Sequence record: MT682711.1 | Source of the DNA: Escherichia phage vB_EcoM_FB | Reading direction: 5' to 3' (one strand) | DNA: 64,000 nucleotides | Shown: positions 1 through 64,000 of the stretch, piece after piece | Layout of the letters: every line of letters starts with the position of its first letter | Numbering within the stretch: position 1 is the first letter of the stretch | Notes under the pieces: model-generated | Seen by the model: the letters and a program-made list of their open reading frames with translations, nothing else | Told to the model about the DNA's origin: nothing | Databases searched by the model: none | Position numbers and translations under genes: made by a program

Positions 1-264
1 TGCAATCTTAACTCGGCGGTTGATGATATCACGGAAGTCAATACGATTTTCTTGGATTTTCAGCCAGTTACCAGATTTGTCTTTGGTATGGGTAGAGTAT
101 TCACCGTTCCACCAGAAGTCGGTAGCATAAGCCATGGCTTCGTATTTCTTAACTAAGGCATTCACTGCATTACCATTAGGATTGTTACCGAATTTTTCTA
201 CCAGAGCTTTGATGTCTTTATCAAGAGCGGAAAGAGTAGTACGAATAAAGTTTAACTTGTTCAT
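1..264 (-). CDS. hypothetical protein, N-terminal 88 codons only (ORF runs off left edge)
   Basis: ATG at 264..262 with GAGGAG SD; frame open to position 1; no family recognised. Confidence 0.45.
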   Translation of the reverse strand, partial: MNKLNFIRTTLSALDKDIKALVEKFGNNPNGNAVNALVKKYEAMAYATDFWWNGEYSTHTKDKSGNWLKIQENRIDFRDIINRRVKIA

Positions 265-290
265 TTTTAATCTCCTCATGTTTTGATAGG

Positions 291-323
291 TCTATAGTAA
301 CATGTGAGAATCTTGCTGTAAAC
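291..323 (-). promoter_or_regulatory. T4-type early promoter (GTTTACA, ~17 nt spacer, TACTAT) for the edge ORF
   Basis: RC reads GTTTACA...TACTATAGA then GAGGAG-ATG; same module recurs across the window. Confidence 0.5.
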
Positions 324-329
324 AACTTT

Positions 330-337
330 TATAAATA
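330..337 (+). promoter_or_regulatory. late promoter TATAAATA upstream of gene 24
   Basis: exact TATAAATA about 30 nt before the ATG at 366. Confidence 0.6.
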
Positions 338-365
338 AACATATACCCTCAATAAGGAAAGCGCA

Positions 366-1649
366 ATGGCAAAGATTAACGAATTACTGCGCGAGTCAAC
401 AACTACTTCCAGCAACTCATTGGGTCGCCCTAATCTTGTTGCTTTGACCCGTGCTACAACCAAATTGATTTACCGTGATATTATCGCCGAACAACGTACT
501 AGCCAGCCTATTGCTGCACTGTATGGTGTCAAATATCTTACCCCTGATAATGAATTTAGTTTCCAGACAGGTGCCTCTTATGGTGGTGAAGTTGGTTCTA
601 AAGACCGTGAAACTATCCCAGAACTCACAGATAAGGCCCAGGCGATTGCTCAGGGTGAATATTTCAAGTACCAGAATGTGGTTTATAAGGCTCTTAAAGC
701 AAGCCCACTCGCGTCCACTAGCGCCACAGAATTGGCTGATGCTCTTCAAGAAGGTTTAGTGTCATTAACATGTCGTCTGGTTCCTGATGCTGCCCATACC
801 ACTAAATTTGAAGCGAGTGATGTAGAAATCTCTGATGCTGTATTCCAGGTTAATAAATGGAATGCTCCGGTTAAGACCCGTAAATTGAAGACGGCTTTGA
901 CTGTAGAATTAGCGCAGGATATGGAATCAAATGGCTTTGACGCGCCGGCGTTCTTAGAAGACCTCTTGGCTACAGTAATGGCAGATGAAATTAATAAAGA
1001 CGTTCTGCAATCTCTAATAACCGTATCCAAACGTTATAAAGTTACTGGTGTATCTGATAACGGCATCATCGATTTGTCTTATGACAGTGCTCCTGAATCT
1101 GCACGTAAACTTTATGAACTCGTTTGTGAGATGAATTCTGAAATCCAGAAAACTACTTCTTATTCTGGCACGTTTGTTGTGGCTTCAAGTCGTGTGGCTG
1201 CAATGCTTGCAGGTTCTGGCTGGTTAAAACATAAACCCGAAGATAATAATTGGCTTCCGGAAACTGCATACGGATATTTGTTGAATGGTCTGCCTCTGTT
1301 TTGTGACGTTAACAGTCCATTAGATTATGTTACCGTTGGTGTTAAAGAGAATTACGGCGGTAATGAAGTTGTCGGTTCTATTTTCTACGCTCCCTATACC
1401 GAAGGCTTAGATTTAGATGACCAAGAACACGTCGGTGCTTATAAGGTTATTGTTGACCCGGATTCATTACAACCTTCTATTTCTCTGATGGTTCGTTATG
1501 CACTATCAGCTAACCCGTACACCGTGGCTAAAGACGATAAAGAAGCTCGTGTTATCGATGCAACCAATATGGATTTAATGGCTGGACAGAGCAATATGTC
1601 TTATCTGGTTGGCGTTAAACTTCCGGCAATTATTTACGAGGCTGATTAA
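366..1649 (+). CDS. 24: head vertex protein gp24
   Basis: 427 aa; N-terminus MAKINELLRESTTT and the RKLKT-LTVELAQD block match recalled T4 gp24/gp23 fold; AAGGAAAG SD. Confidence 0.9.
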   Translation: MAKINELLRESTTTSSNSLGRPNLVALTRATTKLIYRDIIAEQRTSQPIAALYGVKYLTPDNEFSFQTGASYGGEVGSKDRETIPELTDKAQAIAQGEYFKYQNVVYKALKASPLASTSATELADALQEGLVSLTCRLVPDAAHTTKFEASDVEISDAVFQVNKWNAPVKTRKLKTALTVELAQDMESNGFDAPAFLEDLLATVMADEINKDVLQSLITVSKRYKVTGVSDNGIIDLSYDSAPESARKLYELVCEMNSEIQKTTSYSGTFVVASSRVAAMLAGSGWLKHKPEDNNWLPETAYGYLLNGLPLFCDVNSPLDYVTVGVKENYGGNEVVGSIFYAPYTEGLDLDDQEHVGAYKVIVDPDSLQPSISLMVRYALSANPYTVAKDDKEARVIDATNMDLMAGQSNMSYLVGVKLPAIIYEAD

Positions 1650-2929
1650 TGTCTAAGATTGTAGACCTAATTAAAGAATCCACATTGACGGCTGCCAGCT
1701 CGGTTGGCCGTCCTGCTCTTCTTTCATACACCCAAGCAACTAATAAACGAATCTTTAAAGCCCTAGTTGCTGAACAAAAAACAAATCAACCGGTTGCTGC
1801 TCTGTATGGGGTACGTGTACTGAATCCTGACGACAAAATGACTTATCTTGGTGGAGCAACATTTGCGGGCCAGATTGGTATGACGGAACGTGAAAATATT
1901 CCAGAATTTACTGATTCATCTACAGCTTATGCGGTCGGTGATATGTTCCAGTTTGAAAGCGTAGTGTTTAAAGTTCTAGAAGCATCTCCTTTCGCCGGAA
2001 CCACAGAAACCAACCTCAGCGAAGTTATTTCTGAAGCAGTGGCAGCCGGCCATATCCGTATGGTGTCGGATGCTGCTATTACTTCTAAATTTGAACAAGG
2101 CCATCCTGAAATTGCTGAAACCGGATTCCGTATCGACAAATGGCAATCTGAAGTTAAATCACGTAAACTGAAAACTTCATTGACAGTCGAATTAGCCCAA
2201 GACCTAGAATCTAACGGGTTTAATGCTCCTAATTTCGTTGAAAATCTGCTAGGCATTCAAATGGCAGAAGAAATTAATAAGGATGTATTACAGTCATTAA
2301 TTACCGTGAGCTCTCGTTTTAAAGTCCAGGGTGTTTCTGAAAAGGGTGTATTAGACCTTACCAACCCTCGCTACGATAATGCCCAGGACCGTGCTCGCAC
2401 ATTATATTATTATATGTGTGAGATGAACTCTGCCGTCCAACGACAGACTTCTTTTGCCGGGACTTATGCAGTAGCTAGTTCTCGTTGTGCTGCTATTCTC
2501 GCCGCCTCTGGTTGGGTTGAGAAAAAGGAAGACCAGGACGAATTGGCTTATGGTATATTAAAGAATGGCCTACCACTTTATGCTGATATGAATAGTCTAT
2601 GTGATTATGTTATTGTTGGTGTAAATGCCCAGATGGGTGAAGGACAGACGGTCGCATCTTTATATTATGCGCCTTATACGGAAGGTTTGAATGTGGTTGA
2701 CGAAGAAGGTGATACTTCAGTTGGTGAATTTAAGGTTATTGTTGACCCGGAAAGCTTACAACCTACAGTAGCATTGCTTGCTCGTTATGCATTGACTGCA
2801 AACCCTTATACCGTCGCTAAGGACGATAAAGAAGCCCGCATTATTGATGGTTCTGATATGGACAAAATGGCTAATCAAAGTCAATTGAGTTCTTATCTCG
2901 GCGTAAAATTACCGCCTTTAGAAAAATAA
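1649..2929 (+). CDS. gp24-like paralog (second vertex/capsid-family protein)
   Basis: 426 aa, roughly half identical to the preceding ORF along its length (SRKLKTSLTVELAQDLESNGF); start overlaps upstream stop (TAATG). Confidence 0.85.
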   Translation: MSKIVDLIKESTLTAASSVGRPALLSYTQATNKRIFKALVAEQKTNQPVAALYGVRVLNPDDKMTYLGGATFAGQIGMTERENIPEFTDSSTAYAVGDMFQFESVVFKVLEASPFAGTTETNLSEVISEAVAAGHIRMVSDAAITSKFEQGHPEIAETGFRIDKWQSEVKSRKLKTSLTVELAQDLESNGFNAPNFVENLLGIQMAEEINKDVLQSLITVSSRFKVQGVSEKGVLDLTNPRYDNAQDRARTLYYYMCEMNSAVQRQTSFAGTYAVASSRCAAILAASGWVEKKEDQDELAYGILKNGLPLYADMNSLCDYVIVGVNAQMGEGQTVASLYYAPYTEGLNVVDEEGDTSVGEFKVIVDPESLQPTVALLARYALTANPYTVAKDDKEARIIDGSDMDKMANQSQLSSYLGVKLPPLEK

Positions 2930-2930
2930 A

Positions 2931-2948
2931 AGGGACCTTACGGTCCCT
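2931..2948. terminator. bidirectional hairpin between gp24 paralog (+) and rnlB (-)
   Basis: AGGGACC-ttac-GGTCCCT flanked by A and T runs. Confidence 0.6.
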
Positions 2949-2955
2949 TTATCGT

Positions 2956-3963
2956 TTATTTGGATACTAGTTCAACCCATACATGTCTTAATGTTTCTTT
3001 TACGCACTCAACGAGCTGCTTTTTAACTTCAACGGGATTTTCCGCATCAGTTAATTCCAATTCTTCACGGGCGGCTTCTTCAAGGATATCCTGGACTGTC
3101 AAGCCCATCACCTTTCCGAAATCCTTCGGCGATACTTCGCCAATCTTACTGATGACATTGTTAATGCGGTTAACAGTCACATAATCGGTGAATTGCCACA
3201 TCAAATCCATATCGTCTTGGGACAATACCACTGCAACTTTAATAGGCTTATCAGACTTTTTCTTCTCGCTGAATTTAGAGTTCTTACATTTAATCGCCAC
3301 ACGATTTCCGTTTGGAAGCCAGGTAGGAACATCAGGTTTCAATACAAAGCCTTCAGCCGTGAATACCTTACCTTCTACCTTAGGAATAAAATCGGTTGAG
3401 TTTGCAATAGTTAAGCCTGCGTTATCCACTGCAAAATTATAATCAGGAACAACTGAATCAAAATCATTAGGAAGTTTAATAAGGTCTTCAAAGCTACCAG
3501 TGGCCAGACATGGAGCTACCTTAAACTTATGGATAATACAGAAGGCTTCCATCAATGTATCGGTTAGAACAGATTCTGAGCCATCTTCTTTAGTAACTCG
3601 GATATCGAACACATAAAAGTCTTTATCGCCGTAGTCCACATTCTTCTGGATGCCTGTCCCAGCGAATTCGCCATAAATCTGGTATGACTGATAATTAATC
3701 GATTCAATTAGATGTTGAACTGATTTAATAGAATCAGCGTAGTTCTTAAGTACAATTTCATAACCATAGAAATCTTCAGCAGGGAGGATAGGGCCAGTGC
3801 GCTTGGCGCATGTGACTGCGTCACGTTCTATGATTAAACTAAAGTTGGTTCCATGAATCTTCTCACGTGCTACCCATTCACCACCAGTCAAACCGTTAGT
3901 ACGGAGTTTTTCGATAAACTTACTGTTGTAGTGGTTTTCGAGACTGCTATATTTCTTGAACAT
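2956..3963 (-). CDS. rnlB: RNA ligase 2
   Basis: 335 aa; [20 protein letters not shown] and [10 protein letters not shown] (KxHGxN adenylation motif) as in T4 Rnl2. Confidence 0.95.
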
Positions 3964-4049
3964 AAATCACCATAATAAATATAATTAAATAGAAGAGCTA
4001 GTAGTCTTCTGTCACCAAGCCAAATGGGTTAACGGAAGGACCTAGACCC

Positions 4050-4075
4050 ATTATATCACACCTAAATTTAAAGCA
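4050..4075 (-). promoter_or_regulatory. putative middle promoter (MotA box TGCTTTA, 13 nt, TATAAT) for rnlB
   Basis: RC reads aTGCTTTAaatttaggtgtgaTATAAT. Confidence 0.4.
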
Positions 4076-4077
4076 TA

Positions 4078-4287
4078 TTACTTTGAACTAGAACGCGCTT
4101 TGCGCCGAACCTTGTTGTTCAATCTTTTACGATAAACAACCTTTTCTTTCGCTTTAAATTTGGCCTTGGCTTGTTCTACATCAACCCATGCTTTGGCCAT
4201 GTCCTTAGCGGTCCCGCCCATTTTTTTAGCAATTTCTATAAAATTCAACCCAGATTCGTGTAAAAAATGTACTTTAACCTTATCCAT
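4078..4287 (-). CDS. hypothetical small basic protein (24.x position)
   Basis: start re-set to ATG at 4287 (MDKVKVHF...), downstream of the promoter -10; lysine/arginine-rich C-terminus. Confidence 0.5.
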   Translation of the reverse strand: MDKVKVHFLHESGLNFIEIAKKMGGTAKDMAKAWVDVEQAKAKFKAKEKVVYRKRLNNKVRRKARSSSK

Positions 4288-4316
4288 AACAATTCTCTCG
4301 TTGAGTTGGTAAACCC

Positions 4317-4347
4317 ATCTTAACATAGAATTTTTAACTTGTAAACA
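4317..4347 (-). promoter_or_regulatory. early-type promoter (GTTTAC ... TAAGAT)
   Basis: -35 GTTTAC and -10 TAAGAT on the minus strand upstream of ATG 4287. Confidence 0.4.
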
Positions 4348-4370
4348 GGAATTTTGTACTTTAATGCAAA

Positions 4371-4388
4371 ATGGGCCTTGCGGCCCAT
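4371..4388. terminator. hairpin downstream of hoc
   Basis: ATGGGCC-ttgc-GGCCCAT perfect 7 bp stem. Confidence 0.5.
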
Positions 4389-4390
4389 TA

Positions 4391-5239
4391 TTAATAAATG
4401 TAATCGTATATAATACCAGCTTCTAAAGCGGTGCGATGAATAATTCGACCGTTACGAGATTCTTGTACATCAACCTCTGAATAGTCGGTAATCATTTTTT
4501 GAAGTGTATATCGGTGCAAATAATACGGGCTATCCGGGTCATCTGTTTTCCAGTCTTTGCCTTCAAGAGTCATTTTCTGGATTTCATCCATAACCCACCA
4601 ACCAACCCAAATATATGCTGAATTACGAACAGGGAGTGGATGAACGTAAGGTAATTCGCCATCCGGAACCGGTGCGACTTTAGCCGTGACTGTTACATTA
4701 CCGGTTTTTGTGACAGTCGCCGGGTTATAATCAGTCGCCGAAACCGCAACAGAAACTTCAATAACCTGTGAACCTTCAGTGCTTGTATCGATTGCTAGAG
4801 TATCCGTGGTGCCAACTACAGGAGAACCGTCTTTCTTCCAAGAATAGGCAAAAGTAGCACCAGCAGGAGCGCCGACCACATCCGCTTTAAAAGAAGCTGG
4901 AGTGCCTTCCGGAACATTAATCGAAGCTGGGGTTAATGTCACAGAAACACCGGAAATGGTTTTATTCTGGATAGTTAAAGTTGTTTCGGCTTCAGCTGTT
5001 TCTGGTTCGCCGTCCGCCGGTGTAGTTGTTGCAACAACTTTAATAGTCTTGCTGCCTGCCGGGCCAACAGCAACATAATCCATTGCAGCAGTCACAGAAG
5101 ATTGAGGAACGCCATCAACGGTCCAGACAAATGATTCGGTACCTTCAGCTGCAGCACCGGAACCGGTCGCAGTGAAATTGGTTGTTGCTCCAATAACGGC
5201 CGTAGCCGCCAAAGGAGCCATATCTACGGTATAAGCCAT
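4391..5239 (-). CDS. hoc: Hoc outer capsid protein (Ig-like repeats plus capsid-binding C-terminus)
   Basis: 282 aa; C-terminal GELPYVHPLP...WVMDEIQKMT...YYLHRYTLQKM as recalled for T4 Hoc; Thr/Val-rich Ig-like repeats. Confidence 0.85.
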   Translation of the reverse strand: MAYTVDMAPLAATAVIGATTNFTATGSGAAAEGTESFVWTVDGVPQSSVTAAMDYVAVGPAGSKTIKVVATTTPADGEPETAEAETTLTIQNKTISGVSVTLTPASINVPEGTPASFKADVVGAPAGATFAYSWKKDGSPVVGTTDTLAIDTSTEGSQVIEVSVAVSATDYNPATVTKTGNVTVTAKVAPVPDGELPYVHPLPVRNSAYIWVGWWVMDEIQKMTLEGKDWKTDDPDSPYYLHRYTLQKMITDYSEVDVQESRNGRIIHRTALEAGIIYDYIY

Positions 5240-5248
5240 AATAAACCC

Positions 5249-5920
5249 TTATTTTAAAGTGACAAAAGATGAGTTACGAGTTTCACGTACTAATACTGAA
5301 CCATTACGATTAATGTAATAAATCAGACTAAATAATGTTTGGTGGGCAGAAGGATGTTGGAAAGCAGTTGGACGTTCTTTCCAATCCGGAGTCTCAGAAA
5401 TCCATTGGTAAATCCACCAAGGAACGGTGCAATAACCTGGGTTCTTACCGATAAGCAAAAGATTAGGACTGAAGTTTTCAGGTAAAGAGAATACAGGTTT
5501 TTCAGATTCAACAACCTTGGCTATAGCCCCTTTGAATTTCTCTTCGTCAAATGGAACATCCTCTTCGATAATCTCTACCTTAGGAAGTTCGGCTACCTCA
5601 ACGACTTCTACTGCAGCCTCAGGGGCATCGAACAACAGGGTGGCTTCTTCTTTAGCTGGTTCAGCACCATCAACAAATTCGTTAGCACCTGTAAGTTCGT
5701 CGGCAGCATCAATCAAATCAGAAATGGACAACCCTTCGGTTTCTGGAAGTGGTTCGTCAGCCAAGGCTTTAAAGCCTTCAGAGATATCGATAATCAAATT
5801 ATCAAACGAACGGGTTTTCTTAAGTTTTAAACCGAACTGTTCGCCGTATTCGATTAACTTAGCTTTAGCTTCTTTTTTATCTTCGAGTGCACGAAGCTCT
5901 TCAATATATTGAGTATCCAT
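5249..5920 (-). CDS. inh: Inh, inhibitor of prohead protease
   Basis: 223 aa; position between hoc and uvsW; acidic middle region; recalled T4 Inh similarity. Confidence 0.75.
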   Translation of the reverse strand: MDTQYIEELRALEDKKEAKAKLIEYGEQFGLKLKKTRSFDNLIIDISEGFKALADEPLPETEGLSISDLIDAADELTGANEFVDGAEPAKEEATLLFDAPEAAVEVVEVAELPKVEIIEEDVPFDEEKFKGAIAKVVESEKPVFSLPENFSPNLLLIGKNPGYCTVPWWIYQWISETPDWKERPTAFQHPSAHQTLFSLIYYINRNGSVLVRETRNSSFVTLK

Positions 5921-5939
5921 AATTAGTCTCTTGTTGGTG

Positions 5940-5947
5940 TATAAATA
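5940..5947 (+). promoter_or_regulatory. late promoter TATAAATA for uvsW
   Basis: exact TATAAATA 29 nt before ATG 5976. Confidence 0.55.
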
Positions 5948-5953
5948 TAACTA

Positions 5954-5961
5954 TATTTATA
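5954..5961 (-). promoter_or_regulatory. late promoter (TATAAATA on minus strand) for inh-hoc
   Basis: plus strand TATTTATA; divergent from the uvsW late promoter 7 nt away. Confidence 0.5.
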
Positions 5962-5975
5962 ACTGAGAATTACTT

Positions 5976-7472
5976 ATGCAAATTCAAGTACATTTTGATA
6001 ATTTTAGTCATGTCCGTATTGAATGCGATGAATCTACATTCTACGAACTCAGAGACTATTTTAGCTTTGAAGCTGATGGATATAAATTCAACCCTAAATT
6101 TCGTTATGGCCAATGGGACGGACGTATTCGCCTTCTGGATTACAACCGTAAACTTCCTTATGGATTGGTCCCTCAAATTAAAAAGTTCGCTGAACAATTT
6201 GAATACTCTCTGTGGATTGACCCACGTATTCTTGAACAGGAAGATATTTCTCGTGAAGATTTTGATTCATGGGTGGCTTCTCAAGAAATTTATTCAGGGT
6301 CTACCAAGATTGAGCCTCATTGGTATCAGAATGAAGCCGTATACAACGGCCTGACAAAACGTCGCGCAATTCTGAATTTACCTACATCTGCAGGTAAATC
6401 ATTAATCCAGGCACTCCTGAGTCGATATTACGTTGAGAACTATGAAGGTAAAATCCTCATCTTAGTTCCTACTACTGCACTTGTCGACCAGATGATTAAC
6501 GACTTCATCGATTATCGTCTGTTCCCTAAAGCCGCAATGCTTGGTATTCGTTCAGGTACTGCTCGTGATTCCGATGCAATGATTTATGTTTCAACTTATC
6601 AAACCGCTATCAAGCAACCTAAAGAATGGTTTGCTCAGTTCGGTATGTTTATGAACGACGAATGCCATTTGGCTACAGGTAAATCTATTTCTACTATCAT
6701 CGAAGGCCTAACCAACTGTATGTTTAAATTCGGTTTGTCGGGTTCTTTAAAAGATGGTAAAGCTAATTTAATGCAATATATGGGCCTGTTTGGTGATGTG
6801 TTTAAGCCAGTATCCACCTCCCAATTAATGGAAGAAGGACAGGTTACTGACCTTAAAATCAACAGTATTTTCCTTCGATACCCTGATGAATTCACCGTTA
6901 AGATGAAAGGTAAAGATTACCAATCAGAAATTAAAGTCATTACTAAGGCTACCCGTCGTAATAAATGGGTTGCTAATTTAGCTGTTAAGCTCGCTAAGAA
7001 AGAAGAGAACGTATTCTTGATGTTTAAAAACATCGAGCACGGTAAAACTCTTTTTGAAATGGTCAAAGAGCAGCATAAAGAAGTTTATTACGTATCAGGC
7101 GAAGTTAATACAGAAACTCGTAATGCTCTTAAGTTAATGGCGGAAAACGGTAAGGGTATTATTGTTGTGGCAAGTTATGGGGTATTTTCTACAGGTATTT
7201 CTGTTAAGAATCTCCATCACGTAGTATTTGCCCATCCTGTAAAATCTAAAATTATTGTGCTGCAAACCATCGGTCGTGTACTTCGTAAACATGCATCCAA
7301 GACCACCGCGCAGGTTTGGGATATTATAGACGACATGGGCGTTAAGCCTAAATCAGCAAATGCCAAAAAGAAGTATGTTCATTTGAATTATGCATTAAAA
7401 CATGCCTTAGAACGTATTCAACGTTATGCTGACGAAAAATTTAATTACGTAATGAAACAGGTGGATTTATGA
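5976..7472 (+). CDS. uvsW: UvsW RNA-DNA/DNA helicase
   Basis: 498 aa; LPTSAGKS Walker A, DECH box; N-terminus VHFDNFSHVRIECDESTF as in T4 UvsW. Confidence 0.95.
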   Translation: MQIQVHFDNFSHVRIECDESTFYELRDYFSFEADGYKFNPKFRYGQWDGRIRLLDYNRKLPYGLVPQIKKFAEQFEYSLWIDPRILEQEDISREDFDSWVASQEIYSGSTKIEPHWYQNEAVYNGLTKRRAILNLPTSAGKSLIQALLSRYYVENYEGKILILVPTTALVDQMINDFIDYRLFPKAAMLGIRSGTARDSDAMIYVSTYQTAIKQPKEWFAQFGMFMNDECHLATGKSISTIIEGLTNCMFKFGLSGSLKDGKANLMQYMGLFGDVFKPVSTSQLMEEGQVTDLKINSIFLRYPDEFTVKMKGKDYQSEIKVITKATRRNKWVANLAVKLAKKEENVFLMFKNIEHGKTLFEMVKEQHKEVYYVSGEVNTETRNALKLMAENGKGIIVVASYGVFSTGISVKNLHHVVFAHPVKSKIIVLQTIGRVLRKHASKTTAQVWDIIDDMGVKPKSANAKKKYVHLNYALKHALERIQRYADEKFNYVMKQVDL

Positions 7473-7696
7473 AGTCCTTTAAAGAAGTTATCTATGAAGC
7501 CTCTATCGAGAGCTTCATGTCTAAAATTAGTTCTTGTCAAACCATGGACGGTTTGGAGGAATTGGAGAAGTATTACAAAACCCGAAGTAAAGAAGCCGAA
7601 CTTCGTGATTCGGATGATATCAGTGTCCGTGATGCCCTAGCAGGTAAACGAACTGAATTAGAATCTATGGATGATGAAGAAGAGGAAGATTTCTAA
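7469..7696 (+). CDS. uvsW.1: UvsW.1 small acidic protein
   Basis: 75 aa; ATGA overlap with uvsW stop; acidic C-terminus DDEEEEDF. Confidence 0.75.
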   Translation: MKSFKEVIYEASIESFMSKISSCQTMDGLEELEKYYKTRSKEAELRDSDDISVRDALAGKRTELESMDDEEEEDF

Positions 7697-7704
7697 ACAA
7701 AAAA

Positions 7705-7726
7705 GGCCCAACCTTTCGGAAGGGCC
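7705..7726. terminator. bidirectional hairpin between uvsW.1 (+) and the uvsY-side genes (-)
   Basis: GGCCCaacc-tttc-ggaaGGGCC, imperfect stem, A-run upstream. Confidence 0.5.
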
Positions 7727-7755
7727 AATAACCATAAATGGCTATACACACTAGA

Positions 7756-7923
7756 CTAAAGTAGTAATTGGGTTTCGTTCAGCTGTTCTTCAGTGTTTTC
7801 CGTAACCGGCAAGCTTTGAACGTAATTATAGCATGAGCCCGGATGAACAGGACCTTTTTCTGTTTCAACAACCAATGCAGCATCGATTGGAGTTTTACAG
7901 ACAACGCAAATCTTATCTGACAT
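7756..7923 (-). CDS. small Cys-containing protein (uvsY.-2-like), 55 aa
   Basis: MSDKICVVCKTPIDAALVVETEKGPVHPGSCYNY...; below the ORF-track cutoff; AGGAGA SD. Confidence 0.6.
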   Translation of the reverse strand: MSDKICVVCKTPIDAALVVETEKGPVHPGSCYNYVQSLPVTENTEEQLNETQLLL

Positions 7924-7951
7924 GATTGTCTCCTTAGTTTATCTTACATAT

Positions 7952-8620
7952 CTATTTATTAACTAAATTCTTTTCAAATGTTTTAACCATATAGGCCACA
8001 TCTAAATCAGGAAATCCGTTCTCAACTATTATGTGTCGAAATTTCCTTCTTTTAGGCATTCCTTCCTTTATCCAAAGTTCATGAATTTCCTTTTCAAATT
8101 CCCATAATTTACTTCTCATTGAAGGCCTAGGCTGAGAATGTTTACCTATATGAGCTTCATTAGCCTCTTTAGTACGTTTTTTACCCGACTTAGCTAACGA
8201 CATAGCCTTTTTAGCTTCTTCTGTATGAGAATATGGATTTCTTTTATGGCCATCACTTATGGCTTTTTTGGTTAATTCAGACCTTGGGATGCCTCTTATT
8301 TTTGATGCGCCTTTTTCAACAGATTCAGGGGATTTGGATGTACAACTACCTCCTTCACCACCTGGCTTCATATTCATACAGCGAATACCTTTACCAAACT
8401 TATCCCAGGCCTCTTCTATCAAAAGCTCTTCGAATTCATAAGCAAGTTTTTCAGTATCGAAAAAGGTTCTATCGATTATTTCCATTCGGTACTTTAATCT
8501 TTTTGCATAATAGATGTAATTACCTGACCCTACATACTTATCAGATATTTTATCAGAAGAATGCTTGCCAAAATACAGCCTAGTTCCGTTAGGCGAGTAT
8601 ACTAAAGTTTGGTAACACAT
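7952..8620 (-). CDS. free-standing GIY-YIG-type homing endonuclease with NUMOD3-like repeats
   Basis: LVYSPNGTRLYFGKHSS...YVGSG fits GIY/YIG spacing; three S-x-E-x-K-x-S/G helix repeats; ATG at 8620 chosen (track start 8650 is TTG). Confidence 0.6.
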   Translation of the reverse strand: MCYQTLVYSPNGTRLYFGKHSSDKISDKYVGSGNYIYYAKRLKYRMEIIDRTFFDTEKLAYEFEELLIEEAWDKFGKGIRCMNMKPGGEGGSCTSKSPESVEKGASKIRGIPRSELTKKAISDGHKRNPYSHTEEAKKAMSLAKSGKKRTKEANEAHIGKHSQPRPSMRSKLWEFEKEIHELWIKEGMPKRRKFRHIIVENGFPDLDVAYMVKTFEKNLVNK

Positions 8621-8630
8621 GTGGTACTTT

Positions 8631-9068
8631 TTATTTTTCACCTGCTTCAAATTTCCTGAGCTCCAACATATTCTTTAATGAGAAACCTCTAGATTTGACC
8701 GCATCCAATGCCGAACTACAAAAGTCTTGTAATAAGGCCCAATACTGGATTGACGTATCGATTTTAATTACGCTTGAATCCGCCGCCATTACAGTCTTTA
8801 ATTCCGACTTCTCGTACTGGTCCATACAAACCTCATCACCAGGCTCTCCACGTCCCGTGTAGAAATCTAATCTCTTCTTAAGAGAGGTCTTTTTCTGGAT
8901 TTCTAATCGCATTATCTCTTTCTTACAATTCGTATATAGTCTTAGCCATTTGCTGTGCAGCAAAACGTTGTTCTGTACTTCATACTGTAAACGAGTCCCA
9001 TCAATCTTTAAATCTTCATCTAATGCATCTTGGAACGATTCTAATTTATATTCAATCTCTTTACTCAT
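8631..9068 (-). CDS. uvsY: UvsY recombination mediator
   Basis: start re-set to ATG 9068; TRLQYEVQNNVLLHSKWLRLY...DFCSSALDAVKSRGFSLKNMLELRKFEAG as in T4 UvsY. Confidence 0.9.
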   Translation of the reverse strand: MSKEIEYKLESFQDALDEDLKIDGTRLQYEVQNNVLLHSKWLRLYTNCKKEIMRLEIQKKTSLKKRLDFYTGRGEPGDEVCMDQYEKSELKTVMAADSSVIKIDTSIQYWALLQDFCSSALDAVKSRGFSLKNMLELRKFEAGEK

Positions 9069-9126
9069 AGCATGTTTCCTGTTGAATGACCGTAGGACCA
9101 TTATACACCATTCGTTTGTACAGCAA

Positions 9127-9516
9127 TTAACCACTCTGTGAGAGCTGGATTCTAATTTGCTCTAATGTGTCCGGGTCGTCAACAATACTAAACTGAACTG
9201 TTACTATAATAGAGTTGTCATCATAAACAGGGGTTACACCTACAGCAAGAGCAGAAATTCTGGGTTCGAAGTTCCGCACAGCGGAAACTATATTACGCTT
9301 AATGGTGTCTGTGATTAATGGGGTAATATTCTCAAACAACTGATTGCTAATATCACATCCAAATTCAGGCATAAAAGGGCGTGAACCTTTGCGAGTAGTA
9401 ATAATGCCTAACAAACTATTTTTTACTGCACGAGCACCTGTAGCTTTAGCGACGTCTCTATTCCAAGACGTCCTCATTTCAGGGTCTAAATCTGAATACA
9501 TTTTATTGATATTCAT
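9127..9516 (-). CDS. 25: baseplate wedge protein gp25
   Basis: 129 aa; SLLGIITTRKGSRPFMPEFGCD as in T4 gp25. Confidence 0.9.
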   Translation of the reverse strand: MNINKMYSDLDPEMRTSWNRDVAKATGARAVKNSLLGIITTRKGSRPFMPEFGCDISNQLFENITPLITDTIKRNIVSAVRNFEPRISALAVGVTPVYDDNSIIVTVQFSIVDDPDTLEQIRIQLSQSG

Positions 9517-10139
9517 TACATCACCTTAAAGAACTCTTTAAGTCCCTCAATAACGTGGACGGTGTGTTCACCACATTCACAAGAAATAGGTATAGCCAAA
9601 ATAGGCTTAGGGGCGACTAGTGCATCATAAACTTCTTTTATATCTTTTTCTGTTATCACAGAATAAAGGTCATCAAGTTCCGCATCGCTTAAATCGGAAA
9701 GAAAAAGCTTTTCGCCTGCAGAAGTTAAAATATAATCGATACACCCGGCGACCATCATAGCTCTATTTTTATCTTCAAAGAGTTTAGGATATCTGAAAAC
9801 AATTTTAAAGTTGCCAAAGTCTTTAATAACATCCGGCTCTTTACCCAATGTTGCTCGAGTTAGTGTCATAGGGACAACCTGTGAGCGACCACAACTACAA
9901 CTCCACTCACGTTCTATATTCACTTCAGCTAATGAATGGGCCCACAGGTTTATCACCAGGAGCTCAGATTCTTGCTTGTTTAAATCACGAGCATCTGTGC
10001 AATTCGAAATGAGTTCATTGATAAAGGACTCTATTCTGCCTTCTAATTTAGCTTGGAGCAAGTCCTTATACTCTCTGAGGGTAAATGCTCTGCATTTTAT
10101 GGTTTTGTTTTTAATTTTTACGTCAAAAGTATAATTCAT
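9516..10139 (-). CDS. 26: baseplate hub subunit gp26
   Basis: 207 aa; AAGGAG SD; synteny 25-26-51-27. Confidence 0.85.
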   Translation of the reverse strand: MNYTFDVKIKNKTIKCRAFTLREYKDLLQAKLEGRIESFINELISNCTDARDLNKQESELLVINLWAHSLAEVNIEREWSCSCGRSQVVPMTLTRATLGKEPDVIKDFGNFKIVFRYPKLFEDKNRAMMVAGCIDYILTSAGEKLFLSDLSDAELDDLYSVITEKDIKEVYDALVAPKPILAIPISCECGEHTVHVIEGLKEFFKVM

Positions 10140-10157
10140 TGTCTTCTCCTTTAAGCT

Positions 10158-10165
10158 TATTTATA
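10158..10165 (-). promoter_or_regulatory. late promoter (TATAAATA on minus) for 26-25
   Basis: plus strand TATTTATA 19 nt upstream of ATG 10139. Confidence 0.6.
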
Positions 10166-10169
10166 AATA
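10162..10169 (+). promoter_or_regulatory. late promoter TATAAATA for gene 51
   Basis: overlaps the minus-strand copy in TATTTATAAATA. Confidence 0.6.
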
Positions 10170-10189
10170 CATCAATAAGAGGACACCCT

Positions 10190-10942
10190 ATGGCTAATAT
10201 AGTACGTTGTGAAATGCCTGATGGAGTCCACCGATTTAAACCTTTTACAGTAGCTGATTATCGTGATTTTATTTTGATTCGAAATGACATGAATAATAAA
10301 TCGCCTGAAGAGCAAAAACAAATTTTAGGTGAGTTACTGGAAGAATACTTCGGTGAATATCCTATGTCATGGCGCCCATATATGTTCATTGAACTTTATA
10401 CGTCATCACTCGGCAAGACCAAAATTCCTATCCGATACACTTGTAGTAAGTGTGAAAAGGATAGACAAGTTTTATTCAATTTGAAACAGACCAAGTTAGA
10501 TAATCCCACAATTGAAGTGGCCGGCTTGAAGCTAACATTCAAATTTCCGGAAATAGAATATCAAGACAAATCCGAATTGATTCTGAACACCCTCCAAACC
10601 GTGGAAGATGAAAACGGGAAATATAATTGGACTGACCTTTCTGAAGAAGACCAATTAGCCGTAATAGATGCTATAGACTTATCCACTTTAGAGGATATAG
10701 TCAAACAAACTAGCCCTATTAATTTTGAACTAAAATATGGATGCTGTAATCGTAGAACAATTACGTATACCGATATTTTAGAGGTGTTTAAGCTTATAGT
10801 CAACCCGGATGAGATATTTTTATTTTACCAAATAAACCATTTATTGGTAAAGAACAATTATTCATTAGAAAGCATTATGCAGATGATTCCAATCGAACGC
10901 GGTATTGCTTTGTCTTTGGTTGAAAAGGACCTTAAGAAATGA
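10190..10942 (+). CDS. 51: baseplate hub assembly protein gp51
   Basis: start re-set to ATG 10190 ([21 protein letters not shown]), downstream of the late promoter. Confidence 0.85.
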
Positions 10943-12108
10943 GTTCAAAAACTATGCAACGTGAAGGCTTTCCTAATATTAGTATACGCCTTTACGAAGA
11001 TTATGACGCCTGGTTAGAGCATCGTTTTGTTGAACTAGGCGCGACATTTACTACTCTAACAATGCGAGATGGGCTTTACGGTAGTAATGAAGGGTTGCTT
11101 CAGTTTTATGATGCAAAGAACCTTCATACTAAAATGGATGGTGAGCAGATTATTCAAATTTCTGTTAAGAATGCTAACTCTGAACGTACCCAATCAAGAA
11201 TTTATGGAAGTAAACACTTTGCTGTAGGAGTGGATTCGAAGGGCGACAATATCATAACAATACAACTCGCCCCAATCCACTTTTTAGAGAATCTTAAATT
11301 TAGTCGTATGTTCTTCCCGAGTGTTCAAGAAACATTAACTGAAATGATTGGTGTTATTTATCAAGACCGTCCGCTTCTTGCTCCTCCTTTGAACGGGATA
11401 AACGTTTACGTTCCTAATGTTCCTTGGTGTGATTCAATGGACCGTTATATGGAATTTGTACGAGAAGTAGGTATGGCCGTTGAATCTGATAAATTTGTAT
11501 TTGTCTGGGAAGATATAGATGGTATTTCTATCATGGACTACGAATTTATGGTTAACCAAGAGCCTATTAATTTTGTAGTGGGTGAGCCGCGATTAATAGG
11601 TCAATACGTTCAAGATATGGATACACCTATCGCATTTGATTTTGAATGGTTAACTAAAGCCAACCAACATTCCAGAAAACCATATGAAAACGCTACTGTA
11701 TACGCCCACTCTTTCTTAGACAAAAACGCCACACGAATTACTTTTGGTGACGGGCAAAACAGTATATTGGTTTCTCGCTCCGGTGGATATTCTGATTATA
11801 CCTACCGAAACGGTTTTGAAGAAGCTGATAGATTAGTTACTATGGCCCAATACGATGGATACGCTCATTGTAAGGTATATGGTAACTTTGAACTAACTCC
11901 AGGCGATAAGATTAATTTCTATGACCCTAAAAACCAATTCCAGTACGATTTTTATGTAGACGAAGTTATTCATGAAGTGAGTAACAATACATCAATTACA
12001 AACCTTTATATGTTTACTAATGGTAAGCCTATTAAGATTGAAGAACCGCCGAAGGTTAAAAATGAACTTAAAACTGATACTCCCGATCAAGAAAATAACG
12101 CTGGGTGA
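10939..12108 (+). CDS. 27: baseplate hub subunit gp27
   Basis: 389 aa; ATGA overlap with gene 51 stop. Confidence 0.9.
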
Positions 12109-12589
12109 CAAAGAGATTTCCATTCCTAAATTGGGTCTTAAACACCAGAAATTGGTTAAAGATGAAAAGGACCCTTACAAGGCCCTCTATATGACAATGG
12201 AATCCATTTGTAAAGGACTGTCTGCAGCAGAAACAGATTTTGCTGCTTTACACCTTTTAGAATTCAACGGACGATTAAAAGAAAAAGTAACTAAAGATGG
12301 ATTCACATATAATTTAAATGACCTTTATATTTGCCAACGACTTGAATTCCAGTTCCAAGGTAAAACATTTAAATTTAAATCACACGAACCATTTCAAACA
12401 TTTGGTCCTGTTGATAGTGTACTACAATCTCTTTATCTTGGTGATGATGTACCAGATTTTCTGGATATGCCTGCCTTTGTTGCTACATGGGCCGACGATA
12501 TAACTTCTACTGTAGCTATCCCTGGTCCTAATGGTCCTATCAAAGGATTGCTTAAAATCATGGATATCTTAAATGAAGAACGAATCTAA
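12062..12589 (+). CDS. 28: baseplate hub distal subunit gp28
   Basis: start re-set to ATG 12062 ([28 protein letters not shown]). Confidence 0.8.
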
Positions 12590-14309
12590 TCAGAATAGTT
12601 TTCGTCGCAATAAACTGATTGAAGAAATGGCTCCTCAGCGTCGTGCTGAGGCGCTAGCCCAAACTCAGAACGACGAATTAGGAAATATATCAGATGTTTT
12701 ATCCGATTCCCAGGCGGCGTCTGAATTGCTCTCTGAAGTTGTTGAGACAAAGTCTAACCAGATTATTAATTCTGTAGACCGAGTAGACAAAAGCGTCCAA
12801 GATGTTGTCGCTGGAACAGAATTAACGGCCGAAGCCATATCAGAACAAACCCAACAGTCTAAAGCTCTTTCGGATGCATTAAACGAAAAGATTAATAAGC
12901 TTTCTAATATGTTGGAGGCTAAATTTTCTGGTATTTCTATTCCACCGGAAGGGAGCTCATTAAAGGTTATTGAAGACTCTATTCCAGAAGAACCTAAGGC
13001 CGAAACTCCTAAAGTTCCTGCTGTTGTTGAAGATATTCTTCCACCTGAAGATAATAAACCTGACGCCGAATTTATGCCTGAGCCTCCTAAAAATTCAGAT
13101 GAAGGTAAAGAAGGTGATAAGACTTCTCTTTCCGAGAAAATCGAAGCCCTTACTAAAATAACTGAAAAGGGATTTAAAGCTTCTATAGGCGTCGCTGATA
13201 GAATTTCAGGCATGCTTTTTAAGTATACCATTACCGCTGCCGCTGAAGCTGCTAAACTCGCAGCAGGTTTAGTCCTTTTAATATTTGGTATAGATGCCAT
13301 TCGCGTATACTTCCAATATTTCATGGACCAATTTGAGTCAGGGTGGAAAGAATTTAACGATAAGTTTAAAGAGTGGGGACCATTACTTGAAGGGCTAATG
13401 ACATGGGCCAAGAATGCTGAAGCCATGTTTAGTGAAGGAAACTGGTTAGGTCTGGCTGAAGCTATTATTCGTGGTATGGTTAATCTTACCAAAAATATGG
13501 CACAACTTTTAATGCTTGGTATTTCTAAGTTGATTTCTGCTATTTTAAGTAAAATACCTGGTATGGGTGATTTAGCTGAAAACGTAGAGGCTTCTGCTTT
13601 AATGTCATATCAGCAAAATACCGGAGCCACTTTGGACGATGAAGACCAAACTAAAGTGGCCAAGTACCATGATAGACGTTCAGCCGAGGCTTTAGAAACA
13701 GCCGAGAAAATGAATAAGAAGTATAAGGATAAACCTGAGCTTATAAACCAGGCAGAGAAATACGGTAATCTTACTAAAGAACAAGCCGACCAATTACGCG
13801 CAGGTGGAATTGACACAAGCTTCCGTGACCTCCCTGAAGAAGAACGTTTAGAGTATTTCAAGAAACGTGATAAAGCTCAGGCTGATATTATTCGTTTGAC
13901 ACAAACCGCTGATAATATAATGAAGCCAGATTCTAAAGATATCGAAAATGCTAAAGCATTTAAAGCTGATATCGAGAAACAATTGGCCGACCCTATTATG
14001 GCTAAAGGTGGGGCACCGAAAGACCTTAATATCCAGCAATTACTTGATAAGATGAATAAATCTTTAGAGAAATTTAATGAAGCTGAAAAGCCTAAACCTG
14101 CTTCTGTAGCGGAATCTCCTGAAAATACCCAGGTTAAAAAGGTTGATGAGCAAATGAGAGCAAAGGAAAATGCTAAATATAGTCAGCAAGCTCCAACTCA
14201 AATAAATCAGCAAACGAATATCAAGAAAACGAGTAAGACAAGCTATAATATGCCTCCACAGTCCTCTACTCCTGCTCCTGGTATGCGTCAAGCTACTAAA
14301 GTTAATTAG
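12573..14309 (+). CDS. 29: baseplate hub / tail length determinator gp29
   Basis: 578 aa; synteny 28-29-48. Confidence 0.85.
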   Translation: MKNESNQNSFRRNKLIEEMAPQRRAEALAQTQNDELGNISDVLSDSQAASELLSEVVETKSNQIINSVDRVDKSVQDVVAGTELTAEAISEQTQQSKALSDALNEKINKLSNMLEAKFSGISIPPEGSSLKVIEDSIPEEPKAETPKVPAVVEDILPPEDNKPDAEFMPEPPKNSDEGKEGDKTSLSEKIEALTKITEKGFKASIGVADRISGMLFKYTITAAAEAAKLAAGLVLLIFGIDAIRVYFQYFMDQFESGWKEFNDKFKEWGPLLEGLMTWAKNAEAMFSEGNWLGLAEAIIRGMVNLTKNMAQLLMLGISKLISAILSKIPGMGDLAENVEASALMSYQQNTGATLDDEDQTKVAKYHDRRSAEALETAEKMNKKYKDKPELINQAEKYGNLTKEQADQLRAGGIDTSFRDLPEEERLEYFKKRDKAQADIIRLTQTADNIMKPDSKDIENAKAFKADIEKQLADPIMAKGGAPKDLNIQQLLDKMNKSLEKFNEAEKPKPASVAESPENTQVKKVDEQMRAKENAKYSQQAPTQINQQTNIKKTSKTSYNMPPQSSTPAPGMRQATKVN

Positions 14310-14317
14310 GATTAATA

Positions 14318-15406
14318 ATGAAAGTAAAAGAACTTGACTTTGATGTAGCCTCCTTGTTTAAAGGAGGTTCAAAGACCTCCGCAGGTCAATCTAAAACACC
14401 ACCAATAAAAACCACGGTAACCGCTCAGTATCCAGCTGAGCGGGCTTCAGGTAATGATACCTCAACCGATATGGTATTAAACGACCTCTATAAAAATGGA
14501 TTGCTTTTTACCGCATATAATTTTAGTTCTCGTGTATCTCCGGATTTGCGTAACGACCGTTCGAGTCAAATGACTAAAAAGTTCTCAAGTGCAGCCAGCA
14601 AATTAACAGGCAATAGTGGAACATATAGTGCTGTTAAAAACTTATTTGGTGGAAATACTAAGGGCGTTAAATTTGATACCCAAGCCTTAGCTAATATCCT
14701 TTTACCTCGTTCTAAATCTGATGTGGATTCCGTATCACACAAATTTAATGATGTTGGTGAGTCCTTAATTACTAAAGGCGGTGGTACTGCTACAGGTATT
14801 TTAAGTAACGTTGCTAGTACCGCGGTATTTGGTGCATTAGAATCTGTGACTAACGGCGTAATGGCTGATTCAGGCGAACAGATATACACTACAGCTCGTA
14901 GTATGTACGCCGGTCCGGATAACCGTACTAAGGTATTCACTTGGGAAATGACTCCACGAAATGCCCAAGACCTTATCCAGATTATTAAAATATACGAAAT
15001 CTTCAACTATTATTCTTACGGCGAAACGGGTAATTCGGCTTTCGCAGGTGAATTAAAAGAGAAGATTGATACTTGGTATCGTTCTACATTTAAAAAAGAA
15101 GCTATTGACAAGTTTGATGGTAAGCTATTAGGGGAAAGTATTACAAGCTTCCTTTCTAATGTTATTGTGGTAAGTAACCCAACCATTTGGTATATCCGAA
15201 ACTTTGGTGATAGCAGTTCATATGATGGTCGTGAAGATATTTTTGGCCCATGCCAAATCCAGAGTATCCGTTTTGATAAAACTCCGGACGGCCATTTTAA
15301 CGGATTGGCTATTGCTCCTAACTTACCATCTACGTTTAGTTTAGAAGTTACTTTCCGTGAAATTATTACTCTGAACCGTGGCTCACTTTATACGGAAGGA
15401 TTCTAA
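14318..15406 (+). CDS. 48: baseplate-tail tube junction protein gp48
   Basis: 362 aa; synteny. Confidence 0.85.
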   Translation: MKVKELDFDVASLFKGGSKTSAGQSKTPPIKTTVTAQYPAERASGNDTSTDMVLNDLYKNGLLFTAYNFSSRVSPDLRNDRSSQMTKKFSSAASKLTGNSGTYSAVKNLFGGNTKGVKFDTQALANILLPRSKSDVDSVSHKFNDVGESLITKGGGTATGILSNVASTAVFGALESVTNGVMADSGEQIYTTARSMYAGPDNRTKVFTWEMTPRNAQDLIQIIKIYEIFNYYSYGETGNSAFAGELKEKIDTWYRSTFKKEAIDKFDGKLLGESITSFLSNVIVVSNPTIWYIRNFGDSSSYDGREDIFGPCQIQSIRFDKTPDGHFNGLAIAPNLPSTFSLEVTFREIITLNRGSLYTEGF

Positions 15407-16347
15407 TGTATACTTTACAAGAATTTCAGAATCAGGCAATTAATATTGACCTACAAAGGAATAACCTGTTTAGTGTGGTATTTGCCACAGTTCCTTCTTC
15501 TAAATCTCAGACGCTCCTCGACCAGTTCGGTGGAGCTTTATTTAACAATATCCCATTGAATAGCGATTTGTTTGGTATTACACAAGGAGAGTTGACCCAA
15601 GGTGTTACGACATTAGTGACAGCGGGCACTCAGAAGTTGATTCGTAAGTCAGGCATAAGTAAATATTTGATTGGAGCTATGTCATCCAGGGTTGTGCAGA
15701 GCTTACTAGGAGAGTTTGAAGTAGGTACATATCTGATGGATTTTTTCAATATGGCCTATCCTACGGCAGGTCTTTTAGTCCACGCCGTTAAAATCCCGGA
15801 TAATACTTTGAACTATGAAATGGATTTGAACCACAACTCACCTAACATCAAAATTACCGGAAGAGAATATTCTCCATTAGTATTAAGCTTCCGTATGGAT
15901 TCTGAAGCTGCTAACTACCGTGCTTTTAATGATTGGGTCAATAGTGTTCAAGACCCTATTACACAATTAAGAGCATTACCGGAGGATGTTGAAGCTGACA
16001 TTCAAGTCAACCTTCATTCCCGTAATGGATTACCACATACGGTAGTAATGCTTAATGGTTGCGTTCCAATGAGCGTATCTTCCCCGGAATTATCTTACGA
16101 CGGTGATAACCAAATTGCTTCATTTGATGTTACATTTGCTTATAGAAGTGTACAGACTGGTGCAGTTGGCAAACAAGCTGCTTATGAATGGTTGGAAGAT
16201 AAAGTCCTTAAAGGCGTGGCGGGTATAAGTGAGAGCAATTCCCTGAGTTCTTCAGTGGCCAAATTAAGTAGACTTTCAGGAGCTTCTAGTGGATTAACAG
16301 GATTAGTTAATACATTCGGCGGGCGTGCTATTAATAATGGAATATAG
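15406..16347 (+). CDS. 54: baseplate-tail tube initiator gp54
   Basis: 313 aa; TAATG overlap with gene 48. Confidence 0.85.
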   Translation: MYTLQEFQNQAINIDLQRNNLFSVVFATVPSSKSQTLLDQFGGALFNNIPLNSDLFGITQGELTQGVTTLVTAGTQKLIRKSGISKYLIGAMSSRVVQSLLGEFEVGTYLMDFFNMAYPTAGLLVHAVKIPDNTLNYEMDLNHNSPNIKITGREYSPLVLSFRMDSEAANYRAFNDWVNSVQDPITQLRALPEDVEADIQVNLHSRNGLPHTVVMLNGCVPMSVSSPELSYDGDNQIASFDVTFAYRSVQTGAVGKQAAYEWLEDKVLKGVAGISESNSLSSSVAKLSRLSGASSGLTGLVNTFGGRAINNGI

Positions 16348-16366
16348 AGGTTGCTATAACAAAAAA

Positions 16367-16384
16367 GGAGAGCGTACGCTCTCC
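16367..16384. terminator. bidirectional terminator between gene 54 (+) and the alt block (-)
   Basis: GGAGAGCG-ta-CGCTCTCC perfect palindrome flanked by A6 and T3. Confidence 0.7.
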
Positions 16385-16393
16385 TTTAGGGGT

Positions 16394-16684
16394 TTATTTA
16401 CGGAACGAAATGAAACCTGCTGCAGTCATTAGTGGTTGCTTTTTAACAAACACCGTAACTGAAATAGGAGCTTCAGATTCGAGCTGTCCTGTCACTACAC
16501 CATTAAAGATATTTTCAGTTTGTTCCGGCTGAGAAAAGTTCTCAACAGGACGGATATCAAATTGCTTATCTTCACCGAAAACTCGACGCAATTCATTACC
16601 AACTGCACTGTCAAACTCTTCGGAAGCAGGGATAACGTTTTCAACTACCAGTTCTTGACCATTAAAACGGAATGCAGATTTCAT
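16394..16684 (-). CDS. hypothetical protein (alt.-1 position)
   Basis: 96 aa; GAGGAGAACATT SD; own early promoter. Confidence 0.55.
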   Translation of the reverse strand: MKSAFRFNGQELVVENVIPASEEFDSAVGNELRRVFGEDKQFDIRPVENFSQPEQTENIFNGVVTGQLESEAPISVTVFVKKQPLMTAAGFISFRK

Positions 16685-16712
16685 AATGTTCTCCTCATGT
16701 TTGTGTAAGGTA

Positions 16713-16742
16713 ATAGTAACACCATCCTTGGCGTTTGTAAAC
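16713..16742 (-). promoter_or_regulatory. early promoter (GTTTACA-N17-TACTAT)
   Basis: 19-nt core ATAGTAACACCATCCTTGG shared with the copy at 61996..62024. Confidence 0.5.
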
Positions 16743-18793
16743 TACCCTTGTACAAATTTATATTGGAGAGCGTCGATATCTATACAAGAAGCTAACAAGC
16801 CAAGACCTCTGTCTGAGTTCTTTTTCTTCTCATTAGAAACAAATGAATCAAAAGAAAGCTCACCACCATCTTTATAGACAACGAGTTCTCCTGTTTCCAT
16901 TAGGGCATCACCGTCGTATACTACAGCTTCATTAAGTTCATCTGCAGTCATTACTTCGGCTTGAATAAACTTATTGTTAGAACGAGTAGTCCCGTTGTTA
17001 TATGAGGCATCTGTAATTTTATTGATTTTAACCATCAACCCTCTAGGAAGAATTACTTCCATTTCGTTAGAAGGGGCTAGGTCTCCACCAGGTAAAACGA
17101 CATTTACTTTATTAGCACCAGTAATGGCCCAACCGATACCTACTAAGGTATCTTTAACTGAATATACCAAGCCTTCATCAGATTTATCTAAAGCAACATC
17201 TCGACGCTTTTCATCAGGTAAAACACCAACACCAGAATCGGTCATCCATGTACCAAAAATATTTGGATAAAGTGATGTTGATACAAAGTTCCTGAAATAG
17301 AATACTTTGTTTTTAACCATAGCCAGGTAAATATCAGGAATCATTCGTTGAGAACGATAAAGCGTGATACCTTCCGGAAGTTGTTCACCATTTTCAAAAG
17401 CAGAATCTAAGTTATTGATAGCTTTTTCTATCTCTTCATTAGTCAAAATACTGGTTCTTGTATTAGGGTCGCGGATTCCTAAAAGAACATTATTCATATC
17501 TTCGTAACCGGAGCCAACGTATTCACGAATACCACGCTTCTGTGCTGGTGTATAACGAGATACGTCTTTATTTTCTACAATAGAATGTAATTGCCAACCC
17601 GCGGTAAGAGCATAAACACGCAGTTCGCGCTGAATAATTTTGGTCTTTATAGCATTCCAAGAATTTTCGGCTAACTCTATGGCTTCGTGATAACCTAAGT
17701 GAGAATGCCGGGCCATTAGTTTTTGAAGCCAAGGGCCTTTATATTCTTCGATGACATCATCAACCACTGAAGCATAATTTTCTAGAGCTTTTACTGAAGT
17801 CACATTTAATCCATGTAATTTCTCAAAAGCTCTCATTTTTATGTCGGTATTAATTTCTTCCATTTTATCTTCTGGAATAAGAAGGTTGTCTTTAAACGAC
17901 ATACCGCCGGTATTAGCACTAATGGTATTTTCTAAAGCCAAGAAAGAATTAGAAATAACCTTTATTTCATTTGCTTCCGGCATTAAAGGACCTGTAGCAG
18001 GTTTATTCAATTCGACAGCATTAGACTCAAATTTCTTAAACATTGGAGTTTCGAAACGAGATGATTCTAAGGATTGCGACATAGCAATAGCACGACGTGA
18101 AATCTTAGTCTTGGTAATGACAGCCTTATCAGTACGTTTCTCTTCAACTTTAGCTATACTTGCCGAGACGGCTTCGGCCTTACTTACGGCCTGGCCAGTT
18201 TCCTTAGAAACATAAACTTCGCCAACTTTAGACTCAACCTTAGTATAAAGCTCGGCATCAATTTCAGGCATACCCTTAATATCTTCAATATTAGTACCAC
18301 GACGTACTAAAAGAACATAGGTATGTTTTCCGGTGAATTGGTACATGGCATCAACAACTTTAAACTTACCACCAGTACGAGCCATAGCTAAACGAGCTAA
18401 TACACGCTGAACAGTAGGACCCTTACCTTTCATTTTCTTGGTAGGGAACCGGAAAAGAACTGCATCCATTTTAAGTTTGTTTACTTGTTCGTATACAGTA
18501 TCAAAAATGGTATTCAGCGTACCAAGTGGGTCAGAACCTAACCCACCTTTCAACTCGGCTGGGCTACCCTTAGCAGACAAACTCATCAAAATAACATGAA
18601 CATATTTGTCTCCGGGCTTAACCATTTTAATAGCGTCTCCTTGAGACGCATAAGATACCATACGAGCAACCAGGTTATCATTACCTGGCGCTTTAATAGA
18701 GAAAATCTGTGGGATACCGGAACCTGGTTTAAGATTTATTACTGGATAGTTTTTATCGGAATCACTATCAAAAACCTCGTTTAAATTTTCCAT
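16742..18793 (-). CDS. alt: Alt-family ADP-ribosyltransferase (copy 1)
   Basis: 683 aa; R-S-E ART-like motifs YRSQ, FRNFVSTSL, EMEV; position between 54 and 30. Confidence 0.8.
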   Translation of the reverse strand: MENLNEVFDSDSDKNYPVINLKPGSGIPQIFSIKAPGNDNLVARMVSYASQGDAIKMVKPGDKYVHVILMSLSAKGSPAELKGGLGSDPLGTLNTIFDTVYEQVNKLKMDAVLFRFPTKKMKGKGPTVQRVLARLAMARTGGKFKVVDAMYQFTGKHTYVLLVRRGTNIEDIKGMPEIDAELYTKVESKVGEVYVSKETGQAVSKAEAVSASIAKVEEKRTDKAVITKTKISRRAIAMSQSLESSRFETPMFKKFESNAVELNKPATGPLMPEANEIKVISNSFLALENTISANTGGMSFKDNLLIPEDKMEEINTDIKMRAFEKLHGLNVTSVKALENYASVVDDVIEEYKGPWLQKLMARHSHLGYHEAIELAENSWNAIKTKIIQRELRVYALTAGWQLHSIVENKDVSRYTPAQKRGIREYVGSGYEDMNNVLLGIRDPNTRTSILTNEEIEKAINNLDSAFENGEQLPEGITLYRSQRMIPDIYLAMVKNKVFYFRNFVSTSLYPNIFGTWMTDSGVGVLPDEKRRDVALDKSDEGLVYSVKDTLVGIGWAITGANKVNVVLPGGDLAPSNEMEVILPRGLMVKINKITDASYNNGTTRSNNKFIQAEVMTADELNEAVVYDGDALMETGELVVYKDGGELSFDSFVSNEKKKNSDRGLGLLASCIDIDALQYKFVQG

Positions 18794-18796
18794 TAT

Positions 18797-20881
18797 TTAC
18801 CCTTGGATGAATTTTTCTGGGATGTCATAGAGGTCTATGCATGAAGCCAAAAGAGGCAGTACATCAAACCGTGTAGATTTAACAAATGAATCAAAAGATA
18901 CGGGGCTTTCGGAAGTATCGAAGTCATCTTGATATACGACCAACTCGCCGGTTTCCATTAGTACGTCACCATCATATACCACAGATTCTTGAAGCTCATC
19001 TGTTGTCATAACTTCAGCTTGGATGAGTTTTGTATTACTAGATGTTGTTCCATCATTATTAGAAGCATCTGTTATTTTATTAACTTTGACCATTAATCCA
19101 CGCGGTAGAATAACTTCGGCTTCAGTTGCTATTCCGAGATTTCCTGGATATACGACATTAACTTTATGAGCCCCATCAATGGCCCATCCTATTTGAACCT
19201 TAACGTAATCGGGATTTTCCTTATACGCTCTTATTTCATTAGGATTAATAGTTATTCCTTCTTCATTTTTATCAACTGTCAATTCGTTGCGAACTTCCGG
19301 TTCTAAAAGACCAATACCAGCGTGCGTAACACCAAAACGTCCGAAAATTATAGGAGTTAAAGAAGTAGATACAAAATTTCTAAAATAAAACACTTTATTT
19401 TTAACTAGTGCTTCGTATATAGGAGCAGTCATACTCTGGGCACGATAAACTGTAATGCCTTCCGGTATACGGTCACCATTTTCAAAAGCTGAATCTAAAT
19501 TATTTACAGCGGATTCGATATCTTTTTCGCTCATAACCTCATAGTTCTGAGGATTATAACGTCCTAAAAGAAGATTATTTATGTCTGTATATCCTGAACC
19601 ACAATATTCTCTGATGCCGCGCTTTTGTGATGGGGTATATTTAGAGCCCTCACGAGCAATAGTAATATCGACCATAATACCACCACCTACACCAGCAAAA
19701 CTATACACACGTTTTTTAATGAACTTAGTCTTGGCTGCTTTCCACTTGGACTCGGTTAATTCATTCCAGACGTCGTCAGGTTGGCCTTTACGAGTTCTGT
19801 TATGGATAGCCAGCCACTCGCCTTTATATTCTTCGAAAATGGTATTAATGGTAGAGGCATATTTTTCCAGGGCTTTAACAGATGTCAAAGGTTCATTTTT
19901 GATAGCTGTAAGAATTTTCTCTTTAATTTTCTCTTGGATTTCACCAATACCGTGAAGTGGGAACAATTTATAGTCGTAATGCAATTCTTCAGCAGTGCCT
20001 TCAGCTACTATATTAGCAACCTTATTTTTAGCCGCAGGAGAATTGTTATTAGTGACCATTTCCTGGGCCTCAGGGATTAATGGAACTGTTGCCGGTTTAT
20101 TAAAATCTACTGCAGTAGCTTCATATTTCTTAAACAGCTCACTTTCATTACGATAAGATTCTAACGATTGACTTGCCGCAATAGCACGTCGAGAAATCTT
20201 AGTCTTGGTTATAACCATTTTATCAGTGCGACGTTCTTCAACCTTAGCAATACTACCGGCGATAGCAGTTTCTTTAGTAACCTGCACGCCTTCTTTTTTA
20301 GAAATATAAACTTCACCGACATCAGAATCTACCTTAGTATACAATTCAGCATTAATTCCAGGCATACCTTTGATATCTTCTATATCAGCTTGTTTACGAA
20401 CTACCAGGATGTAAGTATGTTTACCGGTAAATTGGTACATAGCCGGAACTACTTTAAAACGTCCACCTGTTTTCTGTGCTACCAAACGTTGGATAATCCG
20501 TTGAACGATAGGGCCTTGACCTTTCATTTTCTTAGTAGGGAAACGGAACATCACGGCATCCATACGAAGCTTTTTAACTTGGTCATAAACCACATCAAAA
20601 ATAGTATTAATCGCATCTACGGGAGTAGGGCCTAGGCCACCTTTAAGTTCGGCAGGCGAACCTTTAGCTGAAAGGCTCATAAGGATAACGTGGGCATATT
20701 TATCACCCATCTTAACCTGTTTAATAGCATCACCTTCAGAAGCGTAGGATACCATACGCGCCACTAATTGGGATTCTGCGTCACCAATCTTCCAAATCTG
20801 GGGTACTTTAAGTTTTGGGTTCAAGTTTACTGTAGGCAGTGTGCCTTCGGACTCAAACACTTCATTTAATTGTTCGGTCAT
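18797..20881 (-). CDS. Alt-family ADP-ribosyltransferase paralog (copy 2)
   Basis: 694 aa; same motifs (YRAQ, FRNFVSTSL, EAEV); full-length similarity to copy 1, divergent middle third. Confidence 0.8.
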   Translation of the reverse strand: MTEQLNEVFESEGTLPTVNLNPKLKVPQIWKIGDAESQLVARMVSYASEGDAIKQVKMGDKYAHVILMSLSAKGSPAELKGGLGPTPVDAINTIFDVVYDQVKKLRMDAVMFRFPTKKMKGQGPIVQRIIQRLVAQKTGGRFKVVPAMYQFTGKHTYILVVRKQADIEDIKGMPGINAELYTKVDSDVGEVYISKKEGVQVTKETAIAGSIAKVEERRTDKMVITKTKISRRAIAASQSLESYRNESELFKKYEATAVDFNKPATVPLIPEAQEMVTNNNSPAAKNKVANIVAEGTAEELHYDYKLFPLHGIGEIQEKIKEKILTAIKNEPLTSVKALEKYASTINTIFEEYKGEWLAIHNRTRKGQPDDVWNELTESKWKAAKTKFIKKRVYSFAGVGGGIMVDITIAREGSKYTPSQKRGIREYCGSGYTDINNLLLGRYNPQNYEVMSEKDIESAVNNLDSAFENGDRIPEGITVYRAQSMTAPIYEALVKNKVFYFRNFVSTSLTPIIFGRFGVTHAGIGLLEPEVRNELTVDKNEEGITINPNEIRAYKENPDYVKVQIGWAIDGAHKVNVVYPGNLGIATEAEVILPRGLMVKVNKITDASNNDGTTSSNTKLIQAEVMTTDELQESVVYDGDVLMETGELVVYQDDFDTSESPVSFDSFVKSTRFDVLPLLASCIDLYDIPEKFIQG

Positions 20882-20913
20882 AATAATTCCTCTTTAATAA
20901 CCTTATTTATGCC

Positions 20914-20931
20914 AGAAAAGGCCCGAAGGCC
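20914..20931. terminator. hairpin upstream of alt copy 2
   Basis: AAAGGCC-cgaa-GGCCTTT. Confidence 0.5.
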
Positions 20932-20935
20932 TTTA

Positions 20936-21118
20936 TTAAAGTACTAACAGCGTACGGTACACTTCAAATTTAGGACCCTTTTCATAGCGGTCGAAATTAT
21001 CTTTAAAATCAGCGAACGCGATTTCATTTTCAAATTCAAGGACAATTTGGGACACTGCAGTGGAGACATCCCCACCTTCTTTATATCCAATAACCACGGT
21101 TTCTAAATAAGCTTTCAT
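20936..21118 (-). CDS. hypothetical small protein (60 aa)
   Basis: start re-set to ATG 21118, one nt after the ligase stop. Confidence 0.45.
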   Translation of the reverse strand: MKAYLETVVIGYKEGGDVSTAVSQIVLEFENEIAFADFKDNFDRYEKGPKFEVYRTLLVL

Positions 21119-21119
21119 A

Positions 21120-22643
21120 TTATAGACCAGTTTGAGACCAATCACCGAATACATCTTCAAATGTATCAGCTTCTGTTTTATCGAAACGCCAACCTTTAAT
21201 GATTGGAAGGAAAATACCTACAGTATCAGTACGTCCTTTAGAATGAACCCAACCATTACATTCACAGTCAGCAATACGTCCAATCAACTTACCTTCACGA
21301 GCTTGTTTCATAAGAAGTTCACGGTCTAAATCAGGACGGTCTTCCAATGGAATCAATACCTTTTTACCTGATTTATCTTTCTTATGGGTAGTATCTTTAA
21401 AGCCTGAACCACAGTCACTTGTAATTCGACGACAACGTGATACTAACTCAACACCACCTAGTTTGTTAGGGTCCTTCGAGTGTTCATAATAACCTACCAC
21501 TTCTAAAGCGATATCGATTACTTCTTTGAACTTGATAAGATTCTTAGAACGGCGGTTTTCCCAGTAGGAGTCCATGTTCTTAAGGATAATGCCTTCCAGA
21601 CCTTGGTCGACATATTTCTTATAAACGACTTTAGCTTCTTCAAGATTATTAACCCACTGGTTTTCGATAGCTTCAACACGCGTTGTGCCATGCAATACGA
21701 CATTATGAGCCACCATAAGTTCTAAGGCTGTAAAGCGTACATCATACTTATCGCCTTTAATTTTGCCTTCAGAATACACGACATCCAGTGGGACATAATC
21801 CCATGCCTGTAATACCATACCAGCGGCTTCAGTAGCCGAAATAGTTCCTTGAAGAGCCTTATTAGCCAATCCATTTGACGTAGAACGATCGGCGACAGTT
21901 TGGAATTCCTTAGCCTTACTTAATTCAGGAAGTTCCTCGTCAAACATACTAAACAAATCATTAGATGCTTTAGGTTCTACCTTAGGAGTATGGTAAACTA
22001 ATTCGCCATCAATCATAACGCCATTAGGATGGCGTTGTCGAGCTTCTTCGGTCATGGCCATTAATTCAGCCGCCAAAAGATTAAGCCCTTGATATTCGTT
22101 ACCACCACGAGTAAGGAATGTCACACCATCGTTACGAACTTCGGCAAAACAACGAGCACCATCAGCTTTTAATTGAGCAAACGCTGGCCATTTAATATTT
22201 TTCTTAATCAAAGCTTCATCATAAGAACTCGCCAACATCTGCGGTTGTTCAGGGATTAAACCTTTCCAACCCTTGTTAGCAATAGAAATCGATGCACCAC
22301 ATTCAAGGTCGCGCATCATTACACGACGTAATACCTCGGCATCCGGGGCCTTAGCATCAGCAATGATTTGAGCCAGTTCTTCAATAGCCGCATTACCCGT
22401 AATCTTACGTGTGGCTAATGTGAATTCAGCGAAATCAAGAAGGTCTTCAAGAGTAATCATACCAAAGGATTGAGATGTAAATCCAGGTTCTGGCCACTTT
22501 TTAATACCGTAGTTCAGACGACGGGTATAAGCCATACGATAAACACGTTTCAGAAGCTCATTGTCCTTTTCACGAGCAATAATGGCTTCTTTAGCTTTAG
22601 TAGAATCAATAGCAGCAATTTCGTTTAAAATATCTAAAATCAT
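21120..22643 (-). CDS. 30: ATP-dependent DNA ligase gp30
   Basis: start re-set to ATG 22643 (MILDILNEIAA); KADGAR adenylation motif; GAGGTGATT SD. Confidence 0.95.
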   Translation of the reverse strand: MILDILNEIAAIDSTKAKEAIIAREKDNELLKRVYRMAYTRRLNYGIKKWPEPGFTSQSFGMITLEDLLDFAEFTLATRKITGNAAIEELAQIIADAKAPDAEVLRRVMMRDLECGASISIANKGWKGLIPEQPQMLASSYDEALIKKNIKWPAFAQLKADGARCFAEVRNDGVTFLTRGGNEYQGLNLLAAELMAMTEEARQRHPNGVMIDGELVYHTPKVEPKASNDLFSMFDEELPELSKAKEFQTVADRSTSNGLANKALQGTISATEAAGMVLQAWDYVPLDVVYSEGKIKGDKYDVRFTALELMVAHNVVLHGTTRVEAIENQWVNNLEEAKVVYKKYVDQGLEGIILKNMDSYWENRRSKNLIKFKEVIDIALEVVGYYEHSKDPNKLGGVELVSRCRRITSDCGSGFKDTTHKKDKSGKKVLIPLEDRPDLDRELLMKQAREGKLIGRIADCECNGWVHSKGRTDTVGIFLPIIKGWRFDKTEADTFEDVFGDWSQTGL

Positions 22644-22653
22644 AATCACCTCA

Positions 22654-22932
22654 TTAGTCATGGATTCTATTATAAGCCACATCAGCCAAAAGCAAGTCTA
22701 ATCGCTTATGATAAGAGAACACAAATCTCATTCGCCCATCAGATTTGAACTTGGACATAAAGTGGACATAAATGAATCCCTGTTCGACGCATTCGCGCCA
22801 AACAGGATGGTCTTTAGCCGGATTTACATCAAATGAGTAATCATGATTCACATGACGAATAAACTGGTTTACATGGCCATAATCCATTGTAGTGGTAGGA
22901 CCATAGTCTGAAATTGTATGAACTACAAACAT
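22654..22932 (-). CDS. hypothetical protein (30.1 position)
   Basis: start re-set to ATG 22932 with GAGGTTAAT SD. Confidence 0.5.
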   Translation of the reverse strand: MFVVHTISDYGPTTTMDYGHVNQFIRHVNHDYSFDVNPAKDHPVWRECVEQGFIYVHFMSKFKSDGRMRFVFSYHKRLDLLLADVAYNRIHD

Positions 22933-22933
22933 A

Positions 22934-23572
22934 TTAACCTCGAGCAATCCATTCAACTGCGGCATTATTACGAAGGGATTCGATTGCTGCGATATCGTCC
23001 CATGAATTAACCTTTACGGCCAAATTAGGTTTAAAGTCACGTTCACCACGAGCCAACCAATAAACTTGGATATCCATGAGAACATTAGATGCGGCATCAC
23101 AGTGGTGAGCCAAATCATCAACATAAAACTTAATACGTTTACCGTACGTATTTTTAGCTCTTATGAAGAGGTCTTCTTTTGATTCTGAATGACCACACAT
23201 CAGAATCTCCTTGAATGCGCCAGGGAACAAAGCATTCAAATTGAATTGTCTATTCAGCAGTGCATCAATTGAGTCGCCTAGCGCAGTCACGGCTACAAAA
23301 TCGAAGTCTTTTTTGAGCTTGTTGATATGTTTTAATGCGTCCATGTAAGGAGACAGATAACGAATAAAATCTGACTGATTGTACTTCTCGATTAAACGAG
23401 CGCCTAATTCATTATCACAATTAAACAGCTCACCAGGAGATAAGAAACGTTCGTCCTGAATCATATTCAAAATATGTTCTAAAGGCAAATTATATTTCTG
23501 TGCGAAATAAGGCAAGCCGGACTGCCAACTTAAACATACTCCATCGATATCTGTTAAGATAACTGGTTTCAT
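22934..23572 (-). CDS. HAD-superfamily hydrolase-like protein (30.2 position)
   Basis: N-terminal ILTDIDGV matches HAD motif I (DxDGx). Confidence 0.6.
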   Translation of the reverse strand: MKPVILTDIDGVCLSWQSGLPYFAQKYNLPLEHILNMIQDERFLSPGELFNCDNELGARLIEKYNQSDFIRYLSPYMDALKHINKLKKDFDFVAVTALGDSIDALLNRQFNLNALFPGAFKEILMCGHSESKEDLFIRAKNTYGKRIKFYVDDLAHHCDAASNVLMDIQVYWLARGERDFKPNLAVKVNSWDDIAAIESLRNNAAVEWIARG

Positions 23573-24027
23573 AATAAATCTCTCAATTTGTTTAGGATGT
23601 CGATAAACTCTTTTTCAGTTAGTATTGTATCACATTCTGTAAGGTGGCTCGCCATCGAATGCTTTAAAACTTTGCCCTTTGTAGCTTGTAATGCGTCGCG
23701 GAATCCTTTGTTTTGGAGCGCTGCTTCAAAATATGCATTTGTATACAACTCTTTCCATGATGTAGAGTATCTTGAAAAGGGAATTCCAAGCCAGAAAAGC
23801 GTCCCACGGTCCGCAGCTCTTGCATAAGCTCTTCCAGTTTGTTGTGCGGCCAGACCGGACATCCCAAATATACGTTTTTGTTGTTCATGATTTCTCACCT
23901 TACACCCTTGGAGGAATCCTTCGAGCCCTCCAAATTGGATACCATCCATAACGAAAGGCCATTTAGCAAAGTTACTTAATGCACACGATGGCCATGGAAA
24001 ATTGCTTCTTATTTCTAACTCAGACAT
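23569..24027 (-). CDS. NADAR (YbiA/DUF1768)-like protein
   Basis: LSNFAKWPFVMDGIQFGGLEGFLQ resembles the YbiA FSNFAAWPIKVDG core; start re-set to ATG 24027. Confidence 0.55.
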   Translation of the reverse strand: MSELEIRSNFPWPSCALSNFAKWPFVMDGIQFGGLEGFLQGCKVRNHEQQKRIFGMSGLAAQQTGRAYARAADRGTLFWLGIPFSRYSTSWKELYTNAYFEAALQNKGFRDALQATKGKVLKHSMASHLTECDTILTEKEFIDILNKLRDLL

Positions 24028-24232
24028 CTTTGACACTTATAATTTCGACATCAGCCCAATGACCATAACCAGGTAGACGGTCTTCAATAGATAATCCGCC
24101 ATCAGATTTCAGCATTTTAATTGTTTTAGTATATGGTTCATCTTGCGGATGCACAGGAGATAAATCAGTTACACGATAAGTCACTTCGACCATTTCCGTA
24201 CCTAATAATTTCTGAATCAATTTCTTAAACAT
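24020..24232 (-). CDS. hypothetical protein (70 aa)
   Basis: ORF with TAATATG junction to upstream gene. Confidence 0.45.
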   Translation of the reverse strand: MFKKLIQKLLGTEMVEVTYRVTDLSPVHPQDEPYTKTIKMLKSDGGLSIEDRLPGYGHWADVEIISVKDV

Positions 24233-24233
24233 A

Positions 24234-24428
24234 TTATCCTCGCTTTAAACATTTGATTACAGACAGTTCACCGCCCATGCGAACGTCTTCAGTTCCATCG
24301 ACCCATAGGACGGTGTAGGCTTCTTTAATAGTAACATTACCTAATTTAAAAGCAGGTAGAACCTTTGAAATCATTCCAGGAATACCTACGCCTTTTAACT
24401 GGACTGTTTGCGATAAAAATAGTTGCAT
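24234..24428 (-). CDS. hypothetical protein (64 aa)
   Basis: ORF with TAATG junction. Confidence 0.45.
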   Translation of the reverse strand: MQLFLSQTVQLKGVGIPGMISKVLPAFKLGNVTIKEAYTVLWVDGTEDVRMGGELSVIKCLKRG

Positions 24429-24715
24429 TAGAACCTCATCTGAAAGCCGTGTGATTTAACATTACCGCCGTAGATGTCAGAGGTGTTGACTTCACGGGCG
24501 GCACTAGGGTCGATATTGATATCACGGTTGAGCTTAGTGATTGCTAAGGTATCACGACCATTAACAGTACGGAATTCTACTGGACATACAACATCAGCAT
24601 AGGCCTTAATAGATTCACGAGTAGGTTGTTTGTCGGCAGGAACGTCTTTACCTGCTTTAGAGAAAACAACTTCACAGAAATTTTTACGAGTATCGAAATA
24701 AGTGGTCATAAACAT
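24428..24715 (-). CDS. hypothetical protein (95 aa)
   Basis: start re-set to ATG 24715 with GAGGAAAAT SD, downstream of the hairpin at 24731. Confidence 0.5.
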   Translation of the reverse strand: MFMTTYFDTRKNFCEVVFSKAGKDVPADKQPTRESIKAYADVVCPVEFRTVNGRDTLAITKLNRDINIDPSAAREVNTSDIYGGNVKSHGFQMRF

Positions 24716-24730
24716 AATATTTTCCTCAAA

Positions 24731-24746
24731 GGAGGCCGAAGCCTCC
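24731..24746. terminator. UUCG-tetraloop hairpin (GGAGGC-UUCG-GCCUCC on mRNA)
   Basis: identical 16-nt hairpin recurs at 63042..63057, each followed by an SD. Confidence 0.5.
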
Positions 24747-24756
24747 ATTTTTAAGA

Positions 24757-25122
24757 TTAGATGTCGAATTCGTTCAGAACTACATCAAAGATTGCTTCCA
24801 GGTGTTCAGGTTTAGCTCGGTTGCTCAGGATGTGACGAATCCAAGTTTTAACCAGAAGCTTACGATTAACACCGTTCCAGCAAGGATGGGTACCTAAATC
24901 ACGTTGACGGAAATCATCATCTAAAGCGATTTTAAAAGTAGAACCTTCCATTGTGATTGAAACCGTAATACCATTTTCAAAGCGCATATAAACGTAGTTA
25001 GGAGTCATGCACTGTTCGATTTCGCACACCGCGCCGTTGTTGTGTTTCCACAGGCAAATAACTTCAGAAGAACCAGCGATACCGTTAGAAACATATTTAC
25101 GTTCGAAGTTGATGTAGTTCAT
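24757..25122 (-). CDS. hypothetical protein (121 aa)
   Basis: CTGGAGAATAAA SD; leader duplicated from the next gene upstream. Confidence 0.5.
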   Translation of the reverse strand: MNYINFERKYVSNGIAGSSEVICLWKHNNGAVCEIEQCMTPNYVYMRFENGITVSITMEGSTFKIALDDDFRQRDLGTHPCWNGVNRKLLVKTWIRHILSNRAKPEHLEAIFDVVLNEFDI

Positions 25123-25149
25123 TTTATTCTCCAGTTTGTTTTCGTATTA

Positions 25150-25186
25150 TTTGGTACAGGTCTATAATAACACAACCTGTACCAAA
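25150..25186. other. strong intercistronic hairpin (11 bp perfect stem, 15 nt loop)
   Basis: TTTGGTACAGG / CCTGTACCAAA; loop carries a degenerate -10-like TATTATAGA. Confidence 0.6.
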
Positions 25187-25195
25187 GTAAAACAT

Positions 25196-25528
25196 TTATT
25201 TCACAACATTCCAATTTTTCATATCAAGTTTACCAACTTTTTTCATCTGAGCAATCAGACGTTCAGCACGTGTACGGGCATTAACATAATAGAATTCACC
25301 ATTTTTGTTTTCTTCAATACGACCAGTAATTACAGTTTTCAGTTCATAAATCCAACCTGTAAAGAAGTTGTGAAGCTCGATGGTGAATGTAAAATCAGTA
25401 CCCATACCTTCAGTTGTTTCAACTTCGATGATATCACCTTCAACTGCAGTCAGGACCCACATGGTTTCTTGATATTCACCGTTGAAACATTTAGCTTTAA
25501 CAGATGCATTCAGATTTACAGTTTTCAT
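25196..25528 (-). CDS. hypothetical protein (110 aa)
   Basis: ATG with GGAGAATAAA SD and its own early promoter. Confidence 0.5.
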   Translation of the reverse strand: MKTVNLNASVKAKCFNGEYQETMWVLTAVEGDIIEVETTEGMGTDFTFTIELHNFFTGWIYELKTVITGRIEENKNGEFYYVNARTRAERLIAQMKKVGKLDMKNWNVVK

Positions 25529-25569
25529 TTTATTCTCCAGTTTGTTTTAGTATTATTTGGTACATGTCT

Positions 25570-25598
25570 ATAGTATCATGCCTACCGGAGATGTACAC
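25570..25598 (-). promoter_or_regulatory. early promoter variant (TGTACA ... TACTAT)
   Basis: RC reads GTGTACAtctccggtaggcatgaTACTATAGA. Confidence 0.45.
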
Positions 25599-25626
25599 CC
25601 TTTTTTAAAGATTTAGAAACAAAAAT

Positions 25627-25644
25627 GGGACTCCGAAGAGTCCC
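25627..25644. terminator. UUCG/CGAA-loop hairpin
   Basis: GGGACTC-cgaa-GAGTCCC just downstream of the small ORF stop. Confidence 0.55.
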
Positions 25645-25649
25645 ATAAC

Positions 25650-25811
25650 TTATGCCTGAGGCTTACCAAAGCAAGCAGCATCTGCACGCAATACTGCACG
25701 AGCACGAGCTTGAAGCTTATCAACTACCTGATTGATACGCTTGTTGGACGCACGCTTGTAACCAGCGCGTTTAGAGGTACCGTCAACTACTTTAACTTCT
25801 TTCTTAGCCAT
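25650..25811 (-). CDS. small basic protein (53 aa), unassigned
   Basis: MAKKEVKVVDGTSKRAGYKRASNKRINQ...; CGT/GGT/AAA-rich codon use; terminator immediately downstream; weak SD. Confidence 0.4.
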   Translation of the reverse strand: MAKKEVKVVDGTSKRAGYKRASNKRINQVVDKLQARARAVLRADAACFGKPQA

Positions 25812-26073
25812 TTTAAATCTCTTAAATTAGGATGCAGGACTTATTGGCGTTGCCTGCGCAAGCCCTCAAGGGGAACATAGGTTTCGGATATTTAACGACA
25901 GGATAACCATAAACCTCGTCATCATACCAACCACGACTTAGACAGATAACCTTTTTCTGACGCGTGATAGTACAAAATACATTCAAGAGGTACACCGTAA
26001 AACTGTTGGGGTCTTAAAACTATAATGATTCGCAAATCATTAATCAAACAGTTCGACGGCTCCTCGATTTAAC

Positions 26074-26322
26074 TTACTTCAGGGTAATAATAAAATGACG
26101 TACTGCTTTACGAGCTGCTGAAGCCAAAGGCTTAGCAAATTTCAGTTCATCTTTAGCTTCCAGTTCAGCAGCCAGAGTAGCCTGAGCAGGATTCAGATGT
26201 TTGAAATAACGCAGGATTTCCAGTGCTTCGGCTTCAACATCAATAGATGCGCCGTAGTTTTCGTGACCGTTGTTCCAAGCGTTGCGTTGCAGTTCAAGAG
26301 CGTGATTCAATTGTTTGTTCAT
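26074..26322 (-). CDS. rIII: rIII lysis inhibition accessory protein
   Basis: 82 aa; MNKQLNHALELQRNAWNNGHENYGASIDVEAEALEILRYF matches recalled T4 rIII. Confidence 0.85.
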   Translation of the reverse strand: MNKQLNHALELQRNAWNNGHENYGASIDVEAEALEILRYFKHLNPAQATLAAELEAKDELKFAKPLASAARKAVRHFIITLK

Positions 26323-26468
26323 TTTAGTTTCTCAATTCGAGATAAAGATTGGTGGACACGTTCTTCTGAATTTCACTTCCTTTCGGCAAGTCTCTCAGTT
26401 GTAGTCCACCGCTTAGGATTCTCCGGTTAACTAACTAGTCCGGCAGCCAATCCATATTATTATTTATA

Positions 26469-26792
26469 TCACTTATAAAGGCAAGGAATAGCTTTATAGT
26501 GACAGGTAACGAATTTTTGTTTAATTTCTTTAGGTTGTTTAATACCCAATGCAACCAACGGATGAGGCACGTTAGCAATCTTACCAACAGGAAGTGGAGT
26601 CAAATCGCCTACTTCACAAAAATCTTCAGGGACATCAGGTCCTACAGAATAAATTTCACAAAGTTCAGGGATTTCACCTTGATGAAGTTTGCCAATAACG
26701 ATACCAGATGCAGTAGTTTCTTCATCACCAGCTTGTTTTGGTTCGGAAACGAGAATAACATATTCTCCGACCGCTTTAATAGGAAGTTCCAT
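26469..26792 (-). CDS. 31: gp31 head assembly co-chaperonin (GroES-like)
   Basis: 107 aa; [12 protein letters not shown]...[12 protein letters not shown]...[23 protein letters not shown] as in T4 gp31. Confidence 0.9.
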
Positions 26793-26823
26793 ATTTAATC
26801 CATGTTGTTTTGTTGATAAGATA

Positions 26824-26848
26824 ATATTATCACATTATTCTTAAAGCA
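26824..26848 (-). promoter_or_regulatory. putative middle promoter for gene 31 (MotA box TGCTTTA, 11 nt, TAATAT)
   Basis: RC reads taTGCTTTAagaataatgtgaTAATAT. Confidence 0.45.
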
Positions 26849-26850
26849 TA

Positions 26851-27150
26851 TTACATGACAAGCAGAGTTTCAGTCTGGAGCCCATTAACAGAAACCAGTT
26901 TATCGAAACGGAACGAGCGCCATTCGTTGAGCTTAGTATCAAATACCCTGATATAGCTAACAGGTTCTTTACTAGCTTCTGGCTTAGGGGCCTGGATTTC
27001 TTTATATGGGAGCAGGTCCAGGTCGCGAGTACAAGTCATACGACGGACACTGCCATCTGCTTTTTCAAACAGAACTTCATGAAAGCCGACAGACAAGATA
27101 GTCTTGACTTTTTCACGAAGACAGATAGTTTCTTGTTCAGTTAAAATCAT
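26851..27150 (-). CDS. hypothetical protein (99 aa)
   Basis: ORF between gene 31 and cd. Confidence 0.45.
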   Translation of the reverse strand: MILTEQETICLREKVKTILSVGFHEVLFEKADGSVRRMTCTRDLDLLPYKEIQAPKPEASKEPVSYIRVFDTKLNEWRSFRFDKLVSVNGLQTETLLVM

Positions 27151-27152
27151 AA

Positions 27153-27386
27153 TTATTCCAAGACAGTTTTAATAGTGGTTGCATTACGCTCTTTTAGAGC
27201 ACTTAATAGGTTACGGCAATTATCAAGAATAGGCACCGTTTTATATTTCATGTCGGGATAAACCCACTCAGATTTATAGTACGATTTCCACCGAGAGAAA
27301 AAGTACTTTTTGTATTCTACTGAAAAGGCTACTAAGCTTTCACCTTTTGAGTTCAGACCTGAAAACTTAACTAAACGAAATTTCAT
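27153..27386 (-). CDS. hypothetical protein (77 aa)
   Basis: ORF; cd stop overlaps its start (TAATG). Confidence 0.45.
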   Translation of the reverse strand: MKFRLVKFSGLNSKGESLVAFSVEYKKYFFSRWKSYYKSEWVYPDMKYKTVPILDNCRNLLSALKERNATTIKTVLE

Positions 27387-27931
27387 TATTCACCACAATA
27401 GTTTTGAATTGATTCCCAGTTCAGAGAACGGAGGCCTGTACGGTTATACTGGATAACTTCAATCCCTGATTCACGGAGGATATCGTCCCAACCTTCAGGA
27501 TTTCGGTCATAGAGCTCAGCATAAACCAATGTTTTAATTCCGGACTGCGCAATAGACTTAGCACAATCAGCGCACGGAGATAACGTCACGTACATCGTAG
27601 CGCCATCAATAGAACTTCCGGTACGAGCTGCAAACAAAATAGCATTCAGTTCGGCATGGATTTCATTTTTAGATGACCATGCAGCGTGAGCCATTCGGTG
27701 TTCTTTAAGAAGAACGGATTTATGCGACATTCGCGTCGGGTCATACACAACACGGGTCCAGTCCTGTTCTACAGCATGGTCACAACAGTTAACACCACCG
27801 GAAGGCGAACCGTTATAACCTGTAGAGATAATGCGACCATTCTTTTCGATAACCGCACCCACTTTCCACGAACAACATTTTGATTCTTGAGAAATCAGAT
27901 ATGCAATCTGAAGGTATGTGCTTGCTTTCAT
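27386..27931 (-). CDS. cd: dCMP deaminase
   Basis: 181 aa; HAELNAI and PCADC zinc-binding motifs; N-terminus as in T4 Cd. Confidence 0.95.
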   Translation of the reverse strand: MKASTYLQIAYLISQESKCCSWKVGAVIEKNGRIISTGYNGSPSGGVNCCDHAVEQDWTRVVYDPTRMSHKSVLLKEHRMAHAAWSSKNEIHAELNAILFAARTGSSIDGATMYVTLSPCADCAKSIAQSGIKTLVYAELYDRNPEGWDDILRESGIEVIQYNRTGLRSLNWESIQNYCGE

Positions 27932-28269
27932 TACATCACCACTAGATAAGCTGTATTATTGGTTTCGACACGATATAAATCGGTACGAAGTTTAGTGATA
28001 GATTTCACACGTGAGGTTAATATACCATAACCGTCTGGGAAGCGTTTTTGTTTATCGAAAAATACCGCTGCCGGAATTCGATCACCAATTTCAACCGGAA
28101 GAACAGTAGCCAGCACAGCATCATATGTTGAAGTATGGATGCTTTGGAAATCTTCACTCAGTTTAAAAAGGTCTTTGATGTACTGAGTAGCCTTTTCAGA
28201 GAGACCTCGATGGTCTCCGTCTTCGTCAGATTGTAAGGTGGCATTAACTGCCGGTTTTAAATTAAGCAT
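27931..28269 (-). CDS. hypothetical protein (cd.x)
   Basis: start re-set to ATG 28269. Confidence 0.45.
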   Translation of the reverse strand: MLNLKPAVNATLQSDEDGDHRGLSEKATQYIKDLFKLSEDFQSIHTSTYDAVLATVLPVEIGDRIPAAVFFDKQKRFPDGYGILTSRVKSITKLRTDLYRVETNNTAYLVVM

Positions 28270-28498
28270 CAATATACACCCGCTGCGCTTCGACCAGACC
28301 ATCAGAACCAAGTTTCAATTGGGTAACCTGGCCGCCATTTTTAAGATTAACTATAACCAATACCGCACGTGGTGTTTCCTGGATTACTCGCAGAGTTGCA
28401 TCAGGAAAATGTACAGAAACCTTATTAATCAGGGCCTGAGCAAATTCTTTAACTTTAACTTGGAACTGCTCTACAGTAATAGGTTGTTCGCTCAGCAT
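28262..28498 (-). CDS. hypothetical protein (78 aa)
   Basis: ORF with TAATG junction. Confidence 0.45.
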   Translation of the reverse strand: MLSEQPITVEQFQVKVKEFAQALINKVSVHFPDATLRVIQETPRAVLVIVNLKNGGQVTQLKLGSDGLVEAQRVYIDA

Positions 28499-29052
28499 TA
28501 GATGGTCTCCAACTTAAGTTGTTTGGTAGTGGTAGCTTGGGTAACGTCGCCTTTAACAATATAACACACTTGTTGGAACGAATTAGTCAAAAGCTCTTCA
28601 GCCTGACGATCGGCTTGTTCCTTTGTGTTATGGCGAGAATGAACTTCAATCTTACCATTTTTAACAATAAGCACTTTCCAATCGGCTGGAGTTTTAATAG
28701 GTTTGATTTCAGGGTTCTGGAAAACTAACTGCACTTCTTTAGGGTCTACCACTTCGATAAAGTATTCGAATTCATGGCTAAAAAAGCCCGCTGAATTAAA
28801 AAGAACACTATTTGCATCGTCAGGATTACCTGTCATTTTGCTCGGGTCGACAAACATCATCTCGTCATATACACGAATTCGGCTTACACGTTCACGCCCA
28901 TTATGGTAATCAATTTCAACTTCAAACGGATTCATACCTACATACTTAGCAAAAGCCGTATTGAGGCCATAAGCACCGTTATTAGTGAATTTGTTTTTAG
29001 TGTATTCACCAACGAACTTGTAAAACTTACGCTCTTCAAAGAACTTACTCAT
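28498..29052 (-). CDS. hypothetical protein (184 aa)
   Basis: ORF with its own early promoter near 29085..29115. Confidence 0.5.
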   Translation of the reverse strand: MSKFFEERKFYKFVGEYTKNKFTNNGAYGLNTAFAKYVGMNPFEVEIDYHNGRERVSRIRVYDEMMFVDPSKMTGNPDDANSVLFNSAGFFSHEFEYFIEVVDPKEVQLVFQNPEIKPIKTPADWKVLIVKNGKIEVHSRHNTKEQADRQAEELLTNSFQQVCYIVKGDVTQATTTKQLKLETI

Positions 29053-29119
29053 TTCGATTTCCTCATTTGTTTCGGTAAGGTCATCATATCACCGTCCTTG
29101 GTGAAAGTAAACACCTTTT

Positions 29120-29398
29120 TTAAATTGCTTCGACAACTACCGTTTGTTTCTGGAAGTCCATTTTGCATGAAATAGCCAAAATGTGGTTATCAATTTTAAA
29201 TGGAACAATTGCAAATGCTGCACCAGGCGTGAGTTGAACAGTGATTGCATCAACTGCATCCGGGAACATGATTTCCAGAATAGCAGACAAACGACCATGC
29301 ACCTTTAGTTCAGTCGACGTGTCGACGGGTTCGTATAGGTAATCAGATACAATCTGACTAAAAACTACTTTAACAATTTCAGAATAAGTAGGGAACAT
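29120..29398 (-). CDS. hypothetical protein (92 aa)
   Basis: ORF. Confidence 0.45.
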   Translation of the reverse strand: MFPTYSEIVKVVFSQIVSDYLYEPVDTSTELKVHGRLSAILEIMFPDAVDAITVQLTPGAAFAIVPFKIDNHILAISCKMDFQKQTVVVEAI

Positions 29399-29405
29399 AA
29401 TTACC

Positions 29406-29621
29406 TCAGTGTACAGTATGGACCTTCACGTTAACAATAAACCGGTCAACGACTTCAGTCAGAGGAACGAACTCAACATAGTACTCGCCTTTGTAACGTT
29501 CATTGAGGTCATTACGAAGGGCTGCTAGTGAGTTAATGAGGGTAGGAGACATATTCTGACCTACCAGTTTCTGAAGCTCTTTATAAGCTTCTTCTTCAAC
29601 TTCGTGGTGTTTGTTATACAT
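29406..29621 (-). CDS. hypothetical protein (71 aa)
   Basis: start re-set to ATG 29621; 8-nt overlap with upstream gene. Confidence 0.4.
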   Translation of the reverse strand: MYNKHHEVEEEAYKELQKLVGQNMSPTLINSLAALRNDLNERYKGEYYVEFVPLTEVVDRFIVNVKVHTVH

Positions 29622-29810
29622 AATGTTCTTCCAAGAAGGCAAGGAGTTCAGGAGCGGATTTAAAAATACCACCATCGACCTTGTCTTCATCTTTATAGTC
29701 CATAACATCCAGGCCAATACGTCCATCAGTTAAAGGCCATACGCCGAAGAAAAAGCATTTACGTTTTTCAATTTCTTCGATTGTACGAAAAATCTTTTCG
29801 ATATTATTCA

Positions 29811-29811
<1 letters not shown>
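29614..29811 (-). CDS. hypothetical protein (65 aa)
   Basis: ORF; pseT stop overlaps its start. Confidence 0.4.
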
Positions 29812-31015
<1,204 letters not shown>

Positions 31016-31049
31016 AATAATTTCCTCAATTTTTATAATCCGTAGGAGC

Positions 31050-31079
31050 ATTATACTCTGCTCCCAAGAGTTTGTAAAC
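31050..31079 (-). promoter_or_regulatory. early promoter (GTTTACA-N17-TATAAT)
   Basis: perfect -10 TATAAT. Confidence 0.55.
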
Positions 31080-31182
31080 TACTTTCCGAAAAGACCATGC
31101 ATACACATGCTGAACACAATCCCAAAACAAAAGAATGCAGCGCCAAATCTAACGGCATCCCAACCGCAAACGCATGTCTCAA

Positions 31183-31473
31183 TCATTTGCACTTCCCCTC
31201 TTTTAGTCCAGAACGATAATAACATAACATAGATTTCTGGTCTTGTACATATCTTTTTACGTCATTCAACCAAATACGATGTTCTTGGGAGTCTTCGAAA
31301 GGCATTCCAACCCAGGCCTTACCGTCGATTACCTTAACCTGCCATTTAACATTATGTTCGGCGATAGGTTGTGGCCATGAAGGATGCAGTTGTTGCTTAG
31401 GCACTACAGGGATGTCCTGGGCACATCCAACTAACAAGCCAATAGATAATACTACCGCAGATAATTTAATCAT
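31183..31473 (-). CDS. o-spanin (outer-membrane lipoprotein, Rz1-like; pseT.2 position)
   Basis: signal peptide with lipobox LLVGC; ATGA overlap with the upstream gene. Confidence 0.7.
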   Translation of the reverse strand: MIKLSAVVLSIGLLVGCAQDIPVVPKQQLHPSWPQPIAEHNVKWQVKVIDGKAWVGMPFEDSQEHRIWLNDVKRYVQDQKSMLCYYRSGLKEGKCK

Positions 31474-31823
31474 TCTGTAATGCTCCTGAAGTCTTGGGCA
31501 AAGGAATCGAAGGACTTGTTGATTTGTTTTTCGACCAATCCTGGCTTACTTGCCACCACGTGCGCCTTCTTCGAATCTTTACGGAGCTTTTCATTTTCTA
31601 CCTTAATTTTATCCATTCGGGCATTCATTTCAGTAGTACGGAATTCAATATCCGAGTATTGGCCACGTAGGTCCTCTACGGCTTCGGCATTCTGTTTGGC
31701 CGTTTGCTGGGTAGTTTTCAGTTCTTCAGTAAGGGTATCAATACGACTTGATTGATACGAAATAAAACCGTAAGCACCTACTGCAATGGCTCCAGCTAAA
31801 AGGTAAATACTTAATTTAGACAT
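31470..31823 (-). CDS. i-spanin (Rz-like; pseT.3 position)
   Basis: N-terminal TM helix IYLLAGAIAVGAYGF then charged coiled-coil region. Confidence 0.7.
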   Translation of the reverse strand: MSKLSIYLLAGAIAVGAYGFISYQSSRIDTLTEELKTTQQTAKQNAEAVEDLRGQYSDIEFRTTEMNARMDKIKVENEKLRKDSKKAHVVASKPGLVEKQINKSFDSFAQDFRSITE

Positions 31824-32311
31824 TTGGTAATAATCTCGATGATGTCATCACGTGACAGGGAATTAATAAGAACTGTTTTAGGATTTTCACACTGAATTTT
31901 GTACGTTTCGAACATAAAACACAATTCTTCAGCGGTATGGTAAGGACTTGAAATGCCAAGGCGATTAAACTTGTCGCTTAATGGGTCACAAATCAAATAG
32001 AAAGTGATGCCTGAGATTTTAACATTAGGTTGGCTAATATTAATGAACACCTCGGCATCGTACTTGGAAAGGTTGTTTCGGAGAAACTCGACCATAGAGT
32101 TAACAGCTTGAGGCATTGCTTCACGCTTTTCTTCAGCGTAACGGGTAGAGTATTCTTTTTGCTTGATTTTCTTTTTAGCATTTTTAGCTAAAGTAACACG
32201 AAGATCGGTCAGGTAACCTACTGCACGAGAACCTTTAAAAACTTGGATGCCGTCAGTAGAGTCACCAAAAGCCTTAACAACCATTTCGTTAGTAATCATT
32301 TGCATATTCAT
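31811..32311 (-). CDS. alc: probable Alc (host transcription shutoff factor), by position
   Basis: 166 aa between spanins and rnlA, matching the T4 order; sequence itself not recognised. Confidence 0.45.
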   Translation of the reverse strand: MNMQMITNEMVVKAFGDSTDGIQVFKGSRAVGYLTDLRVTLAKNAKKKIKQKEYSTRYAEEKREAMPQAVNSMVEFLRNNLSKYDAEVFINISQPNVKISGITFYLICDPLSDKFNRLGISSPYHTAEELCFMFETYKIQCENPKTVLINSLSRDDIIEIITKCLN

Positions 32312-32341
32312 TTTGTTTTCTCCTCATTAGTTGGTAAGTCT

Positions 32342-32370
32342 ATACTAACACGTCATGAGGAGATGTAAAC
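32342..32370 (-). promoter_or_regulatory. early promoter (GTTTACA ... TAGTAT)
   Basis: early promoter consensus upstream of the alc start. Confidence 0.5.
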
Positions 32371-33518
32371 TACTCTACCACAATTTCTTTCAAATATTTT
32401 TCAGGGATTTGGGCCTTATGATTTTTCAAGAACACAGAGTTAATCTGGTCCATGACCGTATCATAATTAATACCGCCTACGTACGCCTGCATAAGAATAG
32501 AGAACAACCCTGGGAAGTCCTTAAGGATTAGCTGTCCAGTAACGGCATAGTCTTTACGGTCGCGACCTTTGAGTTGAGAGTAAGCTGCTTCTAACAAGGC
32601 TAATGATTGTTCTAGGTAATCTAAATGGATGCGTTCAAAGGCATCGATTTTCTCGATAGCAAAGGAATCTGTACTGAACAGACCACGAAGGTCATCAGTT
32701 CCACCAGCCACTACAACTTCAAACAAACGTTCGTTGTTGTTAATGGAATCTTTGGTATGATGCAGTGCACTGTACCAGGCGGTTTTGAGTTTAAAGAACG
32801 TACCATCTTTCAGTACAAAGATGAAACCTTCAATGCCTTCCTGCTTACGGATGTTTTCTACGAAATCGCCCTCAGCGAGCTCATAACTTTCAACCAAATG
32901 TTTACGCAGTGCACTGTCCTTAAACAGCTCGGTATACGGAACATATTCACCCGTTTCATTATTACGAACGTTCAACAGGATGAGGTTCGTTTCTTGGTAA
33001 GCCAGCACAATACGGTTAGTAGGTGCAACATATTCAAGGTTGCAGGTATACCCAGCTTTGGTGATTTCTTCTAGACGTGCGGCAAAAGCCTCGTTCTCAG
33101 GGAGACGAAGGAACCGTAAAGAATCATGCACCATTGATGAATGGATAGAGCCTTTAGATTTAACAGAAAGATACTGTCGGTCCATGAATGTAGAAATCAG
33201 AGAACCATCTTCCTTAGCCATTACGAGGTCAATATTTTCTGGTGACAAATCTAGACCGATGGTCAGAGGGTTTTCGTCAAGGTTAAAGAACTTTTGCATA
33301 GGACGAGCAGCAATACGTACTGGACCGTTCTCGTCCATTTCAAACATAATGCCTCGGCACTCTAGTGCGCCGTCTTCCAACCAATCACTGTACGATGCAT
33401 AGTTATAACTAAAGATGCGATAGTTGACTCCTAGCGCACTCTGAAAGTCTTTAAAGAAGAACTTAGATTTAGTCGAGTTTTTAACCAGGGCCATCAAGTT
33501 ATCATATAATTCAATCAT
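32370..33518 (-). CDS. rnlA: RNA ligase 1
   Basis: 382 aa; YRIFSYNYASYSDW, ECRGIMFEM and KEDGSL (KxDG) as in T4 Rnl1. Confidence 0.9.
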   Translation of the reverse strand: MIELYDNLMALVKNSTKSKFFFKDFQSALGVNYRIFSYNYASYSDWLEDGALECRGIMFEMDENGPVRIAARPMQKFFNLDENPLTIGLDLSPENIDLVMAKEDGSLISTFMDRQYLSVKSKGSIHSSMVHDSLRFLRLPENEAFAARLEEITKAGYTCNLEYVAPTNRIVLAYQETNLILLNVRNNETGEYVPYTELFKDSALRKHLVESYELAEGDFVENIRKQEGIEGFIFVLKDGTFFKLKTAWYSALHHTKDSINNNERLFEVVVAGGTDDLRGLFSTDSFAIEKIDAFERIHLDYLEQSLALLEAAYSQLKGRDRKDYAVTGQLILKDFPGLFSILMQAYVGGINYDTVMDQINSVFLKNHKAQIPEKYLKEIVVE

Positions 33519-33928
33519 TGCTTTATCCTATGTTGGGTATTCCAAGGTGGATTAAATTTCTTTATGAACATTGGCTCTTCAAGAGACATGGTCTCAACTG
33601 ACATAGTTCCAAGTTCGTTAGTCATCGACAGATTAAAGCACTGCCGTGCATAGAACTCTACCTTTTTACCTGCCATTAATGCTTCATGAATCAGAATGGA
33701 CTTGGTCGAATCTGACGTTTGGTCCTTACGATTAATAGCGGTTCGGTAGTAGTTGATGCGCTTACGAAGATTTTTAGTCTTCCCGATGTAGACTAGTATA
33801 TCATCAACCGCTATAGCATATATGACATTTTGTTTATTTGGTACTGTGAGTGGAGCAATGCTGGCGTCATCTTGGAGTTCTAGGGTGACGTACTTGATAA
33901 AGCTAAATTCGTCTGCGATTTCTTTCAT
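33515..33928 (-). CDS. denA: endonuclease II (GIY-YIG-like)
   Basis: start re-set to ATG 33928 (137 aa) downstream of the hairpin; VIYAIAVDDILVYIGKTKN. Confidence 0.8.
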   Translation of the reverse strand: MKEIADEFSFIKYVTLELQDDASIAPLTVPNKQNVIYAIAVDDILVYIGKTKNLRKRINYYRTAINRKDQTSDSTKSILIHEALMAGKKVEFYARQCFNLSMTNELGTMSVETMSLEEPMFIKKFNPPWNTQHRIKQ

Positions 33929-33936
33929 AGCAATAA

Positions 33937-33950
33937 GGGGCCGAAGCCCC
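33937..33950. terminator. UUCG-tetraloop hairpin between nrdB and denA
   Basis: GGGGC-cgaa-GCCCC (GGGGCUUCGGCCCC on mRNA). Confidence 0.5.
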
Positions 33951-33955
33951 ATTCC

Positions 33956-35134
33956 TTAAAAATATTTCTTGTACGATGCCATTACTTTTTCATCGACATC
34001 GTTATCAATTTGTGCTACAAGGTAAGAACTGATTTCCACTTCCTGAGGAGCAGCCTGTACAGCATCAGAGTTCAGGTATTCGCGAATCCAAGGATAAGGA
34101 TGGCGGGCAGGAGCATCAGTAATAGGACACGGTAAGCCACATTGCTTCATACGAGAAACTGTCAGGTAATCGACAAAAGCACCCATGTTCTGAGTATTTA
34201 ATCCAGGGCAAGTACCATCTTTGAACAGGTGAGCAGCCCATTCTTTTTCTTGACGGTTAACTTCCATGAAAATATCAACTGCTTCTTGTTCACACTCTTG
34301 AGCAATTTTAACCCATTCGTCACCGTCAGTACCAAGTTGGAGTTGACGAATAATGTACTGAGTACCTTTAAGGTGAAGCTGTTCATCACGTGCAATGAAC
34401 TTCATAATCTTAGCATTACCTTCCATGATTTCCATGTTTTTATGGAAGTTAAAGGTGCATGCGAAAGATACATAAAAACGAATAGCTTCCAATGCGTTGA
34501 TTACATGAAGGCAAAGGTAAAGGGATTTCATTAGCTCACGCTTCCAATACATCTCATGCTCAATAGCATCTTCAATATCGTCTTCGTCTGCATTAATTTC
34601 TTTTTGGTATTCGATATCAGCTTTAGCATTCTGCCAATAGCGAGTTTTCTCAATAACGTCGTCGTAATAACGACCAATAGATTCAGCACGTTTCATAATA
34701 GCGTCATCTAACAGAATTTCATCAAATACCTTTGACGGGTCTGTATAGAGGTTACGCATGATATGGGTATATGAACGAGAGTGAATAGTCTCACTAAAGG
34801 TCCATGTAGCCACCCATGTATCAAGGCTAGGGTCTGAAATCAAGGCTTGAAGTGCAGCAGAAGGAGCACGTCCTTGGATACTATCCAGAAGTGATTGATA
34901 CTTCAGGTTATTGGTAAAAATATTTTGTTGGAATTGTGGAAGCTTATTAAATTGAGCAGCATCCATCATCAAGTTGACTTCTTCTGGACGCCAGAAAAAA
35001 CTCAACTGCTTTTCACAAAGCTCTTCGAATACTTTATGACGTTGGATATCATAACGGGCAATACCCAATCCTGAACCAAAGAACATCGGCTCGACTAAAA
35101 CATCAACTGGGGTGGTATTAAAAACTGTAGACAT
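33956..35134 (-). CDS. nrdB: ribonucleotide reductase small subunit
   Basis: start re-set to ATG 35134 (MSTVFNTTPVD); FSETIHSRSYTHI iron-ligand region; continuous ORF. Confidence 0.9.
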   Translation of the reverse strand: MSTVFNTTPVDVLVEPMFFGSGLGIARYDIQRHKVFEELCEKQLSFFWRPEEVNLMMDAAQFNKLPQFQQNIFTNNLKYQSLLDSIQGRAPSAALQALISDPSLDTWVATWTFSETIHSRSYTHIMRNLYTDPSKVFDEILLDDAIMKRAESIGRYYDDVIEKTRYWQNAKADIEYQKEINADEDDIEDAIEHEMYWKRELMKSLYLCLHVINALEAIRFYVSFACTFNFHKNMEIMEGNAKIMKFIARDEQLHLKGTQYIIRQLQLGTDGDEWVKIAQECEQEAVDIFMEVNRQEKEWAAHLFKDGTCPGLNTQNMGAFVDYLTVSRMKQCGLPCPITDAPARHPYPWIREYLNSDAVQAAPQEVEISSYLVAQIDNDVDEKVMASYKKYF

Positions 35135-35187
35135 ATTATTCTCATTTGTTAGTGACTCATCCATGAGTCAATTATAATCAGATTTTA

Positions 35188-37443
35188 TTAAAGCTTACAT
35201 GCTGCACAATCGTCGGCTTTAGGAGTTTCGATTTCGTAGTCATCAGTACCAGAGCCATCACGGGTATTATGATAGTAAAGGTTCTTACCACCGTAGTACC
35301 AGAAATACAGCAGGTCATCAAGCATTACCGACATCGGAACTTTTCCTTTTGGAAAAATCTGTGGGTCATAATATGTATTAGCTGATGCCGATTGACACAC
35401 CCATTTCAACGCTATTGCCACTTGGGTAAGATAAGGTTTATTACCTTTCTTAGCGAGGCTCCAAGCGTAATCGTAGAGTCCTTGGTTATGTTCTACATTA
35501 GGAACTACCTGACGGAAGTTACCTTCTTTAGATTCTTTAATACTTACCGGACCACGTGGAGGTTCGATACCGTTTGTAGAGTTGGAAACCTGGCTGCTTG
35601 ATTCACACGGCATAAGTGCTGATAATGTGCTATTACGGATGCCATGTTTAGCCAAGTCTTCCCGCAACGACGTCCAGTCACAAATATAGTTAGGGGCTGC
35701 GATTTGGTCAATCTTTTTATTGTACCAGTCGATAGGTAATTCGCCTCGAGACCATTTAGTGTCTGAATAATACTCGCAATGTCCTTTTTCTTCGGCCAGC
35801 TTGATGGATGCTCGGATAAGTCCATATTGTAATCTCTCAAACAATTCATGAGTTAAATCGTTAGCGTCTTCATAAGAAGCAAAGTTGCTTGCTAACCAAG
35901 CGGCGTAGTTCGTAACACCAACACCCAGGTTACGACGTTTCTTAGCCTTCAGAGCTTCAGGAACAGGATAATCTTGATAGTCCAACAGGTTATCAAGTGC
36001 ACGTACTTGTACTTCAGCCAGCTCGTTGATTTTGTCTTGGTCCTGCCAATCGAAGTTATCCAATACGAATGCAGACAACGTACACAAACCAATTTCAGCG
36101 TCAGGACTATTCACGTCAGTAGTCGGGATAGCAATTTCACAACACAAGTTGCTCTGGCGAATAGGAGCTTTCTCACGAATAAATGGTGTGAAGTTGTTAG
36201 TGTTATCAACGAATTGAGGATAAATTCGTGCAGTGCCTGAACGTTCAGTCATGAACAATTCAAAGAGGTCACGTGCTTTAATACGTTTCTTACGAATACT
36301 AGGGTCTTTTTCTGCCGCTTCATACAATTCACGGAAACGGTCTTGGTCTTCGAAATAAGAATAGTAAAGCTCACCACCCATTTCATGAGGACTAAACAAC
36401 GTGATGTAATCATTTTTACCGAAACGTTCCATCATAAGGTCGTTCATCTGGATTCCGTAGTCCATATGGCGAATACGGTTCTCATCGACACCTTTGTTGT
36501 TTTTCAGAACGAGCAGATTTTCAACTTCCAAATGCCAAATAGGATAATAAGCAGTAGCAGCGCCGCCACGGATTCCACCTTGTGAACATGATTTAACAGC
36601 AGTCTGGAAATGTTTCCAGAATGGAATAACACCGGTATGCTTGACTTCGCCCATGCCAATACGAGAACCTTCAGCACGAATCATACCAACGTTGATACCA
36701 ATACCGGCACGTTTAGAAATGTATTCAATTATTGAGTTAGCAGTTTTGTTAATAGATTTCAGTGAGTCGCCTGCTTCAATAACCACACAAGAACTAAATT
36801 GACGGGTTGGTGTACGTGCTCCAGCCATAATAGGAGTTGGTAATGAAACCTGACGGGTACTTACAGCATCATAAAAACGAATAATATGTGCTAAACGATT
36901 ACCTGGCTCGTCTTGGTGTAAGGCCATACCAATACACATGATAGCGAACTGAGGGGTTTCGTAGATTTTACCGGTTGTTTTATCTTTAACCAGATATTTC
37001 TCTTTAAGCTGCATCGCACCAGCATAAGTCAATTCGAAATCGCGTTCATGCTTTATATGAGATTCTAAGAAAGTAATTTCTTCTGCAGAATATCGAGACA
37101 ACAATTCAGGGTCATATTTACCTTCGTTAACACAATAGGAAATATGGTCGATAAAGCTACGTGGTTCGAACTGCCCATAAACTTCTTTACGCAGTGCAAA
37201 CATCAATTCTTTTGCAGCAACATATTGGTAATCAGGCTCTTCAACCGAGATAAGGTTGGCTGCTACCTTAACAGTCAGATTTTGGATATCTTTGGTAGTC
37301 ATACCGTCACGAAGATGGGATTTGATTTCTTCGTATAATTCATAGGGGTCGATTTGGGTTCCTTCACAGCCCCAAGTCAGAACTTTAATAATTTTTTGTG
37401 CGTCAAAATCTTGGGATACACCACTACTTTTTTGTACTTGCAT
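35188..37443 (-). CDS. nrdA: ribonucleotide reductase large subunit
   Basis: 751 aa; N-terminal ATP-cone; near-identical to recalled T4 NrdA over long stretches. Confidence 0.95.
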   Translation of the reverse strand: MQVQKSSGVSQDFDAQKIIKVLTWGCEGTQIDPYELYEEIKSHLRDGMTTKDIQNLTVKVAANLISVEEPDYQYVAAKELMFALRKEVYGQFEPRSFIDHISYCVNEGKYDPELLSRYSAEEITFLESHIKHERDFELTYAGAMQLKEKYLVKDKTTGKIYETPQFAIMCIGMALHQDEPGNRLAHIIRFYDAVSTRQVSLPTPIMAGARTPTRQFSSCVVIEAGDSLKSINKTANSIIEYISKRAGIGINVGMIRAEGSRIGMGEVKHTGVIPFWKHFQTAVKSCSQGGIRGGAATAYYPIWHLEVENLLVLKNNKGVDENRIRHMDYGIQMNDLMMERFGKNDYITLFSPHEMGGELYYSYFEDQDRFRELYEAAEKDPSIRKKRIKARDLFELFMTERSGTARIYPQFVDNTNNFTPFIREKAPIRQSNLCCEIAIPTTDVNSPDAEIGLCTLSAFVLDNFDWQDQDKINELAEVQVRALDNLLDYQDYPVPEALKAKKRRNLGVGVTNYAAWLASNFASYEDANDLTHELFERLQYGLIRASIKLAEEKGHCEYYSDTKWSRGELPIDWYNKKIDQIAAPNYICDWTSLREDLAKHGIRNSTLSALMPCESSSQVSNSTNGIEPPRGPVSIKESKEGNFRQVVPNVEHNQGLYDYAWSLAKKGNKPYLTQVAIALKWVCQSASANTYYDPQIFPKGKVPMSVMLDDLLYFWYYGGKNLYYHNTRDGSGTDDYEIETPKADDCAACKL

Positions 37444-37473
37444 AATTTCCTCAATATGTTAGGTTCTATAATT

Positions 37474-37498
37474 ATTCTATCATAGAACCTGTTAAGCA
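37474..37498 (-). promoter_or_regulatory. putative middle promoter for nrdA (TGCTTAA box, 12 nt, TAGAAT)
   Basis: RC reads aTGCTTAAcaggttctatgaTAGAAT. Confidence 0.35.
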
Positions 37499-37509
37499 TG
37501 GACTGATAT

Positions 37510-37929
37510 TTATAGGTCTTCTAATGAGAACGTGTCTTTGAAAAGTTTGTTAACAACCAGGGCTATCACATCCCCATGACAGTCCTTAGGTTTACAGGTA
37601 CACGCTATACGCATACCTCTAAGGGTTTCAAGATGTTCTCTTTTAATTTCGCCCGATTTTATTTTAGCAATAAAGTATTCTTTAAAGTTCTTGATGTTTT
37701 CCTCGCGGGTTCCATCTTTAAATGGATTACCCCACATAGTTCCACGTTGGATATTGACATCAAAGTCTTCTTTATACTTGTTAACAACTCTGCAAACTCT
37801 CATTATAGCACCAAATTCAGCCCAACCATAATAACCAAAAACAGAGTACAGATTATTTGAATTTTCATACAGCCATTTTAGCCTTAATAGTAGGGTGGGA
37901 CTCGTAACCAATGAGTTTAAAATCTTCAT
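37510..37929 (-). CDS. hypothetical protein with CxCxPxxCHGD motif (nrdA.1 position)
   Basis: WGNPF...ACTCKPKDCHGDV; called start overlaps last 65 nt of td, true start uncertain. Confidence 0.45.
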   Translation of the reverse strand: MKILNSLVTSPTLLLRLKWLYENSNNLYSVFGYYGWAEFGAIMRVCRVVNKYKEDFDVNIQRGTMWGNPFKDGTREENIKNFKEYFIAKIKSGEIKREHLETLRGMRIACTCKPKDCHGDVIALVVNKLFKDTFSLEDL

Positions 37930-38724
37930 GGACCATATGCTCTGTTACCCAATGAAGCTGTAATGTCGTGCTCCAATCAGAGAATCCTTCAGGCCATTTA
38001 ATTTCCAGTTCACACAGTTCTTTAGGTTCGCGACGAAGAACTTCCTGGCATTGTTCAACGTGGTTAGAATAGATGTGCGTATTGCCGCCTGAGAACACTA
38101 AATCACCTGGAATAAGATTACACATCTTAGCTACAATATACACAAGAGCGGCGTAAGAGGCGATATTAAATGGCAATCCTAAGAACACGTCAACAGAACG
38201 CTGGTACCACTGGAGGTCAAGATGACCATTACGGACGTTGAACTGGTAAAAACAATGGCATGGCGGAAGAGCCATCTGGTTAATTTCAGCCGGGTTCCAT
38301 GCTGATACGATTTGACGACGGTCATTAGGCATTTTCTTAATGCGTTCGACAATCTCTACAACCTGGTCGATACCACCAAAATCTCGCCATTGTTTCCCGT
38401 ATACAGGACCCAGTTCGCCATCAGAATATCCCAAATCAACTGCTTGATTTTCATAATTCTCGTCCCAAATAGTTTTGCCTTCAGTGCGTGAACCGTGAGT
38501 ACGATGACGTAGGTCATTAACGTTGGTTGAACCCGACAAGAACCAAAGGAGCTCGGCAATACAGGCTTTCCATGCTAATTTTTTAGTTGTTACTGCTGGG
38601 AAGCCCTTAGTTAAATCGAAACGCAATTTAGTACCGAACAATGCAATTGTACCGGTGCCGGTACGGTCGTCAGTTTCGTAGCCATTTTCCAGGATATCTT
38701 TAATTAAAAATTGGTATTGTTTCA

Positions 38725-38725
<1 letters not shown>
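37865..38725 (-). CDS. td: thymidylate synthase
   Basis: start re-set to ATG 38725 (MKQYQF..., 286 aa); ALPPCH active-site region; continuous ORF. Confidence 0.95.
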
Positions 38726-39756
<1,031 letters not shown>

Positions 39757-39781
39757 TTTATTCTCCTTAGTTGATAAGGCT

Positions 39782-39810
39782 ATAGTATCACTACCATAGC
39801 CTGGTGTAAA
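39782..39810 (-). promoter_or_regulatory. early promoter with -10 inside an inverted repeat
   Basis: GGCTATAGTAtcacTACCATAGCC inverted repeat spans the -10. Confidence 0.5.
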
Positions 39811-39811
39811 C

Positions 39812-40039
39812 TTATTTTTGAATTAAGCCCATATAAAATTTAGCGTCTTCCGGGTGCATACCGTCACAATACTCGTCAGCCATAAAGCGGGTAAGGTCTT
39901 CAAGAGGACCTTGGACTTCAATTTGCATACTACAGAATTGGGTATCTTTAATATGGGTCATAACTAAAGAAGGATAACGATTACGGATAACTTCGTAAGT
40001 GTATTCAAAATCAACGATATCAATATTAACCTTAGCCAT
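39812..40039 (-). CDS. hypothetical protein (75 aa)
   Basis: start re-set to ATG 40039 with GAGGAAAAT SD. Confidence 0.45.
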
Positions 40040-40071
40040 TTTATTTTCCTCACTCATTAGTTGATAGGTCT

Positions 40072-40099
40072 ATAGTATCATGTTTAAAGGCATTGTAAA
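40072..40099 (-). promoter_or_regulatory. early promoter (GTTTACA ... TACTAT)
   Basis: near-identical to copies at 291, 40766, 58202. Confidence 0.5.
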
Positions 40100-40102
40100 C
40101 AC

Positions 40103-40363
40103 TTATTTTTGAATTTTATCAAGCCATTTACCAAGCTTAATCATTTCTTTGGTAGCTTTTTCCATACTTCTAAATTTAACCAGTAAAGGTTGGGCATCAA
40201 CACCCATAACTAAGGTGGTTACAAGACTATGTTCACCTACAAGCCATAATGAATAAGTTTGGATATCGAGCCCGTAATTTCGGTCTTTATGAACTCGTAC
40301 ACCCATCACTTCAAATTTCTCACTGGCTTTTTCTACTGCATCCAGGAAATCATCTTTAGTCAT
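40103..40363 (-). CDS. hypothetical protein (86 aa)
   Basis: start re-set to ATG 40363 (TAATATG junction). Confidence 0.45.
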   Translation of the reverse strand: MTKDDFLDAVEKASEKFEVMGVRVHKDRNYGLDIQTYSLWLVGEHSLVTTLVMGVDAQPLLVKFRSMEKATKEMIKLGKWLDKIQK

Positions 40364-40364
40364 A

Positions 40365-40736
40365 TTAAATTCCAAAGGTAGCTTTAATCAAGGCAATGAC
40401 TTCCGCTGCATTTTTGTGATTAACCTGCACATGAATGGTTTGGGTATCAACATCAGGAACATCGCCAACAACTTCCAGGAAGTGACAGAATTCCCATTCA
40501 GCGAGTTCAAAGTACTCATCAGGCCCACCCATACTATTCAGGATAGTGCCATCTTTCATTTCAACTTTTTCAACAAAATAATCACCTTCAATATAACTCA
40601 TATCCAAGACTTTGAAGGAACTACCATGTTGTTCCATCAACTTGACCATGCACGAATTATAATTGTCATCAGGACTACCAGCGATGAAACGTTTTTTAGC
40701 AGCAGGGTCTAATACGTAAATTTTACCAGTTTCCAT
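40365..40736 (-). CDS. hypothetical protein (123 aa)
   Basis: GAGGAAAT SD; own early promoter. Confidence 0.5.
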   Translation of the reverse strand: METGKIYVLDPAAKKRFIAGSPDDNYNSCMVKLMEQHGSSFKVLDMSYIEGDYFVEKVEMKDGTILNSMGGPDEYFELAEWEFCHFLEVVGDVPDVDTQTIHVQVNHKNAAEVIALIKATFGI

Positions 40737-40765
40737 TTTTATTTCCTCATGTAGTTGATAGGTCT

Positions 40766-40793
40766 ATAGTATCATGTTTAAAGGGGTTGTAAA
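40766..40793 (-). promoter_or_regulatory. early promoter (GTTTACA ... TACTAT)
   Basis: near-identical promoter module. Confidence 0.5.
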
Positions 40794-40810
40794 CCATTAA
40801 ATGCCAAAAT

Positions 40811-40830
40811 GGGAAGACCGAAGTCTTCCC
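40811..40830. terminator. hairpin downstream of gene 32
   Basis: GGGAAGAC-cgaa-GTCTTCCC. Confidence 0.6.
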
Positions 40831-40846
40831 ATTATAAATCAATAAC

Positions 40847-41758
40847 TTATAGACCAGCTAACAGGTCGTCCAGACCATCGTCATCAGAAGGACTTACTGA
40901 CGGCTCAGGAGTAGTGGAACGAGCTGGTGTAGACGGTTTGGAGTCATATGCATCAAGGTCTGCACTGAATGCGTCCAGGTCATCACCAATCTTATCAGCG
41001 GCTGCAGAAGCTTTAGCGGCAGCACCACCAAGAGCAGCTGTACCAACAACTTTCTTAAACTTGGCTTCGTTAGTTTCAAAGGATTTGAATTCGAGCAGTT
41101 TAGAAAGGTCGTGCATTTCTTCCATCAATTTAGCTTGGTAAGCTTCATCATTGATGTTAGGAATTTCAGACTGACCCATGAATTTGGAATCGTCATAGTT
41201 CTTGAAGTCGCCAACTTTCTTAGATTTCAGTACGAAGTTCGCACCATCAAACGGACATGTTACGTCAACCGGCACTTCACCAATATCGGTATCAACTTCA
41301 ACCATCTGGTTGATTTTATCCATAATTTTCTGACCGAAACGGAATTTAAACACTTTACCTTCGTTAGCAGGCACTGCACTATCCTTAATAACAAGGATGT
41401 TAGCCCAGAAGGAAGTTTTACGTTTCATCAGTTTGTATTCGGCATTATTAGTATTAAAAGTATCGTTCTGGTTCATGTATTTACATACAGGACATGAATC
41501 GAAATCACCATGAGTAGACGTACATGATTCGATATACCACTGACCATTTTTCTTAAAACCATGGTTAACAAGCTTAACGAATGGGGATGGATTAGCTTCG
41601 TTTTTCGAAGGAAGGAATCGAATAACTGCGGTTCCTACGCCATTGTCATCTTTCAATTTCCATTCGGATTTGTCATCAGACGAGAAAGAAGAGCCACCTT
41701 TCATTGCAGACAGTTGAGCAGCAAGTTCAGCAGGATTACGGCGTTTAAACATAGACAT
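40847..41758 (-). CDS. 32: gp32 single-stranded DNA-binding protein
   Basis: 303 aa; zinc ligands in [14 protein letters not shown]; acidic C-terminus; N-terminus as in T4 gp32. Confidence 0.95.
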
Positions 41759-41856
41759 ATTATTTACCTTATTTGATATATTTAATAAATTTATTAACAG
41801 TTGTTGTTATCACGTTTACCTTGATAACTAGGTTTTGAAGATGAAGTAATTATATA

Positions 41857-42492
41857 TCACTTCGAATAAAGCATTTTTAACTTAATGAATTCAGGGTCAT
41901 CATTAGGAACCCAACCCTCATTAAATTGTTTAATCATACTCTTTGATGTAGTTTCACTAACATTTATACCAGAGTTAATGAGACGCCTCCATCCACAAGC
42001 TCTTCCACTAGAATTAATTATACAATAATTAGTATAAGCAATATCACTAAGCATCCAATCTAAAGGGTTTGCTCTAGAAGTTTTCCAAGGACGGTAATCG
42101 GGTTGATTCATATAGTTAGCAGCTTTCATATGGGCTCTAACTTCAGGACGTTTGGCTGGGTGAGTGCATCCAAAGACTCCAAATCCGCCACCGGCATAAA
42201 CCAAATTAAAATAATCATCATTATCTCTAGCTTGAACTTCCAATTGTTCTGAACGTTCAATATTAATAACAATATCAAATGGCGTTATAGCCAAAATTTC
42301 AACAATAGGTTTTTCTTCTTCGATGGCCTCTTTAAATCTTGATTGCTCGCAAGAGGTCCAATACTCTTTACCTTTACAGTCAATAATCACGCCATTTTCA
42401 AAAGTACAATTAGTTTTAGAACCTATGTACGAAAACGGCTTAATATTATTAGCCTGACGATTAAGCCAAGTCATTTTATAAACTATATTCAA
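41857..42492 (-). CDS. putative GIY-YIG homing endonuclease (SegG-like, between 32 and 59)
   Basis: N-terminal NIVYK...FSYIGSKT; only start overlapping the gp59 stop is TTG (TTGA). Confidence 0.5.
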   Translation of the reverse strand: MNIVYKMTWLNRQANNIKPFSYIGSKTNCTFENGVIIDCKGKEYWTSCEQSRFKEAIEEEKPIVEILAITPFDIVINIERSEQLEVQARDNDDYFNLVYAGGGFGVFGCTHPAKRPEVRAHMKAANYMNQPDYRPWKTSRANPLDWMLSDIAYTNYCIINSSGRACGWRRLINSGINVSETTSKSMIKQFNEGWVPNDDPEFIKLKMLYSK

Positions 42493-43142
42493 AATTTACA
42501 ACCCTTAATTGTTTCAATGAACAATTTACGAGCCTCAATAGAATCTACTATAAGAATTTTTTTGTAAGCATTTAATTTAGTCGAATACTTAGACCACACT
42601 AAATCGTTAGTCTTTTCATCGTGCTTATCAATTATATCCATAAATGAATCAAGCAAAATAAACGTTTCGAATGAAATAACATTCGATTGAAGGAGCTTAA
42701 AAATATAACTCGAGTTAACTTTTTTATTATAATCAAAAATTTCAGAAAGCGCTTGAACTTCCACTTTCTTACTAAAATAATAAATGTTTTTGATATCATC
42801 CTCAAAAACTTGTTTTATTCTTTTAAGTCTACCGATATATTCTCGGTAAAAGACTAAGGCGTCAGCATCACTGATGTCGCCAATCCATGCGTCTTGGTTA
42901 GCTACCAAGTTACTCATGAATATAAGAGCAAGCTCTTTCAAAGTGTATTTATCACTCAATTTCTCAAAGAAATATTTGTCACGACGTTTTTGATAAGCCG
43001 TATCAGAGATTCGCATGACCCAGTTGTATTTGATAACGTCGTATTTGGCGTTGAAATGATGCTTTAACATCAAATATAGGGAATATACACTTTTGCCGTT
43101 CACCATACGGTTATTGTTTGGTGGCATGCGAATCTTAATCAT
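42489..43142 (-). CDS. 59: gp59 helicase loader
   Basis: 217 aa; near-identical to recalled T4 gp59 (YDVIKYNWVMRISDTAYQKRRDKYFF). Confidence 0.9.
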   Translation of the reverse strand: MIKIRMPPNNNRMVNGKSVYSLYLMLKHHFNAKYDVIKYNWVMRISDTAYQKRRDKYFFEKLSDKYTLKELALIFMSNLVANQDAWIGDISDADALVFYREYIGRLKRIKQVFEDDIKNIYYFSKKVEVQALSEIFDYNKKVNSSYIFKLLQSNVISFETFILLDSFMDIIDKHDEKTNDLVWSKYSTKLNAYKKILIVDSIEARKLFIETIKGCKF

Positions 43143-43441
43143 AACAAGAAATCCAGGGTATTAGTCTTTTGCGTTCGAGCCATTGAAGGTCGAAGCAAGT
43201 TATCATCAATGGCTTCGTTCATAATTTTATCAATAATTCCTGCAGGCAAATAACGAGCAAAGTTACCTTCAGGGATGCTGTTCTCTTCCAACCATGCGGT
43301 AGCCGCTTCGAGGTAACTACAACCTTCAGCCTCAACAAAGGCCTCAATATCAAGGCCATTCTGTTGTTTGTTTACCAATACATGGACGGGTTCAGAAGCG
43401 GTATTAACCGCTCCATCAAAATCATTCAAAGATTGTGTCAT
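43139..43441 (-). CDS. 33: gp33 late transcription co-activator
   Basis: 100 aa; C-terminal DDNLLRPSMARTQKTNTLDFLL. Confidence 0.85.
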   Translation of the reverse strand: MTQSLNDFDGAVNTASEPVHVLVNKQQNGLDIEAFVEAEGCSYLEAATAWLEENSIPEGNFARYLPAGIIDKIMNEAIDDNLLRPSMARTQKTNTLDFLL

Positions 43442-43691
43442 ACAGTTCTACCACTTCAGTTTTTTCGTCTTCGAAACGTTCGCGAGTGCCTTTATGGTAC
43501 AGGGAGAACAGCTGGTTAAACATTTTACCGTCTACACCAAGTTCAGTCTTAGCACGGTCTTTGATATCTTTAATTTCGTCACCGTAGGCTTCCATTTTTA
43601 ATTTAGTATCGGAAGCGGTTTTAATCAGTTGTGCTAATGTGTTACCATGTTCTTCTTGATTGAATTCAACTTTCACTTTTTCTTTAGCCAT
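43422..43691 (-). CDS. dsbA: DsbA double-stranded DNA-binding protein
   Basis: start re-set to ATG 43691 (MAKEKVKVEF..., 89 aa). Confidence 0.75.
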   Translation of the reverse strand: MAKEKVKVEFNQEEHGNTLAQLIKTASDTKLKMEAYGDEIKDIKDRAKTELGVDGKMFNQLFSLYHKGTRERFEDEKTEVVELYDTIFE

Positions 43692-43701
43692 TATATTCAC
43701 C

Positions 43702-44649
43702 TTAATAAAAATCAGCTACTGTAGCGGTTAGTTTAGACAAACCGGATTTAACGAAATAAGGATAAACTTTAGATTTCGAAGGTTTGTTATACGTATTATA
43801 TCTTTCAGTAATTAAAGCAACAATATCATCTGGAATAAAGTCCATATCAATTAAGATTTGGTTTTCACAGAAACGTTCATATTGTTCTTCAGTAAGAAGT
43901 GTTTTAATTATATCATGGTCATAATAATTAAGAGCAATTGCTTCAAGTTCCTTGGCACGAGTGCTAGGAGTACGCTCGCCTTCAACCATGGTCAACCAAT
44001 AATCACCACGAACTTTAATACTCGCGACGTTATCTTTACGGTCACCTTTAACAACCTTGGTTACACAATCCAGTAATGAATCACCAGATTTTGTTTTGAC
44101 GAATTTTTTCTGCATTGGAGACCATTGTTTTACCCCAGGGAATTTATGGAGTTGAGTAAAGTCGCCATCAGAGGAACCAATCATAACCGGATGGCCTAAA
44201 GCCGTAAGGATTCGGGTTAAAACAGCAATATGGTCATCAGCCTCGACAGTATCGATGTTCATAACAATATAAGGCATGTTATGTTCAAGCTCATCAATAA
44301 TCAAATGCATTGCCGTAAATAAGCCTTCCCAATCAAATAATGATTCTTCACGAGCCTTGGCACGGTTTTTCTTATAATAAGGTGAATAGCGACGTCGCCA
44401 ATAACCTGATTTAGAGTTATCAACACAAATAACCAGTTGGTTGTAACCTTGTTTTTTAAAGTCTTTAATGTTTTTCTTAATTGAATTCAACACGAGGTGT
44501 CGAAGCATTGCTGTAGTTACTTTAGGAAATCCAGCATTTTCACCAAATTCTTGGAATGCTGCTGCCATAATGATTTGGCTAAAGTCTAACAACAAGAATC
44601 CATCTTTTTGACGTTCTTCTTCAGGAAGTAAAAAATCTAAATCGTTCAT
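43702..44649 (-). CDS. rnh: RNase H (5'-3' exonuclease, FEN family)
   Basis: start re-set to ATG 44649; GSSDGDFTQLHK and KSGYWRR as in T4 RNase H. Confidence 0.9.
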   Translation of the reverse strand: MNDLDFLLPEEERQKDGFLLLDFSQIIMAAAFQEFGENAGFPKVTTAMLRHLVLNSIKKNIKDFKKQGYNQLVICVDNSKSGYWRRRYSPYYKKNRAKAREESLFDWEGLFTAMHLIIDELEHNMPYIVMNIDTVEADDHIAVLTRILTALGHPVMIGSSDGDFTQLHKFPGVKQWSPMQKKFVKTKSGDSLLDCVTKVVKGDRKDNVASIKVRGDYWLTMVEGERTPSTRAKELEAIALNYYDHDIIKTLLTEEQYERFCENQILIDMDFIPDDIVALITERYNTYNKPSKSKVYPYFVKSGLSKLTATVADFY

Positions 44650-44680
44650 ATGAACCTCTGTCCAATTAGTGTAGAGGTTC

Positions 44681-44709
44681 ATTATATCATGGGTTTTAAG
44701 GAAGTAAAC
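44681..44709 (-). promoter_or_regulatory. early promoter (GTTTAC ... TATAAT) for rnh
   Basis: -10 TATAAT; leader contains a hairpin covering the SD. Confidence 0.5.
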
Positions 44710-44716
44710 ATCTTGC

Positions 44717-44724
44717 TATAAATA
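44717..44724 (+). promoter_or_regulatory. late promoter TATAAATA for gene 34
   Basis: exact TATAAATA 33 nt before ATG 44757. Confidence 0.6.
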
Positions 44725-44756
44725 GTTCTATACCCTGAAAACGAAAAGGAAATAAA

Positions 44757-47700
44757 ATGGCCGATATTTTAAAACCTGCCTTCCGTGCTACATCCGGACT
44801 CGATGCTGCAGGCGAGAAAGTTATCAATGTTGCCAAAGCCGATTACAATGTATTAGACGACGGCGTCAACGTTGAATTCTTTATAGATGAGAACACCATC
44901 CAGGCGTACGACGAGACGCGTGGATATAAGAAAGGGTTTGCAGTAATCCATGACCAACGTATCTGGGTTTCTCAACGTGAAATTCCTTCTCCTGCAGGAA
45001 CCTTTACACCGGGTTATTGGACTGCTACCCGTACTGACCCTAAGTGGATTACCGTAGCATCTCCTACCCGTCAGTTGGCTTCCGGTGAATATATTGCGGT
45101 GGATTCCGCTGCTAGCTTTACTACATTTACCCTGCCTCCTAACCCTACAGATGGCGATACCGTTGTAATTAAAGATATCGGTGGACGTGTCGGTTATAAC
45201 GAAATCAAGGTCCAATCTAGTTCTGCGCCTGGCGGCGGTAACCAGAAAATTGTTCGTTTTGGTAATCAGTTCTCTGAAACCCTGATAACCAAACCATTTT
45301 CTTATAACATGCTTATCTTTGCCAACCGTTTATGGCATTTCTGGGAAGCAGGTAATGAAGAACGTGGTATTCGTGTAGAACCGAACACGGCCCAGTTCCA
45401 ATCACAAGCAGGTGATAACGTTCTCCGTCGTTATACTTCAGGTGCAGTAATTAAGTTTACTCTTCCTAAGTATGCGAACCAGGGTGATATTATTAAAACC
45501 GTTGATATTGATGGTTTAGGAAGTAAATTCCATTTAATCGTCGAAACGTTTGATGCCTCGTCTTCATTAGGTAAGCTTGGTCAGCATAGCATGGAATTCC
45601 GTACCTCCGGTGATGGATTCTTTGTTTATAACTCTACCGAAAAATTATGGTATGTTTGGGACGGTGACCGTCAAACTCGTTTACGCGTAATTCGTGACGA
45701 TGTTGAGCTCTTGGCTAATGAAAGTGTTATTGTTTTTGGTCCTAATAATACGACGCCGCAGACGATTAATATCACATTACCTACAGGCGTAGCCCAGGGT
45801 GATGTCGTTAAGATTGCTCTGAACTATCTCCGTAAAGCTCAGACGGTAAATATTAAGGCCACCGTAGGAGATAAAATTGCTTCTTCGGTTCAATTGCTCC
45901 AGTTCCCTAAACGTTCTGAATATCCGCCGGATACTGAATGGGTGTTGAATGATGTACTGACCTTTAATGGCGATATAAGTTATACTCCGGTTATTGAACT
46001 GAGTTATATCGAAGACACCACTACAGGTGGCAAATATTGGGTTGTTGCTCAGAACGTTCCTACTATAGAACGTGTAGATTCTAAAGATGATTTAACTCGT
46101 GCTCGTTTAGGTGTTATTGCCCTTGCGTCGCAGACTCAGGCAAACGTTGACCATGAAAATAACCCTGAGAAAGAACTTGCAATTACTCCACAGACTTTAG
46201 CTAATCGTGTAGCGACTGAATCTCGTCGTGGTATTGCTCGTATTGCTACTACTGCTCAGGTGAACCAGGACACAACCTTCGCATTCCAGGACGATTTGAT
46301 TATTTCTCCTAAGAAATTAAACGAACGTACTGCAACCGAAACTCGCCGTGGTGTTGCTGAAATTGCTACGCAAGTTGAAACTAACACGGGTACAGATGAT
46401 ACTACAATCATCACTCCTAAGAAGCTACAAGCACGCCAGGGTTCGGAAAGTCTTTCAGGTATTGTAACATATACCTCTACTGTAGGAACCACTCCTGCGA
46501 CTGCTAGAGACACTGTAGGTACTAACGTTTATAATAAGAACGTAGGCAATTTGGTTATTTCTCCTAAAGCTCTCGACCAGTATAAAGCTACCCAAGTTCA
46601 ACAGGGTACGGTATATCTTTCTAACCAATCTGAAGTTAACGCAGGTCAAACTGCAAGTGGATTTGCCAACAGTGCTGTTTCTCCGGAAACATTACATGCC
46701 CGTGTGGCTCTTGATACTCGTACAGGGTTAATTGAAATTGCTACGCAAGCAGAGACTGATACTGGAACAGATTATACTCGTGCAGTAACGCCTAAGACGT
46801 TAAATGATAGGAAAGCTACGGAAGGATTGACTGGTATTGCTAGAATTGCAACACAGGTAGAATTTGATGCAGGTACGTTAGATAATGTTATTTCAACTCC
46901 GTTGAAAATTAAAACAAGATTTAATGATACTGCTAGAACTTCTGTCTCAGCAGCCAGCGGTTTGGTTGAATCAGGAACCTTATGGAACCATTATACACTA
47001 GATATTAGAGAAGCAAATGAGACACAACGTGGTACTGCTCGCCTGGCAACCCAGACCGAAGTCAACGTTGGTACTGATGACAAAACTATCATCACTCCTT
47101 TGAAATTACACTCTAAAAAATCTACTGAAAGTTCTGAGGGTATTATTCGTGTTGCAACTAATACCGAAACAACCGCAGGAACTTCTAAAGTTTTGGCTGT
47201 AAGCCCTTCTGGTTTAAAATATGTAGTACAGACCGAAACCACTTGGGAAGCTACTGCACTTCGTCGTGGATTTGTTAAACTAACCGAAGGTGCTTTAACC
47301 CATTCAGGAAATAAAGTTACCGGTTCCGGTGTTAAATTTAACTCAGGCACAGGCCTTTATGAGAACGATGATACTGTTCTGAACGCAGCGAACTACCCTA
47401 AAACGGGTTATGCTGTTTCATCTTACGAGATGAATAAAACTTTACAGAACTTTTTACCTATAAATGCTACGGCTGTGAACTCCGAGAAATTGGATGGCCT
47501 GGATTCACTTCAGTTCATTCGTAGAGACGTCGACCAAACGGTTAATGGTTCTTTAACCCTGACCAAACAATTGAACCTGGCAGCTCCTCTAGTGTCTTCT
47601 AGTACTGCTAATATTACTGGCAATACTATTTTAGGTTCTCTAGAAGTAACTGGAAATTCTACTTTTAAAAATGATGTATCTGTTAGCTCAGGTAAATCTA

Positions 47701-48809
47701 TTAAATTTGTAGGACCCCAGTCTGGCGCAGGTTCTTGGGATTCTCAGGCAACTAATTTTGCACCTATTTTCTCTGAGATAAATTCTACTGTTGATGCTAG
47801 TTATCACCCTATTGTTAAGCAACGATTAGGGCAGGGTACTTTCTCTTTAGGTACTTTAAATGACGGTTCCGGCGATTTTAAAATCCATCATATCAGCAGT
47901 GCTTCTGGTGCTTTAAAATCTTCCTACTGGACCTTTAATACGACCGGTGATTTTGCTGTTAATAGTGGTTCTATTAGTATTTCCAAGAACGCTAATATCA
48001 CAGGTACAACTACTTCTAACGGTGTTTCTACAACTACATTAAATGCTTCTGCTCTGTCTTCGTTGCAAAACGTAACTACTTCAGGTACTATCGTTTCCAC
48101 CGGACAGGTATCGGCAAATAATGGTTTGGTTGCTCAAAAATACGTCCGTTCTGTTGGTGTTAAACCTACATTAGCATCCCAGGCCCCTACTGCAGAAACC
48201 GTTGGCTTCTGGTCTGTCGATATCAATGATTCGGCTACATTTAACCTGTTCCCTGGTTATTGGACGATGAAAACTAAACGTCAGGTTAATATCGATACGG
48301 TCCAAACTAAACCTGCCGGTGTTTCTGATGAGATATGGAATGCTTCTGGTTGGTTGACAGAAACGGGTGCATTTAGTTCTCCGGCTATTCGTTATAGTAA
48401 CGAAGACGGTAGTTTTGGTGACGAAGTTCTCGGTACATCAGGTCAGAAATTACGTGGTACTTGGTTTGATTATTCTGTTCGTGATAAGGAAGTTAAATAT
48501 CCTGGTACGTTAACTCAGTTTGGTAATACATTGGATTCATGTTATCAAGATTGGGTGTGCTATCCTACAGGACTGAATGGTGGTACTATTCGTTATACAC
48601 GTACCTGGCAGAAAAATAAAAACGCATGGACTACGTTCTCTATGGTCTATACGGCAGATAACCCTCCTTCTGCGGAAGAGGTTGGTGCATTGCCTGCTGA
48701 TAACGCTACAATGGGTAACATTACAATCCTTGATTGGTTACGTATTGGCAACGTTCGTATTATTCCTGACCCGGTCACTAAATCCGTTAAGTTTGAGTGG
48801 ATTGAATAA
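44757..48809 (+). CDS. 34: long tail fiber proximal subunit gp34
   Basis: 1350 aa; repeated TAT(E/T)TRRG(V/I)A(E/R)IAT motifs; C-terminal GNVRIIPDPVTKSVKFEWIE. Confidence 0.95.
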   Translation: MADILKPAFRATSGLDAAGEKVINVAKADYNVLDDGVNVEFFIDENTIQAYDETRGYKKGFAVIHDQRIWVSQREIPSPAGTFTPGYWTATRTDPKWITVASPTRQLASGEYIAVDSAASFTTFTLPPNPTDGDTVVIKDIGGRVGYNEIKVQSSSAPGGGNQKIVRFGNQFSETLITKPFSYNMLIFANRLWHFWEAGNEERGIRVEPNTAQFQSQAGDNVLRRYTSGAVIKFTLPKYANQGDIIKTVDIDGLGSKFHLIVETFDASSSLGKLGQHSMEFRTSGDGFFVYNSTEKLWYVWDGDRQTRLRVIRDDVELLANESVIVFGPNNTTPQTINITLPTGVAQGDVVKIALNYLRKAQTVNIKATVGDKIASSVQLLQFPKRSEYPPDTEWVLNDVLTFNGDISYTPVIELSYIEDTTTGGKYWVVAQNVPTIERVDSKDDLTRARLGVIALASQTQANVDHENNPEKELAITPQTLANRVATESRRGIARIATTAQVNQDTTFAFQDDLIISPKKLNERTATETRRGVAEIATQVETNTGTDDTTIITPKKLQARQGSESLSGIVTYTSTVGTTPATARDTVGTNVYNKNVGNLVISPKALDQYKATQVQQGTVYLSNQSEVNAGQTASGFANSAVSPETLHARVALDTRTGLIEIATQAETDTGTDYTRAVTPKTLNDRKATEGLTGIARIATQVEFDAGTLDNVISTPLKIKTRFNDTARTSVSAASGLVESGTLWNHYTLDIREANETQRGTARLATQTEVNVGTDDKTIITPLKLHSKKSTESSEGIIRVATNTETTAGTSKVLAVSPSGLKYVVQTETTWEATALRRGFVKLTEGALTHSGNKVTGSGVKFNSGTGLYENDDTVLNAANYPKTGYAVSSYEMNKTLQNFLPINATAVNSEKLDGLDSLQFIRRDVDQTVNGSLTLTKQLNLAAPLVSSSTANITGNTILGSLEVTGNSTFKNDVSVSSGKSIKFVGPQSGAGSWDSQATNFAPIFSEINSTVDASYHPIVKQRLGQGTFSLGTLNDGSGDFKIHHISSASGALKSSYWTFNTTGDFAVNSGSISISKNANITGTTTSNGVSTTTLNASALSSLQNVTTSGTIVSTGQVSANNGLVAQKYVRSVGVKPTLASQAPTAETVGFWSVDINDSATFNLFPGYWTMKTKRQVNIDTVQTKPAGVSDEIWNASGWLTETGAFSSPAIRYSNEDGSFGDEVLGTSGQKLRGTWFDYSVRDKEVKYPGTLTQFGNTLDSCYQDWVCYPTGLNGGTIRYTRTWQKNKNAWTTFSMVYTADNPPSAEEVGALPADNATMGNITILDWLRIGNVRIIPDPVTKSVKFEWIE

Positions 48810-48817
48810 GAGGTATT

Positions 48818-49939
48818 ATGGAAAGATTTATGGCAGAATTTGGACAAGGATATGTCCAGGTTCCTACATTATCTGAAAACAATGCTGTAAGGTATAAACT
48901 TAGTATAGCGGGTAGTTGTACTAAGTCTACCACAAAAGCATATGTTAAATTTCAAGATGGGAACTTCGGTTCCCAGAATTTTAAAAATGGATTAAACCTT
49001 ATAGAAATCGATGTTAGTGCTGAACCCAAAATAGTGGCTAACAAAACTTATAGTTTTACAAAAGATTTTGATGTTATTTCTGAAGCTTTTATAACGTATA
49101 TAAATTCTATACCGGCTAATAGAATAGTTTGTTTAGTATCTTCTGGTAGATTAAATGCTTCACAAAAACTTATCGATTGGTTCCGTGCAGCAGGAAGTAC
49201 CGCATTTCCATCTAAATGGCTAATAGACCGCTTCGAGCCGTCTTATTCGGCATTTTATGTTTCAGGAAGGAATGCTATAGTAATGGAACATGTGCTTTAT
49301 AATGATGGGGTATTGGTCGAAGATGTTTCTACCCCATTAGAAGTGGTATTTGATGATATCAGCGACGTTGGTGGTACAGGATATCCTGTCAGAATTGTTG
49401 AAGACGAAAGCACTTATCTAAGCAATGATGGAGATGAAATTAAGCGATTTCCTACCGAATCTCCTACAACCCCATTAACAGATTATAATATGAAACCAGG
49501 TGAATTCTTTTACCTTAAGTTTCAATTAATGCGCGACCAAGCTTTAAAAGACGTAGGGACTTCTCAGATGTCTGTTAGATTTTTTAATGCCTCAGGTGCT
49601 TTAACTGGGACAGTTAATATGGACGTTCCTTCCAACGTTCCTGCTGGTGCATGGATGACATTTGAACGGGTAGTAATGGTTCCTGAAGGTACTACAGACT
49701 TCACCCTTTATGCCAGAAAAACCGCTTCGGCTGGCCAAGGTGGAGTTCGAAATGTTATGTTCGGTGAGATATCTGAATCAGAACCTCAGCCAAAACCTGC
49801 TGAATTTGGTGTTAACGGTATTCGTATGAACTTTGGTACGGAAACTAAAAATATGGGTACTACCATAGCCCAGCTATATGATAAAACAGGCACTAAACCT
49901 GGTCAGGTTTGGGTCGCTGAATTTAGAGAAAAATATTAA
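48818..49939 (+). CDS. 35: long tail fiber hinge protein gp35
   Basis: 373 aa; AAGAGG SD; synteny. Confidence 0.85.
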   Translation: MERFMAEFGQGYVQVPTLSENNAVRYKLSIAGSCTKSTTKAYVKFQDGNFGSQNFKNGLNLIEIDVSAEPKIVANKTYSFTKDFDVISEAFITYINSIPANRIVCLVSSGRLNASQKLIDWFRAAGSTAFPSKWLIDRFEPSYSAFYVSGRNAIVMEHVLYNDGVLVEDVSTPLEVVFDDISDVGGTGYPVRIVEDESTYLSNDGDEIKRFPTESPTTPLTDYNMKPGEFFYLKFQLMRDQALKDVGTSQMSVRFFNASGALTGTVNMDVPSNVPAGAWMTFERVVMVPEGTTDFTLYARKTASAGQGGVRNVMFGEISESEPQPKPAEFGVNGIRMNFGTETKNMGTTIAQLYDKTGTKPGQVWVAEFREKY

Positions 49940-49960
49940 GGAACCTTCGGGTTCCTTTTT
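49940..49960 (+). terminator. intrinsic terminator after gene 35
   Basis: GGAACC-ttcg-GGTTCC followed by TTTTT. Confidence 0.7.
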
Positions 49961-50014
49961 CGTTTTCTACGACCATAAATATATAAAAGGCTATAACTCC
50001 CAAAGGAAACTCAA

Positions 50015-50662
50015 ATGGCAGATTTAAAATTAGGTTCTACAGCAGGAGGTTCAGTATTATGGCACCAAGGTAATTTTCCCTTAACGCCTGTATCAAACGA
50101 CCTTCTTTACAAAACATATAAAGTTTACACCGAATATAATAAACCACAAGCCGCTGATAACGACTTTGTTTCAAAAGCAAATGGTGGTAATTATAAGAAT
50201 AACGTGTATTTTGAAAAAGGGCTGACCTTTAATGATACTAATGGATACGGTATTAAATTAGGAGCAAGAACTGGCGGAGCACCGTTCACGGCTTCTTTCC
50301 GTATTAAAGGCGCTTTTGGATATGAAACGGAAGACGCTACTCCGTTCATAATATTCAACCCAAGTACAGTAGTAGGTGCTAAACGCCTTACAGTAATGGG
50401 TGATTCATTATTCCGTCAAGTTTATGACGAATCAGGTCGTGTATTCAGCCCAGGCAACACCCCTACTAAAGCTCAAGTAGGATTATCGTTAGTAGATAAC
50501 GCAAAACAAGTCCAAATAAATAATACTAACATGCAAACAATGACCGGAGTACTTGCTGCTCCTAACTTTATTTCGCTGAATCCGGCCTCTGACGCAGGAC
50601 ACGTTCCTCGTTTTGACCAGATTGTCATTAAAGATTCTATTCAAGATTTTGGTTATTATTAA
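50015..50662 (+). CDS. 36: long tail fiber hinge/distal connector gp36
   Basis: 215 aa; MADLKLGSTAGGSVLWHQGNFPL and C-terminal HVPRFDQIVIKDSIQDFGYY. Confidence 0.9.
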   Translation: MADLKLGSTAGGSVLWHQGNFPLTPVSNDLLYKTYKVYTEYNKPQAADNDFVSKANGGNYKNNVYFEKGLTFNDTNGYGIKLGARTGGAPFTASFRIKGAFGYETEDATPFIIFNPSTVVGAKRLTVMGDSLFRQVYDESGRVFSPGNTPTKAQVGLSLVDNAKQVQINNTNMQTMTGVLAAPNFISLNPASDAGHVPRFDQIVIKDSIQDFGYY

Positions 50663-50670
50663 GAGGCATT

Positions 50671-53600
50671 ATGGCTACTTTAAAGCAAATCCAATTTAAA
50701 AGAAGTAAAGTAGCCGGTGTACGTCCGGCACCGGCCCAGTTGGCTGAAGGCGAACTGGCTATTAACTTAAAGGACCGTTTACTTTTTACTAAAGACGATA
50801 CTGGAGCTATTATCGACCTCGGTTTTGCTAAAGGCGGTAATATCGACGGTAATGTTATCCATAAAGGAAATTACACCCAAACCGGCGATTATACCCTAAA
50901 TGGTACCTTTACCCAAACAGGTGATTTTAATTTAACCGGTGTTGCTCGTGTAACTCGTGACATTATTGCCGCTGGCCAGATAATGACCGAAGGCGGCGAG
51001 CTTATTTCTAAGAGTGCATCGACGTCCCATTTGAGATTTTTTGACGGCGCATCCCGCGAACGTGGCATTATCTTTTCGCCAAATAATGCTGGAGCGACCA
51101 CTCAGGTAGTTAATATTCGCGTACAAGATTATGCGACAAGTGGCGAAAGCACTTATGCGTTTTCAGGCAATGGTGTGTTTTCTTCCCCTGAAGTTTTTGG
51201 ATGGAAATCTGTATCAACTCCGGTAATTTATACCAATAAAGTTATTACCAACGGTAAAGTTGCAGGCGATTATGATATCTATTCATTAGCAAATAACACC
51301 CCGTTGGCAGAAAGCGAAACGGCTATTAACCATCTCCGTGTTATGCGAAATGCAGTTGGTTCGAGCATTTTCCATGAAGTTAAAGATAATGACGGAATAA
51401 CCTGGTATTCCGGCGATGGCTTAGAAGCTTATCTTTGGTCGTTTACCTGGTCCGGCGGATTGAAAGCAGGTCATTCCATGTCTGTTGGTCTTCCACACGG
51501 CCCTAAAGGATATTCTGAATTAGGAACGGCTTCAATTGCTCTTGGTGATAATGATACCGGCTTACAATGGCACCAAGATGGTTATTTCTTTAGTGTAAAC
51601 AACGGCACAAGAACTTTCCTGAGCGGCCCTGCAGAAACTACTAGTCTTAGAAAAATGGTTATGGGTTATTCTGTAAACGGCACTGATTTAACTACGCCTC
51701 CGTCAGAAAACTATGCTTTGGCTACTGTTGTCACTTATCATGATAATAACGCATATGGCGATGGCCAAACTCTTTTAGGTTATTATCAAGGTGGAAATTA
51801 TCATCACTATTTCCGTGGTAAAGGTACTACAAACGTTAACACCGCCGGAGGTTTGTTAGTCACTCCCGGTAATATAGATGTGGTCGGTGGTTCAGTTAAT
51901 ATTGATGGCCGCAACAACGCTTCGACTCTTATGTTCAGAGGAAATACAACAGGAACTAGTTCAGTTGATAATATGACTATCAGCGTTTGGGGTAATACCT
52001 TTACTAATGTTGATGGCGACCGTAAAAACGTAATGGAAATATCTGATGCTACTAGCTGGATGCAATATATTCAACGAACAACTGCTGGTAAAGTCGAATC
52101 GGTTCTAAATGGCACCCAGATTGTTAATGAAAACTTGACTGTAGTAAAAAATGCTACATTTGACGGTACAATCAGCGCAGCCGGTGAAATCGCGACAAAT
52201 GCTGTAAATGGTCTTCGTATTTGGAACAATGATTACGGTGCCATTTTTAGACGTTCAGAAGGAAGTCTTCATATTATTCCAACTGCTTACGGTGAAGGTA
52301 AAAATGGTGATATCGGACCACTTCGTCCATTTAGTTTGGCTTTAGATACCGGTAAGGTTGTTATTCCTGACCTAGATTTGAGTTATGCTTCTTTTGCAGC
52401 AAACGGCTATATTAAATTCGGTGGACATGGTGCAGGTGCAGGCGGTTACGATATTCAATATGCACAAGCAGCTCCTGTTTTCCAAGAAATTGATGATGAC
52501 GCGGTAAGTAAATATTATCCTATTGTTAAGCAGAAATTCTTACAAGGAAAAGCTGTTTGGTCTTTAGGTACTGAAATTAATTCCGGGACTTTTGTTTTGC
52601 ATCATTACAAAGAAGACGGGACCCAAGGTCATACATCAAGATTTAATGCTGATGGTACAGTTAATTTCCCGGATAACGTGCAGGTTGGCGGTGGTGAAGC
52701 TACTATTAGCAAAAATGGTAACATCTGGTCTGATATCTGGAAAACGTTTACTTCTGCCGGTGATGTAACCAATCTTCTTGGTGCTGTCTATAGCCGTGTT
52801 TCTAAAGAAGGCGACACAATGACAGGCCGCTTAACTCTTAATGCAAACTCGGATGCTATTGTTATTAACAGTGCTGCAACCGAATCTGGTTATGTTAAAG
52901 GGCAAAAAGCAGGCGTTAATAACTGGTATGTGGGCAATGGCGGCGCTGATAACGCCCTATCGTTTTATAGTTTCCAAACTAATTCAGGTGTTAATATTCA
53001 TAATACGGGAGAAGTTGCTTTAGCTCCTCAGGGGTCGGATACTTTTTATTTTAATAGGGACCGACTTTATATAAAGGGTTCACAATGGGCTGCGCACCAG
53101 GCTGGCGATTGGGGAACTCAATGGAAGCAAGAAGCTCCGGTATTTGTAGATTTTGGTAATGTTGGTAATGATAGTTATTATCCGATTATCAAAGGAAAAT
53201 CTGGTATTACTAATGAAGGATATGTATCGGGTGTTGATTTCGGTATGCGTCGTATTACTAATACATGGGCCCAAGCTATTATCCGTGTTGGTAACCAGGA
53301 AAATGGCAACGATCCTGTAGGTATTTTCGAATTCCACTCTAGTGGTTTATTTTACGCCCCGTCTTTAGTCCAGACTCCTGCAATTGGTGTTGGTACTGTT
53401 AATGGATTAGGCTCTCCTAGTATTGCTATTGGTGATAACGACACAGGATTATCGCATGGTGGTGACGGCCGAATCAATATGGTTGCCAATGGTATGCATA
53501 TTGCTTCATGGTCTAGTTCTTACCATATCCATGAAGGTCTTTGGGATACCACTGGTGCTTTGTGGACTGAAACAGGAAGAGCTATTATTTCTTTTGGTCA

Positions 53601-53991
53601 TTTAATCCAACAAAGCGATGCCTATTCAACATTTGTCCGTGACGTTTATGTTCGTTCTGATATTCGTGTTAAAAAAGACCTTGTTAAATTTGAAAATGCT
53701 TCTGAGAAGCTTTCTAAAATTAACGGCTACACTTATATGCAGAAACGTGGCCTGGATGAAGAAGGTAATCAGAAATGGGAACCTAACGCTGGTTTAATTG
53801 CTCAAGAAGTTCAAGCTATTTTACCTGAATTGGTTGAAGGCGACCCTGACGGTGAAGCTTTACTTCGTTTAAACTATAACGGTGTAATTGGTTTAAATAC
53901 AGCTGCAATCAATGAGCACACTGCAGAAATAGCAGAATTGAAATCAGAGATTGAAGAACTTAAAGCACTAATTAAATCATTGTTAAAATAA
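50671..53991 (+). CDS. 37: long tail fiber distal subunit gp37 with C-terminal intramolecular-chaperone-like domain
   Basis: 1106 aa; last ~110 aa (SDIRVKKDL...NGYTYM...[15 protein letters not shown]...coiled coil) resemble self-cleaving chaperone domains of tail spikes. Confidence 0.9.
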
Positions 53992-54022
53992 TAAGAGGGG
54001 CTTAGGCCCCTTGGAGGTTTAT

Positions 54023-54820
54023 ATGGCAGTTGGAGGACCGTGGGTAGGATCGTCTGCAGTAGCTAATACAGGACAAAATTGGATGGGCGGCGCCGCTCAA
54101 CGATTGAGAATGGGTATTCCGTTTTGGATGAGTAATATGAACGGTCGGTCTGTTGAAGTAATTCACACCATAACAGCAAACCATAATTTTAATGGCCAGT
54201 GGTTCCGCGACCGCTGTTTTGAAGCAGGCAGCGCACCTATTGTGTTTAATATCACAGGCGATATAGTATCTTACGACCGTAATGTTCCATTGTTCTTTAT
54301 GAATGCCGACACACCTAATGAATATGTCAATTTGACTATTCATGGAGGCGTGCATATGTGGGGTCGAGGTGGCCACGGTGGGTGGACCCATTCAGGTGGC
54401 GACGGTAACGGTCAATGGGGCGGTGATTGTATAGTCAACCATATAGGTCATAGACTACGTATTTGGAACTATGGGGTTATCTGTGGCGGTGGCGGTGGCG
54501 GTGGTGGCATTGCGTATCGTCCTCACTCAGGTGCTAACTGGCAAGATATCGGTGGTGGTGGTGGACGTCCATTTGGTCCTGGTGGCGGTGGTGGATACTC
54601 CGGTGGTGGTGCTTCTTATGAAAGCCCTGGTGGTGGATACGATTATGGTAACGCCCACTCAGGTCGTGGCGGTGATGCTGGCGGCGCTGGCGGCAACGCA
54701 TGGAATGATGGTGGTAAAGTTCTTAAAGTTGGGGCTGGGGGCGGTTCTGGGGCTGCTGTTGCCGTTTCTGCTCCTGCATGGGGCGCGACAGGTACGATTT
54801 ACGGTCCTTGGCTTAGTTAA
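54023..54820 (+). CDS. 38: T2-type gp38 receptor-recognising adhesin (glycine-rich motifs)
   Basis: start re-set to ATG 54023 with GGAGG SD; several poly-Gly tracts (GGGGGGGG, GGGGG) separating variable segments. Confidence 0.8.
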
Positions 54821-54825
54821 GAATT

Positions 54826-54833
54826 TATAAATA
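54826..54833 (+). promoter_or_regulatory. late promoter TATAAATA for holin t
   Basis: exact TATAAATA 19 nt before ATG 54852. Confidence 0.6.
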
Positions 54834-54851
54834 TCTTTAAAGGAGAAAAGT

Positions 54852-55505
54852 ATGGAACCAAAAGTAGGAATATCATTATCAGACCTACTTTTTGGACTTC
54901 TTGATAGAATTTTTAAAGATACTTCTTCCGGGAAAGTAGTTTTTTCCCGGGTCCTAGTCGTGATATTATTGTTCTTTATGGCATTGGTTTGGTATAAAGG
55001 CGAGTATATTCTAAACTTTTATAAAGAGACAACTTATGCCTCTTATACTGAAATGATTAGACAAGACCAGGACAATAGATTTAAAATTGCGGCTATCGAG
55101 CAGCTCCGAATAGTGCATTCTTCTTCAGGCGCAGACTTCACAGCAATATATTCTTTTAGACCAACCAACATGAATTATTTTGTGGATATGGTTGCTTACG
55201 AGGGTAAATTACCGGAAACGGTAGACGCAAAAAATACGGGAGGGTTTCCAATTGACAAAACGTCAGTAGAATATATGGCGGGAGTTAACGGGAACTATTT
55301 TGAATCAAGTACCGAAACTGTATTCCTTCCTACAAAGAAGAAAACACAATTCACGTATATGTTTTCATGCCCGTTTTTTAATTTGGATAACGTCTACTCC
55401 GGCTCGATATCGTTGTACTGGTATGATATCAAACCGGATTTAGGATTTCCTAGACTTTCGTCTATGTGCGGTCAAGCCGGAAGGACATTAGGTCGAACAC
55501 GTTAG
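54852..55505 (+). CDS. t: holin T
   Basis: 217 aa; single N-terminal TM (VVILLFFMALVWY) and large periplasmic domain; LSDLLFGLLDRIFKD as in T4 T. Confidence 0.9.
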   Translation: MEPKVGISLSDLLFGLLDRIFKDTSSGKVVFSRVLVVILLFFMALVWYKGEYILNFYKETTYASYTEMIRQDQDNRFKIAAIEQLRIVHSSSGADFTAIYSFRPTNMNYFVDMVAYEGKLPETVDAKNTGGFPIDKTSVEYMAGVNGNYFESSTETVFLPTKKKTQFTYMFSCPFFNLDNVYSGSISLYWYDIKPDLGFPRLSSMCGQAGRTLGRTR

Positions 55506-55777
55506 AAATTGGAGGTATACATCATTAAATAACGGTGTATATCTTCATATCCTTCATTAAATTGCTCAATAAGAGTGTCACGTTCATCTTCAGTTAAAGA
55601 CTTAAATAATTTGTTATAAGACAAACCATTAAGTTCCTTTCCATGTTCATTACGAATACCCAACTCATTCAAAAAGGCAATAAACTCATCACGACGTTGC
55701 ATGATGTCTTCACAATCCGTTTTAATCAAAATGGAAACAATAGTAGCAATTTCGGAAACAATTTCAATTTTAGTCAT
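55502..55777 (-). CDS. asiA: AsiA anti-sigma70 factor
   Basis: start re-set to ATG 55777 (91 aa); IVSILIK...FIAFLNE...LIEQFNEGYEDIHRYLMMY as in T4 AsiA. Confidence 0.85.
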   Translation of the reverse strand: MTKIEIVSEIATIVSILIKTDCEDIMQRRDEFIAFLNELGIRNEHGKELNGLSYNKLFKSLTEDERDTLIEQFNEGYEDIHRYLMMYTSNF

Positions 55778-55819
55778 AATATTCTTCTTCAATTCAGTAC
55801 GTCATTATCTGATAGGGCT

Positions 55820-55848
55820 ATACTAACATATCCTTAGGGATTGTAAAC
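55820..55848 (-). promoter_or_regulatory. early promoter (GTTTACA ... TAGTAT) for asiA
   Basis: early promoter consensus. Confidence 0.5.
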
Positions 55849-56081
55849 ATGTTCTTCGTTCTTTTTAACATATTCCTGATACATCTCTTCTATTGGTTCC
55901 TGGAACTTAAAATCAGCTCCCAGGAATTCCTCAAAGCACTCCTGCTCACGTGTACGCATGCCTGTTACGGTATTCTCTAAGTTATGACTCATAGCCTTTA
56001 CCCTTATGTTTCTGTTTACGTTTAGACTCTTTAAAGTTTTTCTTCTTATCCTTATGGACAGAAGCCTTATTGAAATCGTGC

Positions 56082-56363
56082 TTAGCTACCAGATTGTTCA
56101 CGTAATTTCCTTAATTGATATTCAAGAGAGCTGATAATTTCTTTATTAGTTGCAATATACATATCACGTAGGAACGGCTTCAACCCTTCCATATTACCAT
56201 GGATTGTCTTAGAACTAATATTCTTTATATATTCGTGGTCTAAGGCATCCCAAGCCGGTTGGTTGACATAAGTTCCCCAGTTGTCTTCCACCATGACATT
56301 AAGACGTTTAACATGATTAATATGGGCTTCGATTGCATCAATCTGGAGTTGTTTAAGATTCAT
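56082..56363 (-). CDS. hypothetical protein (93 aa; arn position)
   Basis: ORF; TAATG junction with upstream gene. Confidence 0.45.
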   Translation of the reverse strand: MNLKQLQIDAIEAHINHVKRLNVMVEDNWGTYVNQPAWDALDHEYIKNISSKTIHGNMEGLKPFLRDMYIATNKEIISSLEYQLRKLREQSGS

Positions 56364-56851
56364 TAGTAAAGGTCCTCAGAGTAAAGTTCTTTTTCACTGC
56401 CACCACGTTCAATACGAACTTGATTAGCATAAGTCGCAATAATCATTGCTTCTTCGCGAGTCCAATAGTTTGAATATTGGTCAATAAATCCTTGGTCATC
56501 ACCACAAACATGGTCTGATACAAGTTTATCACTTACCTGGTCGAGAACTTCAGCCATATCTTTAGAATAATGACGAGCGCCAGGAATAACCAGAGTCCCA
56601 CCGTCTTTTAACTTAAAGCGGTTGGCTGCGCACACAATCATGCGCTGATATTTTTCATTATTGTTCCAATGAGCGATTTGCCAACAGATTTCAGGAACCT
56701 CTTCTAAAACATCCTCTTCTGTATATTCGGTGTAATCACCATATGCCCGTAATTTAGCTGCTAGACTTTCAGGCGTCTCACGAGAAAGAGCTTTATCTAA
56801 TAAAGCCATACGGTCTTTAAAGGATAATGCTTTACCTTTTAATGGATTCAT
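56363..56851 (-). CDS. hypothetical protein (162 aa) with Cys/His-containing motifs
   Basis: IVCAANRF...[10 protein letters not shown]...[10 protein letters not shown]; no family recognised. Confidence 0.5.
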
Positions 56852-57195
56852 TTGAAAATCACCTTATGGCCGTTATCTTTAGCAAATTCTTGAATTTTGG
56901 TGGCAGTTTCAATTAACTCGCCTTTATAATAGGATGATAATTTAATATTAACTGTTTGGCCCTCGCCATACGAAGTTATATTTACCTTTTCAATAAAAAT
57001 AATCTCAAGAAATCGTAATAACTGCATACCAAATTCAAGATAAACGTTATCAATCTGGAGATCGAGTTGGTAAATTTTCTTAATACCGCTTACCAAAGCT
57101 ACACGCTCGTCCCAATCATTACGTTGTTCTTCAATCAATTTAAGGGAATGACCTTCACCGTCCCAGTTAAGTTCCATCGGAATCATTTGAACCAT
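56848..57195 (-). CDS. hypothetical protein (115 aa)
   Basis: ORF; ATGA junction. Confidence 0.45.
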
Positions 57196-57512
57196 CCTTT
57201 AATACGCTGCCATAAAGATTTCTGTTGAGCTTTATTAACACCAATTGAACGGATAACCGGTTGTGATTCTTGGTATTCTTTGTAGTCCGCTTTATAGACT
57301 TCATAAGCCGCTGGGACAAAGGTGCTGATTGCCGCCATAAAGTTTTTGCGAATTCCCATAGAAGCTTCAGAACCACCACGGATGATTAAGTATTTACCTG
57401 CTTTAATCTTAACAATAGTGCCGAGATAAGCACCGTGGTACCAAATGTCCCAACCTTCTTGAGTAGGTTCTGCACAACGACGAAGTTCATTAACAATATT
57501 AAGCTTGTTCAT
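57183..57512 (-). CDS. hypothetical protein (109 aa)
   Basis: TGAGGAAATT SD. Confidence 0.45.
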   Translation of the reverse strand: MNKLNIVNELRRCAEPTQEGWDIWYHGAYLGTIVKIKAGKYLIIRGGSEASMGIRKNFMAAISTFVPAAYEVYKADYKEYQESQPVIRSIGVNKAQQKSLWQRIKGWFK

Positions 57513-57530
57513 AATAATTTCCTCAGTCAG

Positions 57531-58163
57531 TTAAATTGCGTTGGTTACGGTTTTGATAACTTCAGATGATACATTTTGGAAGTCGATATAAGTATTCTTA
57601 CCACCAGTCTTAATCTTAACATCAAGATTCAAGGAAGTAAACACTTGTTTTTCTTTATCAGTCATATTATAACCGAAGATACGCATCATTCCGTCACGAC
57701 GGACTTCAATTTGACGAATACCATTGGTACGTTTGGCGAATCGAACTTCAAGGTTGCTACGGTTTTCAGCAATTTCACGAATCTCGATACGATCTTCTAA
57801 TAAAGCTTTAACTTCATCGGCCATGGTTACCATTTCAGGAGTAACACCACGTGAGCTACGTGTTTTACGTTTTTCCAACATCTCTGGAGCATTTTCAGAA
57901 GCGAACAGGTCGGCGGCTTTTTGAACTAGGTCCATTGCTTCACCCGTAGCCACTAAACCATCACCGGATTTTTCGATGAATCCTTTCTTAATCAATACAC
58001 CGATGTTAGAGTTAACTACCGCAGCACTAAATTGCTCACTCAGGGCTTCACGGACTTCGCCTGAAGTGATGAAGTTATGCTTGATGATATGTACTAAGAT
58101 CGAAGCAGTTTTTTCATTCAGGACGTCTTCAGAAGCTTTGATGATATAAGTAATTTTAGACAT
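57531..58163 (-). CDS. motA: MotA middle-transcription activator
   Basis: start re-set to ATG 58163; MSKITYIIKASEDVLNEKTASIL...VVNSNIGVLIKKGFIEKSGDGL as in T4 MotA. Confidence 0.9.
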   Translation of the reverse strand: MSKITYIIKASEDVLNEKTASILVHIIKHNFITSGEVREALSEQFSAAVVNSNIGVLIKKGFIEKSGDGLVATGEAMDLVQKAADLFASENAPEMLEKRKTRSSRGVTPEMVTMADEVKALLEDRIEIREIAENRSNLEVRFAKRTNGIRQIEVRRDGMMRIFGYNMTDKEKQVFTSLNLDVKIKTGGKNTYIDFQNVSSEVIKTVTNAI

Positions 58164-58201
58164 TTTGTATCTCCATTTCACTCTATTGTTTTGATAGGTC
58201 T

Positions 58202-58230
58202 ATAGTATCATGTTTAAAGCAGAAGTAAAC
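58202..58230 (-). promoter_or_regulatory. early promoter (GTTTAC ... TACTAT) for motA
   Basis: early promoter consensus; MotA-box-like TGCTTTAAA overlaps. Confidence 0.5.
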
Positions 58231-58253
58231 ACTTTTTTCACTAAACCAAAAAA

Positions 58254-58269
58254 GGAACCCGAAGGTTCC
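58254..58269. terminator. hairpin between gene 52 side and motA
   Basis: GGAACC-cgaa-GGTTCC flanked by A6/T5. Confidence 0.65.
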
Positions 58270-58374
58270 TTACTTTTTAAAGTGAGCTGCTATTAAACCT
58301 ATAGCTAAGCCTGTCGCCAGGCCCAGAATAACAGCAAAGATACAGAGTAACAAGAACTCGACTCCAAGGCTCAT
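58270..58374 (-). CDS. small hydrophobic peptide (34 aa)
   Basis: MSLGVEFLLLCIFAVILGLATGLAIGLIAAHFKK; ATGA overlap with gene 52 stop. Confidence 0.35.
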   Translation of the reverse strand: MSLGVEFLLLCIFAVILGLATGLAIGLIAAHFKK

Positions 58375-59699
58375 AGAGCCTCCAAATCTTTAACATACTC
58401 AGTTACCACATCAGTAGATTTCCAGTATTGATGCTCTTCTTTCTTAGCCTTGGCTTCGAGGGCCAGTTTCTTGGCTTCATCGGATGTGATATGGAAAATG
58501 TTCATTGCAACCAGTTTATCAGCGTATTCGCCGTAGACTTTATTACCAGCCAATTCCTCAGTTAAAACCTTACGAGTCTTACCTTGGATAACTACAGTCC
58601 CGTCAATAACATCTTTGATGAATGTGGCTTTAGCCAATGCTAGTTTAAAAGCTTCTTCGGTTTCGATGATTTTACCATCAATACGTTTTTGTACAAAGGT
58701 CTTACGGACCTCAACGAAATCACGAATCAGTTCAACTGCATCTTCGTAAACCTTAAGTTTACCTTTTTCATTAATGACGGTCAGGTTTTGTGAACGACGT
58801 TCGATTAACCCGAAGTCCTTCATGATTTTTTCATGCTTCTTGTTTTCTTCGGTAGGCAATTCGTATTCTTTACGAATCTTAACCTTGAAGCCAAAACCGT
58901 TCTCGTCACAGTCATCATCATATGTGATATAGCCTTTGTCTTCCAGAGGGTCTAATATCTTGGCCACATATGTTTCACGGTCGTATTTGTATGGGATTTC
59001 CGTGATATGCATTTGGGTCCGAGATGTGAACTTATACGTTCCACGAATCTCATAACTACCTGGTTCAATTTCAACAACTTCACCGCGGAATTCAGGATAA
59101 GCCACTTTAGGCTTGGTTACACGTTTTTCCTGAAGAACTTGCAATACAGCTTTCTTAACAGAATCAAAACTATGAGGAAGAATATTAGTTGCATAACCAG
59201 TTGCAATACCGGAAACACCATTAAGAAGAACAGTAGGAATAATAGGCAGATAAAAAGCCGGTGGCTTATGTTCGACATCCGCATGAACCGGAGCATATTC
59301 TGTGTCCTTATAAACTTTTGCAAAGTTACTTCCAATACGTGCAAAGATATAACGAGAGGCCGCAGCTTTTTGAACCAATCGGGAACCAAAGTTACCTTGA
59401 CCGTCTAACAATGGATAGTTGTTGTTCCATGTGTTAGCCATCAAAGCCCCAGCTTCCTGAGCAGAGGCTTCGCCATGGTGGTATCCGAGGTCGGCTACAC
59501 CACCAGCGATAGAAGCCAGTTTGTGGAATTTTTCTTTATTACCACGAGCCATATCAAGACAACGAGCAATTACAAAACGTTGTACAGGTTTAAAGCCATC
59601 AATCATATTTGGAATGGCTCGGTTTTCGACAGTATACATTGCATAAGCCAATGCTTCTTTGTCGATAATACTTTTTAAACCACGAGATGTTAATTCCAT
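58371..59699 (-). CDS. 52: DNA topoisomerase II medium subunit gp52
   Basis: 442 aa; YAMYTVENRAIPNMIDGFKPVQRFV near-identical to recalled T4 gp52. Confidence 0.95.
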   Translation of the reverse strand: MELTSRGLKSIIDKEALAYAMYTVENRAIPNMIDGFKPVQRFVIARCLDMARGNKEKFHKLASIAGGVADLGYHHGEASAQEAGALMANTWNNNYPLLDGQGNFGSRLVQKAAASRYIFARIGSNFAKVYKDTEYAPVHADVEHKPPAFYLPIIPTVLLNGVSGIATGYATNILPHSFDSVKKAVLQVLQEKRVTKPKVAYPEFRGEVVEIEPGSYEIRGTYKFTSRTQMHITEIPYKYDRETYVAKILDPLEDKGYITYDDDCDENGFGFKVKIRKEYELPTEENKKHEKIMKDFGLIERRSQNLTVINEKGKLKVYEDAVELIRDFVEVRKTFVQKRIDGKIIETEEAFKLALAKATFIKDVIDGTVVIQGKTRKVLTEELAGNKVYGEYADKLVAMNIFHITSDEAKKLALEAKAKKEEHQYWKSTDVVTEYVKDLEAL

Positions 59700-59703
59700 A
59701 ATT

Positions 59704-59844
59704 TTACCATACTAGTGAATGAATAGCCATAATAACATCGGAAATAAAAAGCACAACTTGGATAAGTCCGAACATTACTCCATAATACAGCGCTACTAAT
59801 AATGCAGCAAGGGCTACTGAGTAGCCCAAGATTTTCTTAATCAT
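59704..59844 (-). CDS. small hydrophobic membrane peptide (46 aa)
   Basis: [46 protein letters not shown]. Confidence 0.4.
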   Translation of the reverse strand: MIKKILGYSVALAALLVALYYGVMFGLIQVVLFISDVIMAIHSLVW

Positions 59845-59998
59845 TTTTAATCATCTTAAGTAAACCGACAGAAGTAGAAAGAACCCAGCCAATAAACAGA
59901 AAACTTAAGAATACCGGACCAGGGGCCCACACACCTAAAAAGAAGCAAACTGAACAGACTATAGCCATAATAAGTTCAATAAAAACTAGGATAACCAT
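59837..59998 (-). CDS. ac: Ac-like small membrane protein (53 aa)
   Basis: hydrophobic; sits between 52 and stp as T4 ac does. Confidence 0.55.
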
Positions 59999-60087
59999 AT
60001 TTTCCTCATTAGCGGTCCGAAGACGCCTTTAGTTTTAAGATTGTTACGATAGAACTGCATCACATGCTCGTTATGGAAATTACTCAT
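59986..60087 (-). CDS. stp: Stp peptide (activator of PrrC anticodon nuclease in T4)
   Basis: [24 protein letters not shown] matches recalled T4 Stp; C-terminus differs and is 7 aa longer. Confidence 0.65.
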
Positions 60088-60536
60088 TAGTATGCCTGCA
60101 GAATGAATTTAAAGTTATCAGCCAACATGCGGTTCATTTCTTCCAGTGTCTGGAGGTCGGAACTATGATTGCGGGTGAAAGCCATTGCAATTTGACCCTT
60201 ACCAAAACCTGTAGTCAGGGGTTTCATCTTAGAAGCCGGTACATAAAGAACTTCATACACAACACCATTCACTGCCATGGTGCGAGCTGATTGAGAACGT
60301 TTCTTACGAATATTAGCCACGATACCATCGAGACCTTGAGCAGAACGTTGGTTACCGACATAAAAACGAGCCGCTACGACACGAGAATCAGCGCCGCCTT
60401 TAACAAAGAAGTAGAAGCCTGGCTGAGCTGCCGTTTCTTTAGAAGGTTTGCCATTTTGGTATTCACCGTTCTTAACATAAGCAACAGTAGTAGCACCAGC
60501 AGACAGAACGTTACGGCGAGTCATATAAGTATTCAT
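60087..60536 (-). CDS. ndd: Ndd nucleoid disruption protein
   Basis: 149 aa; [22 protein letters not shown]...[21 protein letters not shown] as in T4 Ndd. Confidence 0.9.
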
Positions 60537-60585
60537 ATCAATTTCCTCAGTAGATTAATGTTTTGTTATCCAGTCAACGAGAACC

Positions 60586-60613
60586 ATTATAACATGATTC
60601 TCGAGGTTGTAAA
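60586..60613 (-). promoter_or_regulatory. early promoter (GTTTACA-N16-TATAAT) for ndd
   Basis: perfect -10 TATAAT. Confidence 0.5.
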
Positions 60614-60958
60614 CTATTTTTGTAGCTGTTCTAAAATAAATCCGCTCGTATAAAAAGAAGCATTATAAACCTTGTTCAGTGGGTTCAAAGCGCGTCCATA
60701 GGTATCACGTAATTCTTTGATAACGTTTTCATAACTCACGTAGTAAGCACTACGATAGTCAGGGTCCATGCTCATACGGAATTTGATGAATCGATAAAAA
60801 CCTGTATCCGGGTCTTGAACGAAAACGAAATCCGCACTTGCCATAGTTTTTGAATCTAGCCCAGTAACCAGTTCTTGATTGAAGGCCTTCAATGCCTCTT
60901 TAAGACTGAGTTGCTCAAAGAACATGACATTGGCATTACCAAAAAATACTTTAGACAT
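60614..60958 (-). CDS. hypothetical protein (114 aa)
   Basis: ORF with ATG start. Confidence 0.45.
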   Translation of the reverse strand: MSKVFFGNANVMFFEQLSLKEALKAFNQELVTGLDSKTMASADFVFVQDPDTGFYRFIKFRMSMDPDYRSAYYVSYENVIKELRDTYGRALNPLNKVYNASFYTSGFILEQLQK

Positions 60959-60967
60959 GATATTTCC

Positions 60968-61180
60968 TTATTCAGCGTCAACAGAAATAGCCATCAGTTC
61001 ATCAACGGTAAGGCACTGTACACTTGGTCCTACACAAAAGCGCTTAGTTGAATCATAGAGGTCTGTGGCATTAACAGGTTGTAATTCAGTACCAACTTGC
61101 AAAGGAGAAATGCGAATCAGTTGTTGGCCGTTATGTAATACAAAGCTCTCACCCACTGCGACATCTTTAAAAAGTTTCAT
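60968..61180 (-). CDS. hypothetical protein (70 aa)
   Basis: start re-set to ATG 61180 with TGAGGAAAAT SD. Confidence 0.45.
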   Translation of the reverse strand: MKLFKDVAVGESFVLHNGQQLIRISPLQVGTELQPVNATDLYDSTKRFCVGPSVQCLTVDELMAISVDAE

Positions 61181-61190
61181 AATATTTTCC

Positions 61191-61301
61191 TCAGAAGTTA
61201 AAGAATACACGTACATGGTCAATCATAAAAACGATTGGGAAAATGCTCAATACCAAAAATAACACAAACATGTTCCAAATTGCTTTAAGTAAGTTTTTCA
61301 T
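61191..61301 (-). CDS. small hydrophobic peptide (36 aa)
   Basis: MKNLLKAIWNMFVLFLVLSIFPIVFMIDHVRVFFNF; GGAG SD; own early promoter. Confidence 0.3.
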   Translation of the reverse strand: MKNLLKAIWNMFVLFLVLSIFPIVFMIDHVRVFFNF

Positions 61302-61446
61302 AATCATCTCCATTAGTTGATAGGTCTATAATATCATGATTAATGGAGATGTACACTGTTTTATGCCAATTTTCACAACAATAAACTAAAACATACGCAA
61401 ATCACTGGGATACAGGTCAACCAAATAAGGCACCACGTTTTGCTAC

Positions 61447-61713
61447 TCAAAATACTACCTCTTTAATTTCAATCAATCCTCTGTACAATGCAGTGCGAAG
61501 GTCATAAAGAATATCTATGCCATCAACATTATCCAGTTTTCCATCGATAAGTTTTTGTAAATCTTCCTTTGATGCGATTAAGGGACGGAGAAATTTACAA
61601 TCAGAAAGAGATAACTCTGTAGTAACATCATCACCATCACCTGACGCGTCATACGTGGCGGCAACAACCGTACCCGTAACTTTGTGTTTAGCGTAATATA
61701 ATTTGATATTCAC
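61447..61713 (-). CDS. hypothetical protein (88 aa), tandem paralog A
   Basis: no internal Met; GTG start overlapping upstream stop (GTGA); YYAKHKVT. Confidence 0.45.
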   Translation of the reverse strand: MNIKLYYAKHKVTGTVVAATYDASGDGDDVTTELSLSDCKFLRPLIASKEDLQKLIDGKLDNVDGIDILYDLRTALYRGLIEIKEVVF

Positions 61714-61967
61714 AATTCCACCTCAATGATTTCAATCTGATTAGCATTGATAGCTTTTTTCAAAGCAGGGTAAATTTGAGTGCAGTAAGAATTATTTAGC
61801 TCACCGTTCACCAAACGTTGAATCTCGTCATGAGTGGTCAAATAAGGCTGGTCGGTTTCATATTTAGATAAATCCAGACCAGTGATGCAAAAGTCTTCTT
61901 CATCTGAAAAGGTTGAAAACGATACAAACTCACGGGTAATTTTATGTTTGGCGTAATAGAATTTCAT
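61710..61967 (-). CDS. hypothetical protein (85 aa), tandem paralog B
   Basis: MKFYYAKHKIT...IEIIEVEL; paralogous to the next gene downstream. Confidence 0.5.
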   Translation of the reverse strand: MKFYYAKHKITREFVSFSTFSDEEDFCITGLDLSKYETDQPYLTTHDEIQRLVNGELNNSYCTQIYPALKKAINANQIEIIEVEL

Positions 61968-61995
61968 TTTGTTTTCCTCTCAAGTTGATAGGAAG

Positions 61996-62024
61996 ATAGT
62001 AACACCATCCTTGGTGTATGTAAA
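61996..62024 (-). promoter_or_regulatory. early promoter (GTTTACA-N17-TACTAT)
   Basis: shares 19-nt core with the copy at 16713..16742. Confidence 0.5.
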
Positions 62025-62040
62025 CACTTATTTAAAAAAT

Positions 62041-62598
62041 TTATAAGGCGAGATACCAGCCGTTGTAATTGCTCTTACGGACTAGCTTTGTGATGGCTTC
62101 TCTGTCACCAGAGAACTTAGGAGTGAACAGGACATAGCCTGCCTCATTTACCGAAGTGTCGAATATAATTATACAATCTGCAACTTTATGATTCAAGAGC
62201 GGCCCCAGGTTAATCCCTGTTCCATAAGGGAAGTCACCGGAGTATCCTGTAGTGCAGGAAATCCACTTAGAATCCGACTGATGGGTCTTGACCTCTACAC
62301 GTAGTCCACAATACATAGGATGAGCTAAAACATCCCATGCATAGGTATAAGGGTCGTCATGGTCTTCCAGACCACTGTTAACATATCCTTTCAACCAATC
62401 AGCAACCATGTACTCGGCATACGTTGCAATGACACACCGAGCCAATACTTCTTTCTTATCTTGGGCCGGGTCTTGGCTTAAGGAATACAATACGGTATCC
62501 TTAATCTTAACCTTCATTTCACCTGTTAAATCAGATGTCTTCAGGGTAAATGTCGGCATCGCTGCCAATCGGAGTAGTCCCGGGTTCGTCTTCACCAT
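62041..62598 (-). CDS. denB: probable endonuclease IV (DenB), by position and length
   Basis: start re-set to ATG 62598 with GAGG SD giving 185 aa; lies between ndd and rIIB as in T4; sequence not independently recognised. Confidence 0.5.
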   Translation of the reverse strand: MVKTNPGLLRLAAMPTFTLKTSDLTGEMKVKIKDTVLYSLSQDPAQDKKEVLARCVIATYAEYMVADWLKGYVNSGLEDHDDPYTYAWDVLAHPMYCGLRVEVKTHQSDSKWISCTTGYSGDFPYGTGINLGPLLNHKVADCIIIFDTSVNEAGYVLFTPKFSGDREAITKLVRKSNYNGWYLAL

Positions 62599-62830
62599 AA
62601 ATGCCTCGAATATGAAGTTCGCCATAATAAATTCGGTCGTTAGGCTCTAAAGTATCAGAATCTACTAAAGGAAACTCGCCTTCAACCACCTCATCGCATT
62701 CTAGAAAAGCGTAATGAACATCACCCGGGTGTTTAACGAGCTTAGCACAATAAACAGTACCTGCTTTATGGAATCCACGCAAATTAGAAATCTTGATATC
62801 ACGTTCACCGACATTCAGGTAATTAATCAT
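62531..62830 (-). CDS. hypothetical protein (99 aa)
   Basis: ATG 62830; 3' end overlaps the proposed denB start by 68 nt, so one of the two calls may be wrong. Confidence 0.35.
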   Translation of the reverse strand: MINYLNVGERDIKISNLRGFHKAGTVYCAKLVKHPGDVHYAFLECDEVVEGEFPLVDSDTLEPNDRIYYGELHIRGIYGEDEPGTTPIGSDADIYPEDI

Positions 62831-62831
62831 T

Positions 62832-63029
62832 TTACTCACCGAAATAAGAAATACGAACCTCTAAACAATGGGCATAAGCGCCCATCGCATCCAGTTGTGC
62901 AATCAGTAACCCTTGTTGACGGATATCAAGAGTTTCAAAAACACCACCTTCAATAAAGGTTTCTAGTGCGTTAATTTTAAGAACCAACTGGTCGTATTCT
63001 TCAACTACACGTGCTTGGTAACCTAACAT
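62832..63029 (-). CDS. hypothetical protein (65 aa)
   Basis: ATG with TGAGGAAT SD directly after the hairpin at 63042. Confidence 0.45.
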   Translation of the reverse strand: MLGYQARVVEEYDQLVLKINALETFIEGGVFETLDIRQQGLLIAQLDAMGAYAHCLEVRISYFGE

Positions 63030-63041
63030 AATTCCTCATTA

Positions 63042-63057
63042 GGAGGCCGAAGCCTCC
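63042..63057. terminator. UUCG-tetraloop hairpin after rIIB
   Basis: GGAGGC-cgaa-GCCTCC, identical to 24731..24746. Confidence 0.55.
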
Positions 63058-63066
63058 GTTATTGAT

Positions 63067-64000
63067 TTAGTATTTGTATTCGTTTGCGAACTGTTCGGTG
63101 ACGTCTTCTAGAACTTCATAATAACATACACGCATTTTAGCATCACCGTAATCGACCGGAATACTAACAACATCACGTGGGTTAACTTTACATGAAACCA
63201 CTTTACAGCTTGAGTTACCAAAATGACCGATATAACTACGAGAGCAAACGTGCAGACCACTTGAACAGGTTACTTCATCATCGTCATTTACACGAGAACG
63301 AGGCATTTTAACCGGTTTGCCTGGTGAGTTATCAAACGTACCGGTACGGCAGTCGGTGTAATCGGAGTTAACCACCTTCCACGTAATAAAGTGACCATCT
63401 TCAGTAATTTTGATGTCGTTTGCCACCAAGAAGTCGAACAAACGTTGTACAGCTTTTTCGCTTGGGTTTTCTAACAGGTTCTCAAGGAACGGCAGGTAGA
63501 ATTCGAAGTCTTCACCGTTTTCCATTGAAGTGATAATACGGTCAATCAACCCTGAACGCAATTCAATGCCTTGGTAAACCAGACGTCCACCTTCAATACG
63601 AACGTTGCCTTTAACAAAGGCCTTAACGGCTTCTTTAATGGAAATCAGTTTAATCGCGTCATCGAAACGAGATTCTTTAAGAGCCTGTACGATGGCATCA
63701 AAATGTTTGTTCTTATTAGTGGTGTTCCATACTGTACGACCTTCAGTGATGGACACGAATTTAGAACTAGCGTTCCAAATAATTTCAGGACGTGAACCAC
63801 CAATAGTAACTTCAACAGGAACTACACGAGGCTCGTTAGGAACTGTTACTTTGATATTTCCGGTAATAACTACCTGGGCCTGTCCAGCTCCATTAGCATT
63901 TTTCAGGACTTTACGAATGGTATCAACCGAAACACCATACCAGTCAGCTAGTTCTTGCTGAGTATAATTACCAGAAATATATAACTTAACGATTTCAACT
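63067..64000 (-). CDS. rIIB: rIIB (5' end beyond right edge; about 13 codons missing)
   Basis: frame open from 64000 to stop at 63067; VEIVKLYISGNYTQQELADWYGVSVDTIRKVL...PRDVVSIPVDYGDAKMRVCYYEV match recalled T4 rIIB; ORF-track GTG start at 63756 is an artefact. Confidence 0.85.
   Translation of the reverse strand, partial: VEIVKLYISGNYTQQELADWYGVSVDTIRKVLKNANGAGQAQVVITGNIKVTVPNEPRVVPVEVTIGGSRPEIIWNASSKFVSITEGRTVWNTTNKNKHFDAIVQALKESRFDDAIKLISIKEAVKAFVKGNVRIEGGRLVYQGIELRSGLIDRIITSMENGEDFEFYLPFLENLLENPSEKAVQRLFDFLVANDIKITEDGHFITWKVVNSDYTDCRTGTFDNSPGKPVKMPRSRVNDDDEVTCSSGLHVCSRSYIGHFGNSSCKVVSCKVNPRDVVSIPVDYGDAKMRVCYYEVLEDVTEQFANEYKY

Follow-up and report, generated by a model that had tools for sequence, protein, structure and literature searches.

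Vertex proteins of T4 and a tandem gene-24 pair

The T4 head is the reference model of a large prolate capsid, and exactly one vertex protein figures in that model. A single gp24 sits at all 11 vertices of T4, its 55 copies showing no significant conformational differences (PMC9546572), and because this one protein fills every vertex, a prolate head needs no second vertex protein. gp24 is itself a derivative of gp23 (PMC9958956, PMC10580926), gp21 cuts 10 residues off it (PMC9958956), and the vertex protein has a bearing on how stable the capsid is in the gut (PMC10580926). Whereas T4 has a single gene 24, the phage analysed here has an extra gene beside it. The window, that is, the whole stretch of DNA analysed, comprises 64,000 nucleotides of Escherichia phage vB_EcoM_FB (MT682711.1) and matches Escherichia phage WG01 (Dhakavirus) with 99.8% identity. 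The two genes are as follows.

366..1649, + strand: gene 24a (ORF A, paralog A), 427 aa in the ORF listing, assigned as the T4 gp24 ortholog
1649..2929, + strand: gene 24b (ORF B, paralog B), 426 aa in the ORF listing, assigned as a diverged second gp24-type vertex protein

An earlier note on this DNA had described these as consecutive homologous ORFs of 427 and 426 aa, the second starting on the stop codon of the first, and both observations held. Aligned over their full length, the two proteins are identical at 234 of 428 positions (55%) with 77% positives (E 2e-175), a similarity far above chance; at the nucleotide level they are 60% identical in the window and 60–63% identical across eight two-copy genomes. 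At the junction the stop and start codons overlap as TAATG (sequence ...GATTAATGTCT), the final base of the A stop TAA (1647–1649) serving as the A of the B ATG (1649–1651), an overlap of one base at 1649. As judged from their sequences, A and B are true gene-24 paralogs, both intact.

The earlier note had also recognised gp24 at the N-terminus of A and had proposed alignment to T4 gp23 and gp24 as a check. The N-terminal sequence of A, MAKINELLRESTTT, is that of T4 gp24, and the match extends over the whole of A. Searched against T4 gp24 (PDB 1YUE), A aligned over residues 1–424 (E 8e-198) and B over residues 1–423 with small indels only (E 3.7e-149), whereas gp23 chains matched A or B at just ~1e-11 each, placing both far closer to gp24. 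Identity to T4 gp24 is ~70% for A and ~56% for B. Both proteins score far above the 24.4-bit cut-off of the Gp23/gp24 capsid domain (Pfam PF07068; 330.2 bits for A, 321.6 bits for B), and both were assigned to PHROG 138 (head and packaging). These alignments point unambiguously to homology with solved gp24 structures and identify A as the ortholog of T4 gp24. T4 gp24 (PDB 1YUE, 5VF3, 7VS5) also resembles A and B in length and in its slot between gene 23 and rnlB, and its late-promoter motif and residue-10 protease site are the same as at the A/B locus. We considered and rejected B as a gp23-type major capsid protein (~520 aa with a 65-residue propeptide): B has 426 aa and matches the gp23 of its own genomes at 24–29% identity over partial length, and WG01 has a separate 519-aa gp23 gene upstream.

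The pair is already known from public annotation. GenBank records label it 24a/24b (JS98, JS10), 24(1)/24(2) (VR7) or vertex protein I/II (VR20, VR5, CGG4-1), and the 24a/24b naming has been public since the JS98 record, which is tied to a 2007 paper. In these phages the same pair occurs in the same order with a tight junction, A being 88–97% and B 89–97% identical to the window proteins; the two genes abut in JS98, whereas in the window B (426 aa) overlaps A by one base. In WG01 and JS98 the surrounding genes run 20-67-68-21-22-23-(small orf)-24a-24b-rnlB. We assign the window genes, on sequence, as the 24a/24b of a WG01-like Dhakavirus and as an old, conserved tandem vertex-protein pair.

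Expression and processing signals of the pair

Transcription, translation and processing signals around the two genes were read from the sequence and compared across the eight two-copy genomes.

330..337, + strand: TATAAATA, a late promoter motif of T4 type lying 29 nt before gene A
354..358, + strand: Shine-Dalgarno-like AAGGA of gene A, read from the sequence
366..395, + strand: predicted A propeptide MAKINELLRE, cleavage after Glu10; its ten residues are identical to those of T4 gp24
1638..1641, + strand: GAGG Shine-Dalgarno of gene B, within the final codons of A, read from the sequence
1649..1678, + strand: predicted B propeptide MSKIVDLIKE, cleavage after Glu10 inferred from the I-x-E|S motif
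2929..2950, no strand assigned: GC-rich hairpin with a 9 bp stem, between the convergent B and rnlB

The occurrence of TATAAATA at 330..337 is the only one on the + strand of positions 1–5900, and in the comparison of 8/8 two-copy genomes the motif lies 33–37 nt upstream of the A start; it was absent from within A in all eight, leaving B without a motif of its own. Six of these genomes share the AAGGAAAGCGCAATG context of A, and K305 and Cronus have slightly different forms of it. At the A-B junction a GAGG or GAG occupies the same place in 8/8 genomes, and the spacing between the genes varies only from -1 to +2 nt. The hairpin at 2929–2950 is terminator-like on both strands, and NP4 and Marfa have annotated terminators after B at the corresponding position. 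Together, these elements indicate a single late operon that runs from the TATAAATA promoter through A and B, the ribosome-binding site of B lying within A, to a hairpin terminator.

A protease motif reading LLRE|S in A and LI-x-E|S in 8/8 B orthologs lies in the column of T4 LRE|S, and the alignment of the mature gp24* chain (5vf3_a) starts at residue 11 of both A and B. Both proteins thus appear to carry a short N-terminal propeptide with an L/I-x-E protease motif, at which cleavage is predicted.

Distribution, age and selection of the second copy

The earlier note had mentioned a single gene 24 before rnlB in T4, and the T4 record bears this out: it has one gene 24 with rnlB directly next to it. 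Comparison with other T-even genomes, also suggested there, addressed whether B is simply the universal neighbour of gene 24. It is not, since only one gene 24 is present in T4, Mosigvirus, Karamvirus, Jiaodavirus and Tegunavirus, B being absent from T4 and these four genera. A B-type ortholog with an intact ORF was found in 116 phage records, and the tandem A-B pair was confirmed in at least one genome of each of six genera, where it is present in each genome examined. A second conserved vertex paralog thus exists in more than 100 sequenced relatives of T4, including therapeutic-candidate coliphages and Salmonella phage S16.

In a gp24 tree with distance-bootstrap support, the B proteins form a monophyletic clade (100%), and all A proteins together with the single-copy gp24 of T4, Mosigvirus and Karamvirus form another (98%). 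Monophyly of A alone received 1% and monophyly of the A and B proteins together 0%, and the branching order within the B clade mirrors that within the A clade. These trees are consistent with a single ancient duplication, after which the T4 lineage lost B; deep nodes at 43–58% support leave uncertain how old the duplication is and how many losses occurred. A gp23 tree, built as a species-tree proxy, had a backbone at 41–62% and was therefore left out of loss counting. Transfer of an A-B cassette between genera would yield equally congruent trees.

Between A and B, dN is 0.37–0.41 in all eight genomes and dS exceeds 1, the synonymous sites being saturated. dN/dS, computed from unsaturated pairs only, was 0.044 and 0.061 for A and 0.055 for B, values that argue for strong purifying selection on both copies. 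A ratio of ~0.05 shows function, not essentiality. Decay of B, which the earlier note had named, in combination with absence of the product from virions, as speaking against a second vertex protein, left no trace: the ORF is intact in the 116 records and dN/dS is ~0.05. Recent duplication, gene conversion and a pseudogene were likewise ruled out by the nucleotide identity, dS and dN/dS.

Possible roles of the second vertex paralog

That the vertices of an icosahedral capsid need not be chemically identical is a general idea, met also in special-vertex viruses and in paralogous head-protein families (e.g. phiKZ-like SPN3US); we liken the idea alone and claim no homology or mechanism. To ask where A and B differ, we compared 13 A-type or single-copy proteins with eight B proteins and found 12 alignment columns invariant in the former and invariant but different in the latter. 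Nine of the 12 fall in residues 8–66, compared with 21 of 128 columns conserved in A and B alike (Fisher p = 4.5e-5), and they cluster in the N-terminal segment (T4 residues 25–36) and around I-domain linker 1 (56–68), where B, unlike T4 gp24, has fixed residues of its own. Discriminating A/B positions in T4 numbering are 34 L/R, 57 Y/V, 66 F/Y, 244 P/Q and 415 L/Y. None of the 12 columns falls in I-domain linker 2 (residues 143–154), the element that touches neighbouring capsomers. In T4, linker 1 is stabilised by intracapsomer contacts, and gp24* residues 26–29 form a parallel beta interaction with an I-domain linker belonging to the next subunit within one pentamer (PMC9546572). We mapped the paralog-specific sites to contacts through this published verbal description, and the linker partner of residues 26–29 may not be linker 1. 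The most alike parts of A and B are the spine helix and P-domain strands, with 75–85% identity in windows 181–220 and 381–400.

Codon usage also separates the two genes. By RSCU correlation and a CAI-like index, A is nearer to gp23 than B is in 8/8 genomes, a weak argument given that these genomes are phylogenetically related and hence not independent. The codon usage of B correlates with that of uvsW at r = 0.85, of rnlB at r = 0.78 and of gp23 at r = 0.62.

The best explanation overall, to which we give about even probability, is an intact, conserved pair in which A is the major and B the minor species, each forming separate homopentamers, so that the head has two kinds of vertex. Both proteins would be made late as precursors, the prohead protease removing a 10-residue propeptide from each, and both would enter the head shell as pentamer subunits. 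A would outnumber B, given that the codon usage of B is less gp23-like and that B would rely on coupling to A for its translation. Separate homopentamers are suggested by the clustering of fixed A/B differences in elements that bind same-pentamer neighbours in T4, and they would give a prolate head two chemically distinct kinds of vertex, e.g. the single apical one and the ten shoulder ones. B would then have been lost in the T4, Mosigvirus and Karamvirus lineages. The paralog-specific contact residues and the lower codon adaptation of B lean towards two vertex kinds, an idea already raised in the earlier note, with B, as our best inference, a minority second vertex subunit with its own pentamers. 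More tentatively, we propose as one possible arrangement that in six or more genera A pentamers occupy most corners and B pentamers a geometrically distinct subset (e.g. the apex or a ring of five) that marks position along the long axis, T4 being secondarily simplified. The gp23-to-gp24 duplication offers a parallel, since there too a tandem copy of a capsid-protein gene took on a specialised role; with B, the process would have run a second time. gp23 and gp24 are ~25% identical and have distinct hexamer and pentamer roles, compared with 55% identity between A and B. Should both proteins be in the virion, the non-equivalent vertices of a prolate head would be chemically distinguishable, with consequences for the control of head length and for stability, and T4 would have been reduced through loss of the second protein. 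The searchable literature yielded no virion proteomics, cryo-EM or structure for a two-copy phage and no paper on the function of a second gp24; proteomes of Morganella MP1 and Klebsiella ValerieMcCarty (single gp24) and work on Kosakonia Kc305, Sextaphag phages and phage Tn-seq gave nothing on two-copy phages.

Doubtful, though the strongest of the alternatives, is co-assembly of A and B into mixed pentamers of stochastic or fixed composition. In a prolate head the surroundings of the ten off-axis vertices are asymmetric, and a heteropentamer could match them; co-transcription and translational coupling mean that A and B would be produced together in time and space, they resemble each other most in the spine helix and P-domain strands (75–85%), and the paralog-specific changes at intra-pentamer contacts also fit an ordered A-B interface. 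However, T4 pentamers are all fivefold symmetric, their 55 subunits without significant differences, and the lower codon adaptation of B argues against equal stoichiometry.

It is unlikely that A and B are interchangeable or condition-specific, the pair being kept for robustness (environmental stability or immunity escape). The T6 vertex protein is required for triggering of type IV Thoeris, from which A380V escapes (PMC13243611), and Val occupies this escape column in the B ortholog from Cronus, an Erwinia phage, but in WG01 the residue there is Ala in both paralogs. Loss of B without replacement in T4-type lineages suggests that it is dispensable in some backgrounds. Set against this, plain redundancy rarely outlasts such divergence with dN/dS of ~0.05 and differently fixed residues, and A and B lack the separate regulation that condition-specific use would call for.

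Less probable again is a function for B outside the shell of the finished virion, as an assembly factor or decoy derived from gp24, e.g. with a transient prohead role or as a host-sensor sink. The closer resemblance of its codon usage to uvsW and rnlB than to gp23 is compatible with such a role. Freed from shell geometry, however, such a factor would be expected to shed some gp24 features, and B retains the gp24 architecture throughout, differing from 1YUE by small indels only, as well as the propeptide cleavage motif and high conservation in the elements holding capsomers together, namely the spine helix and the P-domain strands. Finally, a recent duplication, assembly artefact or decaying pseudogene, for which the tandem arrangement alone speaks, has next to no probability, given 60% nucleotide identity with dS above 1, independent assembly of the pair in 116 records with the tandem confirmed in six genera, and intact ORFs with dN/dS of ~0.05.

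Tandem gp24 homologs in the window

The earlier note described two consecutive ORFs, homologous along their length, the second of which begins on the stop codon of the first, and both observations hold:

366..1649, + strand, ORF A (24a), 427 aa
1649..2929, + strand, ORF B (24b), 426 aa

By BLASTP, A and B align over their full length (55% identity, 77% positives, E 2e-175), and at the junction, GATTAATGTCT, the first base of the B ATG (1649-1651) is the last base of the A TAA (1647-1649), a single shared base at 1649. Alignment to T4 gp23 and gp24, which the earlier note had proposed, showed that both ORFs match gp24 end to end. The T4 gp24 structure 1YUE is matched by A over residues 1-424 (E 8e-198) and by B over residues 1-423 (E 3.7e-149), whereas gp23 chains reach just about 1e-11. 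Both proteins score far over the cut-off for Pfam PF07068 and match PHROG 138. Sites cut by the T4 prohead protease have a consensus of the L/I-x-E form. In T4 gp24 this protease takes off the 10 N-terminal residues (PMC9958956, T4 head review), and the mature gp24* chain of 5VF3 starts at aligned residue 11 in A and in B. LLRE|S of T4 is kept in A and LI-x-E|S occupies the same column in all eight B orthologs; B has thus retained the processing site and is predicted to be cleaved there.

The pair itself is not new, since many public records annotate it. The window's first 6 kb, with 100% of the query covered, are 99.8% identical to Escherichia phage WG01 (KU878968, genus Dhakavirus), and they match other JS98-group members at 88-99%. 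WG01 gives 'head vertex protein' twice, once per ORF; JS98 and JS10 list 24a and 24b ('gp24 head vertex protein'), VR7 lists 24(1) and 24(2), and VR20, VR5 and CGG4-1 have 'vertex protein I' and 'II'. Public annotation of the pair goes back to the JS98 record (genome paper cited as J Bacteriol 2007). In full-text literature searches and the 2023 T4 head review, a coverage outside which the JS98 genome paper falls, we found no statement on the role or virion presence of the second gp24, or on the breadth or age of the pair.

Distribution and descent of the second gene

T4 has one gene 24 with rnlB directly after it, as the earlier note had it, and the comparison it proposed with other T-even genomes shows that B is no universal neighbour of gene 24. 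Using tblastn with B (E ≤ 1e-175), we recovered 116 phage records at 66-100% identity, from hosts that include Escherichia, Klebsiella, Salmonella, Enterobacter, Erwinia, Kosakonia and Yersinia. In the representative genomes checked, A followed by B between gene 23 and rnlB occurs in six genera. Single genes are found in Tequatrovirus (T4), Mosigvirus (HX01), Karamvirus (ZX13), Jiaodavirus (Shinkou) and Tegunavirus (TG1), and in Bragavirus, Krischvirus, Biquartavirus, Pseudotevenvirus and one Acinetobacter phage.

Genera with A and B in tandem, and representative genomes
Dhakavirus: WG01, JS98, JS10
Gaprivervirus: VR7
Gelderlandvirus: NP4
Kanagawavirus: Kosakonia phage 305
Marfavirus: Marfa
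Roskildevirus: Erwinia phage Cronus

We compared 26 gp24 homologs (419 columns) by neighbour-joining with two different distance measures, and B was monophyletic with 100% bootstrap under both. The A proteins all fall into one clade together with the single-copy gp24 of T4, Mosigvirus and Karamvirus (98%); monophyly of A alone received 1%, and monophyly of A with B, the pattern expected of lineage-specific duplications, 0%. The genera follow the same order within B and within A (Cronus, Marfa, Kanagawa + Gelderland, Gapriver + Dhaka), and the non-synonymous distance between A and B is alike in all eight two-copy genomes (0.37-0.41). Nucleotide identity between A and B is 60-63% in these genomes, so gene conversion between them is absent. 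The simplest reading is that a single duplication, dating from the common ancestor of the six genera or earlier, would have produced a pair that was then co-inherited, with B later lost in the lineage to Karamvirus, Mosigvirus and Tequatrovirus. Movement of the whole A-B cassette from one genus to another is a further reading that fits. Support for the deeper nodes is low (43-58%), and Jiaodavirus and Tegunavirus fit either branching before the duplication or loss of B; the Jiaodavirus protein is the single-copy sequence nearest B (59-63%) and is about equally far from A.

JS98 B (L001:5647-6930) groups with VR7 B (L006:3501-4784) at 98% bootstrap, with a dN of 0.041 to VR7 B versus 0.069 to WG01 B (window counterpart 1649-2929), while JS98 A clusters with A of the remaining Dhakavirus genomes (100%). 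These placements point to an earlier swap in which Dhakavirus and Gaprivervirus exchanged a B allele, the breakpoint lying close to where A meets B.

Decay of the second ORF, named by the earlier note, jointly with absence of its product from virions, as a sign against its claim, was looked for and not found. In comparisons with unsaturated synonymous sites, dN/dS is 0.044 (WG01-JS10) and 0.061 (WG01-JS98) for A and 0.055 (WG01-JS10) for B; the WG01-JS98 value for B is 0.055, but dS there is already 1.25. Over longer distances amino-acid change proceeds at similar rates in both: between WG01 and Cronus, dN of A is 0.296 and dN of B 0.290. Neither gene is decaying, and B today evolves no faster than A. 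Nucleotide identity, dS and dN/dS exclude B as a recent duplication, an artefact or a pseudogene.

Expression and possible role of B

330-337, + strand, T4 late-promoter motif TATAAATA, 29 nt before A
2929-2950, GC-rich hairpin of 9 bp, after B

The motif at 330-337 is the sole + strand copy in the window's first 5.9 kb, and in all eight two-copy genomes A is preceded by the motif at a distance of 33-37 nt and contains no copy of it. The A-B junction in these genomes spans -1 to +2 nt, a GAGG or GAG lies a few bases ahead of it, and terminators are annotated at the hairpin's place after B in NP4 and Marfa. With the lone promoter motif, the tight junction and the hairpin after B, A and B form one late operon, in which translation of B is probably coupled to that of A. 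Codon usage is nearer to that of the major capsid gene in A than in B in 8/8 genomes (RSCU correlation 0.57-0.81 versus 0.35-0.62), as many as give A the higher CAI-like index. This hints that B is made in smaller amounts, and does so weakly because the eight genomes are related.

The hairpin, between convergent 24b and rnlB, is terminator-like on both strands, with the better T-run on the minus strand, i.e. for rnlB. Two TATAAATA motifs in opposite directions (5940-5947, +; 5954-5961, -) lie in the gap between divergent inh (-) and uvsW (+) and resemble back-to-back late promoters.

We lean towards the earlier note's hypothesis of two kinds of vertex, the best-supported account although not an established one. 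A and B would both be late, protease-processed shell subunits, A the main vertex protein and B a minority vertex protein forming its own pentamers. At twelve columns, 13 A-type or single-copy Tevenvirinae proteins all share one residue and the eight B proteins all share another. Nine of these fall within T4 residues 8-66 (8, 25, 26, 32, 34, 36, 56, 57 and 66), versus 21 of 128 columns invariant and identical in both groups (Fisher p = 4.5e-5); under a relaxed criterion 10 of 19 paralog-specific sites do so (p = 2.4e-4). Outgroups match A at positions 34, 57, 66, 244 and 335, so B is the derived copy there. According to cryo-EM of the prolate T4 head published in 2022 (PMC9546572), gp24* residues 26-29 make, after expansion, a parallel beta interaction with an I-domain linker of the adjacent subunit in the same pentamer, and residues 11-20 extend onto a neighbouring hexamer; contacts inside the capsomer stabilise I-domain linker 1 (around residues 60-81), and neighbouring capsomers stabilise linker 2 (143-154). 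Going by this verbal description, the paralog-specific residues fall in elements joining subunits of one pentamer. None of the 12 columns lies in linker 2, and the spine helix and P-domain strands are the parts most alike in A and B (75-85% identity). We read this, from the description rather than from coordinates, as a sign that recognition between subunits of a pentamer has diverged and that the fit to the gp23 lattice around them is conserved.

That A and B instead share mixed pentamers is possible but rather unlikely. T4 has one protein at all 11 vertices, in 55 copies without significant conformational difference (PMC9546572), so a second vertex protein is no geometric necessity, a point against the two-vertex account. 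We regard it as improbable that A and B are interchangeable or condition-specific alternatives, a reading that takes in evasion of vertex-protein-dependent immunity, of which T6 and type IV Thoeris are a demonstrated case (PMC13243611). A non-virion role for B is very improbable.

Cronus B (L012:3501-4784) carries Val in the alignment column for T4 gp24 residue 380; every other Tevenvirinae protein aligned has Ala there, and Gly or Ser is seen in three outgroups that lie further away. A380V in the T6 vertex protein is a reported escape from type IV Thoeris (PMC13243611), a comparison that assumes T6 numbering equals T4 numbering.

Genes neighbouring the pair

1-264, - strand, small conserved gene, function not assigned, between gene 23 and 24a (PHROG 6003, E 7e-50)
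4391-5239, - strand, Hoc homolog, 282 aa

The small gene, which corresponds to JS98 orf173, stands in the gap between genes 23 and 24 where T4 instead carries the homing endonuclease segD. VR7, JS10 and the single-copy HX01 have a small minus-strand ORF at the same place, that of VR7 being annotated as similar to JS98 orf173. Hoc has 376 aa in T4 versus 282 aa in the window, which probably means fewer Ig-like domains in the window's protein. Two-copy genomes differ strongly in the length and copy number of hoc. Four of these carry a 'tail fiber-like' or collagen-repeat gene near the 24-rnlB-hoc block (coordinates are those of each locus):

L007:6585-7592, + strand, JS10
L006:6534-7817, + strand, VR7
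L010:6607-8016, + strand, Kosakonia phage 305
L012:4827-5840, + strand, Cronus

The gene is absent near the block in the window, WG01 and JS98, and therefore does not strictly co-occur with the second gp24. In JS10, VR7 and Kosakonia phage 305 a hoc-like gene, also on the + strand, comes after it.

Follow-up and report, generated by a model that had tools for sequence, protein, structure and literature searches.

What is the long reading frame that separates uvsY from the small gene downstream of it in Escherichia phage vB_EcoM_FB, and does it encode a mobile endonuclease? The phage is a T-even of the genus Dhakavirus, a relative of JS98, IME08 and VR5, and the DNA analysed here (the window) is a 64,000-nucleotide stretch of its genome (sequence record MT682711.1), to which all positions refer unless another segment is named. 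Here, we argue that the frame is very probably a free-standing homing endonuclease of the T4 Seg family, built from a GIY-YIG domain, a glycine-rich hinge, three to four NUMOD3-like helices and an HTH-like domain. Membership in the Seg family rests on sequence, fold, architecture, genomic habit and distribution, and by analogy with SegA, SegB, SegC, SegE, SegF and SegG the product would be expected to cleave DNA and to home. The gene is not among the named seg genes, and it already carries the label "putative endonuclease" in one database record.

The locus and its reading frame

The plus strand of this region carries uvsW (5976-7472), followed by uvsW.1 (7469-7696). The minus strand carries, in order of increasing position, a uvsY.-2 homologue (DUF2685; 7756-7923), the reading frame itself (7952-8641), uvsY (8631-9068) and gp25 (9127-9516). 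A preliminary description of this DNA, made from the letters alone, had likewise placed the frame between the small uvsY-side gene and uvsY, and had described the same interval in T4 as holding only uvsY.-1 and uvsY.-2; the T4 annotation agrees, and puts segE on the other side of uvsW. When a 1.8-kb query around the frame is compared with phage sequences, 588 records match, the best being IME08, at 91.8% across the whole query; in VR5 the match is at 97.6% and confined to the flanks.

The minus-strand frame of 7952-8650 given in the preliminary description exists as described, with 232 aa from a TTG at 8650 and 222 aa from an ATG at 8620. Both of the starts that it proposed, the TTG or a weak ATG, are present, but it overlooked a GTG at 8641, from which the product has 229 aa and ends at the TAG of 7952-7954, and the TTG is not conserved, because the corresponding codon is TCG in a 68%-identical homologue (P0002). 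The GTG is most likely the true start, considering that gene callers chose it for P0001 (a metagenomic protein identical to this one), for the coding sequence in IME281 and for P0002; that a conserved histidine (H7), kept in the 68% homologue, lies upstream of the ATG; that residues 6-16 form strand beta-1 in the predicted model; and that, throughout the family, homologues have just one or two residues ahead of the Y-H-x-x-Y strand. Metagenome gene callers as a whole are divided among 222, 229 and 232 aa. Counted from the GTG, the frame overlaps the last 11 nt of uvsY.

The copies in FB, IME281, IME341 and IME08 occupy one and the same site and are orthologous; those of the IME phages are 91% identical to the FB frame, and the differences lie in annotation only. 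The IME281 copy (AWD91099.1) is annotated "putative endonuclease". In FB the entry is "hypothetical protein FB_0187" (177 aa; P0155), 100% identical to the C-terminal 177 aa of the frame, and in IME341 it is a 141-aa "hypothetical protein" (7554-7979 of the IME341 segment examined); both start at internal ATGs, with part or all of the nuclease domain missing. The IME08 copy (2057-2746 of the IME08 segment examined) has no annotation, and a literature search found no paper describing the gene. The lack of an annotation in IME08 and the N-terminally shortened versions in IME341 and FB would also be expected of a chance reading frame or an annotation artefact. We regard that explanation as already refuted by the hundreds of homologues, the confident predicted fold and the dN/dS values well below 1 that are described below.

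Relationship to the Seg endonucleases

Neither the whole protein nor its N-terminal 99 aa matches the Pfam GIY-YIG families (PF01541, PF19835), even at E<=10, and a search of NCBIfam gave no GIY-YIG match for the protein. The preliminary description had named an empty profile search as grounds for abandoning its GIY-YIG reading, and Pfam and NCBIfam did, literally, come back empty, whereas comparisons with Seg proteins, with PHROG and with the catalytic motifs were all positive. How much weight should the empty searches carry? When T4 SegE was used as a control, PF19835 scored 36.5 bits, narrowly above threshold, and PF01541 fell below its threshold. Since SegE itself barely passes, the Pfam test is insensitive for the Seg clade, and the missing match reflects a limit of profile sensitivity and not a structural feature of the protein. 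Having no Pfam or NCBIfam match, the gene is therefore called "hypothetical" by annotation pipelines.

More sensitive comparisons place the protein among the homing endonucleases. It matches PHROG 314 (phrog_314, "homing endonuclease") at E 1.4e-16, and in BLASTP comparisons it is related to T4 SegE (E 9e-12; 35% identity over the N-terminal 133 aa), SegA (E 2.5e-10; 24% over 231 aa) and SegF (E 1.3e-8; 26% over 203 aa). The similarity to SegA and SegF, weak yet significant, spans nearly the whole length, and the domain order is therefore common to all three proteins. An exhaustive HMMER search of a representative library recovered 765 relatives at E<=1e-3; the relatives came from this search, a word-indexed protein search having returned merely 2-3 proteins. 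Among the homologues aligned with the query (n=61), PF19835 (SegE_GIY-YIG) is found in 21 and PF01541 also in 21, with NUMOD3 in 39. A phmmer search of PDB sequences gave no match, and an HMM search of the 64-kb window found no Seg-like gene other than this one. The similarity to SegE, SegA and SegF and the PHROG 314 assignment, together with the presence/absence polymorphism discussed below, support the preliminary reading of the frame as a free-standing GIY-YIG/NUMOD homing endonuclease.

The best-matching characterised protein is SegE, a free-standing GIY-YIG homing endonuclease that is encoded between inh and uvsW and cleaves related phages within uvsW (Kadyrov et al. 1997, as cited in PMC2988022), and that is listed as an active endonuclease in the table of PMC2988022. 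Like SegE, the FB protein is free-standing, and the two have in common the motif set Y-H-x-x-Y ... Y-x-GKHS ... D-x-Y-x-GSG ... E ... N-x3-GG. Their genes share the inh-uvsW-uvsY neighbourhood, about 2 kb apart in map terms, but occupy different sites within it, inh/uvsW for segE and uvsY/uvsY.-2 for the FB gene. The C-terminal halves of the two proteins are not alignable by BLASTP, and SegE passes PF19835 whereas the FB protein does not. Moreover, SegE starts at an AUG and a promoter of its own is described for it in PMC2988022, whereas the FB gene likely starts at a non-AUG codon and no promoter of its own was found. SegA and SegF, for which cleavage sites have been mapped, are encoded at other loci and show low identity to the FB protein; the overlap between T4 gene 56 and segF is 11 nt, as is that between uvsY and the FB frame. 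The closest paralogue outside the lineage of the frame is a 197-aa Seg-like protein of KIT01, a phage of the same genus (BBI57541.1, annotated hypothetical; 31% over 223 aa, E 1.4e-29). Its gene also flanks uvsY, but on the 5' side, between gene 25 and uvsY, and the site occupied in FB is empty in KIT01.

Catalytic motifs and domain architecture

The N-terminal GIY-YIG catalytic domain spans aa 1-98 (8348-8641, minus strand) and carries Y10, Y23-x-G25, K26-H27, Y36-x-G38-S39-G40, E71 and N90. Nine positions are invariant in the 61-sequence alignment (Y10, Y23, G25, Y36, G38, G40, E71, N90 and G94), and K26 and H27 are nearly so. The GIY-YIG fold, a three-stranded sheet with helices, is seen in the predicted model. 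I-TevI, the GIY-YIG endonuclease encoded by the td intron of T4, resembles the protein at the profile level only: the family profile finds I-TevI at E 0.15, and hhalign of that profile with the I-TevI catalytic domain gives E 3e-5, the I-TevI sequence used in hhalign having been entered by hand and agreeing with the I-TevI fragments in the profile match. The residues paired by hhalign (FB protein/I-TevI) are Y10/Y6, Y23/Y17, G25/G19, E71/E75 and N90/N90. The first GIY-YIG motif is thus represented by Y10 (MCY) in strand beta-1, opposite I-TevI Y6, and the second by Y23-F-G25, opposite the YVG of I-TevI.

The helix of I-TevI that bears Arg27 falls opposite a gap in the hhalign alignment, where the family has instead a Seg-type loop, GKHS-x6-D-x-Y-x-GSG, and no equivalent of this catalytic arginine was identified in that alignment. 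Has the nuclease, then, lost its activity? A decaying relic, a catalytically dead one, or a domesticated DNA-binding protein that no longer cuts and is inherited with its flanks, might well lack both this arginine and a Pfam or NCBIfam GIY-YIG match. However, active T4 Seg proteins have the same GKHS...Y-x-GSG loop, so the apparent absence of an Arg27 equivalent is probably a trait of the Seg family and not a defect; the region is the same in T4 SegE, which the table of PMC2988022 reports as active. A relic is also difficult to square with a frame that is intact in all five copies examined, with the retention of every family-invariant residue and with a dN/dS of 0.06 in the catalytic domain. 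Three further facts, the weak non-AUG start signals, the lack of a promoter of its own and a gene dS close to that of the flanks, with the long vertical residence that it suggests, are compatible with a relic (see below); weighing both sides, we consider it an improbable explanation.

Beyond the catalytic domain, the putative Seg endonuclease continues with a glycine-rich hinge, GGEGGS, where the predicted model has pLDDT <50 at residues 99-101. The hinge precedes a linker of three to four NUMOD3-like helix units at aa 103-170 (8132-8335, minus strand), recognised from a sub-threshold Pfam match, from homologues and from predicted helices. The NUMOD3-like repeats of the preliminary description can be seen here as sequence units, readable as S-x-E-x3-K-x-S-x4-G over residues 103-157 of the 229-aa product, and in the predicted helices, of which there are four short ones (105-115, 122-134, 141-152 and 158-169); Pfam NUMOD3 finds a single unit, at E 0.012 and 15.9 bits against a gathering cut-off of 20.4. 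The C-terminal helical domain, aa 175-229 (7955-8119, minus strand), resembles a three-helix HTH of the homeodomain/Myb-like kind and presumably binds DNA. This order of nuclease, NUMOD3 and HTH is typical of the Seg type; I-TevI has a zinc finger in addition to the Arg27 helix, neither of which is detectable in the FB protein.

Distribution and replacement of uvsY.-1

The gene is found in 6 of the 84 records that match the flanks at >=80% identity, these six representing three phages (IME08, IME341 and IME281, each with a GenBank and a RefSeq record). About 93% of Dhakavirus-like records lack it and have a different small gene between the same junctions. A protein cluster at 90% identity contains 19 variants from metagenomes and isolates, FB_0187 among them, and in metagenomic T4-like contigs the same site is taken by the 68%-identical homologue. 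A scan of IMG/VR re-found only IME281 and IME341, and a metagenome scan yielded one partial contig.

Perhaps the gene is not selfish at all, but a conserved, non-mobile accessory gene, for example one encoding a nuclease that acts on host DNA or in repair beside uvsY. Purifying selection, likely co-transcription and probable translational coupling with uvsY, which encodes a recombination mediator, would all suit such a role. It is difficult to see, however, why an accessory gene of this kind should be missing from most of its relatives, with another small gene in its place, why it should have the typical Seg architecture, and why unrelated HEGs should lie at neighbouring intergenic sites in sister phages; we judge this alternative very unlikely indeed.

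How did the putative endonuclease gene come to lie at this site? Homology with empty-site phages ends exactly at 7961/7962 and 8623/8624, and alignment with phages that lack the gene marks 7962-8623 as the DNA that is absent from them. In UP19, KIT01, JS98, dhabil and MX01, the sequence between the same junctions is about 78 nt long and forms the body of a uvsY.-1 of 32 aa, with an ATG that overlaps the TGA of uvsY (ATGA). Other versions of uvsY.-1, a long one in the case of VR5, occupy the site in VR5 and CLB_P2; across the phages without the endonuclease gene, the uvsY.-1 found there encodes either 32 or 77 aa. The GTG start of the endonuclease frame lies inside the retained 3' end of uvsY, and its end is formed by the retained last codons of uvsY.-1, AAT AAA TAG. 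The genes on either side are intact and remain collinear with their counterparts in phages without the gene, and the gene is free-standing, in neither an intron nor an intein. The comparison of this interval among T-even phages that the preliminary description had proposed thus reveals a gene that is polymorphic among close relatives and bounded by precise junctions. That description had called the gene "inserted"; judging from the alignments, the event was a replacement of uvsY.-1 and not a pure insertion.

Seg enzymes cut near their own gene (PMC2988022). A search of the retained flanks for carrier-specific substitutions, which could mark an immune target, found none outside the insert. If this enzyme likewise cuts near its own gene, the simplest route to carrier immunity would be a target within or spanning the replaced uvsY.-1 segment. 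The predicted target is the short uvsY.-1 of JS98-like phages, or its junction with uvsY.

Expression

No promoter of the sigma-70-like, exact late (TATAAATA) or MotA type was found directly upstream of the gene. Farther upstream on the minus strand, a MotA-type middle-promoter-like element, TGCTGTA-N13-TATAAT, precedes uvsY (9100-9125), at a place equivalent to that where the T4 annotation puts the uvsY transcript start and oriF, and an exact late promoter, TATAAATA, lies upstream of gene 26 (10158-10165). The MotA-like element is the likely source of a uvsY-endonuclease-uvsY.-2 transcript. With no promoter of its own found and with these promoters upstream of uvsY, the gene is most likely read from uvsY transcripts. 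A GC-rich hairpin, GGCCCAACC-TTTC-GGAAGGGCC (7705-7726), followed by a T-run on the minus strand, lies between the convergent uvsW.1 and uvsY.-2. Read from the sequence by eye, it is presumed to terminate that transcript; a scan for sigma-70 and terminator consensus sequences found nothing relevant and did not report this hairpin. A AATAAATA box upstream of uvsY.-2 (7953-7960, minus strand) overlaps the last codons of the endonuclease gene, and both this box and the Shine-Dalgarno sequence (SD) of uvsY.-2 (AAGGAG) are untouched and common to phages without the endonuclease gene.

The signals for translation are weak. The TTG has an AGGA 3 nt ahead of it, which is 12 nt from the GTG, and no SD precedes the ATG at 8620, so the "no good SD" of the preliminary description was roughly right. 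RNA structure around the start region does not differ from that of shuffled sequences (z 0.39). With respect to the uvsY stop, the GTG comes 8 nt earlier and the ATG 11 nt later. It is plausible that translation of the frame is coupled to termination of uvsY, much as the ATGA overlap couples uvsY.-1 to uvsY in phages with an empty site. As a rule, the seg and mob genes of T4 also have poor translation-initiation regions and no early promoters (PMC2988022).

Late-promoter boxes occur elsewhere in the window in a paired arrangement. Two divergent intergenic regions, inh/uvsW (5940-5961) and 26/51 (10158-10169), carry exact TATAAATA boxes back to back on opposite strands, an arrangement that fits bidirectional late transcription from these spacers.

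Selection, age and mosaicism

Comparison with the IME281 copy by the Nei-Gojobori method gives a dN/dS of 0.11 for the whole gene, with the low value quoted above for the catalytic domain and 0.13 for the rest; against the 68% homologue, dN/dS is 0.16. The corresponding values are 0.005 for uvsY and 0.014 for the 3' part of uvsW. The protein is under purifying selection, looser than that on its essential neighbours.

The dS of the gene relative to IME281 is 0.38, and that of the flanks is 0.54-0.56. Since the first value is nearly as large as the second, the gene appears to be an old resident that has been at this site for about as long as the flank alleles have diverged; these distances do not point to a recent invasion.

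Has homing left a trace in the surrounding DNA? Identity to IME281 is 99.8-100% at 5000-6739 and about 98-100% beyond about 9424, and it drops to 91.6% across 6740-9424, a 2.7-kb patch that has the gene at its centre and whose flanks are 98-99% VR5-like. The patch was considered as a co-conversion tract and then downgraded: the same comparison with IME281 along all 64 kb of the window puts more than 60% of it in similarly divergent patches, and because such patches are common across the window, this one is weak evidence and is not creditable to the endonuclease.

On the scale of the window, stretches 99-100% identical to IME281 (4001-6500, 10001-16000, 20001-24000 and 30501-38000) alternate with patches of 75-95% identity, and several segments do not align with IME281 at all (about 16745-18092, 41805-42491, 47610-48154, 52115-52768 and 62700-64000). 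In the gp24 (head vertex) region, at 770-3000 (1-2530 of the IME281 segment examined), divergence from IME281 is strong, with 80-92% identity. The annotation of IME281 shows gp24 as two tandem copies, and blastn gives secondary cross-matches between them.

Variation is also found at the 3' end of uvsY, where the last ~70 nt (8634-8700, minus strand) exist as two sharply different alleles among the Dhakaviruses compared. The four carriers related at about 91% (window, IME08, IME281 and IME341) have type I, as do the non-carriers KIT01 and UP19, whereas VR5, JS98, dhabil, MX01 and CLB_P2 have type II. The uvsY of FB is VR5-like and then of type I from about 8700, so that type I goes with the endonuclease gene even in FB, an indirect sign of mobility that is more specific than the divergent patch; the uvsY next to the 68% homologue has a divergent 3' end of its own.

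Endonuclease genes around uvsW and uvsY

Taken together, different T-even phages have four distinct free-standing endonuclease genes in the inh-uvsW-uvsY-25 region, each at an intergenic site of its own and all within about 4 kb. T4 segE (4058-4675 of the T4 segment, plus strand) lies in inh/uvsW, an HNH-type gene of UP19 (828-1523 of the UP19 segment, plus strand) in uvsW/uvsW.1, the Seg-like paralogue of KIT01 (2569-3162 of the KIT01 segment, minus strand) in 25/uvsY, and the Seg-like gene of FB (7952-8641 of the window, minus strand) in uvsY/uvsY.-2.

One could imagine that this region, with its recombination functions and, in T4, oriF, is a hot zone for such genes, that the FB gene and the KIT01 paralogue are rivals for the inheritance of uvsY alleles, and that the FB gene has become entrenched through its coupling to uvsY and its overlap with the signals of uvsY.-2. 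We offer this as a speculation that is rather doubtful as it stands. If it were true, the gene would be a stably entrenched selfish element and not a transient one.

Proposed homing at uvsY and its implications

How might the putative Seg endonuclease spread? The gene would be transcribed within the middle and late transcripts of uvsY, and its weak translation would probably depend on coupling to the end of uvsY. When a carrier and a gene-less relative infect the same cell, the enzyme would make a double-strand break near the uvsY/uvsY.-1 junction of that relative, and T4-type recombination repair would then copy the gene and adjacent markers from the carrier, removing the small uvsY.-1 in the process. 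Carriers would probably be immune, the target being in the replaced segment.

The uvsY/uvsY.-2 site is not among the insertion sites given for T4 in PMC2988022, and recognition of the gene adds a new Seg-type site to the catalogue of T-even mobile endonucleases. The practical value of the finding lies in annotation, and no concept is changed by it. The gene may also help to explain why Dhakavirus phages, which are in development for therapy, are locally mosaic around uvsY.

Follow-up and report, generated by a model that had tools for sequence, protein, structure and literature searches.

The window analysed here is the whole 64,000-nucleotide stretch taken from Escherichia phage vB_EcoM_FB (sequence record MT682711.1), a Dhakavirus whose locus DNA is 99.4–99.9% identical to that of IME540 and 94.8% identical to that of Bp7 by blastn. 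Its alt locus holds two ORFs, referred to below as copy A (694 aa) and copy B (683 aa), in the canonical alt position as annotated in Bp7, JS10, and T4, i.e., in the gene order gene 30, alt.1, the alt genes, alt.-3, and gene 54 (Table 1). Relatives have an alt.1 of 56–62 aa, and the mechanically called ORF here probably overstates the length of the real gene. The initial annotation of this DNA described two adjacent full-length Alt-type genes, and this was borne out, with both genes intact, 3 nt apart, and collinear with T4 Alt. The two proteins align over their full length in BLASTP with 56% identity (397/703; 735 bits, E = 0), a resemblance far beyond chance. Pairwise alignment also gave full-length homology of each copy with T4 Alt, at 59% over 691 columns for copy B (833 bits) and 47% over 700 columns for copy A (613 bits).

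Table 1. Features of the alt locus, with positions in the 64,000-nucleotide window
Feature	Position	Strand	Basis
alt.1 homologue, upstream flank	20936..21160	minus	ORF listing; annotations in relatives
GC hairpin AAAGGCC-TTCG-GGCCTTT then T, right after the alt.1 stop; terminator-like, ahead of the alt unit	20917..20934	minus	read from sequence
CATAAATA, differing at one position from TATAAATA, the consensus for T4 late promoters; 23 nt ahead of the first codon of copy A	20904..20911	minus	putative function, from position only
Shine-Dalgarno-like AAGAGGA for copy A	20888..20894	minus	read from sequence
Copy A (694 aa), orthologous to alta/alt; effector of 'beta' type	18797..20881	minus	ORF listing
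Copy A layout: N-propeptide aa 1–7 (LNE-7); alpha/beta N-domain ~17–196; helical linker ~197–262; helical middle domain ~263–412; ART domain ~413–632; C-propeptide 633–694 after LQE-632
3-nt spacer ATA, copy A stop to copy B start (TAA-ATA-ATG)	18794..18796	minus	sequence
Copy B (683 aa), orthologous to Bp7 alt'; 'alpha' (T4-Alt-like) effector joined to a Dhakavirus slot-2 N-module	16742..18793	minus	ORF listing
Copy B layout: N-propeptide aa 1–6 (LNE-6); N-domain ~18–198; linker ~199–260; middle domain ~261–410; ART domain ~411–622; C-propeptide 623–683 after LNE-622
Exchanged effector cassette of copy B, ~codon 220–240 (conserved KISRRAIA-SQSLES linker) to stop	16745..18135	minus	sliding nucleotide identity, protein segment table
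TTTACA-17 nt-TACTAT early-type promoter-like site, immediately past the copy B stop, ahead of alt.-3	16713..16741	minus	consensus match only
alt.-3 homologue, 96 aa, downstream flank	16394..16684	minus	annotated alt.-3 in Bp7, JS10, T4
Strong hairpin and T-run terminator, 10-bp stem, between alt.-3 and convergent gene 54	16364..16387	minus

Copy A and copy B would be co-transcribed late from a putative T4-like promoter upstream of copy A. The hairpin behind alt.1 is identical to the one upstream of T4 alt, where an exact TATAAATA follows at the position equivalent to CATAAATA. An exact TATAAATA is absent upstream of either copy, and one-mismatch matches to it show no enrichment within the window. 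Co-transcription and coupled translation of the two genes are likely because of the 3-nt spacer between them and an AAGGG in the final codons of copy A that could serve as a ribosome-binding site for copy B. The same TAA-NNN-ATG junction lies between T4 alt and alt.-1, and TAG-TTTACA follows the T4 alt.-1/alt.-2 remnant as it does copy B. Scans for sigma-70 promoters and terminators returned sites no more numerous than in shuffled sequence, the hairpin ahead of gene 54 alone being convincing.

The ART-like motifs that the initial annotation had listed (LYRSQ/VYRAQ, FRNFVSTSL, NEMEV, and TEAEV) were all found. It had also raised the case of one copy lacking R-S-E catalytic residues; the full R / S-T-S / E-x-E set that marks arginine-specific mono-ADP-ribosyltransferases is present in each, with R480 and S505-T506-S507 in both, E587-A-E589 in copy A, and E577-M-E579 in copy B. 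In T4 Alt, E577 is essential, and the E577A protein is inactive (PMC11404850). Both copies match Pfam PF03496 (ADPrib_exo_Tox) above the gathering score (E 4e-29 and 4e-36), and both match PHROG 802, 'Alt-like RNA polymerase ADP-ribosyltransferase', end to end (E 1e-254 and 2e-263). AlphaFold2 predicts a C3/VIP2/Vis-type ART fold for the C-terminal domain of each. The Pfam domain and the predicted fold together place them in the R-S-E clade of ADP-ribosyltransferases (PF03496, C3/VIP2-like).

Residues 1–260 of either copy have no Pfam match of any kind; Pfam scans with the N-module and middle domain alone, and with 12 N-modules at E up to 10, returned sub-threshold noise; an NCBIfam scan found nothing. 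A PDB sequence search with copy B recovered no solved relative, and an N-module profile against PDB at E up to 10 recovered nothing. The N-domain may have a GNAT-like fold. Pfam shows no MuF domain, nor any other domain of head or portal proteins, ahead of the ART domain in either copy, and membership of the MuF-fused or polyvalent head-packaged ARTs (Iyer et al. 2022) was rejected on that ground. The T4-type context has been treated as an alternative to MuF fusion (PMC9503650).

The picture of conserved ends and a divergent middle given earlier is roughly right by segment identities. In copy B residues, identity between the copies is 56% over 1–60, 74% over 61–180, 70% over 181–260, 40% over 261–300, 33% over 301–410, 63% over 411–520, 49% over 521–570 (with a 10-aa indel), 77% over 571–640, and 51% over 641–683. 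The most divergent parts are thus the helical middle domain and the stretch right before E-x-E. The loop at the latter position reads LGIATEAE in copy A and DLAPSNEME in copy B, and each form is nearly invariant within its type across genera. By analogy only with C3/iota-type ARTs, substrate specificity may be seated in these two regions.

At the sequence level, both copies carry gp21 protease motifs near each end (Table 1), and (L/I)-x-E occurs at the N- and C-terminal sites alike in 28/28 homologues. The corresponding T4 Alt sites are ITE-6 and LTE-619 (PMC5694885). The gene for gp21 itself lies outside the window. On the model of T4 Alt, each protein would be synthesized in precursor form and join the prohead scaffolding core, after which the prohead protease gp21 would trim it after (L/I)-x-E at residue 6/7 and ~62 residues from the C terminus. 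[quoted passage not shown] T4 Alt is present at ~40 copies in the virion and is injected with the DNA (PMC9958956, PMC9026906), and its targets, at least 27 in all, include RNAP alpha Arg265 and MazF Arg84 (PMC8120803). No report of virion proteomics on any two-alt phage was found in the literature. We consider it quite probable that the two ORFs are functional paralogues belonging to the T4 Alt family and lying in the canonical locus of a Bp7/IME540-like Dhakavirus, with packaging, cleavage, injection, activity, and targets presumed by analogy with T4 Alt.

A tandem alt pair is already known and is an ordinary feature of T4-like phages. An intact second alt is found in ~400 phage records, and existing annotations name the two genes alt/alt' in Bp7, alta/altb in JS10 and IME08, and Alt/Alt2 in a BASEL Tequatrovirus. 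The alt duplication in Bp7 and JS98 (PMC4177764) and the tandem alt in 44RR (PMC1524935) are mentioned in print. Tandem alt genes have been in print since 2006. The novelty implied by the initial annotation therefore falls away, as the pair is annotated and published for characterized T-even phages, which that annotation itself had named as counterevidence. The IME08 genome paper leaves alt unmentioned, and no paper was found on 'Alt2' as a phage ADP-ribosyltransferase. The initial annotation also gave T4 a single alt at this position. T4 does have one intact alt, but this overlooks alt.-1/alt.-2, the remnant of a full second gene. In the T4 record, alt.-1/alt.-2 is described as duplicating the first part of alt; it is what remains after a ~1.7-kb deletion between 9-bp repeats in an Alt2 gene, and RB3 and WilhelmHis still have the gene lost in T4 in intact form. 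Two alt genes are a common arrangement among the T-evens, probably the ancestral one, and T4 lost its second gene by deletion.

Alt proteins are modular, with a ~200-aa N-terminal module that tracks lineage and slot, a conserved linker, and a laterally moving middle-plus-ART core that comes in discrete types. Copy A, which is 96–99% identical to JS10 alta, Bp7 alt, and WG01_200, has a 'beta' core common to Dhakavirus alta and RB3 alt, and the RB3 alt core is 93–95% identical to Dhakavirus copy A across genera. In copy B, the slot where most Dhakaviruses have 'gamma' (Alt2-type) is occupied by an 'alpha' core akin to that of T4 Alt; the window has no gamma-type gene. By sliding nucleotide identity, the copy B cassette differs as a block from altb of JS10, IME08, and WG01 (33–63% identity), while its flanks are ~90–96% identical, and tblastn finds the cassette at ≥90% identity in only 4 phage records. 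The copy B effector resembles T4 Alt more than it does copy A, both in the ART core (76–81%, 79% overall, versus 49–77%, 64% overall) and in the middle domain (58% versus 35%), which contradicts the earlier claim that the second gene is a diverged copy of the first. The N-terminal modules of copy A and copy B are ~69% identical to each other and 36–41% identical to that of T4.

A broader reading, on which we are evenly divided, is that the alt locus forms an array of two or three slots holding exchangeable injected effectors, with alpha, beta, gamma, delta, and other cores shuffled onto a conserved delivery chassis. The chassis would consist of the N-propeptide, the ~190-aa N-domain, the linker, and the C-propeptide and would evolve with lineage and slot; a packaging role for the N-terminal module is suggested by its lineage- and slot-specific evolution. 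Effector cores would recombine at the conserved linker and the C-terminal propeptide, between genera too. If the locus is such an array, the vB_EcoM_FB lineage carries a rare combination of beta and alpha, and T4, the reference phage for all Alt biology, counts as a deletion mutant without the Alt2 effector of ~400 relatives.

Since the middle domain differs by type, as does the loop ahead of E-x-E, copy A and copy B probably have overlapping yet distinct host targets. Alternatively, both enzymes could modify essentially the same host proteins (e.g., RNA polymerase alpha Arg265), the second gene raising or securing the injected dose. Catalytic residues and fold are alike, much of the ART core is 63–77% identical between the copies, and T4 thrives in the laboratory with one alt, Alt being nonessential (PMC9026906). 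Such redundancy seems rather unlikely, however, given a middle domain at only 33–40% identity, the near invariance of the loop within each type, purifying selection on each effector type, and the pairing in genomes of different effector types rather than two alike.

The scenario implied by the initial annotation, in which a recent tandem duplication in the vB_EcoM_FB lineage left a second copy to diverge toward a new function, is very improbable. The two genes do sit side by side on one strand at 56% identity, and their N-modules are more alike than either is to that of T4, a within-genome likeness better explained by shared constraint or gene conversion. Recent in situ duplication was rejected on the affinities of the segments described above, on the occurrence of the pair in Dhakavirus, Tequatrovirus, Aeromonas phage 44RR, and Acinetobacter phages, and on the remnant of a second copy that T4 keeps. 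There is equally little room for one copy being in decay or catalytically dead, e.g., kept only as a structural core protein, even though the second slot did decay in T4 (alt.-1/alt.-2) and Alt has been termed both an enzyme and a core protein (PMC11404850). Both ORFs are uninterrupted, R, S-T-S, and E-x-E are all kept, and both copies are under purifying selection (dN/dS 0.00–0.17 in nearly all segments, the ART core included), and the pseudogene reading was rejected on these grounds. A gene falsely duplicated in assembly, for which the tandem arrangement alone speaks, was rejected as next to impossible because 44% of residues differ and the arrangement recurs in many independently sequenced genomes.

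As a discovery the pair matters little, tandem alt genes being annotated in the nearest relatives and present in hundreds of genomes. Functional knowledge of Alt comes nearly all from T4, which lost its second gene, and the known targets are those of T4 Alt. Natural T-even phages therefore have a bigger and more diverse repertoire of injected ADP-ribosyltransferases than T4 would lead one to expect. Natural Alt chimeras offer a ready-made set for mapping substrate specificity, and the chassis-plus-cassette architecture suggests that foreign enzymes could be packaged in T4-type capsids through fusion at two natural points, the linker near residue ~230 and the C-terminal L-x-E.

Among known systems, the R-S-E toxins C3, VIP2, iota Ia, CDTa, Vis, and Certhrax share with the Alt copies the C-terminal fold and the R, S-T-S, and E-x-E motifs. 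These bacterial toxins are arginine- or asparagine-specific and 15–22% identical to the Alt copies, and they lack the Alt N-terminal module, middle domain, and gp21 propeptides. T4 ModA and ModB are, like Alt, phage-encoded mono-ADP-ribosyltransferases of the R-S-E kind, and they redirect host transcription and translation (PMC8120803); unlike the Alt copies they are described as ~200 aa, early-expressed, and unpackaged, and it is by this description that they are set apart. T4 Alt (NP_049811, P12726), the one protein in the Alt comparison with experimental data (PMC8120803), is a collinear full-length homologue of both copies that shares the locus, hairpin, position of the putative late promoter, R-S-E residues, and gp21 site positions. 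Its N-terminal module is the distant part, and T4 has a single intact alt followed by a remnant where vB_EcoM_FB has two intact genes.

Tequatrovirus Alt2 (RB3_194, WilhelmHis/Bas35) is full-length and lies directly downstream of alt, with the 3-nt junction, domain layout, and motifs seen in the window, but its 'gamma' effector matches the ART core of each window copy at 35–39% identity. WG01, QL01, and MX01 have three alt genes where the window has two, the third being an upstream 631-aa 'delta' type. Like these three, JS10, JS98, and IME08, with their alta/altb pairs, share the locus, copy A at 96–99%, and the copy B N-module at 92–97% over aa 1–180; past ~codon 220–240, their altb carries another effector (the 707-aa 'gamma' type), 16–43% identical to copy B. 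The closest counterparts are alt and alt' of Bp7 (HQ829472, NC_019500), in the same genus and locus, to which copy A and copy B are 98% and 95% identical, respectively, and vB_EcoM_IME540 (MT150133), which has the same locus and genes. In the IME540 record the genome is linearized inside copy B, which is hence annotated as a truncated 446-aa ORF, and the pairs of Bp7 and IME540 show only allelic differences from that of the window.

Two adjacent minus-strand genes, referred to here as copy A and copy B, encode Alt-type ADP-ribosyltransferases (ARTs). The ORF list agrees exactly with the initial annotation on where they lie, and the ART-like motifs quoted there are present in both proteins. Assignment to the Alt family holds, with both copies exceeding the gathering score of PF03496, the ADP-ribosyltransferase exoenzyme family (102 and 125 bits; cut-off 23.4), and matching PHROG 802, "Alt-like RNA polymerase ADP-ribosyltransferase," along its whole length (E 1e-254 and 2e-263). 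Every Alt homologue among proteins P0001–P0120 also carries a precomputed Pfam accession, PF26846, probably that of a more recent domain model specific to Alt; it was not returned by a Pfam-A search with either window protein or with their N-terminal and middle parts. The two copies are 56% identical over their full length (BLASTP, 735 bits, E = 0). Their identity profile recovers the reported divergent middle, with 33–40% identity over copy-B residues 261–410, and adds a second variable patch inside the catalytic domain at copy-B residues 521–570.

Features of the alt locus and of the two encoded proteins
Feature	Position	Strand or protein	Description and basis
Copy A	18797..20881	minus	694 aa; upstream gene in transcription direction; ORF list
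Copy B	16742..18793	minus	683 aa; adjoins copy A; ORF list
Order upstream of copy A		minus	alt.1 stop, hairpin AAAGGCC-TTCG-GGCCTTT, CATAAATA, Shine-Dalgarno, ATG; read from sequence
CATAAATA, candidate late promoter	20904-20911	minus	position match to T4
Early-type promoter-like site TTTACA-17-TACTAT	16713-16741	minus	directly after copy B stop, ahead of alt.-3
Terminator, strong	16364-16387		10-bp stem; between alt.-3 and convergent gene 54
Gene 30 (DNA ligase), mechanical ORF	21120-22682		520 aa
N-terminus, disordered		both copies	AlphaFold2 model
Alpha/beta N-domain	residues ~17-196	both copies	AlphaFold2 model
Helical linker, low confidence	residues ~197-262	both copies	AlphaFold2 model
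Middle domain, all-helical	residues ~263-412	both copies	AlphaFold2 model
ART domain	residues ~413-630	both copies	AlphaFold2 model
Tail, low confidence	after ART domain	both copies	AlphaFold2 model
Candidate gp21 sites	LNE-7, LQE-632	copy A	positions homologous to T4 sites
Candidate gp21 sites	LNE-6, LNE-622	copy B	positions homologous to T4 sites

The catalytic set is complete in copy A (R480, S505-T506-S507, E587-A-E589) and in copy B (R480, S505-T506-S507, E577-M-E579). An alanine mutant of T4 Alt at E577 is inactive (PMC11404850), and the equivalent of this residue is the second Glu of E-x-E in both copies. AlphaFold2 models (mean pLDDT 79.3 and 76.6) have the same architecture. Against close alleles, dN/dS is 0.00–0.17 in nearly all segments of both copies, peaking among these low segments in the copy A middle domain (0.10–0.13); a single segment departs from this, the C-tail of copy B (43 codons) compared with Bp7 alt′, where a value of 0.52 reflects only four nonsynonymous and two synonymous changes. 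Neither copy is decaying.

The T4 alt gene is preceded by a hairpin identical to the one in the window and then by an exact TATAAATA, where the window instead has CATAAATA; assigning a late promoter to CATAAATA is weak on its own because one-mismatch matches are not enriched. No promoter-like or terminator-like elements were found between copy A and copy B, and the 3-nt spacer (TAA-ATA-ATG) suggests that the genes are co-transcribed and translationally coupled. At the end of the second gene, T4 and RB3 share the TAG-TTTACA of the window. On the other flank, the mechanical ORF of gene 30 begins within the overlap on the alt.1 side and exceeds in length the ligases annotated in Bp7 and JS10 (507–513 aa), and the true start codon probably lies further downstream. 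The alt.1 ORF (TTG start, 74 aa) likewise exceeds its annotated homologues (56–62 aa).

The initial annotation implied that the tandem pair was new; by its own standard, this is refuted by what is annotated in relatives and published. A megablast search with window positions 16000–22000 against 50,697 phage records matched 649, all T-even relatives. The best full-length match, Escherichia phage Bp7 (94.8%), has the pair annotated as alt and alt′, and JS10 and IME08 have it as alta and altb; three alt genes are found in WG01, QL01, MX01, C6, AnYang, and fDHCT2. Full-length duplication of alt in 44RR, with partial ones in RB49 and T4, was reported by Nolan et al. 2006 (PMC1524935), and duplication in Ac42, JS98, and Bp7 by Jin et al. 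2014 (PMC4177764). With copy A as the query, tblastn matched 1753 places across 1218 records; of 60 records sampled evenly from these, 27 had two or three such places. Within Tequatrovirus, RB3 has alt and a full-length 685-aa gene labelled "alt.-2," the BASEL phage WilhelmHis has genes annotated "Alt" and "Alt2," and 402 records contain an effector part of the Alt2 type at 95% identity or above. By blastn, vB_EcoM_IME540 is 99.4–99.9% identical to the window. Its record, MT150133, was linearised at a point within copy B (its position 1 is window 18185), so that the gene spans 168795–170135 plus 1–609 and appears in the annotation only as a 446-aa truncated "ADP-ribosylase"; the fragment was propagated into UniProt/BFVD as A0A6H1Z657 and is the top match in the viral structure library.

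In the T4 record, alt.-1 and alt.-2 are described as an old duplication of the beginning of alt. Alignment of this region (L004 3030-3470, from NC_000866) to RB3 (L007 6085-8230) shows a deleted full-length Alt2 gene rather than a partial duplication. The T4 remnant matches the opening ~350 nt of intact RB3_194 at 94.8% DNA identity, and loss of 1 nt from an A-run splits its frame into alt.-1 and alt.-2. The alignment then skips to the gene's final ~20 nt and the downstream flank (97.6% identity to RB3), and the 9-nt CTAAAAAGT stands on both sides of the junction. By this alignment, alt.-1/alt.-2 is the remnant of an Alt2 gene from which ~1.69 kb (~1691 nt) was lost through a deletion between short direct repeats; an intact counterpart is carried, at 95% identity or above, by the 402 phage records given above. 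In the window, the counterpart of the T4 alt/alt.-1 junction (TAA-ATC-ATG) is the boundary between copy A and copy B, and that of the TAG TTTACA following the remnant is the end of copy B. The single alt of T4 is the derived state.

Segment-wise comparison of 13 Alt proteins resolves the effector cores into discrete types: alpha (T4 Alt, WilhelmHis Alt, copy B), beta (copy A, JS10 alta, RB3 alt), gamma (RB3_194, Alt2, JS10 altb, WG01_199), and delta (WG01_201). Unlike the cores, the N-modules (N-terminal ~200 aa) cluster by phage lineage and gene position within the locus. Along its entire length, copy A shares 96–99% identity with JS10 alta, WG01_200, and Bp7 alt. Copy B is 92–97% identical to JS10 altb over residues 1–180, 67% in the linker, and only 16–43% beyond; against T4 Alt, it is 34–38% identical over residues 1–180, 58% in the middle domain, and 76–81% in the ART core. 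DNA identity to JS10 drops from ~90% to ~40% between window ~18135 and ~18075, in the conserved KISRRAIA-SQSLES linker, and returns to 96% just beyond the stop codon. The pair thus reads as a mosaic rather than a recent duplicate. Core combinations vary: beta + alpha in the window and Bp7, beta + gamma in JS10, delta + beta + gamma in WG01, alpha + gamma in WilhelmHis, and beta (core) + gamma in RB3. The copy-B cassette is found at 90% identity or above in only four records, the next matches being T4-type Alt at 68–69%.

Among 129 Alt proteins, middle-domain identity follows core identity closely (Spearman 0.81), while N-module identity does so only loosely (0.47); N-modules at least 85% alike accompany cores below 70% in 631 pairs, and N-modules below 50% accompany cores of at least 85% in 20. 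RB3 alt (L007 4004-6097) is a chimera: it matches T4 Alt in its N-module (99%) and C-tail (96%), while its ART core is 93–95% identical to that of the Dhakavirus copy A. Between RB3 alt and copy A, dS is unsaturated in the core (0.35–0.57) and above 2 in the flanks, which points to recent exchange between genera of the catalytic core only. The corresponding protein cluster, P0022, comprises 641 sequences. The locus also takes other forms: 44RR has three genes (L008 2992-7860; a 319-aa partial gene and genes of 639 and 642 aa), and Acinetobacter phages ZZ1 and Henu6 pair a full alt with a "split" alt whose N-module and ART part are separate genes, which again indicates that the halves of Alt are separable modules.

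In T4, about 40 Alt molecules enter the scaffolding core and are retained in the mature head (PMC9958956, PMC9026906). Mass spectrometry placed cleavage of T4 Alt by the prohead protease gp21 at ITE-6 and LTE-619, the latter cut removing 63 C-terminal residues (PMC5694885). The motif (L/I)-x-E is kept at both sites in 28 of 28 aligned homologues, and AlphaFold2 confidence falls exactly past the C-terminal site. From these motifs, both copies look like candidate substrates of one packaging and processing route.

The best-supported reading is of two functional arginine-specific mono-ADP-ribosyltransferases, both of which would be expressed late, packaged in the capsid, and injected into the host. 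The loop before E-x-E differs between types but hardly varies across genera within any one of them (beta, LGIATEAE; alpha, LAPSNEME; gamma, SGFPSEAE or TEYSEEAE), and its counterpart in C3- and iota-type toxins helps select substrate; the middle domain goes together with the effector core. On these grounds, distinct but overlapping target sets for copies A and B are plausible and somewhat favored; the main rival, that the two are simply redundant, is unlikely. As an addition to work on the alt locus the analysis is incremental; the chassis-plus-cassette modularity, inter-genus exchange of the ART core, exact T4 deletion, and gp21-site conservation may go somewhat beyond what was found in the searchable literature. 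The beta type of copy A has, to our knowledge, no characterised member. Of the two, copy B more closely resembles T4 Alt, for which the known targets comprise at least 27 proteins, among them RNA polymerase alpha (Arg265) and MazF (Arg84) (PMC8120803).

Follow-up and report, generated by a model that had tools for sequence, protein, structure and literature searches.

The locus described here raises the question of whether two overlapping genes upstream of the DNA ligase gene of a T-even phage, one encoding a NADAR-like protein and the other a HAD-like protein, work together or merely lie together. The window, that is the whole stretch of DNA analysed, comprises 64,000 nucleotides of Escherichia phage vB_EcoM_FB (MT682711.1). 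An initial annotation of it had recognised a NADAR-like reading frame at 23569..24027 and a HAD-like one at 22934..23572, and both are indeed present at these positions on the minus strand. It had gone on to propose that the two were coupled and that, with the tandem alt genes nearby, the locus might encode both writers and erasers of ADP-ribosylation or else an anti-defence hydrolase. The reading favoured here, to which a probability of about 0.85 is attached, is that gene 30.3 is an orthologue of T4 adfN, that gene 30.2 encodes a separate HAD phosphatase lying outside the anti-DarTG1 function, and that their overlap reflects the packing of the cluster.

The DNA of ~1.7 kb around both reading frames matches Escherichia phage QL01 with 99.8% identity and phages IME08, Bp7, MX01 and WG01 with 94-99%, and the record of IME08 assigns that phage to the genus Dhakavirus. 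The window thus comes from a Dhakavirus-type T-even coliphage and the two reading frames belong to its 30.4-30.3-30.2-30.1-30 early gene block. All genes of the region lie on the minus strand and their order matches that of T4 and IME08, which in T4 runs cd, 31.2, 31.1, 31, rIII, 30.9 ... 30.1, 30 (ligase), alt.1, alt. In the direction of transcription 30.4 is followed by 30.3, 30.2, 30.1, 30, alt.1 and alt, which reverses two details of the initial annotation: the pair precedes the ligase gene rather than following it, and the HAD gene 30.2 lies downstream of the NADAR gene rather than upstream. The features of the region are as follows.

24020..24232, minus strand: gene 30.4, 70 aa (PHROG 2042, E 3.6e-34)
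23569..24027, minus strand: adfN (gene 30.3), 152 aa, predicted NADAR-superfamily DNA ADP-ribosylglycohydrolase, from PF08010 and identity with T4 gp30.3
23569..23572, minus strand: ATGA stop/start overlap of 30.3 and 30.2, read from the sequence
22934..23572, minus strand: gene 30.2, 212 aa, predicted C1-capped HAD-superfamily phosphatase, NT5C-like
22654..22932, minus strand: gene 30.1 (DUF3045; PF11243, E 5.9e-16, the match starting at residue 12 of the long reading frame)
21120..22643, minus strand: gene 30, ATP-dependent DNA ligase (PF01068, E 1.5e-23)
16742..18793 and 18797..20881, minus strand: two tandem Alt ADP-ribosyltransferase genes, from PF03496 and identity with T4 Alt

At the junction of 30.3 and 30.2, TTATTATGAAA, the TGA stop of the first gene and the ATG start of the second have four nucleotides in common, and a GAGAG Shine-Dalgarno-like element lies 7 nt upstream. 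The other junctions are of the same kind. Genes 30.4 and 30.3 overlap by 8 nt (AAAGATGTCTGA), the last 8 nt of 30.4 running into the start of adfN; a single nucleotide separates 30.2 from 30.1, which in fact begins with an ATG at 22932 that has GAGG ahead of it; and the start of the ligase gene, at 22643, follows GAGGTG. Since neighbouring genes throughout the cluster typically overlap or nearly abut, the overlap is not specific to 30.3 and 30.2, and both their ATGA and their common operon follow from the way in which the whole cluster is packed. The proposed coupling therefore stands as far as the overlap is concerned, but not as a property that singles out the pair. A scan of 20800..26400 for promoters and terminators found sites no more numerous than in shuffled sequences and for this reason was not used to set operon limits.

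Both reading frames are, judged from their sequences, real genes and not chance open frames, because they match PF08010 and PHROG 652 in the one case and PHROG 420 in the other and because homologues occur in ~1500 and ~1450 phage records respectively (1510 for the 30.3 family and 1447 for the 30.2 family), both families being nearly universal in the Straboviridae. An alternative-frame candidate, ORF 30.3' (23664..23888), was rejected as a conserved gene as it is open in close relatives only and closed in homologues of 37-44% identity.

Identification of the 30.3 product, which contains ALSNFAKWPFVMDGIQFGG, began with T4: the window protein aligns with T4 gp30.3 along its whole length of 152 aa, gap-free and to the last residue, with 86% identity. 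Starting from an in-frame GTG, at 24036, the protein would be three amino acids longer, but T4 gp30.3 starts at the ATG. In Pfam the protein matched PF08010 (Phage_30_3) with 215 bits and E 3.9e-64 over profile positions 2-138 of 138, against a cut-off of 36 bits, but PF08719, the NADAR/YbiA/DUF1768 family in which the initial annotation had expected a match, was not found at E<=1. Two homologues (P0143 and P0218) have precomputed matches to both families. The link to NADAR is made at the level of superfamily and fold. The segment LSNFAKWPF, on which the NADAR call had been based, is the one that aligns to Escherichia coli YbiA, with an E of 1.2 for the single sequence, and a profile of 40 sequences searched against PDB sequences retrieved only YbiA (E 0.037). 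An AlphaFold (AF2) model built on 40 homologues had a pLDDT of 94.8, and a Foldseek search of the PDB with it gave YbiA (2b3w) at E 1.4e-5 and probability 1.00, with the DarT1-associated (DarG1-type) NADAR 8bat of Geobacter lovleyi and the Phytophthora nicotianae NADAR 8bau as further credible matches; these were the top three and the sole matches with a probability of at least 0.99, all others having an E above 2.

Three residues of the active site could be placed in the gene, and all are invariant in 40 homologues with identities down to 36%.

23920..23922, minus strand: GAA codon of AdfN E36, the catalytic Glu; E36A has been made in T4 AdfN
23899..23901, minus strand: AAG codon of AdfN K43, the phosphate-binding Lys; K43A is impaired in T4
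23659..23661, minus strand: CAT codon of AdfN H123, in the last strand; His replaces the Glu/Asp of other NADARs

The C-terminal helix is also complete, being modelled at residues 138-151 with a pLDDT of ~96-98. With E36, K43 and H123 present and invariant, this helix intact and the identity with T4 as high as it is, gene 30.3 is assigned by sequence as adfN, the orthologue of the T4 gene, and the NADAR part of the initial annotation is borne out in alignment, fold and catalytic residues alike.

The T4 protein has been studied directly. Johannesman et al. 2025 (PMC11825919) renamed T4 gp30.3 AdfN, for anti-DarT factor NADAR, and reported it to be necessary and sufficient for the resistance of T-even phages to the DarTG1 toxin-antitoxin defence and to strip ADP-ribose from DarT1-modified DNA in vitro. 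According to the same report E36A and K43A are both impaired, E36A losing activity, and an RB69 allele that lacks the last 15 residues is associated with sensitivity to DarTG1. AdfN was described there as fully active only in T-even infection and as needing a T-even factor (PMC11825919). An independent study reported that T4 gp30.3 hydrolyses guanine-linked, and not thymidine-linked, ADP-ribose (PMC11125620), and a His in the last strand has been described as a hallmark of phage NADARs of the gp30.3 type (PMC11125620; PMC11543638). The anti-defence hydrolase that the initial annotation had offered as an alternative is thus the role demonstrated for the T4 orthologue (PMC11825919, PMC11125620), and this function of AdfN was already known and published.

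The window gene resembles that of T4 in its place between 30.4 and 30.2, in having the same 8-nt and 4-nt overlaps, and in E36, K43, H123 and the C-terminal helix, all of which are in the window protein; it differs in 22 substitutions and in coming from a Dhakavirus-like phage rather than a Tequatrovirus. Carried over from T4 on the basis of 86% identity and intact residues, the mechanism would be that of a stand-alone NADAR glycohydrolase which cuts the N-glycosidic bond that joins ADP-ribose to guanine in DarT1-modified phage DNA. E36 would hold the distal ribose and K43 the phosphates, with H123 in place of the Glu/Asp of other NADARs, and release of the ADP-ribose would let replication proceed in hosts bearing DarTG1. 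A caveat is that the 14% of sequence that differs from T4 AdfN could change specificity. The NADAR antitoxins associated with DarG1/DarT1 (G. lovleyi 8bat and E. coli C7) and YbiA (2b3w) have the same alpha+beta NADAR fold (Foldseek probability 0.99-1.00) and the same active-site Glu and Lys as the window AdfN, although the identity is only 16-18%. AdfN has its His where the BC4488 clade has Asp and the YbiA clade Glu, and unlike the DarT1-associated NADARs it has no linked DarT gene. T4 AdfN, unlike the DarG1-type antitoxins, also gives no rescue of DarT1 toxicity in uninfected cells.

The 30.2 product begins MKPVILTDIDGV and shows 74% identity with residues 1-194 of T4 gp30.2, which continues into a low-complexity C-terminal tail of ~85 aa. 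This tail is absent from the window protein, and tails of the kind differ greatly from one member of the family to another. The window protein matches PHROG 420 (E 1.5e-70), a PHROG that has no assigned function. No Pfam or NCBIfam model was reached above threshold, and hence the HAD match that the initial annotation had anticipated in Pfam did not appear as such; the deoxyribonucleotidase family NT5C (PF06941) scored sub-threshold only, at 13.4 bits against a cut-off of 24.8. PF00702 likewise stayed below threshold, with matches from 7/30 close and 36/125 distant relatives. The DxDG motif I that had led to the HAD call is nevertheless accompanied by the other three HAD motifs, and conservation was assessed in 31 close homologues and in a wide alignment of 125 relatives with identities down to ~20%.

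23543..23551, minus strand: HAD motif I, D8-I-D10 (nucleophile and acid/base Asp); D8 and D10 invariant among 31 close homologues and among 125 distant ones
23285..23287, minus strand: HAD motif II, Thr96 (ACT), kept in at least 90% of 31 close homologues
23177..23179, minus strand: HAD motif III, Lys132, invariant in both alignments (31 and 125)
23114..23119, minus strand: HAD motif IV, D152-D153 (Mg2+ ligands), invariant in close homologues, with D153 retained by 90% or more of the wide alignment

The model of gp30.2 (pLDDT 93.8) has a Rossmann-like core, and the helices inserted between its motifs I and II form a C1 cap. From its motifs and modelled fold gp30.2 is thus predicted to be a C1-capped phosphatase of the HAD superfamily, and at the superfamily level the HAD call was right. 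Such an enzyme would be a Mg2+-dependent phosphomonoesterase acting through an aspartyl-phosphate on D8 with D10 serving as acid/base; the phosphate would be bound by T96 and K132 and the Mg2+ by D152/D153, and the four-helix cap (~residues 15-86) would close over a small substrate. Four relatives that are fusions (P0293, P0339, P0287 and P0242) had no Pfam domain in their extra regions, and a literature search on gp30.2, or on 30.2 with HAD and phosphatase, found nothing relevant.

What gp30.2 acts on is a harder matter. The fold alone gives no substrate, generic HAD phosphatases scoring as well as nucleotidases in the fold search, and single-sequence PDB searches with both window proteins returned marginal matches only, a profile of close gp30.2 homologues doing no better. 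A scan of 1.84 billion representative proteins with a gp30.2 family profile brought in 1188 related clusters, and when the 125-member profile was compared with the PDB it gave a significant, full-length match to a nucleotidase (3bwv, E 1.2e-6), followed by the yeast pyrimidine nucleotidase SDT1/SSM1, an XMP phosphatase and the mitochondrial and cytosolic 5'(3')-deoxyribonucleotidases. NT5C is also the Pfam family that most gp30.2 relatives match (48/125, best E 4.2e-10). The 5'(3')-deoxyribonucleotidases of this family (cdN/mdN and the Staphylococcus epidermidis enzyme 3bwv) share with gp30.2 the HAD core and helical C1 cap, and mouse cdN aligns with it along DxDGV..(W/F)xSGL after motif I; the family is the best match by sequence profile and close to the best by fold, although identity is 14-18% and the window protein falls below the Pfam threshold for it. 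In marine T4-like contigs distant gp30.2 homologues are found beside genes of the GMP reductase/IMPDH family, MazG and deaminase-like genes. The best-supported reading is that the substrate is a (deoxy)nucleoside monophosphate, for which the odds are put at roughly even; it is a lean and not a result because the NT5C score was sub-threshold and generic HADs do equally well by fold.

A use for a phage nucleotidase is exemplified by Dmp of phage T5, a deoxynucleoside-5'-monophosphatase that removes dAMP and acts as an anti-Kongming factor (bioRxiv 10.1101/2024.12.20.629578); the example is not evidence on gp30.2, and the Kongming preprint does not mention T4. Like gp30.2, Dmp is a phage-encoded, early-expressed phosphatase, and HAD-type DLDGT and MIDDH motifs can be seen in it by eye. 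It belongs, however, to another phage family and has no detectable relation to gp30.2 beyond the motif IV region. A relationship between the two was rejected at an hhalign probability of 3%, Dmp itself having no Pfam match.

Three other explanations of the locus were weighed, of which one concerns gp30.2 alone. Its position beside the ligase gene could suggest a 3'-phosphatase for nucleic-acid ends, of the sort found in T4 polynucleotide kinase as its HAD domain, that readies nicks for ligation. Phosphatases of the Pnkp type that act on DNA, and those that act on protein, are capless, a C1 cap being typical of HADs with small-molecule substrates, whereas gp30.2 has a full helical cap over ~15-86 and its match to Pnkp covers the core only, 125-130 residues. 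The phage moreover already has pseT, and synteny in the Straboviridae is generally rigid, so that the position by the ligase is weak evidence; such a role is considered improbable. The explanation that the coupling in the initial annotation implied is that the products of 30.3 and 30.2 act as a pair of enzymes in counter-defence, gp30.2 either processing the product of AdfN or being the factor that AdfN needs in T-even infection. It draws on the ATGA overlap and co-transcription, on the near-universal occurrence of both families in the Straboviridae, on the reported limitation of full T4 AdfN activity to T-even infection (PMC11825919), and on an adjacency kept in 34 loci, which come from Tequatro-, Mosig- and Dhaka-type phages and from some T4-like phages further removed. 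The same synteny set, 67 viral loci whose gp30.2 homologue has 43% identity or more, nevertheless showed that 30.2 directly precedes the ligase gene in 67/67, whereas a gp30.3-type gene was found within 5 kb in 34/67 and none in the remaining 33/67. A distance of ~55-60 kb between the NADAR gene and 30.2 was seen in at least nine complete T4-like genomes, in one of which the NADAR gene adjoined the anti-CBASS gene acb1 and the dNMP kinase gene. The phenotypes of T4 mutants point the same way. In the HIDEN-SEQ transposon-insertion tables for T4, whose gp30.2 carries the tail absent here, 30.2 is non-essential with 72/72 TA sites hit, and when control and DarTG1 hosts were compared insertions in 30.3 were lost (log2FC -7.25, adjusted p 0) whereas those in 30.2 (71 sites) were neutral (log2FC -0.12, p 0.61), as they also were in minimal medium M9 (log2FC -0.10) (bioRxiv 10.1101/2025.11.20.689424). 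T4 gp30.2 had no phenotype in the published conditions examined. For DarTG1 the two-enzyme module is thus largely refuted, and gp30.2 as the missing cofactor of AdfN is rejected on the T4 HIDEN-SEQ data together with the synteny. Other phage NADARs act alone, and free ADP-ribose carries no phosphomonoester, which leaves a HAD phosphatase without an obvious bond to cut in the AdfN product. A functional pairing of HAD and NADAR is in consequence not supported by synteny or T4 phenotype, and a module of this kind is thought very unlikely.

The remaining explanation is the one of writers and erasers, in which the NADAR would act as a counterweight to Alt (and ModA/ModB) of the same phage, taking ADP-ribose off proteins or RNA. 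The tandem alt genes on which it was built are real: they lie ~2.7 kb downstream of the pair, where ~3 kb had been estimated, in the same direction of transcription, and are 56% identical to each other, the one at 18797..20881 matching PF03496 (E 3.8e-36) and that at 16742..18793 being 59% identical to T4 Alt. Against it, Alt modifies arginine, a different linkage from the guanine-ADP-ribose in DNA on which, and not on thymidine-ADP-ribose, activity of T4 gp30.3 has been reported (PMC11125620), and in the parts of the AdfN/NADAR literature available no report was found of T4 gp30.3 reversing arginine ADP-ribosylation of the Alt type. The sole known AdfN phenotype is specific to DarTG1, under which alt insertions were neutral in T4 HIDEN-SEQ, and in other T4-like genera the NADAR gene is not near alt. 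An eraser of Alt modification is accordingly given very little credence, and an AdfN directed at DarT1-modified DNA, next to an independent phosphatase, is the reading retained.

The need of AdfN for something supplied by T-even infection leads instead to the gene on its other side. In T4 under DarTG1, insertions in 30.4 were significantly depleted (log2FC -1.79, adjusted p 0.014), whereas those in 30.6, 30.7, 30.2 and 30.1 were not significantly so (bioRxiv 10.1101/2025.11.20.689424). As the window adfN lacks its own Shine-Dalgarno sequence, translational coupling to 30.4 is the simple reading of this depletion. On the other hand gp30.4 is found in 721 phage records, against 729 with an AdfN at least 80% identical to that of the window, and since AdfN needs a T-even factor this correspondence makes gp30.4 a candidate for it. 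Taken jointly, the proposal that gp30.2 is a nucleotide phosphatase of the arms race, as T5 Dmp is, and that the T-even factor needed by AdfN is gp30.4 and not gp30.2, is speculative and on balance unlikely.

For the phage itself, the finding places an intact AdfN in one more T-even genus, and the phage is therefore predicted to resist DarTG1; this is of use for host-range prediction and is no new biology. Recognition that the pairing of 30.3 and 30.2 is an accident of packing guards against annotating 30.2 as an ADP-ribose-processing enzyme. The value that remains lies in the substrate of gp30.2, whose family spans ~1200 representative clusters, and in the 30.4 lead. Were the joint proposal true, gp30.2 would clear a nucleotide that is sensed, or turned into a signal, by a defence absent from E. 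coli K-12, and this would explain why 30.2 is retained in ~1450 phage genomes despite its lack of a phenotype in K-12.

Gene 30.4 and adfN, the gene 30.3 that encodes the NADAR protein, overlap in the window, and a further reading frame lies inside adfN.

24020..24232 (-), gene 30.4, sharing 8 nt with adfN (24020..24027)
23664..23888 (-), 74-aa ORF inside adfN in another frame, the counterpart of T4's annotated 30.3'

In T4 transposon data, insertions in 30.4 were significantly depleted under DarTG1 selection (log2FC -1.79, adjusted p 0.014), with no such significant depletion for 30.6, 30.7, 30.2 and 30.1 (bioRxiv 10.1101/2025.11.20.689424). No Shine-Dalgarno sequence precedes adfN in the window, and translational coupling of 30.4 to adfN may therefore underlie the depletion; alternatively, gp30.4 may be the T-even factor that AdfN requires. 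Among phage records, 721 carry gp30.4 and 729 carry AdfN at >=80% identity. The 30.3' frame is open in relatives of 85-100% identity but is not open in NADAR genes of 37-44% identity, and so the comparison of these two sets gave no sign that it is conserved independently.

Two other features of the window lie on either side of this region.

25625..25646 (-), terminator-like hairpin between 30.9 and 30.8
16742..18793 and 18797..20881 (-), a tandem pair of Alt ADP-ribosyltransferase paralogues, both full-length

The hairpin is strong, with a GC-rich stem of 9 bp and a T-run, and may mark the end of an upstream early transcription unit. The Alt paralogues are 56% identical to each other, whereas T4 has a single alt together with the remnants alt.-1 and alt.-2.

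The HAD-superfamily phosphatase gp30.2 (C-terminus at 22934..22990) lacks the additional C-terminal tail of ~85 aa, rich in P, N, Y and W, found in T4 gp30.2 (L001 9475..9730). Across the family these tails differ greatly in both length and sequence, with total protein lengths of up to 347 aa. Distant homologues (28-34% identity) were found in marine T4-like viral contigs, where the flanking genes are those of nucleotide metabolism, namely GMP reductase/IMPDH-family, MazG and cytidine/dCMP-deaminase-like genes.

L154 5612..6622, L158 5697..6005 and L151 4615..4926, loci of the distant gp30.2 homologues and their flanking genes
L162 124..858, T5 dmp, deoxynucleoside-5'-monophosphatase and anti-Kongming factor

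T5 Dmp was considered as a relative of gp30.2. Its sequence had no match in Pfam; HAD-type motifs, DLDGT (D22, D24) and MIDDH, were recognised by eye, and a relationship to gp30.2 was not detectable.

The gp30.3-type NADAR of some T4-like phages other than this one lies away from both 30.2 and the ligase gene.

4217..5453 of L079 (IMGVR_UViG_2706796796_000001), NADAR locus

Here the NADAR gene immediately follows that for the anti-CBASS protein Acb1, a dNMP kinase gene is nearby, and the Acb1 and NADAR region resembles a small anti-defence cluster.
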